64,000 nt of DNA from Malacoraja senta (taxonomy: Eukaryota): positions 62,001 to 126,000 of the forward strand of contig JAXLNO010001468.1 in NCBI GenBank assembly GCA_038087875.1. Direction: 5' to 3'. The notes below the pieces were generated by a model, which saw only the letters and a list, made by a program, of their open reading frames with translations, did not search any database and was not told where the DNA came from. A program made the translations under genes and the position numbers. This document shows positions 1 through 64,000 of the stretch, piece after piece. Each line of letters begins with the position of its first letter. Position 1 is the stretch's first letter.

Positions 1-958
1 CACAACAGAAGGAATTAGAAGAGACTGGGAACAAGAATTAGCTATAAAAATTTCAAAAGAGAGCTGGGATAACCACTTACTACAGGTGCATAAATGTTCG
101 ATCAACGTACGACATACGCTCATCCAATTGAAAACATTACATAGACTATATTATTCAAAAACTAAATTAAACAAAATCTTTCCTAATGTTTCACCAATCT
201 GTGATAAATGTCTATGTCAAGAAGCTACCATAGCGCATTCTTTTGTTTTTTGTACAAAAATCCAAAAATTCTGGTATGAAATATTTGATATTTTCTCAAA
301 ATTAATTAAAATAAAACTGGTACCAAAACCAGAATGGTTTTGGAATATCGGAAGGTATCCCTGAATTAAACGTGTATCAGAAGAACTTATTCAATTACGG
401 GCTAATAATGGGAAAAAGGCTTATACTTAAATTCTGGAAAAATGCGCCCACACCAACAATAAAAATGTGGACATCAAATATGTTGGAAACATTACATCTG
501 GAAGAGATGAGATTCCTCTTAGCAGGGAAAGCAGACGAATTCCAAAAGATGTGGTCTACGTTTTTGGACCTATTACAAGCATGAGGTGCAATAGTAATTT
601 AAAAAATAAATAAATAAATAAATGGTATCAGGACCTGGTAATGGGAGGTAAAACAATAAAAACAGACTTGGTTGGTGGTTCCCTTTCTGCGATTGTTCCT
701 ACTCTCTTTTTCTTTCTTTTCTAGGATCTACTTTCTTACTTTACTTCCTTCTCTAACTTCTTTTCTAAGGGGCTTTCTTTTCACAACACTCTCTTGCACC
801 TCACGACTCTTGCGCACTTTCTTTACTTTTCTTACTTCTATCTTTCTCTTAAAGCTTAAAAAAATGAAGCGGTATAAAGAATGTATTAAGATATAAGTGT
901 TGTGTATTACTGTAATTTACCGTACTTCTAATAAAAATATTTTTTTAAAAAAGAAAAC
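1..958 (+). mobile_element. L1 LINE 3' end (family B): ORF2 C-terminus, T-rich 3'UTR, poly(A)
   Basis: Frameshifted ORFs 86..364 and 372..584 encode the L1 ORF2 C-terminal Cys/His region (CDKCLCQEATIAHSFVFC) and KLILKFWK...W motifs; AATAAA and an A-rich tail follow at ~930-958. Confidence 0.9.
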
Positions 959-1177
959 ATTCATGAATCTGTTAACTAAAATATTTGTTGAAAACCAAAA
1001 CGGAGCCAATCGTTGGAAACCCTGAATAAAACAGCGTGTGGCGGAAATACTCATCGTGCAGGCAGTATTGGTGGAGAGAAAACAGGTGATTCTTGTCGGT
1101 TAGAGACCTTTGCTCTCCCCGGACGCTGCACTACAACGAGGGAAATCTCCCTAGAACAATGTGACCTTTCAGTGTTA

Positions 1178-1672
1178 AGGGGCTGTCCCACTGTGGCGAC
1201 CAAATTGGCGAGTTTAGGAGAGTTTGAAAAAGTGTCATGTTGAAGACCTCCTTCGACTGTGTTGAAGACCAGCTTCGACTAGCTTCGGGAAAATTGGACA
1301 CCGAATAGTGGAGAGTGAAGACGACCTCCTTCGACCTCCCTTCGACTATGTTGAGGACTATCTACAATTACCTTTGACTACCTTTGACTACCCTTGATTA
1401 CCTATGAATAAGATGCCGTCCTACTTCGACTAAACCTACAAGTAAAAAAAAATATCGATTTTTTCCATGGCGACCTTTTTTTACTCGCGGCCATTTTTCA
1501 GTATGTTGAAAAATAAGCCGCGACCTAGCTGAGGCCTCGAGTACGCGGGGACTACTCTCGAGCATGAAGGAGAGTTACAAAGACCTCCTAGGACCTCGTG
1601 TCGACCATGCTGCGAGTATGAGTTGAGGACAAACTATTCTAACAATTAGGTCGCCGCAGTGGGACAGCCACT
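1178..1672. mobile_element. PIF/Harbinger-type MITE (495 bp)
   Basis: 24-bp TIRs AGGGGCTGTCCCACTGTGGCGACC and its reverse complement at 1649..1672 (2 mismatches); TTA on both flanks (1175-1177, 1673-1675); non-coding interior of short CGAC-rich repeats. Confidence 0.85.
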
Positions 1673-1731
1673 TTAGGAAGGAAGTGCAGATGCCAGTTTA
1701 AACCGAAGATAGACACAAAAAGCGGGAGTAA

Positions 1732-2000
1732 AGGGGCTGTCCCACTGCGGCGACCTAATTGGCGAGTTTAGAAGAGTTTAGGGCCTGTCCCACTGGCGCG
1801 ACCTTTCAGCGTCTGTCTTTGACCTTCAAGCTCGAGGGCACTCGCCTGAAAAACCTCGAGCTGGATCGACCGTCAGCGATGAAACCGCGAGCTGGATTGA
1901 CCGACCGCGCACACACACACACACACAAACACATCGCAAAGGCTCGCAAAGCGGGGGAGCGCTGTCTGAAATTCACACCCACGATGAACAGAAAGCGCAG
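1732..2000. mobile_element. Truncated, nested Harbinger-type MITE left ends
   Basis: TAA followed by AGGGGCTGTCCCACTGCGGCGACC at 1732; a second related TIR start GGGCCTGTCCCACT at ~1781; no right TIR seen; contains (CA)n at ~1909-1928. Right boundary approximate. Confidence 0.6.
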
Positions 2001-3039
2001 AATCACATTATTTTTGTTAAATGCATTTTACGCACGAACGAGAGCCACTCGGCCCATTGGATTCGTGCCAGCACAAACTAAGGGCCATCCATTTGGATCT
2101 CACTTGCACCTCTTCCATTAATGTTTCCAGCTTTCTTGGAATGCAAACACGGAATGTGTTTAGTTTCTCTCATGTCACTATTAATTATTTTGCCAATCGC
2201 CTTAATTCTTTTTCACCTTTTTGACGCCAAGGCCAATGGGTCCATTTATTTTCGACTTTCAACCATCATCAGAATGCTTGACCTATGCCCACATCAGTTT
2301 CCTCCCGTGTTATGTTTCAAAGAGACTATAGAAGGACACATATGGAATGCAGCACAGGGTGGGGGGGGGGGGGGTCATTGAGCCCACTGTGTCTTTTCCA
2401 ACTCTCTACCAGAGCACCTCATAAGTCAGATCATACCTCAAGTCTCTCTGCTCATGCGCCTCTTTTGGGACAGTATGCTTTATTCCACATTGTCCTGCCC
2501 ACCAAATTGCATCACTGTACATTTCTCTGCATGAGGATCAAAGGAAATATTTTGGAGTGGGTCATTTGTCCCCTGAGCTTGCTCTGCTAATCATCAAGAT
2601 CATAGCTAATCTTCTAACTCCATCTCATTTTCTCTGACTATTCCTGAGAAGGAAAACATCCTCCCTGCTTCCTCTTATTCTTTTTTTTTTTTGAAAATAT
2701 TTTTTATTGGAGATAAGTATATAACCTATTAACATCATTACAGTCTTACATTTTTAAATTGATAATATTATCAATTATTATTACATTGTCTCCAATACCT
2801 TTTGCCTTTTTTTTTAAATTTTAAACTAGATAGAACTAAAAAGATAAATGAAGTAAAGAAAGAAAAGAAAGAGAGGAAAAAGAGAGAAAAAAAAAACACA
2901 ACAAAAAACAAAAAAAAAACAAAAGAGAAAGATAGTTAAAGAAGAATGGAAAAATTTATTAAAATAAAAAACTTCATTCGAGATATATTCGTACATTTCA
3001 GAATATAGCATTTCATCTATTTTTTAGCCCGAGCATTAG

Positions 3040-6000
3040 TCAGGTTCCCGTGCTGAACCATTCTGACCCTTTAAATAATCAATAAAGGGAGACCATGTTC
3101 CAACGAATACTTCCTGTTTGTCCAACAGGGAAAATCTGATTCTTTCCACGTTTAAGGTCTCCGTCATTTCTATAATCCACATTTTGATTGTGGGGGCCGT
3201 AGGGCCTTTCCAAAATTTTAGAATTAATATTTTTCCTGTTATTATACTATAATCAATAAAGTTTCTTTGTGTTGTTGTAAATGTTTGATTTAATTCTGAT
3301 GTTCCAAGTATTATAAATTTTGGATCCGGTCCACTTGTGTGCTGGTCACTTTAGATATTATACTAAAAATATTTACCCAGAATTTTTTAATTTTTGTACA
3401 GTTTGCAAACATATGAGATAAGGTGGCTTCTAAATGTTGACATTTATCACATATAGGTGAGATATGTTGAAAGATTTTATGTAATTTTGTTTTTGAATAA
3501 TGTAATCTATGTATTACTTTAAATTGTATTAAAGAATGTCTGGCATTTAATGAACATTGATGTATATGTTGTAAACTTTCTTCCCAAGTATCTTTCGTTA
3601 TTATTTGATTTAATTATTTTTCCCATGTTTGTCTGTGTAGGTCCGTCGATGGAATGTCACTGTCTAATAAGATATTATATATATAAGATATTAATTTTTC
3701 TGTATTAGGATGTTTATTCCAACATTCGTCAAGAATTTCTGTATTTCTAATTCGAAAGTTTTGAGTATTCGATTTTACATAATCTCTGAGTTGAAGATAT
3801 CTGAAATAATCATTTCCTCAAAGTCCATAAGTCTGTTGCAACTCCTGAAATGTCAGAAAAGTGCCTTCCTTATAAAGTTGTCCCATATTTTTAATTCCAT
3901 AATTCTTCCATTGTGTAAAACCCCTGTCCAACCATGAGGGTTTAAACAAAGGGTTATTCACAATTGGGAGAAAAAGTGATAAATTATCTAATTTTAATGT
4001 CTTTTTTAATTGTTTCCAAATTCGTATGGCACTAAATATTATAGGGTTTTCCCTATAAATTTTTTTGTTTAATTTAGATGTAGCAAATAATATCGAACCG
4101 ATATCAAAAGGCAAACAATCTTCCTTTTCCATTTTTAACCAATCTGGTTGTTGTTCTATTTCTTCCAACCAGAAATTCATATTTTTAATATTAACTGCCC
4201 AAAAATAAAACAGAAAGTTGGGTAAAACCAAACCTCCATTTATTTTTGATTTACACAAATGTCTTTTGTTTATCCTATGATTTTTATAATCCCAGATAAA
4301 ATCATTAACAATAGTCCAATTTTTTAAAAAAGTTTTTTGACAAATATATCGTAATTGTCTGAAAAAGGTATAATATTTGCGGTAAAAAAAACATTTTTAT
4401 GGCATTAATTTTGCCAATCATTGAGATAGGAAGTGTTTTCCAGTATTGAATATTCTTATGTAGTTTATTCAGTAGTGGGGGGAAATTTGCTTTAAATAAT
4501 GATGTATATATCTTAGTTACATAGATACCTAGGTATTTAAATTTTTCATTTACTATTTTAAATGGAAATTGTTGTATTATGTGTTTGTTATGTTCCCTTA
4601 TTGGCATAATTTCACTTTTATTCCAATTTATTCTGTATCCTGAGAGTGAACCAAATTGGGTTATTAGCTCTAATAAGTTTGGAATACTAATTTCTGGTTT
4701 TGTAATGTAAATTAGTACATCATCTGCGTATAGAGAAATTTTATTCACTGTGTCCTTTGTGATATACCCATATATTTCCGGATGACCCCTAACTCTTTCT
4801 GCAAGTGGCTCAATAGCTAAAGCAAATAATAATGGAGATAACGGGCATCCTTGTCTACAACCTCTAGATAGGCTGAATTTTGATGACAACCTTTGATTTG
4901 TTAATATTCTAGCCGTAGGATTTGTATATAACAGTTTTATCCATGTACAGAATTTCTCCCCTAGTTGCATATTTTCCATCACTGAAAATAAATAAGACCA
5001 TTCAACCTGATCAAATGCTTTTTCAGCATCGAGTGAGATTATTGCTAGATCTTCATTAATAATTCTCTTAGAATAAATAATATTAAATAATCTTCTTAGA
5101 TTATAATATGAGTACCGTTTCTGAATATCGCCTGTTTGGTCAGGGTGTATTATTTTATTCATCACTGTACTTAATCTATGCGCTAGTATTTTAGTTAATA
5201 TTTTCTGATCTGTGTTTAAAAGTGCAATTGCTCTATATGATCCCGGATCTTCCGGATCTTTATCAGCTTTAGGAATAAGTGTTATTATAGATTCATTTAA
5301 AGTATCTGGGAGTTTCTGTTGAGTATAGATATGCTCATACAGCCTTTGTAAACGTGGGCATAGCAAGTCATAAATTTTTTTGTAAAATTCAGAGCCTAAA
5401 CCATCTGGTCCTACTGCTTTACCATTTTTTAAAGAGCCAATAGACTCCTCAATATCCTTTATCGTAATCTCCCTTTCTAATAATTCTCTATCATTTGAAT
5501 CTAAACCTTTTAGATTACATTTTAGTAAAAAATCTGCTATTCCTTCCGTTTGTGTTACAGTTTTAGTTGAATAAAGGTTATGATAGTATTGGAGAAATCT
5601 TTCATTTATGTCCTTGGGCATTTTTAATAATTCTCCTGTCTCTGTTCTAATTTTATGAATTATTTTTTCCCCTTCCATTTTTCGTAACTGACGTGCTAAT
5701 AGTTTTTGTGGTTTGTCTCCAAATTCAAAATGTAATTGTTTGGTTTTTTGATAAAGTTTTATTACTTGTTCTGAATACATTTTATTTAATTTATATTTCA
5801 ATACAGCAATTTTATTATGTTTTGAAATAGATGGCATTCTCGCATTGTCTAAATCTAGTTGTTTGATTTCCCTTTCCAATGTTTGTTGTTTAATCCTGTT
5901 CTCTTTATTATAAAATACTTGAGCAGAGATTAATGAACCTCGAACAAACGCTTTAAACGTTTCCCACATAAGAGAAGTAGGTGTGTCAGGGTTATCATTT

Positions 6001-6848
6001 ACCTCAAAAAATATTTGAATCTGTTTAATAATATATTCCTGGCATGATCTTTCGTTCAAGATTTGTGGGTTAAATCTCCAATATGTTTGTTTCTCGGACA
6101 TTCCATTTAATTTAATCATAAATGTTACAGGTGCATGGTCTGAGATTATAATATTATGGTATTTTGAGTTATAAGTAAATGGGATAAACGTGGAGTCAAC
6201 TAAAAAATAATCTATTCTTGAGTATGTTTTGTGTACTGGAGAGTAAAATGAATATTCCCGTCCAGTTGGATTTTCTATTCTCCAGACATCCTTAATATTA
6301 GTGGTATTAATAAATGAATTTAGAAATACACTTGATTGAGATTTTACTTTTTTTTGCCTTGATGATTTATCTAAGTATGAATCTAATGTACAGTTGAAGT
6401 CTCCTCCAATTATTAATTTATATTGTGTAAATTCAGGAATTTTATCAAATGTTTTATTAAAGAACATAGGGTTATCAAAATTAGGCCCATGTACATTCAG
6501 AAGAATCACTTTTTCTCCATTTAGCTCTCCAACTAAAATAATATATCTACCATCAATATCCGCTATTGTTGATAAATTAGTAAAAGGTATTCCTTTACGA
6601 ATTAATATTGAAACTCCTCTGGACTTATGGGAAAAGGAGGAATGATATGATTCAGCGATCCACTTAGCTTTAAGTCTGTGTTGGGATTCCTTTTTAAGGT
6701 GTGTTTCTTGAAGGAATATAATATCTGCTTTGATTAAATTTAGATGTGCCAAGACTTTACCTCTCTTAATTGGTTCATTGATTCCCTTGACATTCCAACT
6801 ACAAAATGTTATTCCCTGACCCCCTCTTGTCATATTAACATCTTGCAT
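3040..6848 (-). pseudogene. L1 ORF2 (APE endonuclease + reverse transcriptase + C-terminal domain), frameshifted
   Basis: SWNVKGIN, LQETH, GGDFN, IISDH (endonuclease); LDAEKAFD, RQGCPLSP, LYADD (RT). The frame breaks at ~4305 and continues in 3818..4258 and further pieces. The likely start is the MQDV methionine at 6848; the lower boundary is approximate. Confidence 0.93.
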
Positions 6849-7766
6849 ATTATTTCTAAGGTGGTCTATAACCGAGCAGAAGGTGCAACACATAAAACCT
6901 GACCTTGCTCCTGAACCTCAAATAGATGAATTTAAAATCATATACATCGTTCTTCCGAACATATCTCCTTGTATTATTCTTGTTTTTCCATTCAAAAATT
7001 AAGTTATAAAAATATTTAAAGTGAAAAAAGTGATAGAATTGGTTAGTTAGTATAGAGTGAAAGAAAAAAAACTACATCTACAATTAGTGTAGTTAGTGAT
7101 AGCCACACTAACGTGGCTAGAATTCTAAAGACTTCCGTAGCCTTTGTAAAGAAAAAAAATTCCCAGCTCCGTGCCGAAAAATAAAAAAAAATAATTTCTA
7201 ATAATCAAATAATTTCTTTGGGAGTAACAAACATATATACATACCCACATATACGCACACATATGCATACATATATACACATACATATATATATACATAT
7301 ATATATATACCCACATGTATACATACACAAGCACGCATCCCTGCAGAAAAGTCCAAGAACAGCATAAATTCATAATGTTGTTATACTCTACATATCATAT
7401 TAATATCCTCGCTAAATCTATAAATTTAATTTTAAATTGAGAAATAATTAGTTATTAATCATTGTTATCAATCATACCCAGTATTAAATTTTTATGAGTA
7501 ATATAAATGTTAATAATTTTAGTAGTAATATAGATATTTAATAAGTATTAGTTATTACATATATAGTTAGATATGAATATACAGATAATAATAGTGATTA
7601 ATAAAAATATAAAAGAAATTAATTTTTTTAAAAACCACGGTTTTCTCCAATGTCCACCGTCCATTCGGTTTTCAAATGTCCTTAAAGCTCTTAAAAGAAC
7701 TTTAAAGATCCTTTTAGATCTGGCGGTCCCGTTAATCCTTGACTCCTGAAGGGTAATGTAAATTCT

Positions 7767-8747
7767 TCAGTCTGCGGTCACGTTCCCAATTTCTTTGGCG
7801 AATTCCAGTGCTTTTTCATGGTCTGTAAAAAATTGCTCCTTGTTCTTGTAGGTGACTCTTAGTCTTGCGGGGTAGAGCAGGCCGTATCTCAAATCAGGTA
7901 CATTCTTCAGTATTCTTTTTGTCTCAGTGAACAGCGCCCTTTTCTTGAAGACCTCTGCCGGATAATCTCGGTAGATACTGAACCTCACACCTTCAAAATG
8001 GAGCTGTCCGCCTCGGACAATTTTCTTCATTATTTCGTCAAATTCATGATCCAGTTGCACCTTTACGATAATTTGTCTTGGATGGGCACCATCTTGTGTA
8101 CGACGCCGCTGCGCGCTATGAGCTCGCCCGAGTAAAGGTTTTTGATCCAATTTTAAGACTTTTTGTAGTAGGTCTGCCACAAAATCCCGAGGGCCCATTT
8201 CCCTCTCACTTCCTTCTTTCACCCCTACAATTCTTAGATTCTTACGTCTTTGACGCCCCTCCAAATCGGTACATTTATCACTTAATTTGATCACCATATC
8301 GGTGAGGCGTTGGTTTTCAATAATGAGCCGACCTACAGTTTCCCCACTTGTCGCCGCCCATTTCTCAAGTTCGGTTATCGCTGTTCTATGTTGTTCGAGT
8401 TCTTGATGAATGGGGTCCACCTCCATTTTAACGCTCGCTTCCACCGAAACGAGCCTTGCTTCCAGCACTTCCATCTGTTCCTCGACCTCCTCCTCCCTCG
8501 ACCTCTTCCAGACTTCCAGTATTTCTTGAACGTTAGAAAGCATTTCTGCTTTAAAATCTACCTTAAAAGAGTTAAGTTCCTCTTTAAAATCCTCTTTAAA
8601 ATTCACTCCAAAGGTTTTCAATTCTGCAGCGAGAAAAGCTTTAAGATCATCCATTTCAGTCTTTTTCTGCTTTGTTTTCTTCGGAGGGTCTTCCTGGGCA
8701 GTCATTGTAACTGAGGCCGAGGCCTCAGTTGGGCCTTCCTCTTCCAT
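7767..8747 (-). CDS. L1 ORF1p (coiled coil, RRM, CTD)
   Basis: Open 326-aa frame with LEGRQRRKNLRIVGVKEG, RAHSAQR and IYRDYPAEVFKKR, typical of L1 ORF1p. Confidence 0.92.
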   Translation of the reverse strand: MEEEGPTEASASVTMTAQEDPPKKTKQKKTEMDDLKAFLAAELKTFGVNFKEDFKEELNSFKVDFKAEMLSNVQEILEVWKRSREEEVEEQMEVLEARLVSVEASVKMEVDPIHQELEQHRTAITELEKWAATSGETVGRLIIENQRLTDMVIKLSDKCTDLEGRQRRKNLRIVGVKEGSEREMGPRDFVADLLQKVLKLDQKPLLGRAHSAQRRRTQDGAHPRQIIVKVQLDHEFDEIMKKIVRGGQLHFEGVRFSIYRDYPAEVFKKRALFTETKRILKNVPDLRYGLLYPARLRVTYKNKEQFFTDHEKALEFAKEIGNVTAD

Positions 8748-9246
8748 CGGTGGGGGTTTCCCTTTAGGCGGTTTTTTTTGTGTCCCACGGGAGGGGGGGG
8801 GAACGTTGTAACGACATACCGTCCAAGTCGCGCTCCTGATGACGTCACGCGGCAGGCAGCCGTTCAGATCGCGATCGCTGCAGGTAAGACCCGATTTTCT
8901 CCCGTTTTAGTTTTCTTCGGCACGGAGCTAGTTGGCGCTGGACTCAAGCCTCCATAGCGCCACCGGCTTCCTCTTATTCTAATCTCGACAGAAATACAGG
9001 CCCAGTCTATTCAATATTTCCTCCCAAAGAAAACTTACTATTCCTGGAACCAGTCTGCTGATTTTTTTTGCCCTTTATGCAAGAACATGTCTTTTGGTTA
9101 CAGAGAACAAAACTAAACATAATGCTCCACGTGTAGTTTTCCTAAGGATCTTTGTAATTGCAGAAAGACATCCTTACTCCTGTACTCAAATACTCTCATC
9201 ATAAGGTTACATACTTTTACTTCCTAAATTCTGCTCTAACTCCATT

Positions 9247-9325
9247 TACAAGTTTGTAGAAGATACCACCATAGTGGATCGAATCTCGAGCAATGATCAG
9301 ATGGAGTACAGGAAGTAGAGAGATT
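9247..9325 (+). mobile_element. Rex1/Babar-like LINE RT remnant
   Basis: Translates to KFVEDTTIVDRISSNDQMEYRK, resembling the Rex1 motif KFADDTTIVG.IS.NDE..YR. Confidence 0.55.
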
Positions 9326-9329
9326 AGTA

Positions 9330-9470
9330 ATAGGGTAGACACAAAATGCTGGAGTAACTCAGCGGGACAGGCAGCATCTCTGGAGAGAATGAATGGGCGA
9401 CGTTTCAGGTCGTGACCCTTCTTCAGACTGAAAGTCACGGGAAAGGGAAACGAGAGATATAGGAATCATA
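9330..9470 (-). mobile_element. Penelope 3'/pseudo-LTR fragment containing a hammerhead-like core
   Basis: Reverse complement matches the 3' end of the Penelope copy at 55.25-55.35 kb; CTGAAGA-A-GGGTCACGACCT-GAAAC-GTC on the minus strand at 9399..9426. Confidence 0.75.
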
Positions 9471-9661
9471 GAAGCTTATCTATGCAACGCAAACTACCAT
9501 AGAAAAGCAAAAGGCATTACCACAATAGTGAGATGATATGCATAGACATTGATTTGGTTCCAATCTGTACCTCTGTACCGTGACCATAGTAACAAAGCCC
9601 TGGACATTGGAACAATCACCAACAACATGTAGAGGCAATATTAAGCACAGTTTGTAAGTGC

Positions 9662-9748
9662 TTGGGTGGCACAGTGGCCCAGATAGCAGAGTTGGTGCCT
9701 CACAGCGCCAGAGACCCAGTTTTGCTCCTGACCTAGGGTGCTGTCCGT
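9662..9748 (+). mobile_element. tRNA-derived V-SINE (HE1-like) 5' fragment
   Basis: GGGTGGCACAGTGG...GCCTCACAGCGCCAGAGACCC head, matching the full copy at 20.55 kb. Confidence 0.7.
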
Positions 9749-9833
9749 TTAGTTGAGTTTATTGTCACGTGTGCCGAGGTACAGTGAAAAGCTTTTGTTG
9801 TGTGCTAACCAGTCAGCAGAAAGACAATACATG

Positions 9834-12098
9834 GATAAAACTGTTATATACCAACCCTACGGCTAGAATATTAACAAACCAAAGGTTATCATCTAAATTT
9901 AACCTATCTAGAGGTTGCAGACAAGGATTCCCGTTGTCTCCATTATTATTTGCGCTTGTTATAGAGCCACTCGCAGAAAGAGTTAGGACCCATCCGGTAA
10001 TATATATGGGTATAACACAAAGGATACAGTGAATAAAATTTCTCTATACGCAGATGATGTATTAATTTACATTACAAAACCAGAAATTAGTATTCCAAAT
10101 TTATTAAAGCTAATAACCCAATTTGGTTCACTCTCAGGATACAGAATAAATTGGAATAAAAGTGAAATTATGCCAATAAGGGAACATAATAAACATATAA
10201 TACAACAATTTCCATTTTAAATGGTAAATGAAAAATTCAAATACCTAGGCATTTATGTCACTAAGACATATACATCATTATTTAAAGCAAATTTTCCCCC
10301 ATTACTGAATAAACTACATAAGAATATTCAGTATTGGAAAACACTTCCTATCTCAATGGTTGGCAAAATTAATGCCATAAAAATGATTTTCTTACCGCAA
10401 ATATTATACCTTTTTCAAACAATTCCGATATACTTGTCAAAAAACTTTTTTAAAAAGTTAGATTCCATTGCCAGTGACTTTATCTGGGATTATAAGAATC
10501 ATAGGATAAGCAAAAAACATCTGTGCAAATCAAAAATAAATGGAGGCTTGGTTTTACCAAACTTTTTGTTTTATTTTTGGGTAGTTAACATTAAAAATAT
10601 GAATTTTTGGTTGGAAGAAATAGATCAACAACCAGATTGGTTAAAAATGGAAAAGGAAGATTGCTCACCTTTTGAAATCGGCTCGATACTATTTGCTACT
10701 TCTAAATTAAATTAAAAAAATTATAGAGAAAATCCTATAATATATAGTGCTATGCGAATTTGGAAACAATTAAAAAAGACATTAAAACTAGATAATTTAT
10801 CACTTTTTCTTCCAATTGCGAATAACCCTTTGTTTAAGCCCTCATGGTTGGACAAAGGTTTCACACAATGGAAAAACTATGGAATTAAAAAGATGGGACA
10901 ACTTTATAAGGAAGGCACTTTTCTTTCATTTCAGGAGTTGCAACAGACTTATGGACTTCAAGTAAATGATTTTTTCAGATATCTTCAACTTAGAGATTAC
11001 GTAAAAGCAAATACTCGAAATTTTAGAATTAGAAATTCAGACATTTTTGACGACTGTTGGAATAAACATCCTAATACAGAAAAATTAATATCTTATATAT
11101 ATAATATTTTATTAGACAGCGATATTCCATTGACGGACTTACACAGACAAACATGGGAAAAAGAACTAAATCAAATAATAACGAAAGATACTTGGGAAGA
11201 AAGTTTACAACACATACATCAATGTTCATTAAATGCCAGACACTCTCTAATACAATTCAAAGTAAAACATAGGTTACATTATTCTAAAACAAAATTAAAT
11301 AAAATCTTCCCACATATCTCACCTATATGTGATAAATGTCATCATTTAGAAGCTAACTTATCTCATATGTTTGCAAATTGCTTAAAAATAAAACATTTCT
11401 GGGTAAATATTTTCAGAATAATATCTAAAGTGACTAGCATTCAATTGGACCCGGATCCAAAATTAATAATACTAGGAACATTAGAACTAAATCAAACATT
11501 TACAACAACTCAAAGAAACTTTATTGATTATAGTATAATAACTGGGAAAAAATGAATTCTAAAATTTTGGAAAGGCCCTATAACCCCCACAACCAAAATG
11601 TGGATTATAGAAATGACGGAGACCTTACACTTGGAAAGAATTAGACTTGTCCTGTTGGACAAACAGGAACTATTCGTTGGAACATGGTCTCCCTTTATTG
11701 ACTATTTAAAGGATCAGAATGGTTCAGCACGAGAACCTGACTAGCACCCGAGCGAAGGAATAGATGAAATGTTATACTCTGAAATGTATGAATATATCTC
11801 GAATGAAGTTTTTTATCGTAGTAAGTTATTCCATTCTTCTTTATTATCTCTTTCCTTTTTTTTTTTGTTGTTGTTTTTTTTTGTTTTTGTTTTTTGTTTC
11901 TTCTCTTTTCTCTCTTTCTTTCCTTATTTCATCTATCTTTTTAGTTCTATTTAGTTGGGTTTTTTTAATTTAAAAAAAAGTATTGGAGACAATGAAATAA
12001 TATTTGACAATATTATTAATTTAAAAATGTAAGACTGGTATCGATTTAAATATTATATGTATTTACCTCCAATAAAAAATAATTTCAAAAAAATGAAA
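9834..12098 (+). mobile_element. 5'-truncated L1 (family A, copy 3)
   Basis: RT C-terminal half to poly(A), near-identical to copies 1 and 2; 16-bp TSD AGAAAGACAATACATG at 9818..9833 and 12099..12114; inserted into the minus-strand 3' end of another LINE. Confidence 0.93.
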
Positions 12099-13607
12099 AG
12101 AAAGACAATACATGATTAAAATTGAGCATTTACAGTGTATAGATACATGATAAGGGAATAACATTTAGTGCAAGGTAAAGCCAGCAAAGTCCGATCAAGG
12201 ATAGTCTGAAGGTCACCAATGAGGTAGATGGTAGTTCAGCACTGCTGTGTTGTGCTTGTCTGTGTTTGTATTGTCTCTCTGTGACTGTTTGGGTTTCACT
12301 CAGGGAAGAGTGTAGCCAAAGCCAGGCTCCAGAAGCCAGGTCAGCAGCACCTATCAAAGGGCTGTTTGAGAGCACCCTCATTGATGAGGCGCGTCAGCAG
12401 AGTTCTGACCCCGACTCTGACGGTGAGGCCGATTCAAGCGAAGAACGGCAGCTGCCAGATGTTCCACCTCTGGCAGTATGATTAGCTGCCCCATCAGGGT
12501 CAGGAGAGCCACTGAGAGAAGAGTTGGCCTCCACGATCAACTACTTGGTATCCCATCAGCTGGAGCAGTTTACGATGGATGAAACTGCCAAAAAGCACGA
12601 GACCCCGAGGAACTGCGTATTGCTGAAAACACCAGCAGTAAACCAAGTGATATTGGGTCAGATGGGCGTGGGCATGAGAGCCCAAGAAATAAAGCTGCAG
12701 AGAATATTGAAGCTGCTGGGTTCTGGAATAACTGCATTTGCCAGAACAATGGATAGAGGCCAGCAGATGACGGATTTGCATCAAGAGGCACTAGGGTTGT
12801 TATGTAGCACCCACTTCGAGATCAATTGCTTGAGGAAGTGTGCCATTCGGCCCACCATCAATCCCAAATTCGCATCACTCTGCAAGCCCAGTAATGTGCA
12901 GCTACCCAACTTACTCTTCGGAGAAGACCGCGCGAGACGCGTGAAGGAGTTGGATGATGAGGCAAAAATAGCCGGGTTGATCAAAACACCGATGGTTGGC
13001 AAGGCTGTGAAGAGGAGGTATCCTTTCAGATGTCATACTGATCCTGGGCCTACACCAGGAGCAAGTCGATCATCGTCGCAGGGGCATAGTTGGCGTCCTG
13101 CAGCGGGAACGCGAACAAGCGTGGGTCTTCCCGCCAGAAGCCAGGGACCACAGGTCACTCAAGTGACTAAGGAGGTAGGTGGACCTGGTTCTCATGGGAA
13201 CATATTAAAGGCAGTACAGCCAAAAGTTGGGGGCAGATTACATCTCTTCTATAAAAGTTGGAAGCAGGTTACTTCAGACTTTGTTATTCTGAGTATTATA
13301 CAAGGGTTTCGAATTGAGTTCGATCCAAATTATGATTTGCCCATCCAGCATGTTCCTAGCAGAACACTCCAGTTTTCACAAAAAGAAGTGATGGAGGTTC
13401 AAGCTGAACTTGAAAACTTATGTAATAAAGGAGTTATTGAAAAGTCGGTTTATCAAACCCACCAATTTGTGTCTAATATTTTTCCCCGACCTAAAAAGGA
13501 TGGAGGATGTAGGATTATTTTGGACTTCACAAGTCTTAATCCTTTTGTTCAATTTAGACACTTTAAAATGGAGACTTTCGTGACTGCCAAACAACTTATT
13601 TCAAAAG

Positions 13608-13987
13608 CATGGACTTACCAACACCCCTGCAGGGGAGATTCGACCGCCGGCCCTGCAGTCTACGGTGCTTCTGGCTGCGGCGGAGACTTTAAATCTCGAC
13701 AGCCAGCCTGCGGCCTACAACAACTTAAAGCCGCGGTCTCCGGTGAGGAAGAGCCGATCCTGGACTGACTCTGGACTCTGGTCCTGTCCACGGAGGGGAA
13801 ATGGAGGAGGATTGGCCAAATTTTTGTGCCTTCCACCACAGTGTTGAATGCTGTGGTGGATGTTTGTGTTACATTTTTTTATTGTGGTTGTGTGTTCTTT
13901 ATTAGTGTATCGCTGCTGACAACCCAAAAATTCCACCAGCTTGACTGTGTGGTCATTAAAATATAATACAATACAATACAATACAAT
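13608..13987 (+). mobile_element. GC-rich SINE-like retroelement (element A) inserted in the DIRS RT
   Basis: Interrupts the RT between KQLISK and MATIDLKD; carries a 10-bp hairpin at 13832..13860 and a (CAATA)n tail. Confidence 0.75.
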
Positions 13988-14663
13988 ATGGCAACTATAG
14001 ATTTAAAAGATACATATTATTCAGTGTCTGTTCATTTGGAAGATAGAAAATATTTAAAATTTACCTGGATGAACCAGTTATGGCAGTTCAAAGCTCTGCC
14101 TAATGGGTTAACTTCAGCTCCTAGAATATTCACTAAATTGTTAAAAACCAATTCTGGGGCTGCTGAGAGGCCAGGGGCATGTGGTAATGCCCCTAATTCG
14201 TCATTAGGGGCATTATAGGACAAACAAAAGAGTTAGCTGAGTTATCTGTCTCAGTTGTTAAATCCACTTTTGAAAGTTTGGGTTTTCTAATTCATCCAAA
14301 GAAATCAAGGTTAACACCACTTACATCAATTGATTATTTGGGTTTCACAATTGATTCAGTTCACATGGTAGTAACTTTGTCTAGTTAAAAAAGGGTGGAG
14401 TTGATTGACGGTTGCATTAAGCTGTTAAATGAGCGAAAACCTTCAATTAGACATGTGGCCAGTGTGCTAGGGAAATTAGTAGCAGCTTTTCCAGCAGTAC
14501 AATATGGGCCATTACATTACCAACAGCTACAGAGAGCTAAAGAACAGGCACTGAGGATGCATGGTGCCCATTTTGATAGGGCCATGCAGTTAACAACAAA
14601 TGCTGTTTCTGATTTGCAGTGGTGGATTCTACATGTCTCAAGTAGTTTCAGTAAAATACTGAT

Positions 14664-15416
14664 TTGGCATCCAGCTGCGGAGGCAAATGGAATATGGAAG
14701 AGGCATTGTTTCTGCAGACATGGGGAATCAACTATTTAGAGCTTTTAGGAGGGTTCTATGGACTCCAAGCTTATTGGTCTAACACGGCTAACCTGCATGT
14801 TCAGCTTCAAATTGATAATACAACAGCAGTGGCATATATTAATCACATGGGTGGAATCAAGTCGGTGTCATGTGGTAAGTTGGCTAATCAAATCTGGTCT
14901 TGGTGTATTGACAGGAATATTTGGATTTCAGCTATTTATCTACCAGGTAGATTGAATATTATAGCAGACACCAGGTCAAGGAAATTCCATGATAACAAAG
15001 AATGGATGTTGAATCGAGAGGTATTCAATGACATAGTAGTCAGATTTGGAATGCCAGATATCGACTTGTTCGCATCTAGATTAAATCATCAGCTATCGAG
15101 ATATGTGTCATGGGAACCAGATCCAAGTGCAGTAACGATTGATGCTTTCTCGCTACATTGGGGTGGTATGTTTTTGTATGCATTTCCACCATTCTGCCTC
15201 ATAAGTCGGTGTTTGCTTAAAATCAGGCAAGATACCGCCTCCGGGGTATTGGTGGTACCGGATTGGCCTACACAGCCATGGTTTCCTTTGATATTAGAAT
15301 TGACGACACTGCCTTTGATGAAAGTCCCGAAAAGAAGGGATTTACTGCTGCATCCGGTAACAGGAGAACAACATCCATTATATGATCGTATGGATTTGTT
15401 AATTTGCAGGTTTTAA
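14664..15416 (+). pseudogene. DIRS RNase H + DNA adenine methyltransferase-like domain
   Basis: DIDLFAS...DAF..W...YAFPPF...VVPDWPTQPWFP, the known C-terminal domain of DIRS pol. Confidence 0.88.
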
Positions 15417-15997
15417 GAAGGCCTTTTTTCGGGCGAGGACTGTCTGGGCGTACTGTGGACATGCTTAAGGCAGCCTGGAGGAAGAGCACTCAAAAGCAGT
15501 ACATTTCTTATATAAAGAAATGGGAAAAGTTCTGTGTACAAAAGAATGTTGAATATTGTACGGCAGATATCTCAAATGTTCTAGAGTTTTTGTCAACACT
15601 TTATTACGATGAAGGGTTGAGTTATAGTGCAATTAATTCAGCCAGAAGTGCATTGTTCTCATATCTATTCATGGAGTCGGAAGGAAATCCTATTGGGTCT
15701 CATCCGCTCGTTTCCAGATTGATGAAAGGAATTTTTAATTCCAGACCTCCTAAGCCTAGGTACATGGCAATCTGGAATGTAAGTGTGGTTCTTAAGCTAC
15801 TTCGTGAATGGTCTCCTGGTATGTTTTTTACTTTGGCCAAACTCAGTATGAAAGTGGTCATGCTTATGGCATTAGTAACAGCACAGCGAGTGCAGACATT
15901 ACAAAAGTTACAAATAGACAGGATGGAAGTAGCTCAAGATAATGTTATGTTTTACATTTATGACCTACTCAAACAAAGTAGGCCAGGTGTGACATGA
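15404..15997 (+). pseudogene. DIRS tyrosine recombinase, N-terminal half
   Basis: AWRKSTQKQY, HPLVSRLMKGIFNSRP..PRY..W.V..VL, AQRVQTL; cut off by a CR1 fragment before the catalytic H-x-x-R/Y residues. Confidence 0.85.
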
Positions 15998-16019
15998 GAG
16001 TAAACAAGCACCAAGCAGC

Positions 16020-16380
16020 TACTTTATATCAATGATTTGGATATGGATGTGCAAGAACTGATTAGTAAAACAGATGATACTAAACTGGGTGGTATCATAG
16101 ATAGCGAATATGGTTTTCACAAGTGGCAGCAGGATTTTTATTAGTGAGGCAAATGGGCTAAGGAATGGTTAATTAGATTTAGCGCAGGTAAGTGTTTCAT
16201 TTTGGGAAGTCAAACCAGGGCAGGACCTTCACTGTGAATGGTGGTCCCTGGGAAGTATTGTAGAGCAAAGGAATCTATAAGTGCTGGGATATAGTTCCCT
16301 GCAAGTGTCGCCACAGGTAGATCGGGTGGTCAAGAAGGCTTTCGGTACAATGGCCTTCTTCAGTCACGGTATTGAGTACA
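16020..16380 (+). mobile_element. Degenerate CR1 ORF2 fragment
   Basis: YINDLD...ISK..DDTKLGG remnants with frameshifts. Confidence 0.7.
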
Positions 16381-18950
16381 GAAACGTAGAAACATAGAAA
16401 CATAGAAACATAGAAAATAGGTACAGGAGTAGGCCATTCGGCCCTTCGAGCCTGCACCGCCATTCAATATGATCATGGCTGATCATCCAACTCAGTATGC
16501 TGTACCTGCCTTCTCTCCATACTCCCTGATCCCTTTAGCCACAAGGGCCACATCTAACTCCCTCTTAAAATATAGCCAATGAACTGGCCTCAACTACCTT
16601 CTGTGGCAGTGAATTCCACAGATTCACCACTCTCTGTGTAAAAAATGATTTTCTCATCTCGGTCCTAAAAGACTTCCCCCTTATCCTTAAACTGTGACCC
16701 CTTGTTCTGGACTTCCCCAACATCGGGAATAATCTTCCTGCATCTAGCCTGTCCAACCCCTTAAGAATTTTGTAAGTTTCTATAAGATCCCCCCTCAATC
16801 TTCTAAATTCTAGCGAGTACAAGCCGAGTCTATCCAGTCTTTCTTCATATGAAAGACCTGCCATCCCAGGAATCAGTCTGGTGAACCTTCTCTGCACTCC
16901 CTCTATAGCAAGAATGTCTTTCCTCAGATTAGGAGACCAAAACTGTACGCAATACTCCAGGTGTGGTCTCACCAAGACCCTGTACAACTGCAGTAGAACC
17001 TCCCTGCGCTTATACTCCCAGCTGTCTGTCCTTTCATCTTTTATTTTTTATTTTAGTTAGTTAAGTGTTTTGTTTTGGAGGTCGAGACTTTTTTGTGTGG
17101 GGGGCGGGGGGTGGGGGAAGGGGGAAACTACCTTTCAGGGTCCCTACCTGGCCGGAGAGGCAGCTTTTCTCCGGGCTGCAGCTTCGACCCGTCCTCGCGG
17201 CCTACCAGCGGGCCTGGAGCGGCGTTTCTTGTTGGGGACCGCCCAGAACCTCGGCTTCGGCGGTGGCACAGCGCTGGAGCGCTATCGCGGAGCGGGCGAT
17301 GCCTTGCCCGGGTCGCCGCGCTGGAGCTCCGGTGAGCTGAGGATCGCTGGAGAAAACATCGCGGAGCTGCGGGACTGTGGAGCGACCAGCTGCGGGCGGC
17401 GGCGGTGAATTTTACACCGGGAGCTTGGGATCTCTAGATGAGATCGCCAGTTGTGGAGCTCCAACCGGCGCGGCCTTGTTGACTTCGGAAGCCGCGGAAG
17501 CGGCCGTTCCAGGGTTCCCAGGCCGCTGGGAGGACTCTCCCGACGCCGGAGCAATATCACCCGGCGAGAACGGCCTGGAACATCGGGCCTCCGTAGAGGC
17601 AACTGTGGAGGCCTCAATGGGCCCGACTATGGGTGAACTGGGGTTGGGGACTGGACTTTGTGCCTTCCCTCATGGTGGGAGCCATTGTGGGGGGATGTTC
17701 TTTGTGTTAAGACTATCTTGGTGTTATGTTTGTATTCTCTTCTTTTGTGTGCTGCATAATGGCAAGAAGCATTTCACTTCACTACACCTGGGAGTATGTG
17801 AATGTGACTAATAAAAATACTTATACTTATACTTATACTTATACTTATACTTATACTCAAATCCTTTTGCTATGAATGCTAACATACCATTCGCTTTCTT
17901 CACTGCCTGCTGCACCTCCTTTCAATGACTGGTGTACCATGACACCCAGGTCTCTTTGCATCTCCCCTTTTCCTAATCGGCCACCATTCAGATAATAGTC
18001 TACTTTCCTGTTCTTGCCACCAAAGTGGATAACCTCACATTTATCCACATTATACTGCATCTGCCATGCATTTGCCCAGTCACCCAACCTATCCAAGTCA
18101 CCTTGCAGCCTCCTAGCATCCTCCTCACAGCTAACACTGCCCCCCAGCTTCGTGTCATCTGCAAACTTGGAGATGTTGCATTCAATTCCCTCATCCAGTT
18201 CATTAATATATATTGTAAATAGCTGGGGTCCCAGCCAGTTCTCTATCCACATCAATACTGAACCCCCAATACCATGTGCTTTAAGTTTGCATACTAATCT
18301 CTTATGTGGGACCTTGTCGAAAGCCTTCTGAAAGTCCAGATATAACACATCCACTGGTTCTCCCTTATGCACTCTACTAGTTACATCCTCAAAAAATTCT
18401 ATAAGATTCGTCAGACATGATTTACCTTTCATAAATCCATGCTGACTTTGTCCAATGAATTCACCACTTTCCAAATGTGCTGCTATCTCATCTTTAATAA
18501 CTGACTAGCATTTTCCCCACTACCGATGTTAGACTAACTGGTCTGTAATTCCCCGTTTTCTCTCTCCCTCCCTTTTTAAAAAGTGGGGTTACATTAGCTA
18601 CCCTCCAATCCTCAGGAACTTCTCCAGAATCTAAAGAGTTTTGAAAAATTATCACTAATGCATCCACTATTTCTGGGGCTACTTCCTTAAGTACTCTGGG
18701 ATGCAACTTATCTGGCCCTGGGGATTTATCGGCCTTTAATCCATTCAATTTACCTAACACCACTTCCCGGCTAACCTGGATTTCACTCAGTTCCTCCATC
18801 TCATTTGACCCCTGGTCCCCTGCTATTTCCGGCAGATTATTTATGTCTTCCTTAGTGAAGACAGAACCAAAGTAGTTATTCAATTGGTCTGCCATGTCCT
18901 TGTTCCCCACGATCAATTCGCCTGTTTCTGACTGCAAGGGACCTACATTT
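16381..18950 (-). mobile_element. 5'-truncated CR1 (HER1-like) LINE, interrupted at 17020..17858
   Basis: (TTTCTATG)n tail at the left end; ORFs 16565..16987, 17857..18474 and 18494..18982 give GKSCLTNL, LDFQKAFDKVPH, KFADDTKL and VRPHLEYCVQFW. Confidence 0.93.
17020..17858 (+). mobile_element. GC-rich SINE-like retroelement (element B) with (ATACTT)n tail
   Basis: Interrupts CR1 at CTTATACTC; T-rich and G-rich head, CpG-rich body, hairpin at 17665..17695, GTGACTAATAAA, then a hexamer tail. Confidence 0.8.
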
Positions 18951-20540
18951 TGGGATAGTTGGGATAGATCTGAAGAAGGCATAGACTTATTTTTCTAAAT
19001 GGGGAGTGAATCCAGAAATTGAAGGTGCAAAGGGACTTTGGAGTGATGGAGCAGGATTCCCAAAAGGTTAATCTGCAAGTTGAATCGGTAGTAAAGAAAG
19101 GTACCATTTATTTCAAGAGGGCTTGTATACACAAACAGGGATGTAATGCTAAGGCTCTATAAGGCACTGGTAAGGTCGCATTTGGAATATTGTGAGCAAT
19201 TTTGGGCACCATATCTGAGGAAGGATGTGCTGGCTCTAGAGTGGGTCCAGAGGAGGCTTACAAGAATGATCCCAGGAATGAGAAGGTTAACCTATGATGA
19301 CCATTTGACGACACTGGGCCTGTACTCGCTGGACTTTAGATGAGGGGAGATCTCTTTGAAACATACAGAATAGTGAAATATTTGGATAGAGCGGATGTGG
19401 AGAGGATGTTTCCACTAGTGGGAGATTCTTGGACTAGAGGTCATAGCCTCAGAATTAAGGGACGTTCTTTTAGGAAGGAGATGAGGAGAAATGTATTTAG
19501 TCAGGATGTTGTCAATCTGTGGAATTCTTTGTCACAGAAGGCAGTGGAGGCCAAGTCAATGGATATTTTTAAGGCAGAGACAGATACATTTTTGATTAGT
19601 ACAGGTGTCAGAGGTTATGGGGAGAAGGCAGGAGAATCGGGTTAGGAGGGATTGATAGATCAGCCATGATAGAATGGCGGAGTAGACTTGAGGGCCGAAT
19701 GGCCTAATTCTAGTCCTATCATGTATGACCTTATGACCCGAAACATCGCCCATTCCTTCTATCCAGAGATGCTGCCTGTCCCGCTGAGTTCTCCAACATT
19801 TTGTGTTTATCTTCAGTATAAGCCAGCATCTGCAGTTCTTTCCTACACATGGAAGTTGGGATGTTATTTTACAGTGGTACAAGATGTTGGTGTGGCTGCC
19901 TTTGGAGTATCACGTTCAGTTTTGGTCACCCTGCTATAGGGAGGACATTGTTAAGCTGGAAAGAGTGAGAGAAGATTAACGAGGACAATAGACAATAGGT
20001 GCAGGAGTAGGCCATTCGGCCCTTCGAGCCAGCACCGCCATTCAATGTGATCATGGCTGATCATCCACAATTTTGGAAGTTGCCAGTACTTGAGGGCCTG
20101 AGCTATAGGTTGGGCAGGCTAAGCCCATCCTTTACTCCTTGGAGTGCAGGAGGCTGAGGGGTGATCTTATAGAGGTGCATAAAATCATGAGGGGAATAGC
20201 TAGGGTGAACTAGGTTTTTTACCCAGGCTAGGGATACCAAGTAGCAGAAGACATGGGATTAAGGTGAGAAGGAAATGATTTAATAGGAGCCTGAGGGGCA
20301 TCTTTATCACACAGAGGATGGTGGGTATGTGGAACAAGCTGCCAGAGGAGGTAGTTGAGGCAGGTACTATCTGTAATTTAAAAGACATTTGGCCAGGTAC
20401 ATGGATAGGAAAGGTTTAGAGGGACAGAGGCCAAACACGGTTGCATGGTACTCGCGTAGATGGAGCAATTTGGTTGGCAAGGGCAAGTTGGGCCAAAGAT
20501 ATATGCAATGTTCCAGGCTTGTTGTTGCACACAGCAGGAT
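18951..20540 (+). mobile_element. Cluster of CR1 3' fragments plus a Penelope 3' fragment (~19739..19850)
   Basis: ORFs 19146..19343 and 19340..19645 encode the CR1 ORF2 C-terminus (LYKALVRSHLEYC, TRGHSLRIKG); a further CR1 C-terminal fragment lies at ~19.85-20.5 kb. Confidence 0.8.
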
Positions 20541-20552
20541 TTATTAATAGTT

Positions 20553-20850
20553 ATGGGTGGCACAGTGGCACCGCGGTAGAGTTACTGCCTGACAACATCT
20601 GAGACCCAGGATCAATCCTGACTACGGGTGCTGTCGGTATGGAGTTTGTACGTTCTCCCTGTGGCTGTGTGGGTTTCCTCTGGGTGCTTCAGTTCCCTCA
20701 CACACTCCAAAGATGTGCAAGTTTTGTAGCTTAATTAGTTTCTGTAAATTGTCCTTAGTGTGTAGGATAGAACTAGTATATGGGTGATCGTTGGTTGGCG
20801 TGGTGGGCCAAAGGGCCTGTTTCCACGCTGCATCTCTAAACATAACTAAA
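20553..20850 (+). mobile_element. Full-length tRNA-derived V-SINE (HE1-like)
   Basis: tRNA-like head, V-domain (GGAGTTTGTACGTTCTCCCTGTG..GTGGGTTTCCTCTGGGTGCT) and CR1-like tail GGGCCAAAGGGCCTGTTTCCACGCTG. Confidence 0.85.
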
Positions 20851-20877
20851 ACGAAACTATATTTATATTACATCCCC

Positions 20878-21466
20878 TTCAAAATAAAAGTTTACGGCTC
20901 CAATACCAACTATAAATATGTGGATTTCAAATATGTTTGAAACATTACACCTAGAAGAGATAAGACTCCTCCTAGCAGGTAAACCAGATCACTTCCACCT
21001 GACGTGGTCTGCATTTATAGAATTATTACAAACATAGGGTGCAAAAGTACTTAAAAAAAATAAAAAATTGAGGTCAGGTAAGGGGGGATGATAGTTGAAG
21101 AGTTGGTATGTCCTATTTACGTGATGCTCAAAAAAAAACATTTGTTTCTCTTTTTTTCTCTTTCTCTTTTCTTTTCTTAGGGCCTATTTCTTAACTCTTT
21201 TTCTTTTTGTTTTTAATTTCGCTCTTATAGGGTCTTCGTCCTTTTTTGTTGTTACATTTTCTACACTTTTCTACACTTACACTTTTTCCTTCACTTTCTT
21301 CTTTCTTTCAATCTTTTCTTTTTCTAGTGTAAAAAAATAAATAAAGGGAGTACATTAATTGTAAGAATATATAAATGACGAGTATTAATGTATGTGGTTG
21401 TAATGTAATGTACTTCTAATAAATAAAAATTAAAAAAATTAAAAAATAAATAAATAAAATAAAAAA
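20878..21466 (+). mobile_element. L1 family B 3' fragment
   Basis: Matches the ORF2 end at ~440-580 (MWISNMFETLHLEEIR); T-rich 3'UTR; poly(A). Confidence 0.85.
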
Positions 21467-24400
21467 GTTTACTTTCCTTTACTTTGTTTTATTTCGAAGT
21501 CACGTGAGTGACTACGTGAAGAGCCCACCAGCCCACATGCGCGTCAATACGTCTAGCGCATGGCGCTCGTCATGAGCAGTTTCGAACTGCTCTGCCAAGG
21601 TAAGTCAATTTTCACCGGGTCGCTCTATGGCGTGCCCCAGAGTAGCCATGGAAGCTCCATAGGAGCTAGTGTAAGAAGAATTTGTTGTGCCGCAGTTCGA
21701 GCTCTCCACGGGAGCAGGCGGCTGAAATTGTAAGACCACCGTAGGCTCCATAAGGAGCTGGGTTAGCGGCTGTTGCCGTTATAGCTCTGCACGGCAGCAG
21801 GCGGACAAAATTGGAGACAGCCATAGGGCTCTACAGGAGCTGGGATTGAGGCTGTTGCGTTATCGCTCTGCACAGCAGCAGCCGGCCGAAATTGGAGACA
21901 GCCGGCTGGGATAAGTTATTGCAGTTGCCGGCGTCAGAGCTCCATGCGGGAGCAGGCAGCCAGAGTTGGAGGCAGCGTGGTGCTCCGTAAGGAGCTAGAA
22001 TTCATTAATTGCGGCTGCCGGCAGCGAGATCTATTATTGCTGCAGGAGGTTCCAGCAGCCGATGAGTTTTTAAATAATGCCGCGGCCTTAGGTAAGCTTA
22101 GCTGCCGTAGCACCGAAGAATTTTAACACAGTTACTGCTACAGCTATGCTGCAGCAGCACATAGTGTATACTTTATTTTTGGGCGGCTATAATAGAGTTG
22201 GCATTAATAACTGTTGCCACTCGGTGACGTTTGTGACTATCGTAGTCTATAGCATTATAAAGTCATGTTTAATTCTTTGGCAATATAACAATATGTTTTA
22301 TCATGCCAATAAAGTTTATGTTTAAAAAATGAAAAAAAAAGGTTAATTACAAAGGACATTTATTATCACTTACACCAATGATGTAGTGAAATTGGACTTG
22401 CCATTGCAGTCCAGAGCTCCTGGCTTAGGAAGCCTAGTTTGAGCTGTGCCTTTCAGACACCTGTGGGAGCTACACCTGGTGGCGTCATGGTAACACTAGA
22501 GGGGACTGTTGAAGATTCTTTTACAAGAGACTCCAACTATATGCATATCAAAAAAGTAGTGGAATCTCTGATTTAATAGGGATAGGCTTCTTGTAATCAT
22601 ATAAACGTAATTGCCTATGACAACACCTGGCAGGGTTGCAGTATTTCTCCCACTCTGTCAGGTGTATGGGGGCCAGAAGCGCTCCAGTCCTTCCCTGTAT
22701 AACTCCGTTGGCTCCACAAGGGAGCAAGGACTCGGAGTCACTAGCAGGTGCAATCTGTTTGGTAAATGATGATACCAACAGAGCACCGATCTGCAGCTGG
22801 TCCCGGTTCGGCTGCTGAAGGGAGCAGCCTGACAACCGCAAGTCGGGGCAAAGTCATAGCCAACTCTTGGGACATCTATGGCAGATGTTGGTGTGGGAGG
22901 AGGAACCCAAATTGGTAACGTTCCATTCGCAGTTTACAGTCCAAAACAAGTGGGCTTGAGGAAGCCGCTGATTGGTGGAAGCGGACTAGAGGAAGCAGCT
23001 GATTGGGAGTCAGATCCCTGCTAATTTCTTCCAACAGATGGTACTTTGTATTGTATTGTATTGTATTGTATTGTATTTGTATTGTATCCTAGGTACAGGA
23101 GGAGTATGAGGGCCAGGGCAGTTTACTGTTCTGGATGTCAGATGTGGGAGGTCAAGGAATCTGATAGCCTTCCAGACGTCCACATCTGCGCCAGGTGCAT
23201 TGAGATGGGGCTCCTAAGGAACCGTATTAGGAACCTGGAGCAGCAGCTCGATGACCTCCGTCTGGTCAGGGAAAGCAAGGAGATCATAGAGAGGAGTTAC
23301 AGAGAGGTGGTCACTCCAAGACCACAGGAGGCAGGAAAGTGGGTCACGGTTAGGAGGGGCAAGGAGCAGAGGCAGGGACTAGAGAGTACCCCAGTGGCTG
23401 TACACCTTGGCAATAAATACTCCTGTTTGAGTACTGTTGGGGGGGACAGCCTATCTGGGGTAGAGACAGCGGCCAGGCCTCCGGTACAGAGACCGGCCCT
23501 GTTGCTCAGAAGGGTAAGGAAAAGAAGAGGAGGGCAGTAGTAATAGGGGACTCTATAGTTAGGGGGTCAGATAGGCGATTCTGTGGACGCAGTCAGGAGA
23601 CCCGGATGGTAGTTTGCCTCCCTGGTGCCAGGGTCCGGGATGTGTCTGAACGTGTCCAAGATATCCTGAAATGGGAGGGAGAGGAGCCTGAGGTCGTGGT
23701 ACATATAGGTACCAATGACATAGGTAGAAAAAGGGAAGAGGTCCTGAAAGGAGAATTTAGGGAGTTAGGAGGAGAGTTAAGGAGAAGGACCGCAAAGGTA
23801 ACAATCTCAGGATTACTGCCTGTGCCATGCGACAGTGAGAGTAGGAATGGAGCGAGGTGGAGGATAAATGCGTGGCTGAAGGACTGGTGCAGTGGGCAGG
23901 GATTCAAGTTTCTGGATCATTGGGACCTCTTTTGGGGAAAGTGTGACCTGTACAAAAAGGACGGGTTGCACTTGAACCCGAGGGGGACCAATATCCTGGC
24001 AGGGAGATTTGCAAAGGCTACTGCGGAGACTTTAAACTAGAACAGTTGGGGGGAGGGACTCAAATAGAGGAAGCTTGTAGACAGTGTGTGAGGCAGGAGG
24101 CAGAGAAGGGAAGCACTCGGACCCAACAGGTAGGGGGGAAAGAAGAAAAAAATAACAAACAGAGAATAAGAGGTGGTGGGTTTCTTAAATGTGTGAGCAG
24201 AGAGACAGAGGGGTGTAAAATGAGGGTAGAAGCAATAGGTAACAAGGTGAAAAGTAAACGTGGCAGGCAGACAAATCCAGTGCAAAAATCAAAAAGGGCC
24301 ACTTTTCAACATAATTGTATAAGGGGTAAGAGCGTTGTAAAAACAAGCCTGAAGGCTTTGTGTCTCAATGCAAGGAGCATTTGTAATAAGGTGGATGAGT

Positions 24401-25457
24401 TGAATGTGCAGATAGCTATTAATGATTATGATATAGTTGGGATCACGGAGACATGGCTCCAGGGTGACCAAGGCTGGGAGCTGAACATCCAGGGATATTC
24501 AATATTCAGGAGGGATAGACAGAAAGGAAAAGGAGGTGGGGTAGCGTTGCTGGTTAGAGAGGAGACTAACGCAATGGAAAGGAAGGATATTAGCTTGGAG
24601 GATGTGGAATCGATATGGGTAGAGCTACGAAACACTAAGGTGCAGAAAACGCTAGTGGGTGTTGTGTACAGGCCACCTAACAGTAGTAGTGGAGTTGGGG
24701 ATGGCATCAAACAGGAAATTAGAAATGCGTGCAACAAAGGTAAAACAGTTATAATGGGTGACTTCAATCTACATATAGATTGGGTGAATCAAATTGGCAG
24801 GGGTGCTGAGGAAGAGGATTTCTTGGAATGTATGCGGGATAGTTTTCTAAACCAACATGTAGAGGAACCAACGAGAGAGCAGGCTATTCTAGACTGGGTA
24901 TTGAGTAATGAGGAAGGGTTAGTTAGCAGTCTTGTTGTGCGTGGCCCCTTGGGCAAGAGTGACCATAATATGGTTGAGTTCTTCATTAGGATGGAGCGTG
25001 ACATTGTTAATTCAGAAACAACGGTTCTGAACTTAAAGAAAGGTAACTTTGAGGGTATGAAACGTGAATTGGCCAAGATTGACTGGCAATTGATTCTTTT
25101 TTTTTTTTTTTTTTGAAAATATTTTTTATTGGAGATAAGTACACAACCTATTAACATCATTACAGTCTTACATTTTTAAATTGATAATATTGTCAATTAT
25201 TATTACATTGTCTCCAATACCTTTTGCCTTTTTTTTTTAAACTAGATAGAACTAAAAAGATAGATGAAGTAAAGAAAGAAAAGTGAGAGAAGAAAAAAAA
25301 AAAAAAACAAAGAACAAAAAACAAAAAACAAAAAAAAAAAACAAAAGAGAAAGATAGTTAAAGAAGAATGGAAAAATTTATTAAAATAAAAAACTTCATT
25401 CGAGATATATTCGTACATTTCAGAGTATAGCATTTCATCCATTCTTTAGCCCGAGTG

Positions 25458-28400
25458 TTAGTCAGGTTCCTGTGCTGAACCATTCTGACCCTTTAAATAA
25501 TCAATAAAGGGAGACCATGTTCCAACGAATAATTCCTGTTTGTCCAACAGGGAAAATCTGATTCTTTCCACGTTTAAGGTCTCCGTCATTTCTATAATCC
25601 ACATTTTGATTGTGGGGGTCGTAGGGCCTTTCCAAAATTTTAGAATTAATTTTTTTCCTGTTATTATACTATAATCAATAAAGTTTCTTTGTGTTGTTGT
25701 AAATGTTTGATTTAATTCTAATGTTCCGAGTATTATTAATTTTGGATCCGGGTCCAATTGTGTGCTGGTCACTTTAGATATTATACTAAAAATATTTACC
25801 CAGAATTTTTTAATTTTTATACAGTTTGCAAACATATGAGATAAGGTAGCTTCTAAATGTTGACATTTATCACATATAGGTGAGATATGTTGAAAGATTT
25901 TATGTAATTTTGTTTTTGAATAATGTAACCTATGTATTACTTTAAATTGTATTAAAGAATGTCTGGCATTTAATGAACATTGATGTATGTGTTGTAAACT
26001 TTCTTCCCAAGTATCTTTCGTTATTATTTGATTTAATTCTTTTTCCCATGTTTGTCTGTGTAAGTCCGTCGATGGAATCTCACTGTCTAATAAGATATTA
26101 TATATATAAGATATTAATTTTTCTGTATTAGGATGTTTATTCCAACATTCGTCAAGCATTTCTGAATTTCTAATTCGAAAATTTTGAGTATTCGATTTTA
26201 CATAATCTCTGAGTTGAAGATATCTAAAATAAGCATTTCCTCGGAGTCCATAAGTCTGTTGCAACTCCTGAAATGTCAGAAAAGTGCCTTCCTTGTAAAG
26301 TTGTCCCATATTTTTAATTCCATAATTCTTCCATTGTGTAAAACCCCTGTCCAACCATGAGGGCTTAAACAAAGGGTTATTCACAATTGGAACAAAAAGT
26401 GATAAATTATCAAATTTTAATGTCTTTTTTAATTGTTTCCAAATTCGTATAGCACTAAATATTATAGGGTTTTCCCTATAATTTTTTTTAATTTAGACGT
26501 AGCAAATAATATCGAACCGATATCAAAATGTAAACAATCTTCCTTTTCCATTTTTAACCAATCTGGTTGTTGATCTATTTCTTCCAACCAGAAATTCATA
26601 TTTTTAATATTAACTGCCCAAAAATAAAACAGAAAGTTGGGTAAAACCAAGCCTCCATTTATTTTTGATTTACACAAATGTCTTTTGTTTATCCTATGAT
26701 TCTTATAATCCCAGATAAAATCATTAACAATGGAGTACAATTTTTTTTTAAAGTTTTTTGACAGATATATCGGAATTGTCTGAAAAAGGTATAATATTTG
26801 CGGTAAAAAAATCATTTTTATGGCATTAATTTTACCAACCATTGAGATAGGAAGTGTTTTCCAGTATTGAATATTCTTATGTAGTTTGTTCAGTAATGGG
26901 GGGAAATTTGCTTTAAATAATGATGTATATATCTTAGTTACATAAATACCTAGGTTTGGAATACTAATTTCTGGTTTTGTAATGTAAATTAGTACATCAT
27001 CTGCGTATAGAGAAATTTTATTCACTGTGTCCTTTGTGTTATACCCATGTATTTCCGGATGACCCCTAACTCTTTCTGCGAGTGGCTCAATAGCAAGCGC
27101 AAATAATAATGGAGATAACGGGCATCCTTGTCTACAACCTCTAGATAGGCTGAATTTAGATGACAACCTTTGGTTTGTTAATATTCTAGCCGTAGGATTT
27201 GTATATAACAGTTTTATCCATGTGCAGAATTTCTCCCCTAGCTGCATATTTTCCATCACCGAAAATAAATAAGACCATTCAACCTGATCAAATGCTTTTT
27301 CAGCGTCAAGTGAGATTATTGCTAGATCTTCATTAATAATTCTCTTAGAATAAATAATATTAAATAATCTTCTTAGATTATAATATGAGTACCGTTTCTG
27401 AATAAAGCCTGTTTGGTCAGGGTGTATTAATTTATTCATCACTGTACTTAATCTATGCGCTAGTATTTTAGTTAATATTTTCTGATCTGTATTTAAAAGT
27501 GCAATTGCTCTATATGATCCCTGATCTTCCGGATCTTTATCAGCTTTAGGAATAAGTGTTATTATAGATTCATTTAAAGTATCTGGAAGTTTCTGTTGAG
27601 TATAGATATGCTCATACAGCCTTTGTAAACGTGGGCAGAGCAAGTCATAAATTTTTAAATAAAATTCAGAGCCTAAACCATCTGGTCCTACTGCTTTACC
27701 ATTTTTTAAAGAGCCAATAGACTCCTCAATATCTTTTATCGTAATCTCCCTTTCTAATAATTCTCTATCGTTTGAATCTAAACCTTTTAAATTACATTTT
27801 AGTAAGAAATCTGCTATTCCTTCTGATTGTGCTACAGTTTTAGTTGAATAAAGATTATGATAGTATTGGAGAAATCTTTCATTTATATCCTTGGGCATTT
27901 TTAATAATTCTCCTGTCTCTGTTCTAATTTTATGAATTATTTTTTCCCCTTCCATTTTTCGTAACTGACGTGCTAATAGTTTTTGTGGTTTGTCTCCAAA
28001 TTCAAAATGTAATTGTTTGGTTTTTTGATAAAGTTTTATTACTTGTTCTGAATACATTTTATTTAATTTATATTTCAATACAGCAATTTTATTATGTTTT
28101 AAAATAGATGGCATTCTCGCATTTTCTATATCTAGTTGCTTGATTTCACTTTCCAATGTTTGTTGTTTAATCCTGTTCTCTTTATTATAAAATACTTGAG
28201 CAGAAATTAATGCACCTCGAACAAACGCTTTAAACGTTTCCCACATAAGAGAAGTAGGTGTGTCAGGGTTGTCATTTACCTCAAAAAATATTTGAATCTG
28301 TTTAATAATATATTCCTGGCATGATCTTTCGTTCAAAATTTGTGGGTTAAATCTCCAATATGTTTGTTTCTCGGACATTCCATTTAATTTAATCATGAAT

Positions 28401-29126
28401 GTTACAGGTGCGTGATCTGAGATTATAATATTATGGTATTTTGAGTTATAAGTAAATGGGATAAACGTGGAGTCAACTAAAAAAATAATCTATTCTTGAG
28501 TATGTTTTATGTACTGGTGAGTAAAATGAATATTCCCGTCCAGTTGGATTTTCAATTCTCCAGACATCCTTAATATTAGTGGTATTAATAAATAAATTTA
28601 GAAATACACTTGATTGAGATTTTACTTTTTTTTGCCTTGATGATCTATCTAAGTATGAATCTAATGTACAATTGAAGTCTCCTCCAATTATTAATTTATA
28701 TTGTGTAAATTCAGGAATTTTATTAAATGTTTTATTAAAAAACATAGGGTTATCAAAATTAGGCCCATATACATTAAGAAGAATCACTTTTTCTCCATTT
28801 AACTCTCCAACTAATATAATATATCTACCATCAATATCCGCTATTGTTGATGAATTCGTAAAAGGTATTCCTTTACGAATTAATATTGCAACTCCTCTGG
28901 ACTTATGGGAAAAAGAGGAATGATATGATTCAGCGATCCACTTAGCTTTAAGTCTATGTTGAGATTCCTTTTTAAGGTGTGTTTCTTGAAGGAATATTAT
29001 ATCTGTTTTGATTAAATTTAGATGTGCCAAAACTTTACCTCTCTTAATTGGTTCATTGATTCCCTTGACATTCCAACTACAAAATATTATTCCCTGACCC
29101 CCTCTTGTCATATTAACATCTTGCAT
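25458..29126 (-). pseudogene. L1 ORF2 (copy 2), disrupted
   Basis: Split across ORFs 28473..29171, 26462..28396 and 25458..26384; endonuclease, RT and C-terminal motifs all present. Confidence 0.92.
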
Positions 29127-29534
29127 ATTGTTTCTAAGGTGGTCTATAACCGAGCAGAAGGTGCAACACATAAAACCTGACCCTGCACCCGAACCTCAAA
29201 TAGATGAATTTAAAGTCATATACATCGCTCTTCCGAACACATCTCCTTGTATTAGTCTTGTTTTTCCATTCAAACATTAAGTTATAAAAATATTTAAAGT
29301 GAAAAAAGTGATAGAATTGGTTAGTATAGGGTGAAAGAAAAAAAACTACATCTACAATTAGTGTAGTTAGTGATAGCCACACTAACGTGGCTAGAATTCT
29401 AAAGACTTCCGTAGCCTTTGTAAAAAAAAAATACCCAGCTCCGTGCCCGAAAAAAAAAAAGATTATTTCTGACAATCAAATAACTTCTTTGGGAGTAACA
29501 AACATATATACATACCCATACATACACACACACA

Positions 29535-29549
<15 letters not shown>

Positions 29550-29588
<39 letters not shown>
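29550..29588. repeat. (TA)n microsatellite in the L1 inter-ORF spacer
   Basis: Direct reading; shorter, interrupted counterpart at ~7232-7330 in copy 1. Confidence 0.9.
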
Positions 29589-29590
<2 letters not shown>

Positions 29591-30142
29591 CATATGCATA
29601 CATACATAAGCATGTATCCCTGCAGAAAAGTCCGAGAACAACATAAATTCACAACGTTAATATTCTCTACATATCATATTAATATCTTCGCTTAATCTAT
29701 AAATTTAATTTTAAATTGAAAAATAAAGAGAAAAACCGTCAAACCTTATTATGACATAGGCTGAATTACCTCTTGCATATCTTCCTATATAATATAAGTA
29801 TGTAACTCATTTCTACGTTAACCAAAGACTGTTAGTTATTAATCATTGTTACCAATCATACCCAGTATTAAATTTTTATGAGTAATATAAATGTTAATAA
29901 TTTTAGTAGTAATATAGATATTTAATAAGTATTAGTAGTTACATATATAGTTGGATATGAATATACAAATAATAATAGTGATTAATAACAACAACAAAAA
30001 ACAAAAAAAACACGGTTTTCTCCAATGTCCACCGTCCATTTCGGTTTTCGAATGTCCTTAAAGCTCTTAAAAGAACTTTAAAGGTCCTTTTAGATCTGGC
30101 GGTCCCGTTAATCCTTAACTCCTGAGGAGTAATGTAAATTCT

Positions 30143-31180
30143 TCAGTCTGTGGTCACGTTCCCGATTTCTTTGGCATATTCCAGTGCTTTTTCGTGGTCT
30201 GTAAAAAATTGCTCCTTGTTCTTGTAGGTGACTCTTAGTCTTCCAGGGTAAAGCAAGCCGTATCTCAAATCAGGTACATTCTTCAGTATTCTTTTTGTCT
30301 CAGTGAACAGCGCCCTTTTCTTGAAGACCTCTGCCGGATAATCTCGGTAAATACTGAACCTCACACCTTCAAAATAGAGCTGTCCGCTTCGGACGATTTT
30401 CTTCATTATCTCGTCAAATTCATGATCCAGTTGCACCTTTACGATAATTTGTCTTGGATGGGCATCATCTTGTGTACGACGCCGCTGCGCTCTATGAGCT
30501 CGACCGAGTGAAGGTTTTTGATCCAATTTTAAGGCTTTTTGTAGTAGGTCTGTCACAAAATCCCGAGGGGCCATTTCCCTCTCACTTCCTTCTTTCACCC
30601 CTACAATTCTTAGATTCTTACGTCTTTGACGCCCCTCCAAATCGGTACATTTATCACTTAATTTGATCACCATACCGGAGAGGCGTTGGTTTTCAATAAG
30701 GAGTCGACTTACAGTTTCCTCACTTGTCGCCGCCCATTTCTCAAGTTCGGTTATCGCTGTTCTATGTTGATCAAGTGCTTGATGAATGGGGGCCACCTCC
30801 ATTTTAACGTTCGATTCCACCGAAACGAGCCTGGTTTCCAGCACTTCCATCTGTTCCTTGACCTCTTCTTCCCTCGACCTCTTCCAGACTTCCAGTATTT
30901 CTTGAACGGTAGAAAGCATTTCTGCTTTAAAATCTAACTTAAAAGAGTTAAGTTCCTCTTTAAAATTCTCTCCAAAGGTTTTCAACTCGGCAGCGAGAAA
31001 AGTTTTAAGATCATCAATTTCAGACTTTTTCTGCTTTGATTTCTTCGGAGGGTCTTCCTGGGCCGTCATTGTAACTGAGGCCGAGGCCTCAGTTAGGCCT
31101 TCCTCTTCCATCGGTGGTTTCCCTTTAACGGTTTTTTTTGTCGTACAGGGGGGGGGTACGTTGTATCGACATACCGTCAA
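30143..31180 (-). CDS. L1 ORF1p (copy 2), intact
   Basis: 345-aa open frame, highly similar to 7767..8747. Confidence 0.92.
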   Translation of the reverse strand: MTVCRYNVPPPCTTKKTVKGKPPMEEEGLTEASASVTMTAQEDPPKKSKQKKSEIDDLKTFLAAELKTFGENFKEELNSFKLDFKAEMLSTVQEILEVWKRSREEEVKEQMEVLETRLVSVESNVKMEVAPIHQALDQHRTAITELEKWAATSEETVSRLLIENQRLSGMVIKLSDKCTDLEGRQRRKNLRIVGVKEGSEREMAPRDFVTDLLQKALKLDQKPSLGRAHRAQRRRTQDDAHPRQIIVKVQLDHEFDEIMKKIVRSGQLYFEGVRFSIYRDYPAEVFKKRALFTETKRILKNVPDLRYGLLYPGRLRVTYKNKEQFFTDHEKALEYAKEIGNVTTD

Positions 31181-34100
31181 ATTCGCGCGCCTGATGACGT
31201 CACGCGGCAGGCAGCCGTTCAGATCGCGATCGCTGCAGGTAAGACCCGATTTTCTCCCGTTTTCAGATTCTTCGGCACGGAGCTAGTTGGCACTGGACTC
31301 AAGCCTCCATAGCGCCACCGGAAGTCGGCAATTGATTCTTAAAGGGTTGTCGGTGGATATGCAATGGAAGGCATTTAAAGACTGCATGGATGAACTACAA
31401 AAATTGTTCATCCCAGTTTGGCAAAAGAATAAATCAGGGAAGGTAGTGCATCCGTGGATAACAAGGGAAATCAGGGATAGTATCAAAACAAAAGATGAAG
31501 CATACAAATTAGCCAGCAAAAGCAGCCTGCCAGAGGACTGGGAGAAATTCAGAGTCCAGCAGAGGAGGACAAAGGGCTTAATTAGGAAAGGGAAAATAGA
31601 TTATGAAAGAAAACTGGCAGGGAACATAAAAACTGACTGCAAAAAGTTTTTATAGATATGTGAAGAGAAAGAGATTAGTTAAAACAAATGTAGGTCCCTT
31701 GCAGTCAGAAACTGGTGAATTGATCATGGGGAACAAGGACATGGCAGACCAATTGAATAACTACTTTGGTTCTGTCTTCACTAAGGAAGACATAAATAAT
31801 CTGCCAGAAATAGCAGGGGACCGCGGGTCAAATGAGATAGAGGAACTGAGTGAAATCCAGGTTAGCCAGGAAGTGGTGTTAGGTAAATTGAATGGATTAA
31901 AGGCCGATAAATCCCCAGGGCAGATAGGCTGCATCCCAGAGTACTTAAGGAAGTAGCCCCAGAAATAGTGGATGCATTAGTGATAATTTTTCGAAACTCC
32001 TTAGATTCTGGAGTAGTTCCTGAGGATTGGAGGGTAGCTAATGTAACCCCCCTTTTTAAAAAGGGAGGGAGAGAGAAAACGGGGAATTACAGACCAGTTA
32101 GTCTAACATCGGTATTGGGGAAAATGCTAGAGTCAGTTATTAAAGATGGGATAGCAGCACATTTGGAAAGTGGTGAAATCATTGGACAAAGTCAGCATGG
32201 ATTTACGAAAGATAAATCATGTCTGACGAATCTTATAGAATTTTTCGAGGATGTAACTAGTAGAGTGGATAAGGGAGAACCAGTGGATGTGTTATATCTG
32301 GACTTTCAGAAGGCTTTCGACAAGGTCCCACATAAGAGATTAGTCTACAAACTTAAAGCACACGGTATTGGGGGTTCAGTATTGATGTGGATAGAGAACT
32401 GGCTGGCAAACAGGAAGCAAAAAGTAGGAGTAAACGGGTCCTTTACAGAATGGCAGGCAGTGACTAGTGGGGTACGGCAAGGCTCAGTGCTGGGACCCCA
32501 GCTATTTACAATATATATTAATGATTTGGACAAGGGAATTGAATGCAACATCTCCAAGTTTGCAGATGACACGAAGCTGGGGGGCAGTGTTAGCTGTGAG
32601 GAGGATGCTAGGAGGCTGCAAGGTGACTTGGATAGGCTGGGTGAGTGGGGAAAATGCATGGCAGATGCAGTATAATGTGGTTAAATGTGAGGTTATCCAC
32701 TTTGGTGGCAAAAACAAGAAAGTAGACTATTATCTAAATGGTGGCCGATTAGAAAAAGGGGAGAAGCAACGAGACCTGGGTGTCATGGTACACCAGTCAT
32801 TGAAAGTAGGCATGCAGGTGCAGCAGGCAGTGAAGAAAGCAAATGGTATGTTAGCATTCATAGCAAAAGGATTTGAGTATAGGAGCAGGGAGGTTCTACT
32901 GCAGTTGTACAGGGTCTTGGTGAGACCACACCTGGAGTATTGCGTACAGTTTTGGTCTCCAAATCTGAGGAAAGACATTCTTGCCATAGAGGGAGTACAG
33001 AGAAGGTTCACCAGATTGATTCCAGGGATGTCAGGACTTTCATATGAAGAAAGACTGGATAGACTCAGCTTGACAAGGGGTCACTGTTTAAGGATTAAGG
33101 GGACATCCTTTAGGACCGAGTTGAGAAAAACATTTTTCACACAGAGAGTGGTGAATCTCTGGAACTCTCTGCCACAGAAGGTAGTCGAGGCCAGTTCATT
33201 GGCTATATTTAAGAGGGAGTTAGATGTGGCCCTTGCAGCTAAAGGCATCAGGAGGTATGGAGAGAAGGCAGGTACAGGATACTGAGTTGGATGATCAGCC
33301 ATGATCAAATTGAATGGCGGTGGAGGCTCAAAGGGCCGAATGGCCTACTCCTGCACCTATTTTCTATGTTTCTATGTTTCTATGTGATTGGGTGTTTGTC
33401 TCAATTAGAAAATCTGATGAATCAAATGATAACACAAGAAATGCTCCATATTACGAAGGCATGTCAGGTAGCAGCTCCTGGTTCAGGGTTGCAATATTCC
33501 ACCCACTCGGATGAAAGGAGTGGTGGAGATGGTGCCAAAGTATATGCACACAGGCCTGAGGCAGCTCCTGGTTCAGGTTGCATAAGTCCTCCCACTCGGA
33601 TGAATGAAGTGATGGAGATGGTGCCAAATATTATGCTCCGTATTATGGAAGCATGCACAGGCAGTTCAAGTCATATGCCTGTAGCTACGCTGGTTTCAGG
33701 GTTGGGATATTCCTTCCACCCGAAAGACTATCGGAGATGGTGTCACAAAATATGCTCGGTGTTATGGAAGCATGCACAGACAGTCCGAGGAATACGCATA
33801 TGGCAACGCCTGGTTCAGGGTGCAATTTTTTCTCCCACTCTAAGAGAGTGTCGGAGATCAGTATGGACTGACTCCAAACATGACCCCGAACATGACTATG
33901 TGCCGGGATCCCATGCTTACATGCTAAATTGCATGATGTGCGACAATCGCATAAGGAAGAGCTGCCTGCTCTTGCCTCTAAATTGCTGTTCCCAAGCCAC
34001 TACAAGAGAAGTTGTCCAGCGGCATCAGCTATCTAACAGGTATGACAAGCATGATAGACAGGGTCTGCAAATGGAACTTCGCTGAAGCTCCAACAAAGAT

Positions 34101-36801
34101 AATGAAACCGGGGTTAGATACGCTGGTAAGTAAGGTCTCGTTATTAACCTCCGTAAACTCCGAAATGGAGCAGTCTGTCGGCCCAGGTTGGGTTTACTGC
34201 CAGCATGGGCTGTCTAGTCATTTTCACTGTCTCTGGGATAGATCAGGTTGATGTGGAGACATTGGCAAGGTGCCTTGCATAGTAACCTCTGTAAGTTCCA
34301 AGTAGGTACAGTTTGGTTACCCTGGATCAGGGTAGACCATCATGGAACTGGCTGGCCATAGGAGTCATAGTGACCAGGGAAGCACTGCTTCATCATCTGT
34401 GATTGAGGTTATCAGACTGCTCAATAGAATAAGTAGTTGAAGGTTTTCTCAACATATGCTTTATTTCTCCTCAGTTAGTAGAGTTCCTGGTTCATTGGAA
34501 CCATCATTGCCATCCTCTGGGACAGGTAGCTACCAGCAGGAAGCGCGTCTGGCATATAATATAACTTTATCTGACCTGCAGGTTCATGTTGTGAATCAAC
34601 AATGTATTTATAATAATCCATAGGCTCTCAATACCAGTATTCCTGATTGAGTGGCGGGTCGAAGAGATTGTGTTGTGCACTCTGGCGACTTAGACATGTG
34701 GTTTCAGTCAAAGGACTGCGAGGTAATTCCTGATTCAACCTTGCATTATACTAATCTCCACTCTGAAGGAAAACGCTGAGTATTCATGGTGACTCTTAGT
34801 CAAGAGTTGACAGGGAACTTGTATTCCCACATCTAAGGGAGACTGTGGTTTCAGCTCTAGTCATTAGCTGCTGATTATATATTATCAGCGATATGTATGA
34901 ATAACTAGATAATGCATCTTCCGCGGGTAGGAAAGCCAAACATTTTCCCGTCCGTAGGATCAATAGAGGAACAGCGGTTCCAAGTGCAATCAGTGACAGC
35001 TCATCCGAGAATGAGTGGTGTGGCCAAGGACTAGAGGGGTATATTTCTGATACTTCTCAAGATTACAGAAATATGGTGCAGGCCGAATCGGGTTAGCATT
35101 AGGCTAATCGGATTATGGGTTTACTTACCCAGTTTAAGATGGCTGATTGGGTTTCTGCAATTTAACTGACTCAGAGAATCGATCTTGTAGTTGCATACTC
35201 TGTCGTATCTACACACATAAGGCACAGATTCTGCTGTTTTGATAACAAAGCTAGTGGTGAAAGTCTATGCTGCCCTTCTCAGATTAAAGGGCATTATGTC
35301 ATCAAGTTTTAGGTAATATGCAAAATTGCAGCTGATAAAACTTATGGGTTGTCGGTAGATATCTTTTGCGATATTACAAATGAGGCAACATGAAATTTAA
35401 CAGTATAAATTTGCCTATTCAATCACGCCATGGTAGGCGACTGAAGCAACTCTTATTTACTCAGTCACGAGTGACGGCTGGGACAGCCTGTCTTCTCGGG
35501 CAGCTAGCTCTGCACGATTGTATGAGAAGCTTGTGAACAACAAATGTGACTCAATTTAAACGGAGGTAACAGAGGTTTGTATGGCTTCCAGTTTGAGCCT
35601 AAAGAAGCTTTTATGTGATAGCACAATTGACATTGCTTGTGCTGCTTTATCATTTCTGTAGTACCATAAGTGGGACATAAATGATTGGTTCTTCACTCAC
35701 TATTCTCTAACGTTATGCAGGCTGTCTTTTATTTGACCACTCTAATAGCCTACACTCATTGTAATGTGCGATGTATATCAGTAAATTGTTATGCAAATAT
35801 TCCTCTAATATTCCTAATGGGACCAGTATCTTAAGATGATTATGCTTTCAGCAACTGATCTCAGCATAAAGAACACAGCTTTTACTCAATCTCTGGCTTA
35901 GTCTCTACGTCATACTGACATTAGGGTAGCTTGTTATAGAAATAATCTCATAAGCAAATGAACAGGATTGCGTACATTTGAGATTGACAGCATACCCACC
36001 AGAGCAGCGATCAGGGATGTCATTAGGTATACAAGTGCACTCAGTTGCTAGTGCCTATGAAATGGAAGATAGTTCTTTTGTTATTCAATAGTCTCAAGAT
36101 ATTGCTGATGGCTCATTAGCAGCCAATAGAATGGATTTCCTTTTCATCATACAGCATGAGGTTTACATAGTGCAGGTTAATAAATTATAAAATTTGGTGG
36201 AATATGTCTGGATATTTGCAGATAATATTATGCACAGTGTTGCATCAGTTATTGTCTAACTCAACAGTCTATTGGGACTACAGTCCAGTTAAGAACAATG
36301 GCCATGTATGCAAGTTAGCATCATGATATTAATAACTCATGTTTTTTCCTACCATTAATGGTTTATCTGTTTAAGTGTTTCACACACAGATTGTGTCACT
36401 GCATGAAACCACGGAGCTTCGAAATCTTCACGTAGTCACTCACGTGACTTCGAAATAAAATAGAAAGATTAAACGAGAACTTACCGTTTGAAGTATGATC
36501 TTTATTTTATGATAAGTTGAAGTGAGGGATTACGTGCCCTCCACTCCCAACCCTATTCTCATAAAGATCATTCGGTAGTTCTAGCCCTTTAATCTTCCTA
36601 TAGCTTAGGTCAGCAACTATTCTGTGGTTTCATACAGCTACTTTGAAGATTGACGTGCATGCGGGCTGGCGGGCTCTTCACGTAATCCCTCACTTCAACT
36701 TCTCATAAAACAAAGATCAAACTTCAAACGGTAAGTTCTCGTTTAATCTTTCTATTTTACTTTACCTTATTCTGCTGCATCCTGTATTCATTACATAGTT
36801 A

Positions 36802-37572
36802 AACCCCTGTCTCACTGTGCGAGTTGACCCACGAGTGACCCCGAGTTTAAAACAAATTAAACTCATGGTAATCACGTATGATTAACGTAGCGGGAACGTC
36901 GGAACTCATGGACGAAACTTAATGTTAAAAATTGTCCCCTCTCAGTAGATCAGAAAATAAGACAAACAGCACGGTGAATGTGAAACAAAGTCTTTATTCA
37001 TCTTGTTCAATATAAAAAATGCTTTTTTGCACATATTGAGAAAAGGAGCACCACAGCAAACAACACAGTGGTCTGAAAAAGGGCTTCTCAAACATGCAAA
37101 TCAACAAATGAAGCACAAATAAGTATTTCCAGTATATACTCTCATTCAGCTGAGAAATGGAGCACAAGCCTAAATTCAGGCAATAAAAGAGACAATGCAA
37201 AGCACTCAATGGCAAGTTTTGAGATCTACCATCAGATAAGCAGATGCATGATAACCACTTTTTAAAGAAAAGACAGATGCAATGAAATTACTTACACTAA
37301 AATGAAAAAATAAATCCATACTTAAAGTTAAATAAAACAAAGTCATTTTTACCATGTGTTGAATTTTCAACACGTCGGTAGACGTTGTTGGCACAAGAGT
37401 AACTCGGGAGACGAACTTGGAACATCGCAGAAATGACAAGTAAACGGCAAACTTAGTCATACCCGTGGGAACTCGGTTAAACTCTTGATCATAAACTTGG
37501 AATCTCGTACGCAACCACGAGTCTTTCACTCGGGGTCACTCGTGGGTCAACTCGCACCATGAGACAGGGCCA
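36802..37572. mobile_element. PIF/Harbinger-type MITE (771 bp)
   Basis: ~42-bp TIRs CCCTGTCTCACTGTGCGAGTTGACCCACGAGTGACCCCGAGT (2 mismatches); TTA flanks at 36799-36801 and 37573-37575; same terminal register as the 1178 MITE. Confidence 0.85.
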
Positions 37573-38201
37573 TTAGTCTCTGTCTCTGATTCAAAATTAG
37601 CATTGATAGAGAGAGAAATACAGTTCTTAGGTCAAGTTGATTCATTTTCTTCAGAATTGGGGAAAGTTACCAATTTATTGTGACAGTAAAGATTTTGCTG
37701 TTTTGACTTTCTCATTTATAAACTCAGCCATAAACTCGTTCAAAATGGAAAGTGGGCATATCCTGTTTAATATACTGCTCAGGATGTGAATGTGCAAAAA
37801 TCATTATCTTAATTGGCTTTTGGACAAATTTACAATTATTTTAATGGACATTAGTCTGATTTGGTGTCAAACTAACCAAACATGGATTAATCCAATTTCT
37901 TGTCTTTACTTGCTCCTCAACTGCCTCTAGAATTCCTGCAAAATGTTATTCAAAGAAAAACTGGCGACTGGACTCCCCTCCGACCATGTCTACGACAATG
38001 TCTACAACAAGCTACAACATACCTACCACCTAGTCGACATCAAGCTACCGCAAGCTACTGACAACCGGCGACCCTTTAGGATGTCCACCTACGACCACAC
38101 CTACGTCCACCCGCGACAAGCTACGACCCTGTCGGCGACAACTGAAGACAACTTAAGCCAATTCAATCGGCAGTACCTGTCGCCGGTTGACATAGGTTGA
38201 T

Positions 38202-39175
38202 TTGCAAATTTGGAATTTGGAATGCTATTTATTGTCATTCAAACCTAGGTTTGAACAAAATATCATTTACTACAGTTTTTTACATTACAAAAAAAACCAA
38301 GACCCACACTTAACACAGTTTACATAAACATCCATCACAGTGAATCTCCAACACCTCCTCACTGTGATGGAAGGCAAAGTCTTATCTCTTCCCTTTATTC
38401 TTCACCCGCGGTCCAGCAGTCCAACTGCAGCGTCGAGGCGAACTGGGGTTCCGATGTTAAACCCCCGGCGGGCGATGATAAGTCCTGTGGCCATTTAGCC
38501 ACGCCGGGTGATGTTAGGCCCCGGCTCCGTGTCCAACCCACGCGGTTCAAGCAGTCCAACCCGCGGTCCAGCAGTCCACCTGCAGTGTCTAGGCGAACTG
38601 GGGCTCCGATGTTAGAGCCCACGGCGGGCGATGGTAAGTCCCGTGGCCGCTAACCCGCGCCGGGCGATGTTAGGCCCCGCTCCGTGTCCTTTAAACCCCG
38701 CGCGTCCAGCGGGAGAAGTTGCCGTTGCGGGAGCTCTGAAAGCCGTCTCCCACCAGGGACCTGGAGCTCCCGATGTTCCTGTCCACCGGGCCCGCAGCCT
38801 GAGCTTCCGAAGCTCCAAAGTCGGGTCGCAGCCGAGCGCCACCACAGCTCTTCCCGCTCAGAAGATGACCAGCTCCGCGATGTCAGGTCCGCAGGTTCCG
38901 CGACTGGAGCCCTCAGGTTGGTCCCGACCGGAGTCAGCCGCCGGCTCCATGATGTTAGGCCCAACGACACCGGAGACCCGACAGGGAAAAAGTCGGGTCC
39001 CCGCACAGGGAAGAGACTAACGGTTTCCCCCACACCCCCCCCTCCACCCCCACATATACACAGCTAAAAAATAATAAAAACTAAGCTCAAGACATACATT
39101 TAACAAGACAAAAAAATTTTAAAAAGACGGACGACTGTAGTTGAGCCGCTGCCTTTAGGCGCCGCCACTGCACAA
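38202..39175 (-). mobile_element. GC-rich SINE-like retroelement (element C), apparently complete
   Basis: Flanking TTGAT direct repeats (38197..38201, 39176..39180); head GTGCAGTGGCGGCGCC; ~155-bp internal duplication; 13-bp hairpin at 38331..38371; TGACAATAAA and (TTCCAAA)n tail. Confidence 0.8.
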
Positions 39176-39506
39176 TTGATGTAGATTGACGTAGGTAGCC
39201 GCCAATGGAATTCACCGAAGTCAGCACCAGCGACAACCTACGTCAACTGGCGACAACCTACGTCATCCTGGTGACAACCTACGACAGCACCTATGTCAAG
39301 TGAAGTGAAGCTACGCTCATTGGCATCAAGCCCACTGTCGCCGATTGTCGCCGAAAATTTTTGAACATTTCAAAATCCAGCAGCGACCAGAAAAACGTTA
39401 TATCTCTTTGGGCGACTGAGGAGACTACTCACGACCATACAGGCAACACCCTGGCGACCATGTGGCGACAACCTAGTCGCCTTTAGTCACCTAAAAAAAA
39501 TCGCCT

Positions 39507-39724
39507 AGGGCCTGTCCCACTTAGGCGATTTTTTAGGCGACTACAGGCGACTGCCGAAAACTGGCGACAATTTGGGCTGTCAGATTGTCGTAGGTTGTCG
39601 TAGGTGCTGTCGTAGGTTGTCACCGGGTTAACGTAGGTTGTCGCCAGGTGACGTAGGTTGTCGCCAGGTGACGTTGTCCTAGTCACTGGCAGTCGCCTAA
39701 AAAATCACCTAAGTGGGACAGGCC
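39507..39724. mobile_element. Short Harbinger-type MITE inside the right TIR of a related MITE
   Basis: TIRs AGGGCCTGTCCCACTTAGGCGATTTTTTAGGCGACT and AGTCGCCTAAAAAATCACCTAAGTGGGACAGGCC. Confidence 0.8.
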
Positions 39725-39869
39725 AAGTGGGACAGGTCCTTTACTGAAATACAGATGATTGTTCACTGTGAAAAGTTTGGCAGTAACTCTGCATTCTGCT
39801 GCTTCACAGAACAAAATTATTTCCGAAAGAACAGGATATCTACTTTGCTGTTACTGCTGATATGTTCCA

Positions 39870-40415
39870 CTTAGCACTCAACTCCCTATGGCCATAATTG
39901 TTATTTTGTCGGTACACAAAAATGCTGGACAAAATTTTTATTTTGACATTTGGTTTCAAAGAATCAGCACTCAAAATCACGTTTTGCAAACGCTTATTCG
40001 GAAAAGAAAAACGTAAGGACACCGACTGGTTCGAGGCATACTTAGATGAAATGACACCCATCATTGAAGCTAAATGCTCTGCGCACCTTGCACATGATGT
40101 ACAACCGAACCCCCAGCACGTGAAGAGGCCTCGAGCTTGCAAAAGCAGCCACACAGGTACTGGAGTGACTTGGCAAAGAAATCCAAGCTGCACGCAACTA
40201 TGGCAACTTTTGTGCCGTGTACGATGGCATAAACCGAGCAATAGGTCCCACCATGTCCAAAATTGCTTCTCTGAAATCTGCAGACCTCACCATCATCACT
40301 GACAAAAAGAAGCAGATGGATCACTGTGTCGAACATCATTCTCAGTCACATTCATGCTCGGCTGACATCTCCACCGCAGCTCTTGTGATCTCCCTCAGGT
40401 GTCAGCGATGAGTGA
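39870..40415 (+). mobile_element. RTE-clade LINE ORF2 linker fragment, degenerate
   Basis: DTDWFEA..DEMTPIIEAK and MYDGINRAIGPT.SKIA.LKS....ITDK.KQM...VEH resemble the RTE/BovB endonuclease-RT linker. Confidence 0.7.
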
Positions 40416-40488
40416 ATTTAGATTTAGAAATAGAGAGTGGAAACAGGCCCTTCGGCCCACTGTCTAATGAAGAGCCTGACCTCTGAAT

Positions 40489-43400
40489 ATAGAAACATAG
40501 ACATAGAAAATAGGTACAGGAGTAGGCCATTCGGCCCTTCGAGCCTGCACCGCCATTCAATATGATCATGGCTGATCATCCAACTCAGTATCCCGTACCT
40601 GCCTTCTCTCCATACCCCCTGATCCCCTTAGCCACAAGGGCCACATCTAACTCCCTCTTAAATATAGCCAATGAACTGGCCTCAAATACCTTCTGTGGCA
40701 GAGAATTCCAGAGATTCACCACGCTCTGTGTGAAAAATGTTTTTCTCATCTCGGTCCTAAAAGACTTCCCCCTTATCCTTAAACTGTGACCCCTTGTTCT
40801 GGGCTTCCCCAACATCGGGAACAATCTTCCTGCATCTAGCCTGTCCAACCCCTTAAGAATTTTGTAAGTTTCTATAAGATCCCCCCTCAATTTTCTAAAT
40901 TCTAGCGAGTACAAGCCGAGTCTATCCAGTCTTTCTTCATATGAAAGTCCTGACATCCCAGGAATCAGTCTGGTGAACCTTCTCTGTACTCCCTCTATGG
41001 CAAGAATGTCTTTCCTCAGATTAGGAGACCAAAACTGTACGCAATACTCCAGGTGTGGTCTCACCAAGACCCTGTACAACTGCAGTAGAACCTCCCTGCT
41101 CCTATACTCAAATCCTTTTGCTATGAATGCTAACATACCATTCGCTTTCTTCACTGCCTGCTGCACCTGCATGCCTACTTTCATTGACTGGTGTACCATG
41201 ACACACAGGTCTCATTGCATCTCCCCTTTTCCTAATCGGCCACCATTCAGATAATAGTCTACTCTCCTGTTTTTGCCACCAAAGTGGATAACCTCACATT
41301 TATCCACATTATACTGCATCTGCCATGCATTTTCCCACTCACCCAACCTATCCAAGTCACCTTGCAGTCTCCTAGCATCCTCCTCACAGCTAACACTGCC
41401 CCCCAGCTTTGTGTCATCCGCAAACTTGGAGATGTTGCATTCAATTCCCTCGTCCAAATCATTAATATATATTGTAAATAGCTGGGGTCCCAGCACCGAG
41501 CCTTGCGGTACCCCACTAGTCACTGCCTGCCATTGTGAAAAGGACCCGTTTACTCCTACTCTTTACTTCCTGTCTGTCAGCCAGTTCTCTATCCACATCA
41601 ATACTGAACCACCAATACCGTGTGCTTTAAGTTTGCATACTAATTTCTTATGCAGGACCTAGTCGAAAGCCTTCTGAAAGTCCAGATATAACACATCCAC
41701 TGGTTCTCCCTTATCCACTCTACTAGTTACATCCTCGAAAAATTCTATAAGATTCGTCAGACATGATTTACCTTTCATAAATCCATGCTGACTTTGTCCA
41801 ATGATTTCACCACTTTCCAAATGTGCTGGTATCCCATCTTTAATAACTGACTCTAGCAGTTTCCCCACTACCGATGTTAGACTAACTGGTCTGTAATTCC
41901 CTGTTTTCTCTCTCCCTTTTTTAAAAAGTGGGGTTACATTAGCTACCCTCCAATCCTCAGGAACTACTCCAGAATCTAAAGAGTTTTGAAAAATTATCAC
42001 TAATGCATCCACTATTTCTGGGGCTACTTCCTTAAGTACTCTGGGATGCAGCCTATCGTGCCCTGGGGATTTATCGGCCTTTAATCCATTCAATTTACCT
42101 AACACCACTTCCCGGCTAACCTGGATTTCACTCAGTTCCTCCATCTCATTTGACCCCCAGTTCCCTGCTATTTCTGGCAGATTATTTATGCCTTCCTTAG
42201 TGAAGACAGAACCAAAGTAGTTATTCAATTGGTCTGCCATGTCCTTGTTCCTCATGATCAATTCACCTGTTTCTAACTGCAATGGACCTACATTTGTTTT
42301 AACTAATCTTTTTCTCTTCACGTATATATAAAAAAAATTGCACAGTTTTTATGTTCCCTGCCAGTTTTCTTTCATAATCTATTTTCCCTTTCCTAATTAA
42401 GCCCTTTGTTCTCCTCGGCTGGACTCTGAATTTCTCCCAGTCCTCTGGTAGGCTGCTTTTTCTGGCTAATTTGTATGCTTCATCTTTTGTTTTGATACTA
42501 TCCCTGATTTCCCTTGTAATCCACGGATGCACTACCTTCCCTGATTTATTCTTTTGCCAAACTGGGATGAACAATTGTTGTAGTTCATCCATGCAGTTTT
42601 TAAATGCCTTCCATTGCCTATCCGTCAACCCTTTAAGGATCAATTGCCAGTCTATCTTGGCCAATGCACGACTCATACCCTCAACGTTACCTTTATTTAA
42701 GTTCAGAACCCTTGTTTCTGAATTAATTATGTCACTCTCCATCCTAATGAAGAACTCAACCATATTATGGTCACTCTTGCCCAAGGGGCCACGCACAAGA
42801 CTGCTAACTAACCCTTCCTCATTACTCAATACCCAGTCTAGAATAGCCTGCTCTCTCGTTGGTTCCTCTACATGTTGGTTTAGAAAACTATCCCGCATAC
42901 ATTCCAAGAAATCCTCTTCCTCAGCACCCCTGCCAATTTGATTCACCCAATCTATATGTAGATTGAAGTCACCCATTATAACTGTTTTACCTTTGTTGCA
43001 CACATTTCTAATTTCCTGTTTGATGCCATCCCCAACTCCACTACTACTGTTAGGTGGCCTGTACACAACTCCCACTAGAGTTTTCGGCCCCTTAGTGTTT
43101 CGCAGCTCTATCCATATCGATTCCACATCCTCCAAGCTAATGTCCTTCCTTTCTATTGCGTTAATCTCCTCTCTAACCAGCAACGCTACCCCACCTCCTT
43201 TTCCTTTCTGTCTATCCCTCCTGAATATTGAATATCCCTGGATGTTCAGCTCCCAGCCTTGGTCACCCTGGAGCCATGTCTCTGTGATCCAACTATATCA
43301 TATTCATTAATAACTATCTGCACATTCAACTCATCCACCTTATTACGAATGCTCCTTGCATTGAGACATAAAGCCTTCAGGCTTGTTTTTACAACACTCT

Positions 43401-43672
43401 TACCCCTTATACAATTATGTTGAAAAATGGCCCTTTTTGATTTTTGCCCTGGATTTGTCTGCTTGCCACTTTTACTTTTCACCTTGCTACCTATTGCTTC
43501 TATCCTCATTTTACTCCCCTCTCCCAATTTAAGAAACCCACCACCACTTATTCTCTGTTTATCTTTTTCTTCTTTCTCCCCTACATGTTGTGTCTGAGTG
43601 CTTCCCTTCTCTGCCTCCTGCCTCACACACTGTCTACTACCTTTCTCTATTTGAGTCCCTCCCCCCAACCGT
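40489..43672 (-). mobile_element. CR1 LINE with near-complete, frameshifted ORF2 and no ORF1
   Basis: ORFs 43246..43668, 42299..43183, 41659..42321, 41212..41523 and 40585..41199 tile endonuclease + RT; (TTTCTATG)n tail. Confidence 0.94.
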
Positions 43673-43879
43673 TATATGCAGACACATACTGCAGCCCACC
43701 TACAAATATTGGGGTGACATTGGTTCTTGAGTGGAAGTTGTGAAGGTTGATAGTTTTTCATCAGCCCTGTGGATTAGTAACACTCCAGCGGAATGCTTAT
43801 TGTTTGCACCTATGATTAAATGCCCTCCCATCTGCTCTGGAGACTTGGACTAGCCACAGCCGCCATCTCAAAGCACTAG

Positions 43880-44460
43880 TGGGGGACCACTAAAAATGGC
43901 TCCACAAAATCTTCCAATGAACAGTTTTCGGCTTCATATCTGAGGAAGGATGTGCTGACTTTGGAGAGGGTCCCGAGGAGAACAATCCCATGATTATTCG
44001 GGTTAACACAGAAGGAGCGTTTGAAGACTCTGGGCCTATACACGCTGGAGTTTAGATGGATGAGGGGGGATCTCATGGAAACCCACTGGATAGTGAAAGG
44101 CCTAGATTGAGTGGATGTGGAGAGGATGTTTCCAGTAATGGGAGAATCTAGAAGCAGTTGGGGAACAGCCTCAGAATAAAAGAATGTACCTTCAAAATGG
44201 AGTTGGGGAGGAATTTCTCTAGCCAAAGGGTGGTGAATCTGTGGAATTCATTGCCACAGATGGTTTGGAGGCCAAGTCATTTGGGTATTTTTAAGGCAGA
44301 GATTGATAGGTTCTTGATTAGGAAAGGCATAAAAGGTCATGGAGAGAAGGCCGGAGAAAGAGGTTGAGAGGAAAAAAAATAGATCAGCCATGATTAAATG
44401 GCAGAGGAGACTCAATGGGCTGAATGGCCTAATTCTGTCTCTATGTCCTATGGTTTTATG
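43880..44460 (+). mobile_element. CR1 3' fragment
   Basis: GNSLRIK...FSSQRVVNLWNSLP..FKAEIDRFL; degenerate tail. Confidence 0.8.
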
Positions 44461-44789
44461 GTTTTAATCTATTGGAAGGTAAAGCCAATTATTGTCTACT
44501 CTCAGTATTTTTGGTATTGTGGTCCGAGGTACACCTAGTCAGCTCCATCAGATAGACCACATTGTACAGAAGCCTGACAATACACTCTCAAAACAGAATA
44601 TCAATTTTAAGCTCCGTCATAGTAAGAGATTCTGAGTTACACAAAGGTTCAGGGATAGTTTTCAAACTTGCTTGAAAAGATGCCGTATTTCCACTGATTC
44701 CTGGGAATACCTGGTCCATTAGTGCTCAAGGTGGAGGGGATTCCAGAGCTTCTAGGAGCCCAACATAAATGATGGATAGAGCACATCAC

Positions 44790-45000
44790 CTCTGACGCTA
44801 CACACTGATCCAGAGATGCTGCCTGACCCGCTGAGTTACTCCAACATTTGGTGATTTCTTCGGTATAAACCAGCATCTGCAGTTCCTTCCTACACACCTA
44901 GTGCGTAGGGAGTGGATGAGAAAGTGGAATAACATAGAACTAATGTGAATGGGTGATCGTTGGGCGGCATGGACTCGATGGGCCGAAGGGCTTGTTTCCT
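44790..45000. mobile_element. Penelope 3' fragment followed by a V-SINE tail
   Basis: GATGCTGCCTGACCCGCTGAGTTACTCCA matches the Penelope 3' end; GATGGGCCGAAGGGCTTGTTTCC matches the SINE tail. Confidence 0.6.
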
Positions 45001-45959
45001 CTTAAGTGAGTAATATTCTGTGAGTGGATTAGCTGTCTGATCTGTTCCAACCGGTTCTGGCTGTTGAATAAAACAAAAAACAGTCTTTTCTCTAATTAGA
45101 GGAACTGAAATGAATCTTCTGGGATTAGTAGAAATCTTGTAAATTACCCATAGGTTGCAGAATTCCCCTTTGTATCCGCTTCAGATTTTACAGTAAATGG
45201 CACTCTGGTGTTTAGAACTCTGGTCTTTAAGGCAGTAACAGTTTGTTTCTATGTTAACTTTTCATTCTTCTGAACATAAAATATATAACAACACTAATCT
45301 GCAACACTAATCTGAATGTGGGCTGACTTTATCATGCTGTAGGAAACAACCTGGACTTTAATACAGTCGGGCCGAGTCCAGGAACCATTTCACCAGGTCT
45401 CTCCTGCGTATTTGCTTGTGCTGAACAAAGGCCAATTACATTTTACAATGCTGGACTCAGTGTGACTCTTTATCAGCAGTAATCAGTTTGATAGTACAAG
45501 AGCTGCTGCATTGATAGGTGCACTGTCCATGAAGGTCTACTGAACACGTCTACACCCTCCTCTGACATCCCAAGCAATCCCTGTCACATTATCCAGAGTC
45601 CTCAGTCACCACATCACTGTAACGCAGAGACCCACTCTCATTTAAAAGTGCTGTAAACACAGTCACGCTGTCCAAGGCACAACTGATCAACCTGCCATAC
45701 GAATCTACTCAGGGATGGTGCTGGTTCCTTTAAATGCAATCTGACCTATAGGTACACTTACGTTAATCTCTCCAACACACCATTCTATTCTTATCAATAT
45801 GTCACAAATCGTCACTGTGATTGTTACCATGCTGAAACCTCACTACAGGATACTAGACTTAGTTTAAAGATGTGTTATTACTATCCTAATAGCCTGCTCT
45901 CCTTCCTCCTAGAGAGGCGTATGTTACCATGAGATTGGGCCCACTGTTTCTTACTTAGT

Positions 45960-46258
45960 TTTTTTAGTTTAGAGAGGCACAGCGTGGAAACAGGCCCTTC
46001 GGCCCACCAAGTCCGCGCCAACCAATGATCATCCATACAGCAGTTCTATCCTCTACGCTAGGGACAACTTACAGAAGACAATTCGTCTACAATCCAGCAC
46101 ATCTTTAGGACATGGGAAGAAACTGGAGCACCTGGAGAAAACCCGCGGCCACAAGGAGAGCGTACAAACTCCGAACAGACAGCATCCATAGTGAGGATCG
46201 AACCTGGGTCTCTGGTGCTGTATGGCAACCAACTCTACCGTTGTGCCACTGTACTGCC
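45960..46258 (-). mobile_element. V-SINE (HE1-like), full length
   Basis: Reverse complement of the 20553..20850 architecture (head, V-domain, CR1-like tail). Confidence 0.82.
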
Positions 46259-48086
46259 ACTGAGTAACTTTGAGCATTCCTTTGCTGGTGAAGATGGTCA
46301 CACCATGCATTAATGTTTTGTAGTCATTGTCTCATTAACATTCTACCCTGTCCCAACCTCTTTGTTTCATCTAAGAATGTAGGGAGGAGTAGGCCCTGTG
46401 TGCCTTGGCTCCACCATCAATGAGATTTAATGTTGACCTCAAATGCATTTTATTGCCCATTCCCCATAACCCTTGACTCTCGTATAATACAAAAATGTCG
46501 ACAGTAATCTTGAATATATTCAAAGACGGCCTCCATGCCCATCTAGGGCAGAAAATTCCGAAGATTCACAACATTCTGGGAGCTAAAATCCCTCCTTATC
46601 TCACACGTACTTGTCTGACCCCCTATTCCTGGCTGGTGATCCTGGGAATCTACTTCAGTAAGGAAATAAAGACTATCCAACTAGCCTAAATAAACACAAA
46701 GACCTCAAAACTACTCTACTCCTCAAATGTTTCCACTGTGGTACTTCATAATCTTTAAAATTGCATTATCAAACCATTACTTTATTTTCTGTTTCCTTCT
46801 CCCATACTGTTTTTTTAATCATTGGTGTTATCCTATATCCATGGCCTTTGACCTATATGTGTTAGTAACATTTTAAATGATAAGAATTTTAAAGACAGTA
46901 ATTTTGGTCTAATTGATATTCTATATCACAATTTCTTTGGGATACCAGTTTCCCAAGAGGTTGTGCAGCTCGTGTAGTTTATTTTTGCTGCAGCTCAAAA
47001 GTGTTTGTGAAATCAAAGTTGCTTTCCATATATTAAATTTCATAAATGTAGAAGATTTAGAAAGCTAAACTCTAAACAAATAAACGTCACATTTACAGTA
47101 AGTGCTTTGACTGAACCTATAGAGTAACACTGCTGTGATTATATTTAACTCTCAGACCATCAGGATTCACAGACTATCATGAGAAAGAGCTCAGATAATT
47201 ATACAGTTTATTAAAACCCGCAACATTAGTCAATATAATCAGTAGTACAAGTGTCCACACAAGTTCTCAGATATTCACTCGCTTTTAGAACCAGCCAAAT
47301 CATTAATTCTAGACATGCAATCTTTCCTGGACTGACAGCATCGCAAAATGTACTGGAACTGGACTTTTTGTTTAAAATGATTGCAAGTGTCACTGAAATT
47401 CCTGGTTTTCACCTTTGAGACTTATTATTCTCAAATGTTGACAACAGTAAAGTTGACAATATTATATTCGAATTGTGAAAAGTCTTTGCTAATATTTTTA
47501 ATTACTTAATTTGAGAGGTGTATTAAGTAAAAAAATAAATACTATTTTAGTTAATTTGTTTCATCTAAATTATTGCAGGCGTTGACATATTAGGTGAAAA
47601 AATGATTGAAATAACATATGTGGACAGTAATGCAAATTGAGTTGAACAATAGTTTAGTTCAAAGAGTACAATTCTTTTGGTTTGGATTTCCAGTTCCAGC
47701 TTCAGAAAACGGAGTCACCAACCAATGGTCCCCAGCTGAGAGTGCAGTACCTAAACCAGCACACAGTTCCGAGATTCAACCACAATGGAAGGTGTCCCAG
47801 TTCAATGTGTTAGGAATTCATTGCAAAAGTGGTTCAAATGTTCAGGGAAGAATGCAGCAGCATTTAAAAAATATATATATACAGATAATCAACAGCATTG
47901 CCGTAGGAGGTCAAATATGTTTTGATCCACAAACAGTAGAACAGTAAGTGTAAAGTGCCTTGCTCCTGGCTCACATATGGCCTCCCATTACCCACAAGGG
48001 AAGGATGGGATCAAGTCCAGCACCATTTTGCATCTGAAAAAAACTAGATCTGTTTCACTGAGTGCTAATAGTTTGAATTATGCCTG

Positions 48087-50232
48087 GAACATAGAAACAT
48101 AGAAAGTAGGTGCAGGAGGAGGCCATTTGGCCCTTCGAGCCAGCACCGCCATTCATTGTGATCATAGCTGATTGTCCCCTATCAATAACCCGTGCCTGCC
48201 TTCTCCCCATATCCCTTGACTCCACTAGCCCCTAGAGTTCTATCTAACTCTCTCTTAAATCCATCCAGTGATTTGGCCTCCTCTGCCCTCTGTGGCAGGG
48301 AATTCCACAAATTCACAACTCTCTGGGTGAAAAAGTTTTTTCTCACCTCAGTCTTAAATGACCTCCACTTTATTCTAAGACTGTGGCCCCTGGTTCTGGA
48401 CTCGCCCAACATTGGGAACATTTTTCCTGCATCTAGCTTGTCCAGTCCTTTTATAATTTTATATGTTTCTATAAGATCCCCCCTCATCCTTCTAAACTCC
48501 AGTGAATACAAGCCTAGTCTTTTCAATCTTTCCTCATATGACAGCCCCGCCATCCCAGGGATCAATCTCGTGAACCTACGCTGCACTGCCTCAATCACAA
48601 GGATGTCCTTCCTCAAAGTAGGAGACCAAAACTGTACGCAATACTGCAGATGTGGTCTCACCAGAGCCCTATACAACTACAGAAGAACCTCTTTACTCCT
48701 ATACTGAAATCCTCTTGTTATGAAGGCCAACATTCCATTAGCTTTCTTCACTGCCTGTAAACCAACTTTCAGTGACCGGTGTACAAGGACGCCCAGGTCT
48801 CGCTGCACCTCCCCCTTGCCTAACCTAACCCCATTGAGATAATAATCTGCCCCCTTGTTTTTGCCGCCAAAGTGGATAACCTCACATTTATCTATATTAT
48901 ACTGCATCTGCCACGCATCTGCCCACTCGCTCAACCAGTCCAGGTCACCCTGCAACCTCCTAACATCCTCTTCACAGTTCACACTGCCACCCAGCTTTGT
49001 GTCATCTGCAAACTTGCTAGTGTTGCTCCTAATTCCCTCTTCCAAATCATTAATATCTATGTATCTATGTATCTATGTAAACAGTTGCGGCCCCAACACC
49101 GAGCCTTGCGGCACTCCACTCGCCACTCGCCACTGCCTGCCATTCTGAAAAGGACCCGTTCACTTCTACTCTTTGCTTCCGGTCTGCCAACCAATTTTCT
49201 ATCCATGTCAACACCCTACCCCCAATACCATGTGCTCTAATTTTAGTCACCAGTCTCCTGTGCGGGACCTTATCAAAGGCTTTCTGAAAGTCTAAATACA
49301 CTACATCCACTGGCACCCCTTCATCTATTTTACTTGTCACATCCTAAAAAAAATCCAGAAGATTAGTCAAGCATGATTTCCCTTTCATAAATCCATGTTG
49401 ACTTGGACTAATCCTTTTACTGCTATCCAAATGCCCCATTATCACCTCTTTAATAATTGACTCCAGCATCTTTCCCACCACTGAAGTCAGGCTAACTGGT
49501 CTGTAATTCCCCATTTTCTCTCTCGCCCCTTTCTTGAAAAGTGAGATAACATTAACTATCCTCCAATCCACAGGAACTGATCCTGAATCTATTGAACATT
49601 GGAAAATGATCACCAATGCATCCACTATTTCTAGAGCCACCTCCCTGAGGACCCTGGGATGCAAACCATCAGGCCCAGGCGATTTATCATCCTTCAGTCC
49701 CATTAGACTACCCAATATTATTTCTCGCCTAATGAAAATTTCTTTCAGTTCCTCTACCCCCTTAGATCCTCTGTCCTCCAGTACATCTGGGAGATTGTTT
49801 GTGTCTTCCTTAGTGAAGACAGATCCGAAGTACCTATTCAACTCTTCTGCCATTTCCTTGTTGCCCATAATAATTTCACCCGTGTCTGCCTTCAAGGGAC
49901 CCACATTTGACTTTGCTACTCTTTTTCCCTTAACATATCTAAAGAAGCTTTTACTGTCCTTCTTTATATTCCTGGCCAGCTTCCCTTCATACTTCATCTT
50001 TTCAGCCCGTATTGCCCGTTTTGTTTCCTTCTGTTGTCCTATGAAAGTTTCCCAATCCTCTGGCTTCTGGCTACTCTTTGCTGTGTTATACATCTTTTCT
50101 TTTAGTTTTATTCTATCCCTAACTTTTCTTGTCAGCCACGGTTGCCTCCTACTCCCCTTAGAATCTTTCTTCCTTTTTGGAATGAAATGATCCTGTGTCT
50201 TCCGGATTATGCCCAGAAATTCCTGCCATTGC
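48087..50232 (-). mobile_element. 5'-truncated CR1, distinct subfamily
   Basis: ORFs 49344..50234, 49065..49340, 48677..49045 and 48182..48676 tile the RT; (TTTCTATG)n tail. Confidence 0.93.
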
Positions 50233-50538
50233 ATGGGAGAGAGATATCGAAAATGTATTTGTTTAGGCCAGAGAACTTTTCGAAGTGAATTGTTTGTGCA
50301 CTATTTCCTTAGCACAGTACTATTCCTCGCAAGAACGCCAGCAAATTCTGAGTATTATATACAATAAAGTGCCCTAAGTTCAAGTCTACTGACCACTTTT
50401 TAGATACCAGCTGTTGATAATATTTTGAATCTCGTTATAATCCAGCACCTTCATTTCCCAACTCCCTGCAGCACAGTCCCAGAGACTGATCGGTGCTAGA
50501 AGTGTGAATGTCCATTCCTTTGGTCCTTGGTTTTCACT

Positions 50539-50708
50539 TCACAGTATATCTCCCGCTAATTCGTAAGATTTTGTCAAGTTGATTCTTCGAAAGGCATAAT
50601 ACAAAGCAGAAAATATCAGTCCTGCTGATGCACTTGTGGCTACTGTGCACACTGTTTCCAGAACTCCTGTAGGAATCTCGGCAGGTGTTGCTATATCAGG
50701 TATTTTTT
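50539..50708 (-). CDS. vcam1: Terminal exon of a VCAM1-like gene: stalk, TM, short cytoplasmic tail
   Basis: Acceptor TCTTTACAG, phase 1; translates (E)KIPDIATPAEIPTGVLETVCTVATSASAGLIFSALYYAFRRINLTKSYELAGDIL*. The tail resembles VCAM1 IYFARKANMKGSYSL as recalled; orthology is untested. Confidence 0.7.
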
Positions 50709-50797
50709 CTGTAAAGAGACAGAAGAATATTTTTAAAGAACAATATCAGTAAAATACATTCTCCACACGACAATTCTCAATCTACACTTAAACTTAC

Positions 50798-51075
50798 TGA
50801 TAACTTATATTTCCACAAATCCTGTCTGTTTCCCAAGTTTATTAATCACTTTGGCCTTACAAAGCCCAGCGTCACTTGGTGTATTTGTCAAGGAATGTAA
50901 AGTTGTTGTTAGCAAAGGACAGCACATTTTCACTATTGTTCACTGGTTTCTTCCAGGTGAAATTGGTTAAGTGGATGTTATGAATGGTGCAACCAATGGT
51001 GACCTTTTCTCCTTCATCGACCAGTTTGGAAGGATGAGAGCAGTCAGGTTTGGTGATGAGGGGGAAAATACATGT
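50798..51075 (-). pseudogene. Decayed Ig-domain exon (VCAM1 membrane-proximal-domain-like)
   Basis: Remnants ITK..PSKLVDEGEKVTIGCT..FTWKK and SDAGL.K.KVINKLGKQ..VEI*VI, with frameshifts and a TAA; GTAAGT donor at 50792..50797. Confidence 0.75.
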
Positions 51076-51510
51076 CTATTGACTCTGTGCATCTACCCGA
51101 TCTATACATTTCATGATGTCTATTCATGATTGTTACAATCATAGATTATTGCAATTTATAATAATCACCATGACATGTGAGCTCAAGTTTCTGTTCAAGG
51201 AATTAGGCACAAAAAGCTCCAGAACTTTGTGACTTTTTGTTGTTGTAAATCAGCATATACAATTTAATTTTCTTCATCATTACAACTAATTGTTTTTCCT
51301 CACATTGCTCTTTGTGAGAATGTGCTGCACCACATTTCGTTGCTTCACATTTCAAAGGCACTTTATTGGTGATAAAGTGTTTGTATAATCCTTAATCGTA
51401 TGAATGCTCCCCATAAATCCAAGTCATTCTTTCCCCCCCTCGTAAAAATTCAAATGAAAATATTTTTCATATTCAGTTCCTGTAAATTACTCATTAATTT
51501 CCATACAAAC

Positions 51511-51774
51511 CTTGAACCTGGAGATTGTTGATGTTGATCTGCTTCCCCAGAGCATTAGTGGCCTCACATTGATACTGCCCTGCATCAGCTGGCTGGACAG
51601 CACGGATTGTCAATGTCCCATTCTCAGAGTCTAGCTCGCTCCATACGCTCGATGACTGCCTCCTCAGTACCAGCTGGGCAGGGGGGTTGGACTGGGTTGT
51701 GCAACTGAACGTGACCCTGTCTCCTTCCTTCACAGCAGAGGGTGTGATGGAGAGAGTGGTGTTCCTGGGGCTAC
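51511..51774 (-). CDS. Ig-domain exon U1 of the VCAM1-like gene (264 bp, phase 1-1)
   Basis: CAG acceptor, GTTTGT donor; GSPRNTTLSITPSAVKEGDRVTFSC...DAGQYQCEATNALGKQININNLQVQ. Confidence 0.9.
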
Positions 51775-52824
51775 CTGAGACCAGAGGCGTGAGAAATTAA
51801 TGAATTACAAAAGGTTTAGCCAAATCCGTACAAAGAACATAGTCATAGCCATAAAGTGATATAGTGTGGAAACAGGCCCTTCAGCTCAACTTGCCCACAC
51901 AAGCCATCATGTATGCCCCAGCTACACTAGTTCCGCCTGCCCGTGTTTGGTCCATGTCCCTCCAAACCTGTCCTATCCATGTACCTATCTAACTGTTTCT
52001 TAAATGTTGGGATAGTCCCAGCCTCAACTACCTCCTCTAGCAGCTTGTTCCATACACCCACCACCCTTGGTGTAAAAAAATTACCCCTCAGATTCCTATT
52101 GTCTTTTCCCCTACACATTAAACCTATGTTCTCTGGTCCTTGATTCACCTACTCTGGGCAAGAGATTCTGTGCATCTACCCGATCTATTCATATCATTAT
52201 GTCTATTAATGATTGTAACAATCATAGATTATTGCAATGTATAATAATCACCATGACTTGTGAGCTCAAGTTTCTGTTCAAGGAATTAGGCGCAAAAAGC
52301 TAGAAAGTCTCTCCAGTCCTGTGCCAAAGGATGGCAGCAGTTAGTTACACTTTCACATAAGTTGTTCAATTAAAGCCCCTCTAGTTGACATAAAAGATTC
52401 TGTAACACAATTTTAAATTTAAAGTGGCAGAGATCTGCCCAGTTTATTCTAGTATCCTGGTCAATATTTATCACTAAACCAACATCAGTCTGAAGAAGGA
52501 TCCCAACTTGAAACGTTACCCATCCATGTTCTCCAGGGATGTTACCTGACCCACTGAGTTACTCCAGAACTTTGTGTCTTTTTGTTGCTGTAAATCAGCA
52601 TATACAATTTATATTTCTTCATCATAATGTGCTGCACCACATTTCGTTGCTTCACATGTGAAAGGCACTTTATTGGTGATAAAGTGTTTGCGTAGTCCTG
52701 AATGGTATGAATGCTCCCCCATCAATCCAAGTCATTCTTCCCCCCCCCCCCCCTCGTAATAATTCAAGTGAAAATACTTTTCACATTCAGTTCCTGTAAA
52801 TTTCTCATTAATTTCCATACAAAC

Positions 52825-53088
52825 CTTGAACCTGGAGTTTGTTGTTGTTGATCTGCTTCCCCAGAGCATTAGTGGCCTCACATTGATACTGCCCTGCATC
52901 AGCTGGCTGGACAGCACGGATTGTCAATGTCCCATTCTCAGAGTCCAGCTCGCTCCATCCGCTCGATGACTGCCTCCTCAGTACCAGCTGGGCAGGGGGG
53001 TTGGACTGGGTTGTGCAGCTGAACGTGACCCTGTCTCCTTCCTTCACAGCAGAGGGGGTGATGGAGAGAGTGGTGTCCCTGGGCCTAC
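52825..53088 (-). CDS. Ig-domain exon U2
   Basis: Same splice sites; variant GRPRD / SGW / INNNKL. Confidence 0.9.
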
Positions 53089-53291
53089 CTGAAACCAGAG
53101 GCGTGAGAAATAATGAATTGCAAAAGGTTTAGCCAAATCCGTGCAAAGAAACATAGTCATAGCCATAAAGTGATAGTGTGGAAACAGGCCCTTCGGCTCA
53201 ACTTGCCCACACCAGCCATCATGTCCCAGCTACACTAGTCCCGCATGCCCGTGTTTGGTCCATGTCCCTCCAAACCTGTCCTATCCATGTA

Positions 53292-55348
53292 AGCCGTCGC
53301 CTTACCTGCAAACTGGACTCTGTACTGGGCCTGAAGCCTCCACGCTGTTCACTCCCACTCTCCGGGGTTTGACTCCACTGGGTCCTAGCGCTAGTCTGCC
53401 TAGCCCTGGTTATCTCAGTGGCAGTTCCACTGATTCTTCCCCATCCCTCTCCAACAAAAAAACACCCACACCACTGCCCTCTCACCCCCCCACCCCCTGA
53501 CCACCCACCACCCCCCCACCACACATCGCCTCGTCCCCATTACACCCACCTGCCTTCCTCCGGCCCCAACCCCCATCCCTGCCGGGTGTTCACCATCCCC
53601 CCCGACCTCCCCCTCTCCGACATCGAACGGTCTGTCCTCAGCAGAGGTCTTACCTTTGTCCCCCTCCGTCCCCATCTCAATGAGTTCCGTGCCCTCCATG
53701 ACTTGGAACGCTTCTACCGTCGCCTCCGCCTCACAGCTCACTTCCATGGGAAGCAGTCCTCGCTCCCCACTGATGACCCCTTTTCCCGTCTCCAACGCAC
53801 CCCATCCTCATGGAACCCCCCTCGCAGCCTTCCGGCTTTAGAACTCTTTATTAAAAAACTGCCGCCGTGACATCCACCGCCTCAACTTCTCCACTCCCCT
53901 GTCTCACTCCAATCTCTCCCCCCTTGAACGCACTGCCATCGACTCACTCCGCAACAACCTAGATTAGGTTATCAAACCCGCCGACAAGGGAGGTGCCGTG
54001 GTAGTCTGGCGCGTCGACCTCTACAAAGCTGAGGCCACGCGCCAACTCTCGGACACCTCTTCCTACTTACCCCTGGACCATGATGATTGTTTTGGTGCCA
54101 CATCCTGCACCCACACACAACTGACTGACTTCATCCGCTTCACCACCAACTTCCATCCGGCACTTAAATACACCTGGACCATTTCCGACACTTCCCTACC
54201 ATTCCTTGACCTCACTATCTCCATCGCAGGTGATAGACTCCTTACCGACATCCACTACAAACCTACCGACTCCCATGGCTATCTGGACTACACTTCTTCC
54301 CACCCTGCTTCCTGTAAGGACTCCATCCCCCACTCCCAATTCCTCCGTCTACGCCGCATCTGCTCCCAGGATGAGGCGTTCCACACCAGGGCATCTGAAA
54401 TGTCCTCATTCTTCAGGGAACGGGGGTTCCCCTCCTCCACCATAGATGAGGCTCGCACCAGGGTCTCTGCCATACCCCGCAACACTGCTCTCTCTCCCCA
54501 TCCCCCCACTCACAACAAAGGCAGAGTCCCCCTAGTCCTCACCTTTCACCCCACCAGCCGTCACATACAACAAGTGATCCTCCGTCAGTTTCGCCACCTC
54601 CAACGTGACCCCACCACTCGCCACATCTTCCCATCTCCCCCTATGTCTGCCTTCCGCAAAGACCGCTCCCTCCGTAACTCCCTTGTCAATTCTTCCCTTC
54701 CCTCCCATACCACCCCCTCCCCTGGTACTTTCCCTTGCAACCGCAAGAGATGCAACACTTGTCCCTTCACTTCCCCCCTCCACTCCATTCCAGGACCCAA
54801 GCAGTCGTTCCAGGTGCGACAGAGGTTCACCTGCACCTCCTCCAACCTCATCTATTGCATTCGCTGCTCTAGATGCCAGCTGATCTACATCGGTGAGACC
54901 AAGCGGAGGCTTGGCGATCGTTTCGCCGAACACCTCCGGTCGGTCCGCAATAACCAACCTGAATTCCCGGTGGCTCAGCACTTCAACTCCCCCTCCCATT
55001 CCGTATCTGACCTCTCTGTCCTGGGTCTCCTCCATGGCCACAGCGAGCAACACCGTAAATTGGAGGAAATGCACCTCATATTCCGCTTGGGCAGTCTACA
55101 CCCTGGTGGCCTGAACGTTGAATTCTCCCAATTCTGCTAGCCCTGGCTGCCCCCTCCCCTTCATCAGCCATCTGGTTGTCTCCTCCCCTCCCCCAACCCT
55201 CGGGCTCCTCCTCCCTCCTTTTCCTTTTTTCCTTTCTTCTCCCCACCCCCTATCAGTCTGAAGAAGGGTTTCGGCCCGAAACGTTACCTATTTCCTTCGC
55301 TCCATAGATGCTGCTGCACCCGCTGAGTTTCTCCAGCATTTTTGTGTA
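53292..55348 (+). mobile_element. Penelope-like element (RT + GIY-YIG), internally deleted, intronic
   Basis: 11-bp TSD CTATCCATGTA (53281..53291, 55349..55359); LSRGLTFVP, IKPADKGG and IYCIRC..C.LIYIGETKRRLGDRFAEH; RT core missing at ~54085. Confidence 0.93.
55258..55285 (+). ncRNA. Minimal hammerhead ribozyme-like motif in the Penelope 3' region
   Basis: CTGAAGA, one extra A, stem II GGG-TTTCGG-CCC, GAAAC, palindromic ACGT helix III; the cleavage triplet would be GUU. Confidence 0.6.
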
Positions 55349-56236
55349 CTATCCATGTACCTGTCTGACTGTTTCTTAAATGTTTGGATAGTCCCAGCCT
55401 CAACTACCTCCTCTAGCAGCTTGTTCCGTACACCCACCACCCTTGGTGTAAAAAAAATACCCCTCAGATCCCTATTAAGTCTTTTCCCCTACACATTAAA
55501 CCTATGTTCTCTGGTCCTTGATTCACCTACTCTGGGCAAGAGATTCTGTGCATCTACCCGATCTATTCATCTCATGATGTATATTAACGATTGTTACAAT
55601 CATAGATTATTGCAATGTATGATAATCACCATGAGATGTGGGTTTAAGTTTTTGTTCAAGGAATTAGGCACAAAAAGCTAGAAAGTCTCTCCAGTCCTCT
55701 GCCAAAGGATGGCAGCAGTTAGTTACACTTTCACATAAGTTGTTAAATTAAAGTCTCCTCTAGTTGACATAAAAGATTCTGTAACACAATTTTAAATTTA
55801 AAGTGGCAGAGTTCTGCCCAATTTATTCTAGTATCCTGGTCAATATTTATCACTAAACCAACATCAGTCTAAAGAAGGATCCCAACTTGAAACGTTACCC
55901 ATCCATGTTCTCCAGGGATGTTACCTGACCCACTGAGTTACTCCAGAACTTTGTGTCCTTTTGTTGTTGTAAATCAGCATATACAATTTATATTTCTTCA
56001 TCATAACAACTAATTGTTTTTCCTCACATTGCTCTTTGTGAGAATGTGCTGCACCACATTTCGTTGCTTCACATGTCAAAGGCACTTTATTGGTGATAGT
56101 GCTTGCGTAGTCCTGAATGGTATGAATGCTCCCCCATAAATCCAAGTCATTCTCCCCGCCCCCCCTCGTAATAATTCAAGTGAAAATACTTTTCACATTC
56201 AGTTCCTGTAAATTTCTCATTAATTTCCATACAAAC

Positions 56237-56500
56237 CTTGAACCTGGAGATTGTTGATGTTGATCTGCTTCCCCAGAGCATTAGTGGCCTCACATTGATA
56301 CTGCCCTGCATCAGCTGGCTGGACAGCACGGATTGTCAATGTCCCATTCTCAGAGTCTAGCTCGCTCCATACGCTCGATGACTGCCTCCTCAGTACCAGC
56401 TGGGCAGGGGGGTTGGACTGGGTTGTGCAACTGAACGTGACCCTGTCTCCTTCCTTCACAGCAGAGGGGGTGATGGAGAGAGTGGTGTTCCTGGGGCTAC
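56237..56500 (-). CDS. Ig-domain exon U3
   Basis: Same splice sites; protein identical to U1. Confidence 0.9.
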
Positions 56501-57549
56501 CTGAGACCAGAGGCGTGAGAAATTAATGAATTACAAAAGGTTTAGCCAAATCCGTACAAAGAACATAGTCATAGCCATAAAGTGATATAGTGTGGAAACA
56601 GGCCCTTCAGCTCAAGTTGCCCACACCAGCCATCATGTATGCCCCAGCTACACTAGTTCCGCCTGCCCGTGTTTGGTCCATGTCCCTCCAAACCTGTCCT
56701 ATCCATGTACCTATCTAACTGTTTCTTAAATGTTGGGATAGTCCCAGCCTCAACTACCTCCTCTAGCAGCTTGTTCCATACACCCACCACCCTTGGTGTA
56801 AAAAAATTACCCCTCAGATTCCTATTGTCTTTTCCCCTACACATTAAACCTATGTTCTCTGGTCCTTGATTCACCTACTCTGGGCAAGAGATTCTGTGCA
56901 TCTACCCGATCTATTCATATCATTATGTCTATTAATGATTGTAACAATCATAGATTATTGCAATGTATAATAATCACCATGACTTGTGAGCTCAAGTTTC
57001 TGTTCAAGGAATTAGGCGCAAAAAGCTAGAAAGTCTCTCCAGTCCTGTGCCAAAGGATGGCAGCAGTTAGTTACACTTTCACGTAAGTTGTTCAATTAAA
57101 GCCCCTCTAGTTGACATAATAGATTCTGTAACACAATTTTAAATTTAAAGTGGCAGAGATCTGCCCAGTTTATTCTAGTATCCTGGTCAATATTTATCAC
57201 TAAACCAACAACAGTCTGAAGAAGGATCCCAACTTGAAACGTTACCCATCCATGTTCTCCAGGGATGTTACCTGACCCACTGAGTTACTCCAGAACTTTG
57301 TGTCTTTTTGTTGCTGTAAATCAGCATATACAATTTATATTTCTTCATCATAATGTGCTGCACTACATTTCGTTGCTTCACATGTCAAAGGCACTTTATT
57401 GGTGATAAAGTGTTTGCGTAGTCCTGAATGGTATGAATGCTCCCCCATCAATCCAAGTCATTCTTCCCCCCCCCCCCCTCGTAATAATTCAAGTGAAAAT
57501 ACTTTTCACATTCAGTTCCTGTAAATTTCTCATTAATTTCCATACAAAC

Positions 57550-57813
57550 CTTGAACCTGGAGTTTGTTGTTGTTGATCTGCTTCCCCAGAGCATTAGTGG
57601 CCTCACATTGATACTGCCCTGCATCAGCTGGCTGGACAGCACGGATTGTCAATGTCCCATTCTCAGAGTCTAGCTCGATCCATACGCTCGATGACTGCCT
57701 CCTCAGTACCAGCTGGGCAAGGGGGTTGGACTGGGTTGTGCAACTGAACGTGACCCTGTCTCCTTCCTTCACAGCAGAGGGGGTGATGGAGAGAGTGGTG
57801 TTCCTGGGGCTAC
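57550..57813 (-). CDS. Ig-domain exon U4
   Basis: GSPRN / NPLAQ / VWI / INNNKL variant; splice sites intact. Confidence 0.9.
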
Positions 57814-58861
57814 CTGAGACCAGAGGCGTGAGAAATTAATGAATTACAAAAGGTTTAGCCAAATCCGTACAAAGAACATAGTCATAGCCATAAAGTGATA
57901 TAGTGTGGAAACAGGCCCTTCAGCTCAACTTGCCCACACCAGTCATCATGTATGCCCCAGCTACACTAGTTCCGCCTGCCCGTGTTTGGTCCATGTCCCT
58001 CCAAACCTGTCCTATCCATGTACCTATCTAACTGTTTCTTAAATGTTGGGATAGTCCCAGCCTCAACTACCTCCTCTAGCAGCTTGTTCCATACACCCAC
58101 CACCCTTGGTGTAAAAAAATTACCCCTCAGATTCCTATTGTCTTTTCCCCTACACATTAAACCTATGTTCTCTGGTCCTTGATTCACCTACTCTGGGCAA
58201 GAGATTCTGTGCATCTACCCGATCTATTCATATCATTATGTCTATTAATGATTGTAACAATCATAGATTATTGCAATGTATAATAATCACCATGACTTGT
58301 GAGCTCAAGTTTCTGTTCAAGGAATTAGGCGCAAAAAGCTAGAAAGTCTCTCCAGTCCTGTGCCAAAGGATGGCAGCAGTTAGTTACACTTTCACATAAG
58401 TTGTTCAATTAAAGCCCCTCTAGTTGACATAAAAGATTCTGTAACACAATTTTAAATTTAAAGTGGCAGAGATCTGCCCAGTTTATTCTAGTATCCTGGT
58501 CAATATTTATCACTAAACCAACATCAGTCTGAAGAAGGATCCCAACTTGAAACGTTACCCATCCATGTTCTCCAGGGATGTTACCTGACCTACTGAGTTA
58601 CTCCAGAACTTTGTGTCTTTTTCTTGCTGTAAATCAGCATATACAATTTATATTTCTTCGTCATAATGTGCTGCACTACATTTCGTTGCTTCACATGTCA
58701 AAGGCACTTTATTGGTGATAAAGTGTTTGCGTAGTCCTGAATGGTATGAATGCTCCCCCATCAATCCAAGTCATTCTTCCCCCCCCCCCCTCGTAATAAT
58801 TCAAGTGAAAATACTTTTCACATTCAGTTCCTGTAAATTTCTCATTAATTTCCATACAAAC

Positions 58862-59125
58862 CTTGAACCTGGAGTTTGTTGTTGTTGATCTGCTTCCCCA
58901 GAGCATTAGTGGCCTCACATTGATACTGCCCTGCATCAGCTGGCTGGACAGCACGGATTGTCAATGTCCCATTCTCAGAGTCCAGCTCGCTCCATCCGCT
59001 CGATGACTGCCTCCTCAGTACCAGCTGGGCAGGGGGGTTGGACTGGGTTGTGCAGCTGAACGTGACCCTGTCTCCTTCCTTCACAGCAGAGGGGGTGATG
59101 GAGAGAGTGGTGTCCCTGGGCCTAC
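58862..59125 (-). CDS. Ig-domain exon U5
   Basis: Protein identical to U2; splice sites intact. Confidence 0.9.
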
Positions 59126-60201
59126 CTGAAACCAGAGGCGTGAGAAATTAATGAATTGCAAAAGGTTTAGCCAAATCCGTGCAAAGAAACATAGTCATAG
59201 CCATAAAGTGATAGTGTGGAAACAGGCCCTTCGGCTCAACTTGCCCACACCAGCCATCATGTCCCAGCTACACTAGTCCCGCATGCCCGTGTTTGGTCCA
59301 TGTCCCTCCAAACCTGTCCTATCCATGTACCTGTCTGACTGTTTCTTAAATGTTGGGATAGTCCCAGCCTCAACTACCTCCTCTAGCAGCTTGTTCCATA
59401 CACCCACCACCCTTGGTGTAAAAAAATTACCCCTCAGATTCCTATTAAGTCTTATCCCCTACACATTAAACCTATGTTCTCTGGTCCTCGATTCACCTAC
59501 TCTGGGCAAGAGACTCTGTGCATCTACCCGATCTATTCATATCATTATGTATATTAATGATTGTTACAATCATAGATTATTGCAATGTATGATAATCACC
59601 ATGAGATGTGGGTTTAAGTTTTTGTTCAAGGAATTAGGCACAAAAAGCTAGAAAGTCTCTCCAGTCCTGTGCCAAAGGATGGCAGCAGTTAGTTACACTT
59701 TCACATAAGTTGTTAATTTAAAGTTTCCTCTAATTGACATAAAAGATTCTGTAACACAATTTAAAATTTAAAGTGGCAGAGTTCTGCCCAATTTATTCTA
59801 GTATCCTGGTCAATATTTATCACTAAACCAACATCAGTCTGAAGAAGGATCCCAACTTGAAACGTTACCCATCCATGTTCTCCAGGGATGTTACCTGACC
59901 CACTGAGTTACTCCAGAACTTTGTCTTTTTGTTGTTGTAAATCAGCATATACAATTTATATTTCTTCATCATAACAACTAATTGTTTTTCCTCACATTGG
60001 TCTTTGTGAGAATGTGCTGCACCACATTTCGTTGCTTCACATGTCAAAGGCACTTTATTGGTGATAAAGTGTTTGCGTAGTCCTGAATGGTATGAATGCT
60101 CCCCCATAAATCCAAGTCATTCTCCCCCCCTCGTAATAATTCAAGTGAAAATACTTTTCACATTCAGTTCCTGTAAATTTCTCATTAATTTCCATACAAA
60201 C

Positions 60202-60465
60202 CTTGAACCTGGAGTTTGTTGTTGTTGATCTGCTTCCCCAGAGCATTAGTGGCCTCACATTGATACTGTCCTGCATCAGCTGGCTGGACAGCACGGATTG
60301 TCAATGTCCCATTCTCAGAGTCTAGCTCGCTCCATCCGCTCGATGACTGCCTCCTCAGTACCAGCTGGGCAGGGGGGTTGGACTGGGTTGTGCAGCTGAA
60401 CGTGACCCTGTCTCCTTCCTTCACAGCAGAGGGGGTGATGGAGAGAGTGGTGTCCCTGGGGCTAC
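60202..60465 (-). CDS. Ig-domain exon U6
   Basis: GSPRD / SGW / INNNKL variant; splice sites intact. Confidence 0.9.
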
Positions 60466-60905
60466 CTGAGACCAGAGGCGTGAGAAATTAATGAATTGCA
60501 AAAGGTTTAGCCAAATCCGTGCAAAGAAACATAGTCATAGCCATAACGTGATATAGTGTGGAAACAGGCCCTTAGGCTCAACTTGCCCACACCAGCCATC
60601 ATGTATGTCCCAGCTACACTAGTCCCGCCTGCCCGTGTTTGCTCCATGTCCCTCCAAACCTGTCCTATCCATGTATCTGTCTGACTGTTTCTTAAATGTT
60701 GGGATAGTCCCAGCCTCAACTACCTCCTCTAGCAGCTTGTTCCATACACCCACCACCCTTGGTGTAAAAAAATTACCCCTCAGATTCCTATTAAGTCTTT
60801 TCCCCTACACATTAAACCTATGGTCTCTGGTCCTTGATTCACCTACTCTGGGCAAGAGATTCTGTGCATCTACCCGATCTATTCATCTCATGATGTATAT
60901 TAATG

Positions 60906-63633
60906 TCTTCTGAGACGCCCAGGGACCGTTGCAGAAGGAGGAGCAGCGTCCGGGTGGTGAGTAGATAAACGGCGCGGGGCTTTGCTTTCCAGACGCCCAG
61001 GGACCGTTGCAGAAGGAGGAGCAGCGTCCGGGTGGTGAGTAGATAAACGGCGCGGGGCTTTGCTTTCCAGACGCCCAGGGACCGTTGAACCAAAACTGCA
61101 ACGTTCCATTCAAGTTTCCTATAAGTGAGGAAGCCGCTGATTGGTGGAAGAGGACCAAGAGAAAGCAGCTGATTGGTGGAAGAGGACAAAGAGAAAGCAG
61201 CTGATTGGGAGTCAGATCCCTGCTGATTTCCTCCACCAGTTTTGTATTGTATCCAGGGTAAGGGGGGAGAATGAGGGCCAGGGCAGTTTACTGTTCTGGA
61301 TGTCAGATGTGGGAGGTCATGGAGTCTGATACCCCTCCAGACTTTCACATCTGTGCCAGGTGCGTAGAGATGGGGTTCCTAAGGGACCGTGTTAGGAACC
61401 TGGAGCAGCAGCTCGATGACCTCTGTCTGATCAGGGAGAGTGAGGAGGTCATAGAAAAGAGTTATAGGGAGGTGGCCACTCCAAGACCACGGGAGGCAGA
61501 CAAGTGGGTCACGGTTAGGAAGGGCAAGGAGCAGAGGCAGGGACTAGTGAGTACCCCAGTGGCTGTACACCTTGAAAATAAGTACTCCTGTTTGAGTACT
61601 GTTGAGGGGGACAGCCTTCCTGCGGGTAGCAACAGCGGCCGGGCCTCCGGCACAGAGACCAGCCCGATTGCTCAGAAGGGTAGGGAAAAGAAGAGGAGGG
61701 CAATAGTAATAGGGGACTCTATGGTTAGGGGGTCGGATAGGCGATTCTGTGGACGCAGTCAGGAGACCCGGATGGTAGTTTGCCTCCCTGGTGCCAGGGT
61801 CAGGGATGTGTCTGAACGCGTCCAAGATATCCTGAAATCGGAGGGAGAGGAGCCTGAGGTTGTGGTACATATAGGTACCAATGATATAGGTAGAAAAAGA
61901 GAAGAGGTCTTGAAAGGAGAATTTAGGGAGTTGGGAGGAGAGTTACGGAGAAGGACTACAAAGGTAACAATCTCAGGATTACTACCTGTGCCACGCGACG
62001 GTGAGAGTAGGAATGGAGTGAGGTGGAGGATAAATGCGTGGCTGAGGAACTGGTGCAGCGGGCAGGGATTCAATTTCTGGATCATTGGGACCTCTTTTGG
62101 GGAAGGTGTGACCTGTACAGAAAGGACGGGTTGCACTTGAACACGAGGGGGACCAATATCCTGGCGGGGAGATTTGCAAAGGCTACTGGGGAGACTTTAA
62201 ACTACAACGGTTGGGGGGAGGGACTCAAATAGAGAAAGCTAGTGGAAAATGTGGGAGGCAGGAGGCAGAGAAGGGAAGCACTCGGACCCAAAATGTAGGG
62301 GAGAAAGAAGAAAAAGATAATAAACAGAGAATAAGTGGTGGTGGGTTTCTTAAATGTGTATATTTTAATGCTAGGAGCATTGTAAGAAAGGTGGATGAAC
62401 TTAGAGCCTGGATTGACACCTGGAAGTATGATGTTGTGGCGATCAGTGAAACATGGTTGCAGGAGGGCTGTGATTGGCAAATAAATATTCCAGGATTTCG
62501 TTGCTTCAGGGGTGATAGAATTGGAGGGGCAAGAGGTGGGGGTGTTGCATTGCTTGTCAAGGAAGATATTACAGCAGTGCTTTGGCAGGATAGATTAGAG
62601 GGCTCGTCTAGGGAGGCTATTTGGGTGGAACTGAGAAATGGGAAAGGTGTAGCAACACTTATAAGGGTGTATTATAGACCGCCAAATGGGGAGCGGGAAT
62701 TGGAAGAGCAAATATGTAAGGAGATAGCAGATATTAGTAGTAAGCACAAGGTAGTGATTGTGGGAGATTTCAATTTTCCACACATAGACTGGGAAACACA
62801 TTCTGTAAAAGGGCTGGATGGTTTGGAGTTTGTAAAATGTGTGCAAGATAGTTTTTTGCAGCAATACATAGAGGTACCTACTAGAGAAGGGGCAGTGCTG
62901 GACCTCCTGTTAGGAAATGAGACAGGGCAGGTGGCGGAGGTATGCGTCGGGGAGCACTTCGGGTCCAGTGATCACAATACCATTAGTTTCAATATAATTA
63001 TGGAGAGTGTCAGAACTGGACCTAGGGTTGAGACTTTTGTTTGGAGAAAGGCTAACTTTGAGGAGATGCGAAAGGATTTAAAAGGAGTGAATTGGGACAT
63101 GTTGTTTTATGGGAAGGATGTAGAAGAAAAATGGAGGACATTTAAGGGTGAAATTTTAAGAGTACAGAATCTTTATGTCCCTGTTCGGTTGAAAGGAAAT
63201 AGTAAAAAATGGAAAGAGCCATGGTTTTCAAGGGAAATTGGACACGGTTCGGAAAAAGAGAGAGATCTACAATAATTATAGGCAGCATGGAGTAAATGAG
63301 GTGCTTGAGGAGTATAAAGAATGTAAAAAGAATATTAAGAAAGAAATTAGAAAAGCTAAAAGAAGATATGAGGTTGCTTTGGCAAGTAAGGTGAAAGTAA
63401 ATCCAAAGGGTTTCTACAGCTATATTAATAGCAAAATGATAACAAGGAATAAAATTGGTCCATTAGAGAGTCAGAGTGGACAGCTATCTGCAGAGCCAAA
63501 AGAGATGGGGGAGATATTGAACAATTTCTTTTCTTCGGTATTTACGAAGGAGAAGAATATGGAATTATGTGAGGTAAGGGAAACAAGCAGAGTAGCAATG
63601 GAAACTGTGAGATTCAAAGAAGAGGAGGTGCGG
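60906..63633 (+). mobile_element. CR1 with intact 5'UTR and ORF1 but a truncated 3' end
   Basis: 78-bp monomers, CTGATTGG repeats, ORF1 at ~61271..62205 (SGNH esterase), ORF2 endonuclease 62211..63275; ends abruptly in intron sequence. Confidence 0.92.
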
Positions 63634-64000
63634 ACAATTTATATTTCTTCAACATAACAACTAATTGTTTTTCCTCACATTGATCTTTGTGAGAATGTGC
63701 TGCACCCCTCAGATTCCTATTAAGTCTTTTCCCCTACACATTAAACCTATGGTCTCTGGTCCTTGATTCACCTACTCTGGGCAAGAGATTATGTGCATCT
63801 ACCCGATCTATTCATCTCATGATGTATATTAATGATTGTTACAATCATAGATTATTGCAATGTATGATAATCACCATGAGATGTGGGTTTAAGTTTTTGT
63901 TCAAGGAATTAGGCACAAAAAGCTAGAAAGTCTCTCCAGTCCTGTGCCAAAGGATGGCAGCAGTTAGTTACACTTTCACATAAGTTGTTAAATTAAAGTC

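What the first reader, a model, noticed from the sequence alone, without database searches (positions are those of the whole stretch)
51511..60465. VCAM1-like gene with at least six near-identical tandem Ig-domain exons, a modular length-variable ectodomain
Seen: six 264-bp exons, all phase 1-1, all with intact AG/GT sites and open frames, each encoding one 88-aa Ig domain (C..DAGQYQC), spaced ~1.3 kb apart upstream of a TM exon. Known: mammalian VCAM1 has 7 Ig domains, and domains 4-6 arose by duplication. Inference: this fish gene has a recently amplified stalk. Symmetric exons can be skipped in any combination without a frameshift, so receptor height could vary by splicing or by copy-number allele. 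The N-terminal integrin-binding domains would lie beyond the right edge.
Basis: partly seen in the sequence, partly recalled or inferred. Interest (0 to 1): 0.85.

Follow-up and report, generated by a model that had tools for sequence, protein, structure and literature searches.

The report
Skate VCAM1 gene with amplified Ig exon
This is the 3' half of a skate VCAM1-family adhesion receptor gene in which one immunoglobulin-domain exon, with its intron, has been copied in tandem at least six times, giving a long stalk of near-identical domains whose number differs between related skates.

Summary
Six 264-bp, phase 1-1 exons lie on the minus strand. All have AG/GT sites and open frames, and each encodes an 88-aa I-set Ig domain. 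They sit in about 1.31-kb exon-plus-intron units that are 95-99% identical.

The gene is a VCAM1-family member. The window is collinear at 91-94% with the thorny skate locus of XP_032885016, which NCBI labels "hemicentin-2-like". That protein has VCAM1-type D1-D3 followed by 14 copies of the same exon. Rhinoraja longicauda has 13 copies, sharks have 1-5.

The six window units form their own clade (100/99) against the 14 thorny-skate units. The array has therefore expanded or been homogenised since the species split, and it is not an assembly artefact.

- A dead membrane-proximal Ig exon lies between the array and the TM exon. Its acceptor is now AA, it has a 4-nt deletion and a stop, and it shares a 1-nt frameshift with thorny skate.
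- A weak alternative terminal exon lies about 6 kb downstream.
- A second tandem paralogue exists outside the window.

Amino-acid constraint on the repeat is not detectable (dN/dS about 1). However, 20 exons in two species carry no indel, against about 7.8 expected.

Function as a variable-length stalk is inferred, and expression is untested. The scan also noted this array in the overlapping window.

The parts
60202..60465 (-). Dx Ig-domain exon, copy 6 (the most 5' copy in the window)
   Evidence: 264 bp, AG|..|GT, phase 1-1, open frame; Pfam I-set/Ig_3
58862..59125 (-). Dx Ig-domain exon, copy 5
   Evidence: identical in sequence to copy 2
57550..57813 (-). Dx Ig-domain exon, copy 4
   Evidence: carries two private amino-acid changes (P31L, S45I)
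56237..56500 (-). Dx Ig-domain exon, copy 3
   Evidence: differs from copy 1 by 1 nt
52825..53088 (-). Dx Ig-domain exon, copy 2
51511..51774 (-). Dx Ig-domain exon, copy 1 (last copy before the 3' exons)
51081..64000 (-). Tandem array of about 1.31-kb exon-plus-intron units. It runs off the right edge of the window. Left of copy 1 there is a partial unit of intron only.
   Evidence: units are 95-99.3% identical, in two subtypes (copies 1, 3, 4 versus copies 2, 5, 6)
53292..55344 (+). Penelope-like (GIY-YIG) retroelement inserted in the intron of unit 2
   Evidence: Gap in unit homology; the ORF at 53998-55140 has a weak GIY-YIG match, 3.2e-4, just under Pfam's cutoff
60906..63705 (+). LINE fragment (esterase-type ORF1 plus AP endonuclease) inserted in the intron of unit 6. 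It is flanked by a 130-bp duplication (60776-60905 and 63706-63835).
50798..51049 (-). Decayed membrane-proximal Ig exon (pseudoexon), homologous to the last Ig domain of shark VCAM1-like proteins
   Evidence: the acceptor is AA instead of AG; there is a 4-nt deletion, a 1-nt frameshift shared with A. radiata, and a TAA three codons before the GTAAGT donor
50539..50708 (-). Transmembrane plus short cytoplasmic tail exon, stop codon included
   Evidence: It is 50% identical to the sawshark VCAM1-like tail at E 1e-14. It is intact in A. radiata, where the only indels are in frame.
44649..44710 (-). Candidate alternative terminal coding exon (19 codons plus stop, no TM). This is the exon that ends the NCBI model of the A. 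radiata orthologue.
   Evidence: The acceptor is ccag|GT, phase 1. It differs from A. radiata at 5 of 57 nt, all amino-acid changing, so it is not conserved above background.

Best explanation
The stretch is the 3' part of a skate VCAM1-family gene, the first of two tandem paralogues. One internal exon encodes the fourth I-set Ig domain; I call it Dx, the penultimate domain of the five-domain shark form. This exon was amplified in tandem together with about 1.05 kb of intron, most likely by unequal crossing-over between units. The window holds six intact copies, and the array continues past the right edge. Because every copy is phase 1-1, any number of copies splices in frame. The old membrane-proximal Ig exon is dead, so the last Dx exon should splice straight to the TM/tail exon. 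The predicted product is a type I membrane protein. Its integrin-binding D1-D2 head (outside the window) would sit on a long, glycosylated stalk of near-identical Ig domains. Stalk length changes quickly in evolution through gain and loss of units. What is shown: the anatomy, the family assignment, the orthology to the thorny-skate locus, the lineage-specific expansion or homogenisation, and the death of the last Ig exon. What is inferred: expression of all copies, TM anchoring, and the idea that stalk length tunes the reach of the adhesion head.
For: Anatomy.

Family:
- the top hit has 15 matched stretches at 86% identity.
- relatives are named VCAM1 or VCAM1-like.
- a shark relative matches tetrapod VCAM1 at about 1e-133, against CD22/ICAM5 at 1e-66 or weaker.
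- the tail exon matches shark tails.
- the WRxxxDxPL loop of D1 is kept in skate orthologues.

Orthology and reality of the array:
- the window is collinear with A. radiata at 91-94%.
- A. radiata has 14 intact exons.
- R. longicauda has 13 copies, 12 of them identical in protein.
- two window units carry unique TE insertions.

Dynamics:
- the window units are one clade (100/99).
- copies cluster by species or lineage.
- copy number is 1, 2, 3, 5 or 13-14 across elasmobranchs.

Coding maintenance:
- there are no indels in 20 exons, where about 7.8 are expected from intron indel density (P about 4e-4). In A. radiata the exons also vary less than the introns (p 0.005).
- the TM exon is intact in both species, with in-frame indels only.
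- NCBI models of the second paralogue join the last Dx exon directly to the TM exon.

Fold. A two-domain model has pLDDT 91 and superposes best on extended Ig pairs (TM about 0.8).
Against: No transcript or protein data for this species were available. dN/dS is about 1, both between the species' consensus exons (7 nonsynonymous to 2 synonymous) and within the arrays, so the amino-acid sequence of the repeat shows no measurable constraint. The NCBI model of the A. radiata orthologue skips the TM exon and ends in an unconserved 19-codon exon. The TM exon has diverged more (88.6% nt) than flanking non-coding DNA. The last Ig exon has died. Near-identical adjacent domains are generally disfavoured because they can misfold (PMC8201768, PMC4660218). 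D1-D3 of this species were not seen.
Confidence: 0.8

Rival explanations
1. The first paralogue is a decaying, non-functional duplicate. The array is a neutral by-product of unequal crossing-over, and the second paralogue (two Dx copies plus a TM exon) does the VCAM1 job.
For: dN/dS is about 1. The last Ig exon is dead. The A. radiata model lacks a TM segment. The TM exon has diverged fast. A second paralogue exists in A. radiata, L. erinacea and R. longicauda.
Against: All 20 Dx exons in two species keep their frame, their splice sites and no stop codon, while their introns gather indels. The indels in the TM exon are multiples of three. The large array has been kept in at least three skate genera.
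Confidence: 0.15
2. The copies are an assembly artefact, that is, a repeat that was over-expanded or mis-joined.
For: Units are up to 99.3% identical, a range in which assemblers can miscount copies.
Against: The copies differ by diagnostic substitutions and indels, and they fall into two subtypes. Two units carry different, unique TE insertions. Independent assemblies of other skates show 13-14 copies.
Confidence: 0.03
3. The gene belongs to another IgSF family, such as hemicentin (the NCBI label in A. radiata), CD22/Siglec or sialoadhesin.
For: NCBI names XP_032885016 'hemicentin-2-like'. A single I-set domain gives generic hits to titin, contactin and hemicentin-like proteins.
Against: That protein's D1-D3 and the tail exon are VCAM1-type. 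Hemicentin, sialoadhesin and IgSF10 score far lower and at 24-28% identity. There are no hemicentin VWA, EGF or G2F parts.
Confidence: 0.02

Closest known systems
Vertebrate VCAM1 (CD106), including the human 6D/7D splice forms
   Same: It is a type I IgSF adhesion receptor with one Ig domain per phase 1-1 exon. In the orthologues, the integrin-binding loop motif is present in D1. The cytoplasmic tail is short. Domain number is changed by internal duplication and by skipping whole-domain exons (PMC2119261, PMC2120002).
   Different: In mammals a D1-D3 block was duplicated long ago, and adjacent domains are now 23-29% identical. Here a single stalk exon is repeated 6 to 14 times at 94-100% identity, and the last Ig exon is lost.
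Shark, lungfish and frog VCAM1-like genes with repeated stalk domains
   Same: The same gene family shows runs of near-identical adjacent Ig domains: 85-99% in sharks, 77-92% in lungfish, and up to 98% in some frogs. In sharks it is the same Dx exon.
   Different: Those runs have 2-6 copies. Skates have 13-14, or at least 6 in this window. In sharks the membrane-proximal Ig domain is intact.
Bacterial Periscope proteins (PMC8201768)
   Same: Both are surface proteins with a binding head on a stalk of tandem structured domains at 80% identity or more. Repeat number varies between close relatives. Both break the rule that adjacent domains share less than about 50% identity.
   Different: Periscope proteins are bacterial, intron-less and built from other folds. 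Variation within a species is documented for them and not for the skate gene. This is an analogy, not homology.
Human coding multi-kb repeats such as LPA kringle IV-2 (from general knowledge, not tested here)
   Same: A multi-kb exon-plus-intron unit is repeated in tandem and in frame at very high identity, and it sets the size of the protein.
   Different: LPA copy number is known to vary between individuals. Nothing is known about skate populations. The domain type and the biology are also different.

Membership tests
VCAM1 family | Best similarity, over the full length, is to proteins of the VCAM1 clade rather than to other IgSF families | tested here: met
   after the skate orthologue, hits of ordinary length are named VCAM1 or VCAM1-like; a shark relative matches tetrapod VCAM1 at about 1e-133, against CD22/ICAM5 at 1e-66 or weaker.
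VCAM1 family | N-terminal D1 with the integrin-binding C-D loop motif (QIDSPL type, key Asp) | tested here: inconclusive
   D1 lies outside the window. Orthologues in A. radiata, R. longicauda and L. erinacea keep WR-x3-D-x-PL. The motif's role is from PMC2120002; its exact letters are from the rodent sequence.
VCAM1 family | Single-pass TM segment and short cytoplasmic tail of VCAM1 type | tested here: met
   The exon at 50539-50708 is 50% identical to the sawshark tail at E 1e-14 and 48% identical to whale shark at 1.6e-9. The match to caecilian is only weak (0.018), and there is no significant match to rodent.
VCAM1 family | One Ig domain per exon, with phase 1-1 boundaries | tested here: met
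   for the window; for A. radiata.
VCAM1 family | Conserved synteny with the VCAM1 locus of other vertebrates | not tested
   The window and the 10-kb flanks of L001 hold only transposable elements and the second paralogue.
Mammalian-type VCAM1 architecture | Seven domains, with D4-D6 a duplicate of D1-D3 | tested here: not met
   The skate and shark proteins are D1-D2-D3, then n copies of Dx, then (in sharks) a last domain.
I-set immunoglobulin domain | Profile match, a Cys pair about 45 residues apart with the D-x-G-x-Y-x-C motif, and a beta-sandwich fold | tested here: met
   Pfam Ig_3 at 1.7e-15 and I-set at 3.7e-13. The FSC...DAGQYQC motifs are present. The AF2 model has pLDDT 91 and matches tandem Ig pairs.
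Variable-length 'periscope'-type stalk (functional analogy) | Tandem structured domains at 80% identity or more, with repeat number differing between close relatives | tested here: met
   Adjacent-domain identity is 94-100% (window copies). Copy number is at least 6, 13 and 14 in three skates.
Variable-length 'periscope'-type stalk (functional analogy) | Length variation within a species, and an effect of length on binding | not testable with these tools
   This needs population long reads and adhesion assays.

The most novel reading that the evidence does not exclude
Skates express a VCAM1-family receptor with a stalk of 8 to 14 or more near-identical Ig domains. Stalk length is a fast-evolving trait, possibly polymorphic and adjustable by splicing, that sets how far the integrin-binding head projects from the cell. 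This would be a vertebrate counterpart of bacterial Periscope proteins and a natural exception to the rule that adjacent domains must diverge to avoid misfolding. The same gene has been hit repeatedly by such amplification in sharks, lungfish and frogs.
Probability: 0.3. Interest if true: 0.75.

Novelty: new variant of a known kind. Interest (0 to 1): 0.58.

Why it matters
VCAM1 is a textbook leukocyte-endothelium adhesion receptor, and its domain number is usually treated as fixed at about seven. Here, and in related skates, a single stalk exon has been multiplied to 6-14 near-identical copies that turn over between species. Smaller runs of the same kind appear in sharks, lungfish and frogs. 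If the long forms are expressed, they offer three things:
- A natural series for testing how ectodomain height affects integrin-mediated capture.
- A vertebrate test case for how long arrays of identical Ig domains fold without misfolding.
- A clear example of concerted evolution of an exon-intron unit inside an immune gene.

The work also corrects a public annotation: 'hemicentin-2-like' in Amblyraja radiata is a VCAM1 paralogue. I found no paper describing the array in four library searches.

Tried and rejected
- PDB sequence search with the exon gave only generic I-set hits (titin, contactins). No VCAM1 stalk domain has been solved, so this could not assign the family.
- Pfam on the TM exon found nothing.
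- Assignment of Dx to a mammalian domain is ambiguous. Rodent D7 scores slightly above D3 and D6. Caecilian and kiwi match best at their sixth domain.
- I looked for the second paralogue's exons in window 1-40000. The only hit was one weak 27-aa match at 39277-39357. The region is transposable elements (L1, CR1-like, DIRS-like).
- The alternative terminal exon used by the NCBI A. radiata model is not conserved above background, so I do not rely on a secreted isoform.
- dN/dS tests had too few sites to separate neutrality from weak constraint.
- Four literature searches for skate or elasmobranch VCAM1 exon arrays found nothing relevant.
- Synteny with the tetrapod VCAM1 neighbourhood could not be checked.
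Full report
**Observation.** The region holds a direct repeat of about 1.31 kb with six members. Start-to-start spacing is 1314, 3412, 1313, 1312 and 1340 bp. Read on the minus strand, each unit carries a 264-bp exon:
- 51511-51774
- 52825-53088
- 56237-56500
- 57550-57813
- 58862-59125
- 60202-60465

Each exon follows a pyrimidine tract and AG, and each is followed by GTTTGT. Two leading bases and one trailing base make it phase 1-1, and 87 full codons are open. Joined head to tail, each exon contributes 88 residues with the Ig hallmarks (Cys at 23, DAGQYQC at 62-68). Pfam scores it as Ig_3 (1.7e-15) and I-set (3.7e-13). Only 11 nucleotide positions vary among the six copies (7 change the amino acid, 4 are silent). 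Copies 2 and 5 are identical, and copies 1 and 3 differ by one base.

**The repeat is genomic, not only exonic.** Whole units, introns included, align at 95-99.3% and fall into two subtypes: copies 1, 3, 4 and copies 2, 5, 6. Exon divergence (0-3.0%) is about the same as intron divergence (0.7-4.0%).

Two units carry private insertions:
- A 2.05-kb Penelope-like element with a weak GIY-YIG match sits at 53292-55344. It explains the 3412-bp spacing.
- A 2.8-kb LINE fragment sits at 60906-63705. It is flanked by a 130-bp duplication of the target.

Beyond that LINE the unit simply continues to the window's edge. The array therefore runs on to the right. A first-stage note on the overlapping window (s1-140732) reports two more units there, which I could not check. 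Another note (s1-141312) reads 63634-63706 as the remnant of a unit that lost its exon. My alignment suggests instead that this is the right-hand junction of the LINE insertion with its long target-site duplication.

**What follows the array.** The last exon copy ends at 51511. At 50539-50708 there is an exon with a good acceptor, phase 1, a hydrophobic stretch, a basic stop-transfer and a 17-residue tail before the stop.

Between the two, at 50798-51049, lies a former Ig exon that is now dead. It matches the last Ig domain of the sawshark VCAM1-like protein in two different frames. Aligned with thorny skate, it shows four defects:
- The acceptor AG has become AA.
- Four bases are deleted near the 5' end.
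- A 1-nt frameshift is shared by both skates.
- The window alone has a TAA three codons before the still-good GTAAGT donor.

In thorny skate the same exon is also split by an 840-bp insertion. The shared frameshift dates the death of this exon to before the two skates diverged. Splicing of the last Dx exon directly to the TM exon is in frame (G + AA gives Glu). It is also what NCBI models of the sister paralogue do in thorny skate and little skate.

**Identity.** A search of 1.84 billion representative proteins with one exon gave a top hit with 15 matched stretches. This is XP_032885016 of Amblyraja radiata, named 'hemicentin-2-like'. Its sequence is a signal peptide, three VCAM1-type domains, and then 14 tandem copies of this same 88-residue domain.

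Below the many giant multi-Ig proteins in the list, the hits of ordinary length are named VCAM1 or VCAM1-like. They come from sawshark, whale shark, stingray, lungfish, caecilian, frogs, paddlefish and platypus. The sawshark protein in turn finds tetrapod VCAM1 at about 1e-133 over 96-98% of its length, ahead of CD22, CEACAM and ICAM5.

The window's tail exon is 50% identical to the sawshark tail (E 1e-14). The skate orthologues keep the WR-x3-D-x-PL loop of D1. That loop corresponds to the six-residue motif needed for VLA-4 binding in human D1 and D4 (PMC2120002; the letters were seen in the rodent sequence). The hemicentin label is a naming artefact of many Ig repeats.

**Orthology and copy number elsewhere.** The thorny-skate locus (L001) is collinear with the window at 91-94% nucleotide identity. 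The collinearity runs from the array through the dead exon, the TM exon and 6 kb of downstream DNA. That locus has 14 intact Dx exons at 1.34-2.17 kb spacing, all with AG/GT, and an intact TM exon. The TM exon is 88.6% identical to the window's, and its indels of 27 and 3 nt keep the frame. A second VCAM1-like paralogue begins 5.5 kb downstream. That paralogue's exons are not in the window.

Rhinoraja longicauda has 13 Dx copies in the first paralogue, 12 of them identical in protein, and two copies in the second paralogue.

Across annotated elasmobranch proteins the Dx count is as follows:

| Group | Dx copies |
|---|---|
| Whale shark, bamboo shark, sawfish | 1 |
| Stingrays (as a two-domain block) | 2 |
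| Many sharks | 3 |
| Great white shark, catshark | 5 |
| Skates | 13-14 |

Runs of adjacent domains at 77-98% identity also occur in lungfish and several frogs. Amniote, caecilian and ray-finned fish VCAM1 have adjacent domains at 23-40%.

**Dynamics.** In a protein tree, Dx copies group by species or lineage. In a DNA tree of each exon with 300 bp on either side, the six window units form one clade (100/99) that excludes all 14 thorny-skate units. Within-array exon identity is 98.0% in the window and 97.4% in thorny skate. Both exceed the between-species value of 95.1%. So the copies have been made or homogenised since the lineages split, as expected from unequal crossing-over and gene conversion among units. 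This, together with the private insertions, rules out an assembly artefact as the source of the array. The exact copy count could still be slightly off.

**Is it maintained?** The evidence is mixed:
- Amino-acid constraint is not detectable. dN/dS is about 1.1 between the two species' consensus exons (7 nonsynonymous to 2 synonymous), 0.55 within the window and about 1.3 within thorny skate. None of these is significant.
- None of the 20 exons has an indel, a stop or a broken splice site. The introns show 12 and 22 small indel intervals in the two species. Scaling by length predicts about 7.8 indels in the exons, giving P(0) of about 4e-4 as a rough estimate.
- In thorny skate the exons also vary less than the introns (p 0.005).

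This is the pattern expected of a spacer whose frame and fold matter more than its surface. It does not exclude a slowly dying gene.

**Likely working.** A two-domain AlphaFold model of the orthologue's Dx pair is confident (pLDDT 91). It superposes best on extended tandem Ig pairs such as NEGR1, OPCML and CD22 d6-d7 (TM about 0.8). Each Dx has one or two N-glycosylation sequons: NGT in all copies, and NTT in copies 1, 3 and 4.

I therefore read the product as a membrane-anchored adhesion receptor. Its integrin-binding head sits on a glycosylated Ig stalk, and each extra exon lengthens that stalk. Because all these exons are phase 1-1, length can change by unit gain or loss and, in principle, by exon skipping. 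NCBI isoform pairs differ by exactly 176 aa in great white shark and 88 aa in sevengill shark, which are whole Dx exons. Human VCAM1 is known to skip a whole-domain exon (PMC2119261). With repeats this similar, however, such isoform models can be mapping artefacts. VCAM1 has been detected in nurse shark plasma after immunisation (PMC9207270), so the family is expressed in elasmobranchs. I saw no expression data for this skate.

**Doubts.** The NCBI model of the thorny-skate orthologue ends in a 19-codon exon without a TM segment. Its counterpart in the window is at 44649-44710, with a weak acceptor. It differs at 5 of 57 bases, all amino-acid changing. I treat it as unproven. The TM exon has diverged somewhat faster than neighbouring non-coding DNA.

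**Comparison and novelty.** This is a member of the VCAM1 family with a non-mammalian architecture. The closest functional analogy is the bacterial Periscope proteins. Those have variable-length stalks of domains at 80% identity or more, and they break the rule that adjacent domains share less than about 50% identity to avoid misfolding (PMC8201768, PMC4660218). A further analogy, from general knowledge, is human coding multi-kb repeats such as LPA KIV-2. Gene models for the array exist in public databases under mixed names. I found no paper describing it. I rate it a new variant of a known kind, of moderate to good interest.

Noticed in passing
window 50798-51049 (-) and L001 33680-34900: The membrane-proximal Ig exon of this VCAM1 paralogue is a pseudoexon in both skates, and they share a 1-nt frameshift. 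The window species also lost the acceptor (AG to AA), has a 4-nt deletion and a TAA. A. radiata has an 840-bp insertion instead. The donor GTAAGT is still intact.
   Followed up: yes
window 60776-60905 and 63706-63835: A 2.8-kb LINE fragment (esterase-type ORF1 plus AP endonuclease, with a 78-bp tandem repeat at its 5' end) is flanked by a 130-bp, 99% identical target duplication. This is unusually long for a target-site duplication. Another note on this genome also mentions long TSDs.
   Followed up: partly
window 44649-44710 (-): A short terminal exon used by the NCBI model of the A. radiata orthologue begins like a Dx exon (G-I-P-R-N versus G-S-P-R-N). It may be the relic of an old Ig exon. 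It is not conserved above background between the two skates.
   Followed up: partly
L001 43591-48034 (A. radiata); proteins P0164 and P0252: Skates have two tandem VCAM1-like paralogues. The NCBI models for Leucoraja erinacea (1067 aa) and Rhinoraja longicauda (2100 aa) fuse the two genes into one protein. In R. longicauda the Dx copies of both paralogues are nearly identical, which suggests gene conversion between the paralogues.
   Followed up: partly
proteins P0009, P0022, P0187, P0177 (lungfish and frogs): VCAM1 proteins of lungfish and several frogs also contain runs of adjacent Ig domains at 77-98% identity. Stalk-domain amplification therefore seems to recur in this gene across vertebrates.
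   Followed up: partly
proteins P0006, P0026 versus P0182: The last Ig domain of shark and caecilian VCAM1 lacks the canonical second cysteine (Y-E-V or Y-I-I instead of Y-x-C), whereas rodent D7 has it. Rodent D7 also matches Dx better than it matches the shark last domain. Mammalian D7 may therefore correspond to Dx rather than to the ancestral last domain.
   Followed up: no
window 48085-50232 (-) and 40500-43670 (-): Two CR1-like LINE copies with reverse-transcriptase ORFs lie downstream of the TM exon. They are absent from the orthologous A. radiata positions, so they inserted after the species split.
   Followed up: partly
window 12524-15997 (+): ORFs here include an integrase SAM-like (tyrosine recombinase type) domain next to an RNase H-like region. 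This suggests a DIRS-like retroelement. Most of window 1-40000 is L1, CR1-like and similar elements, with no host exon found.
   Followed up: partly
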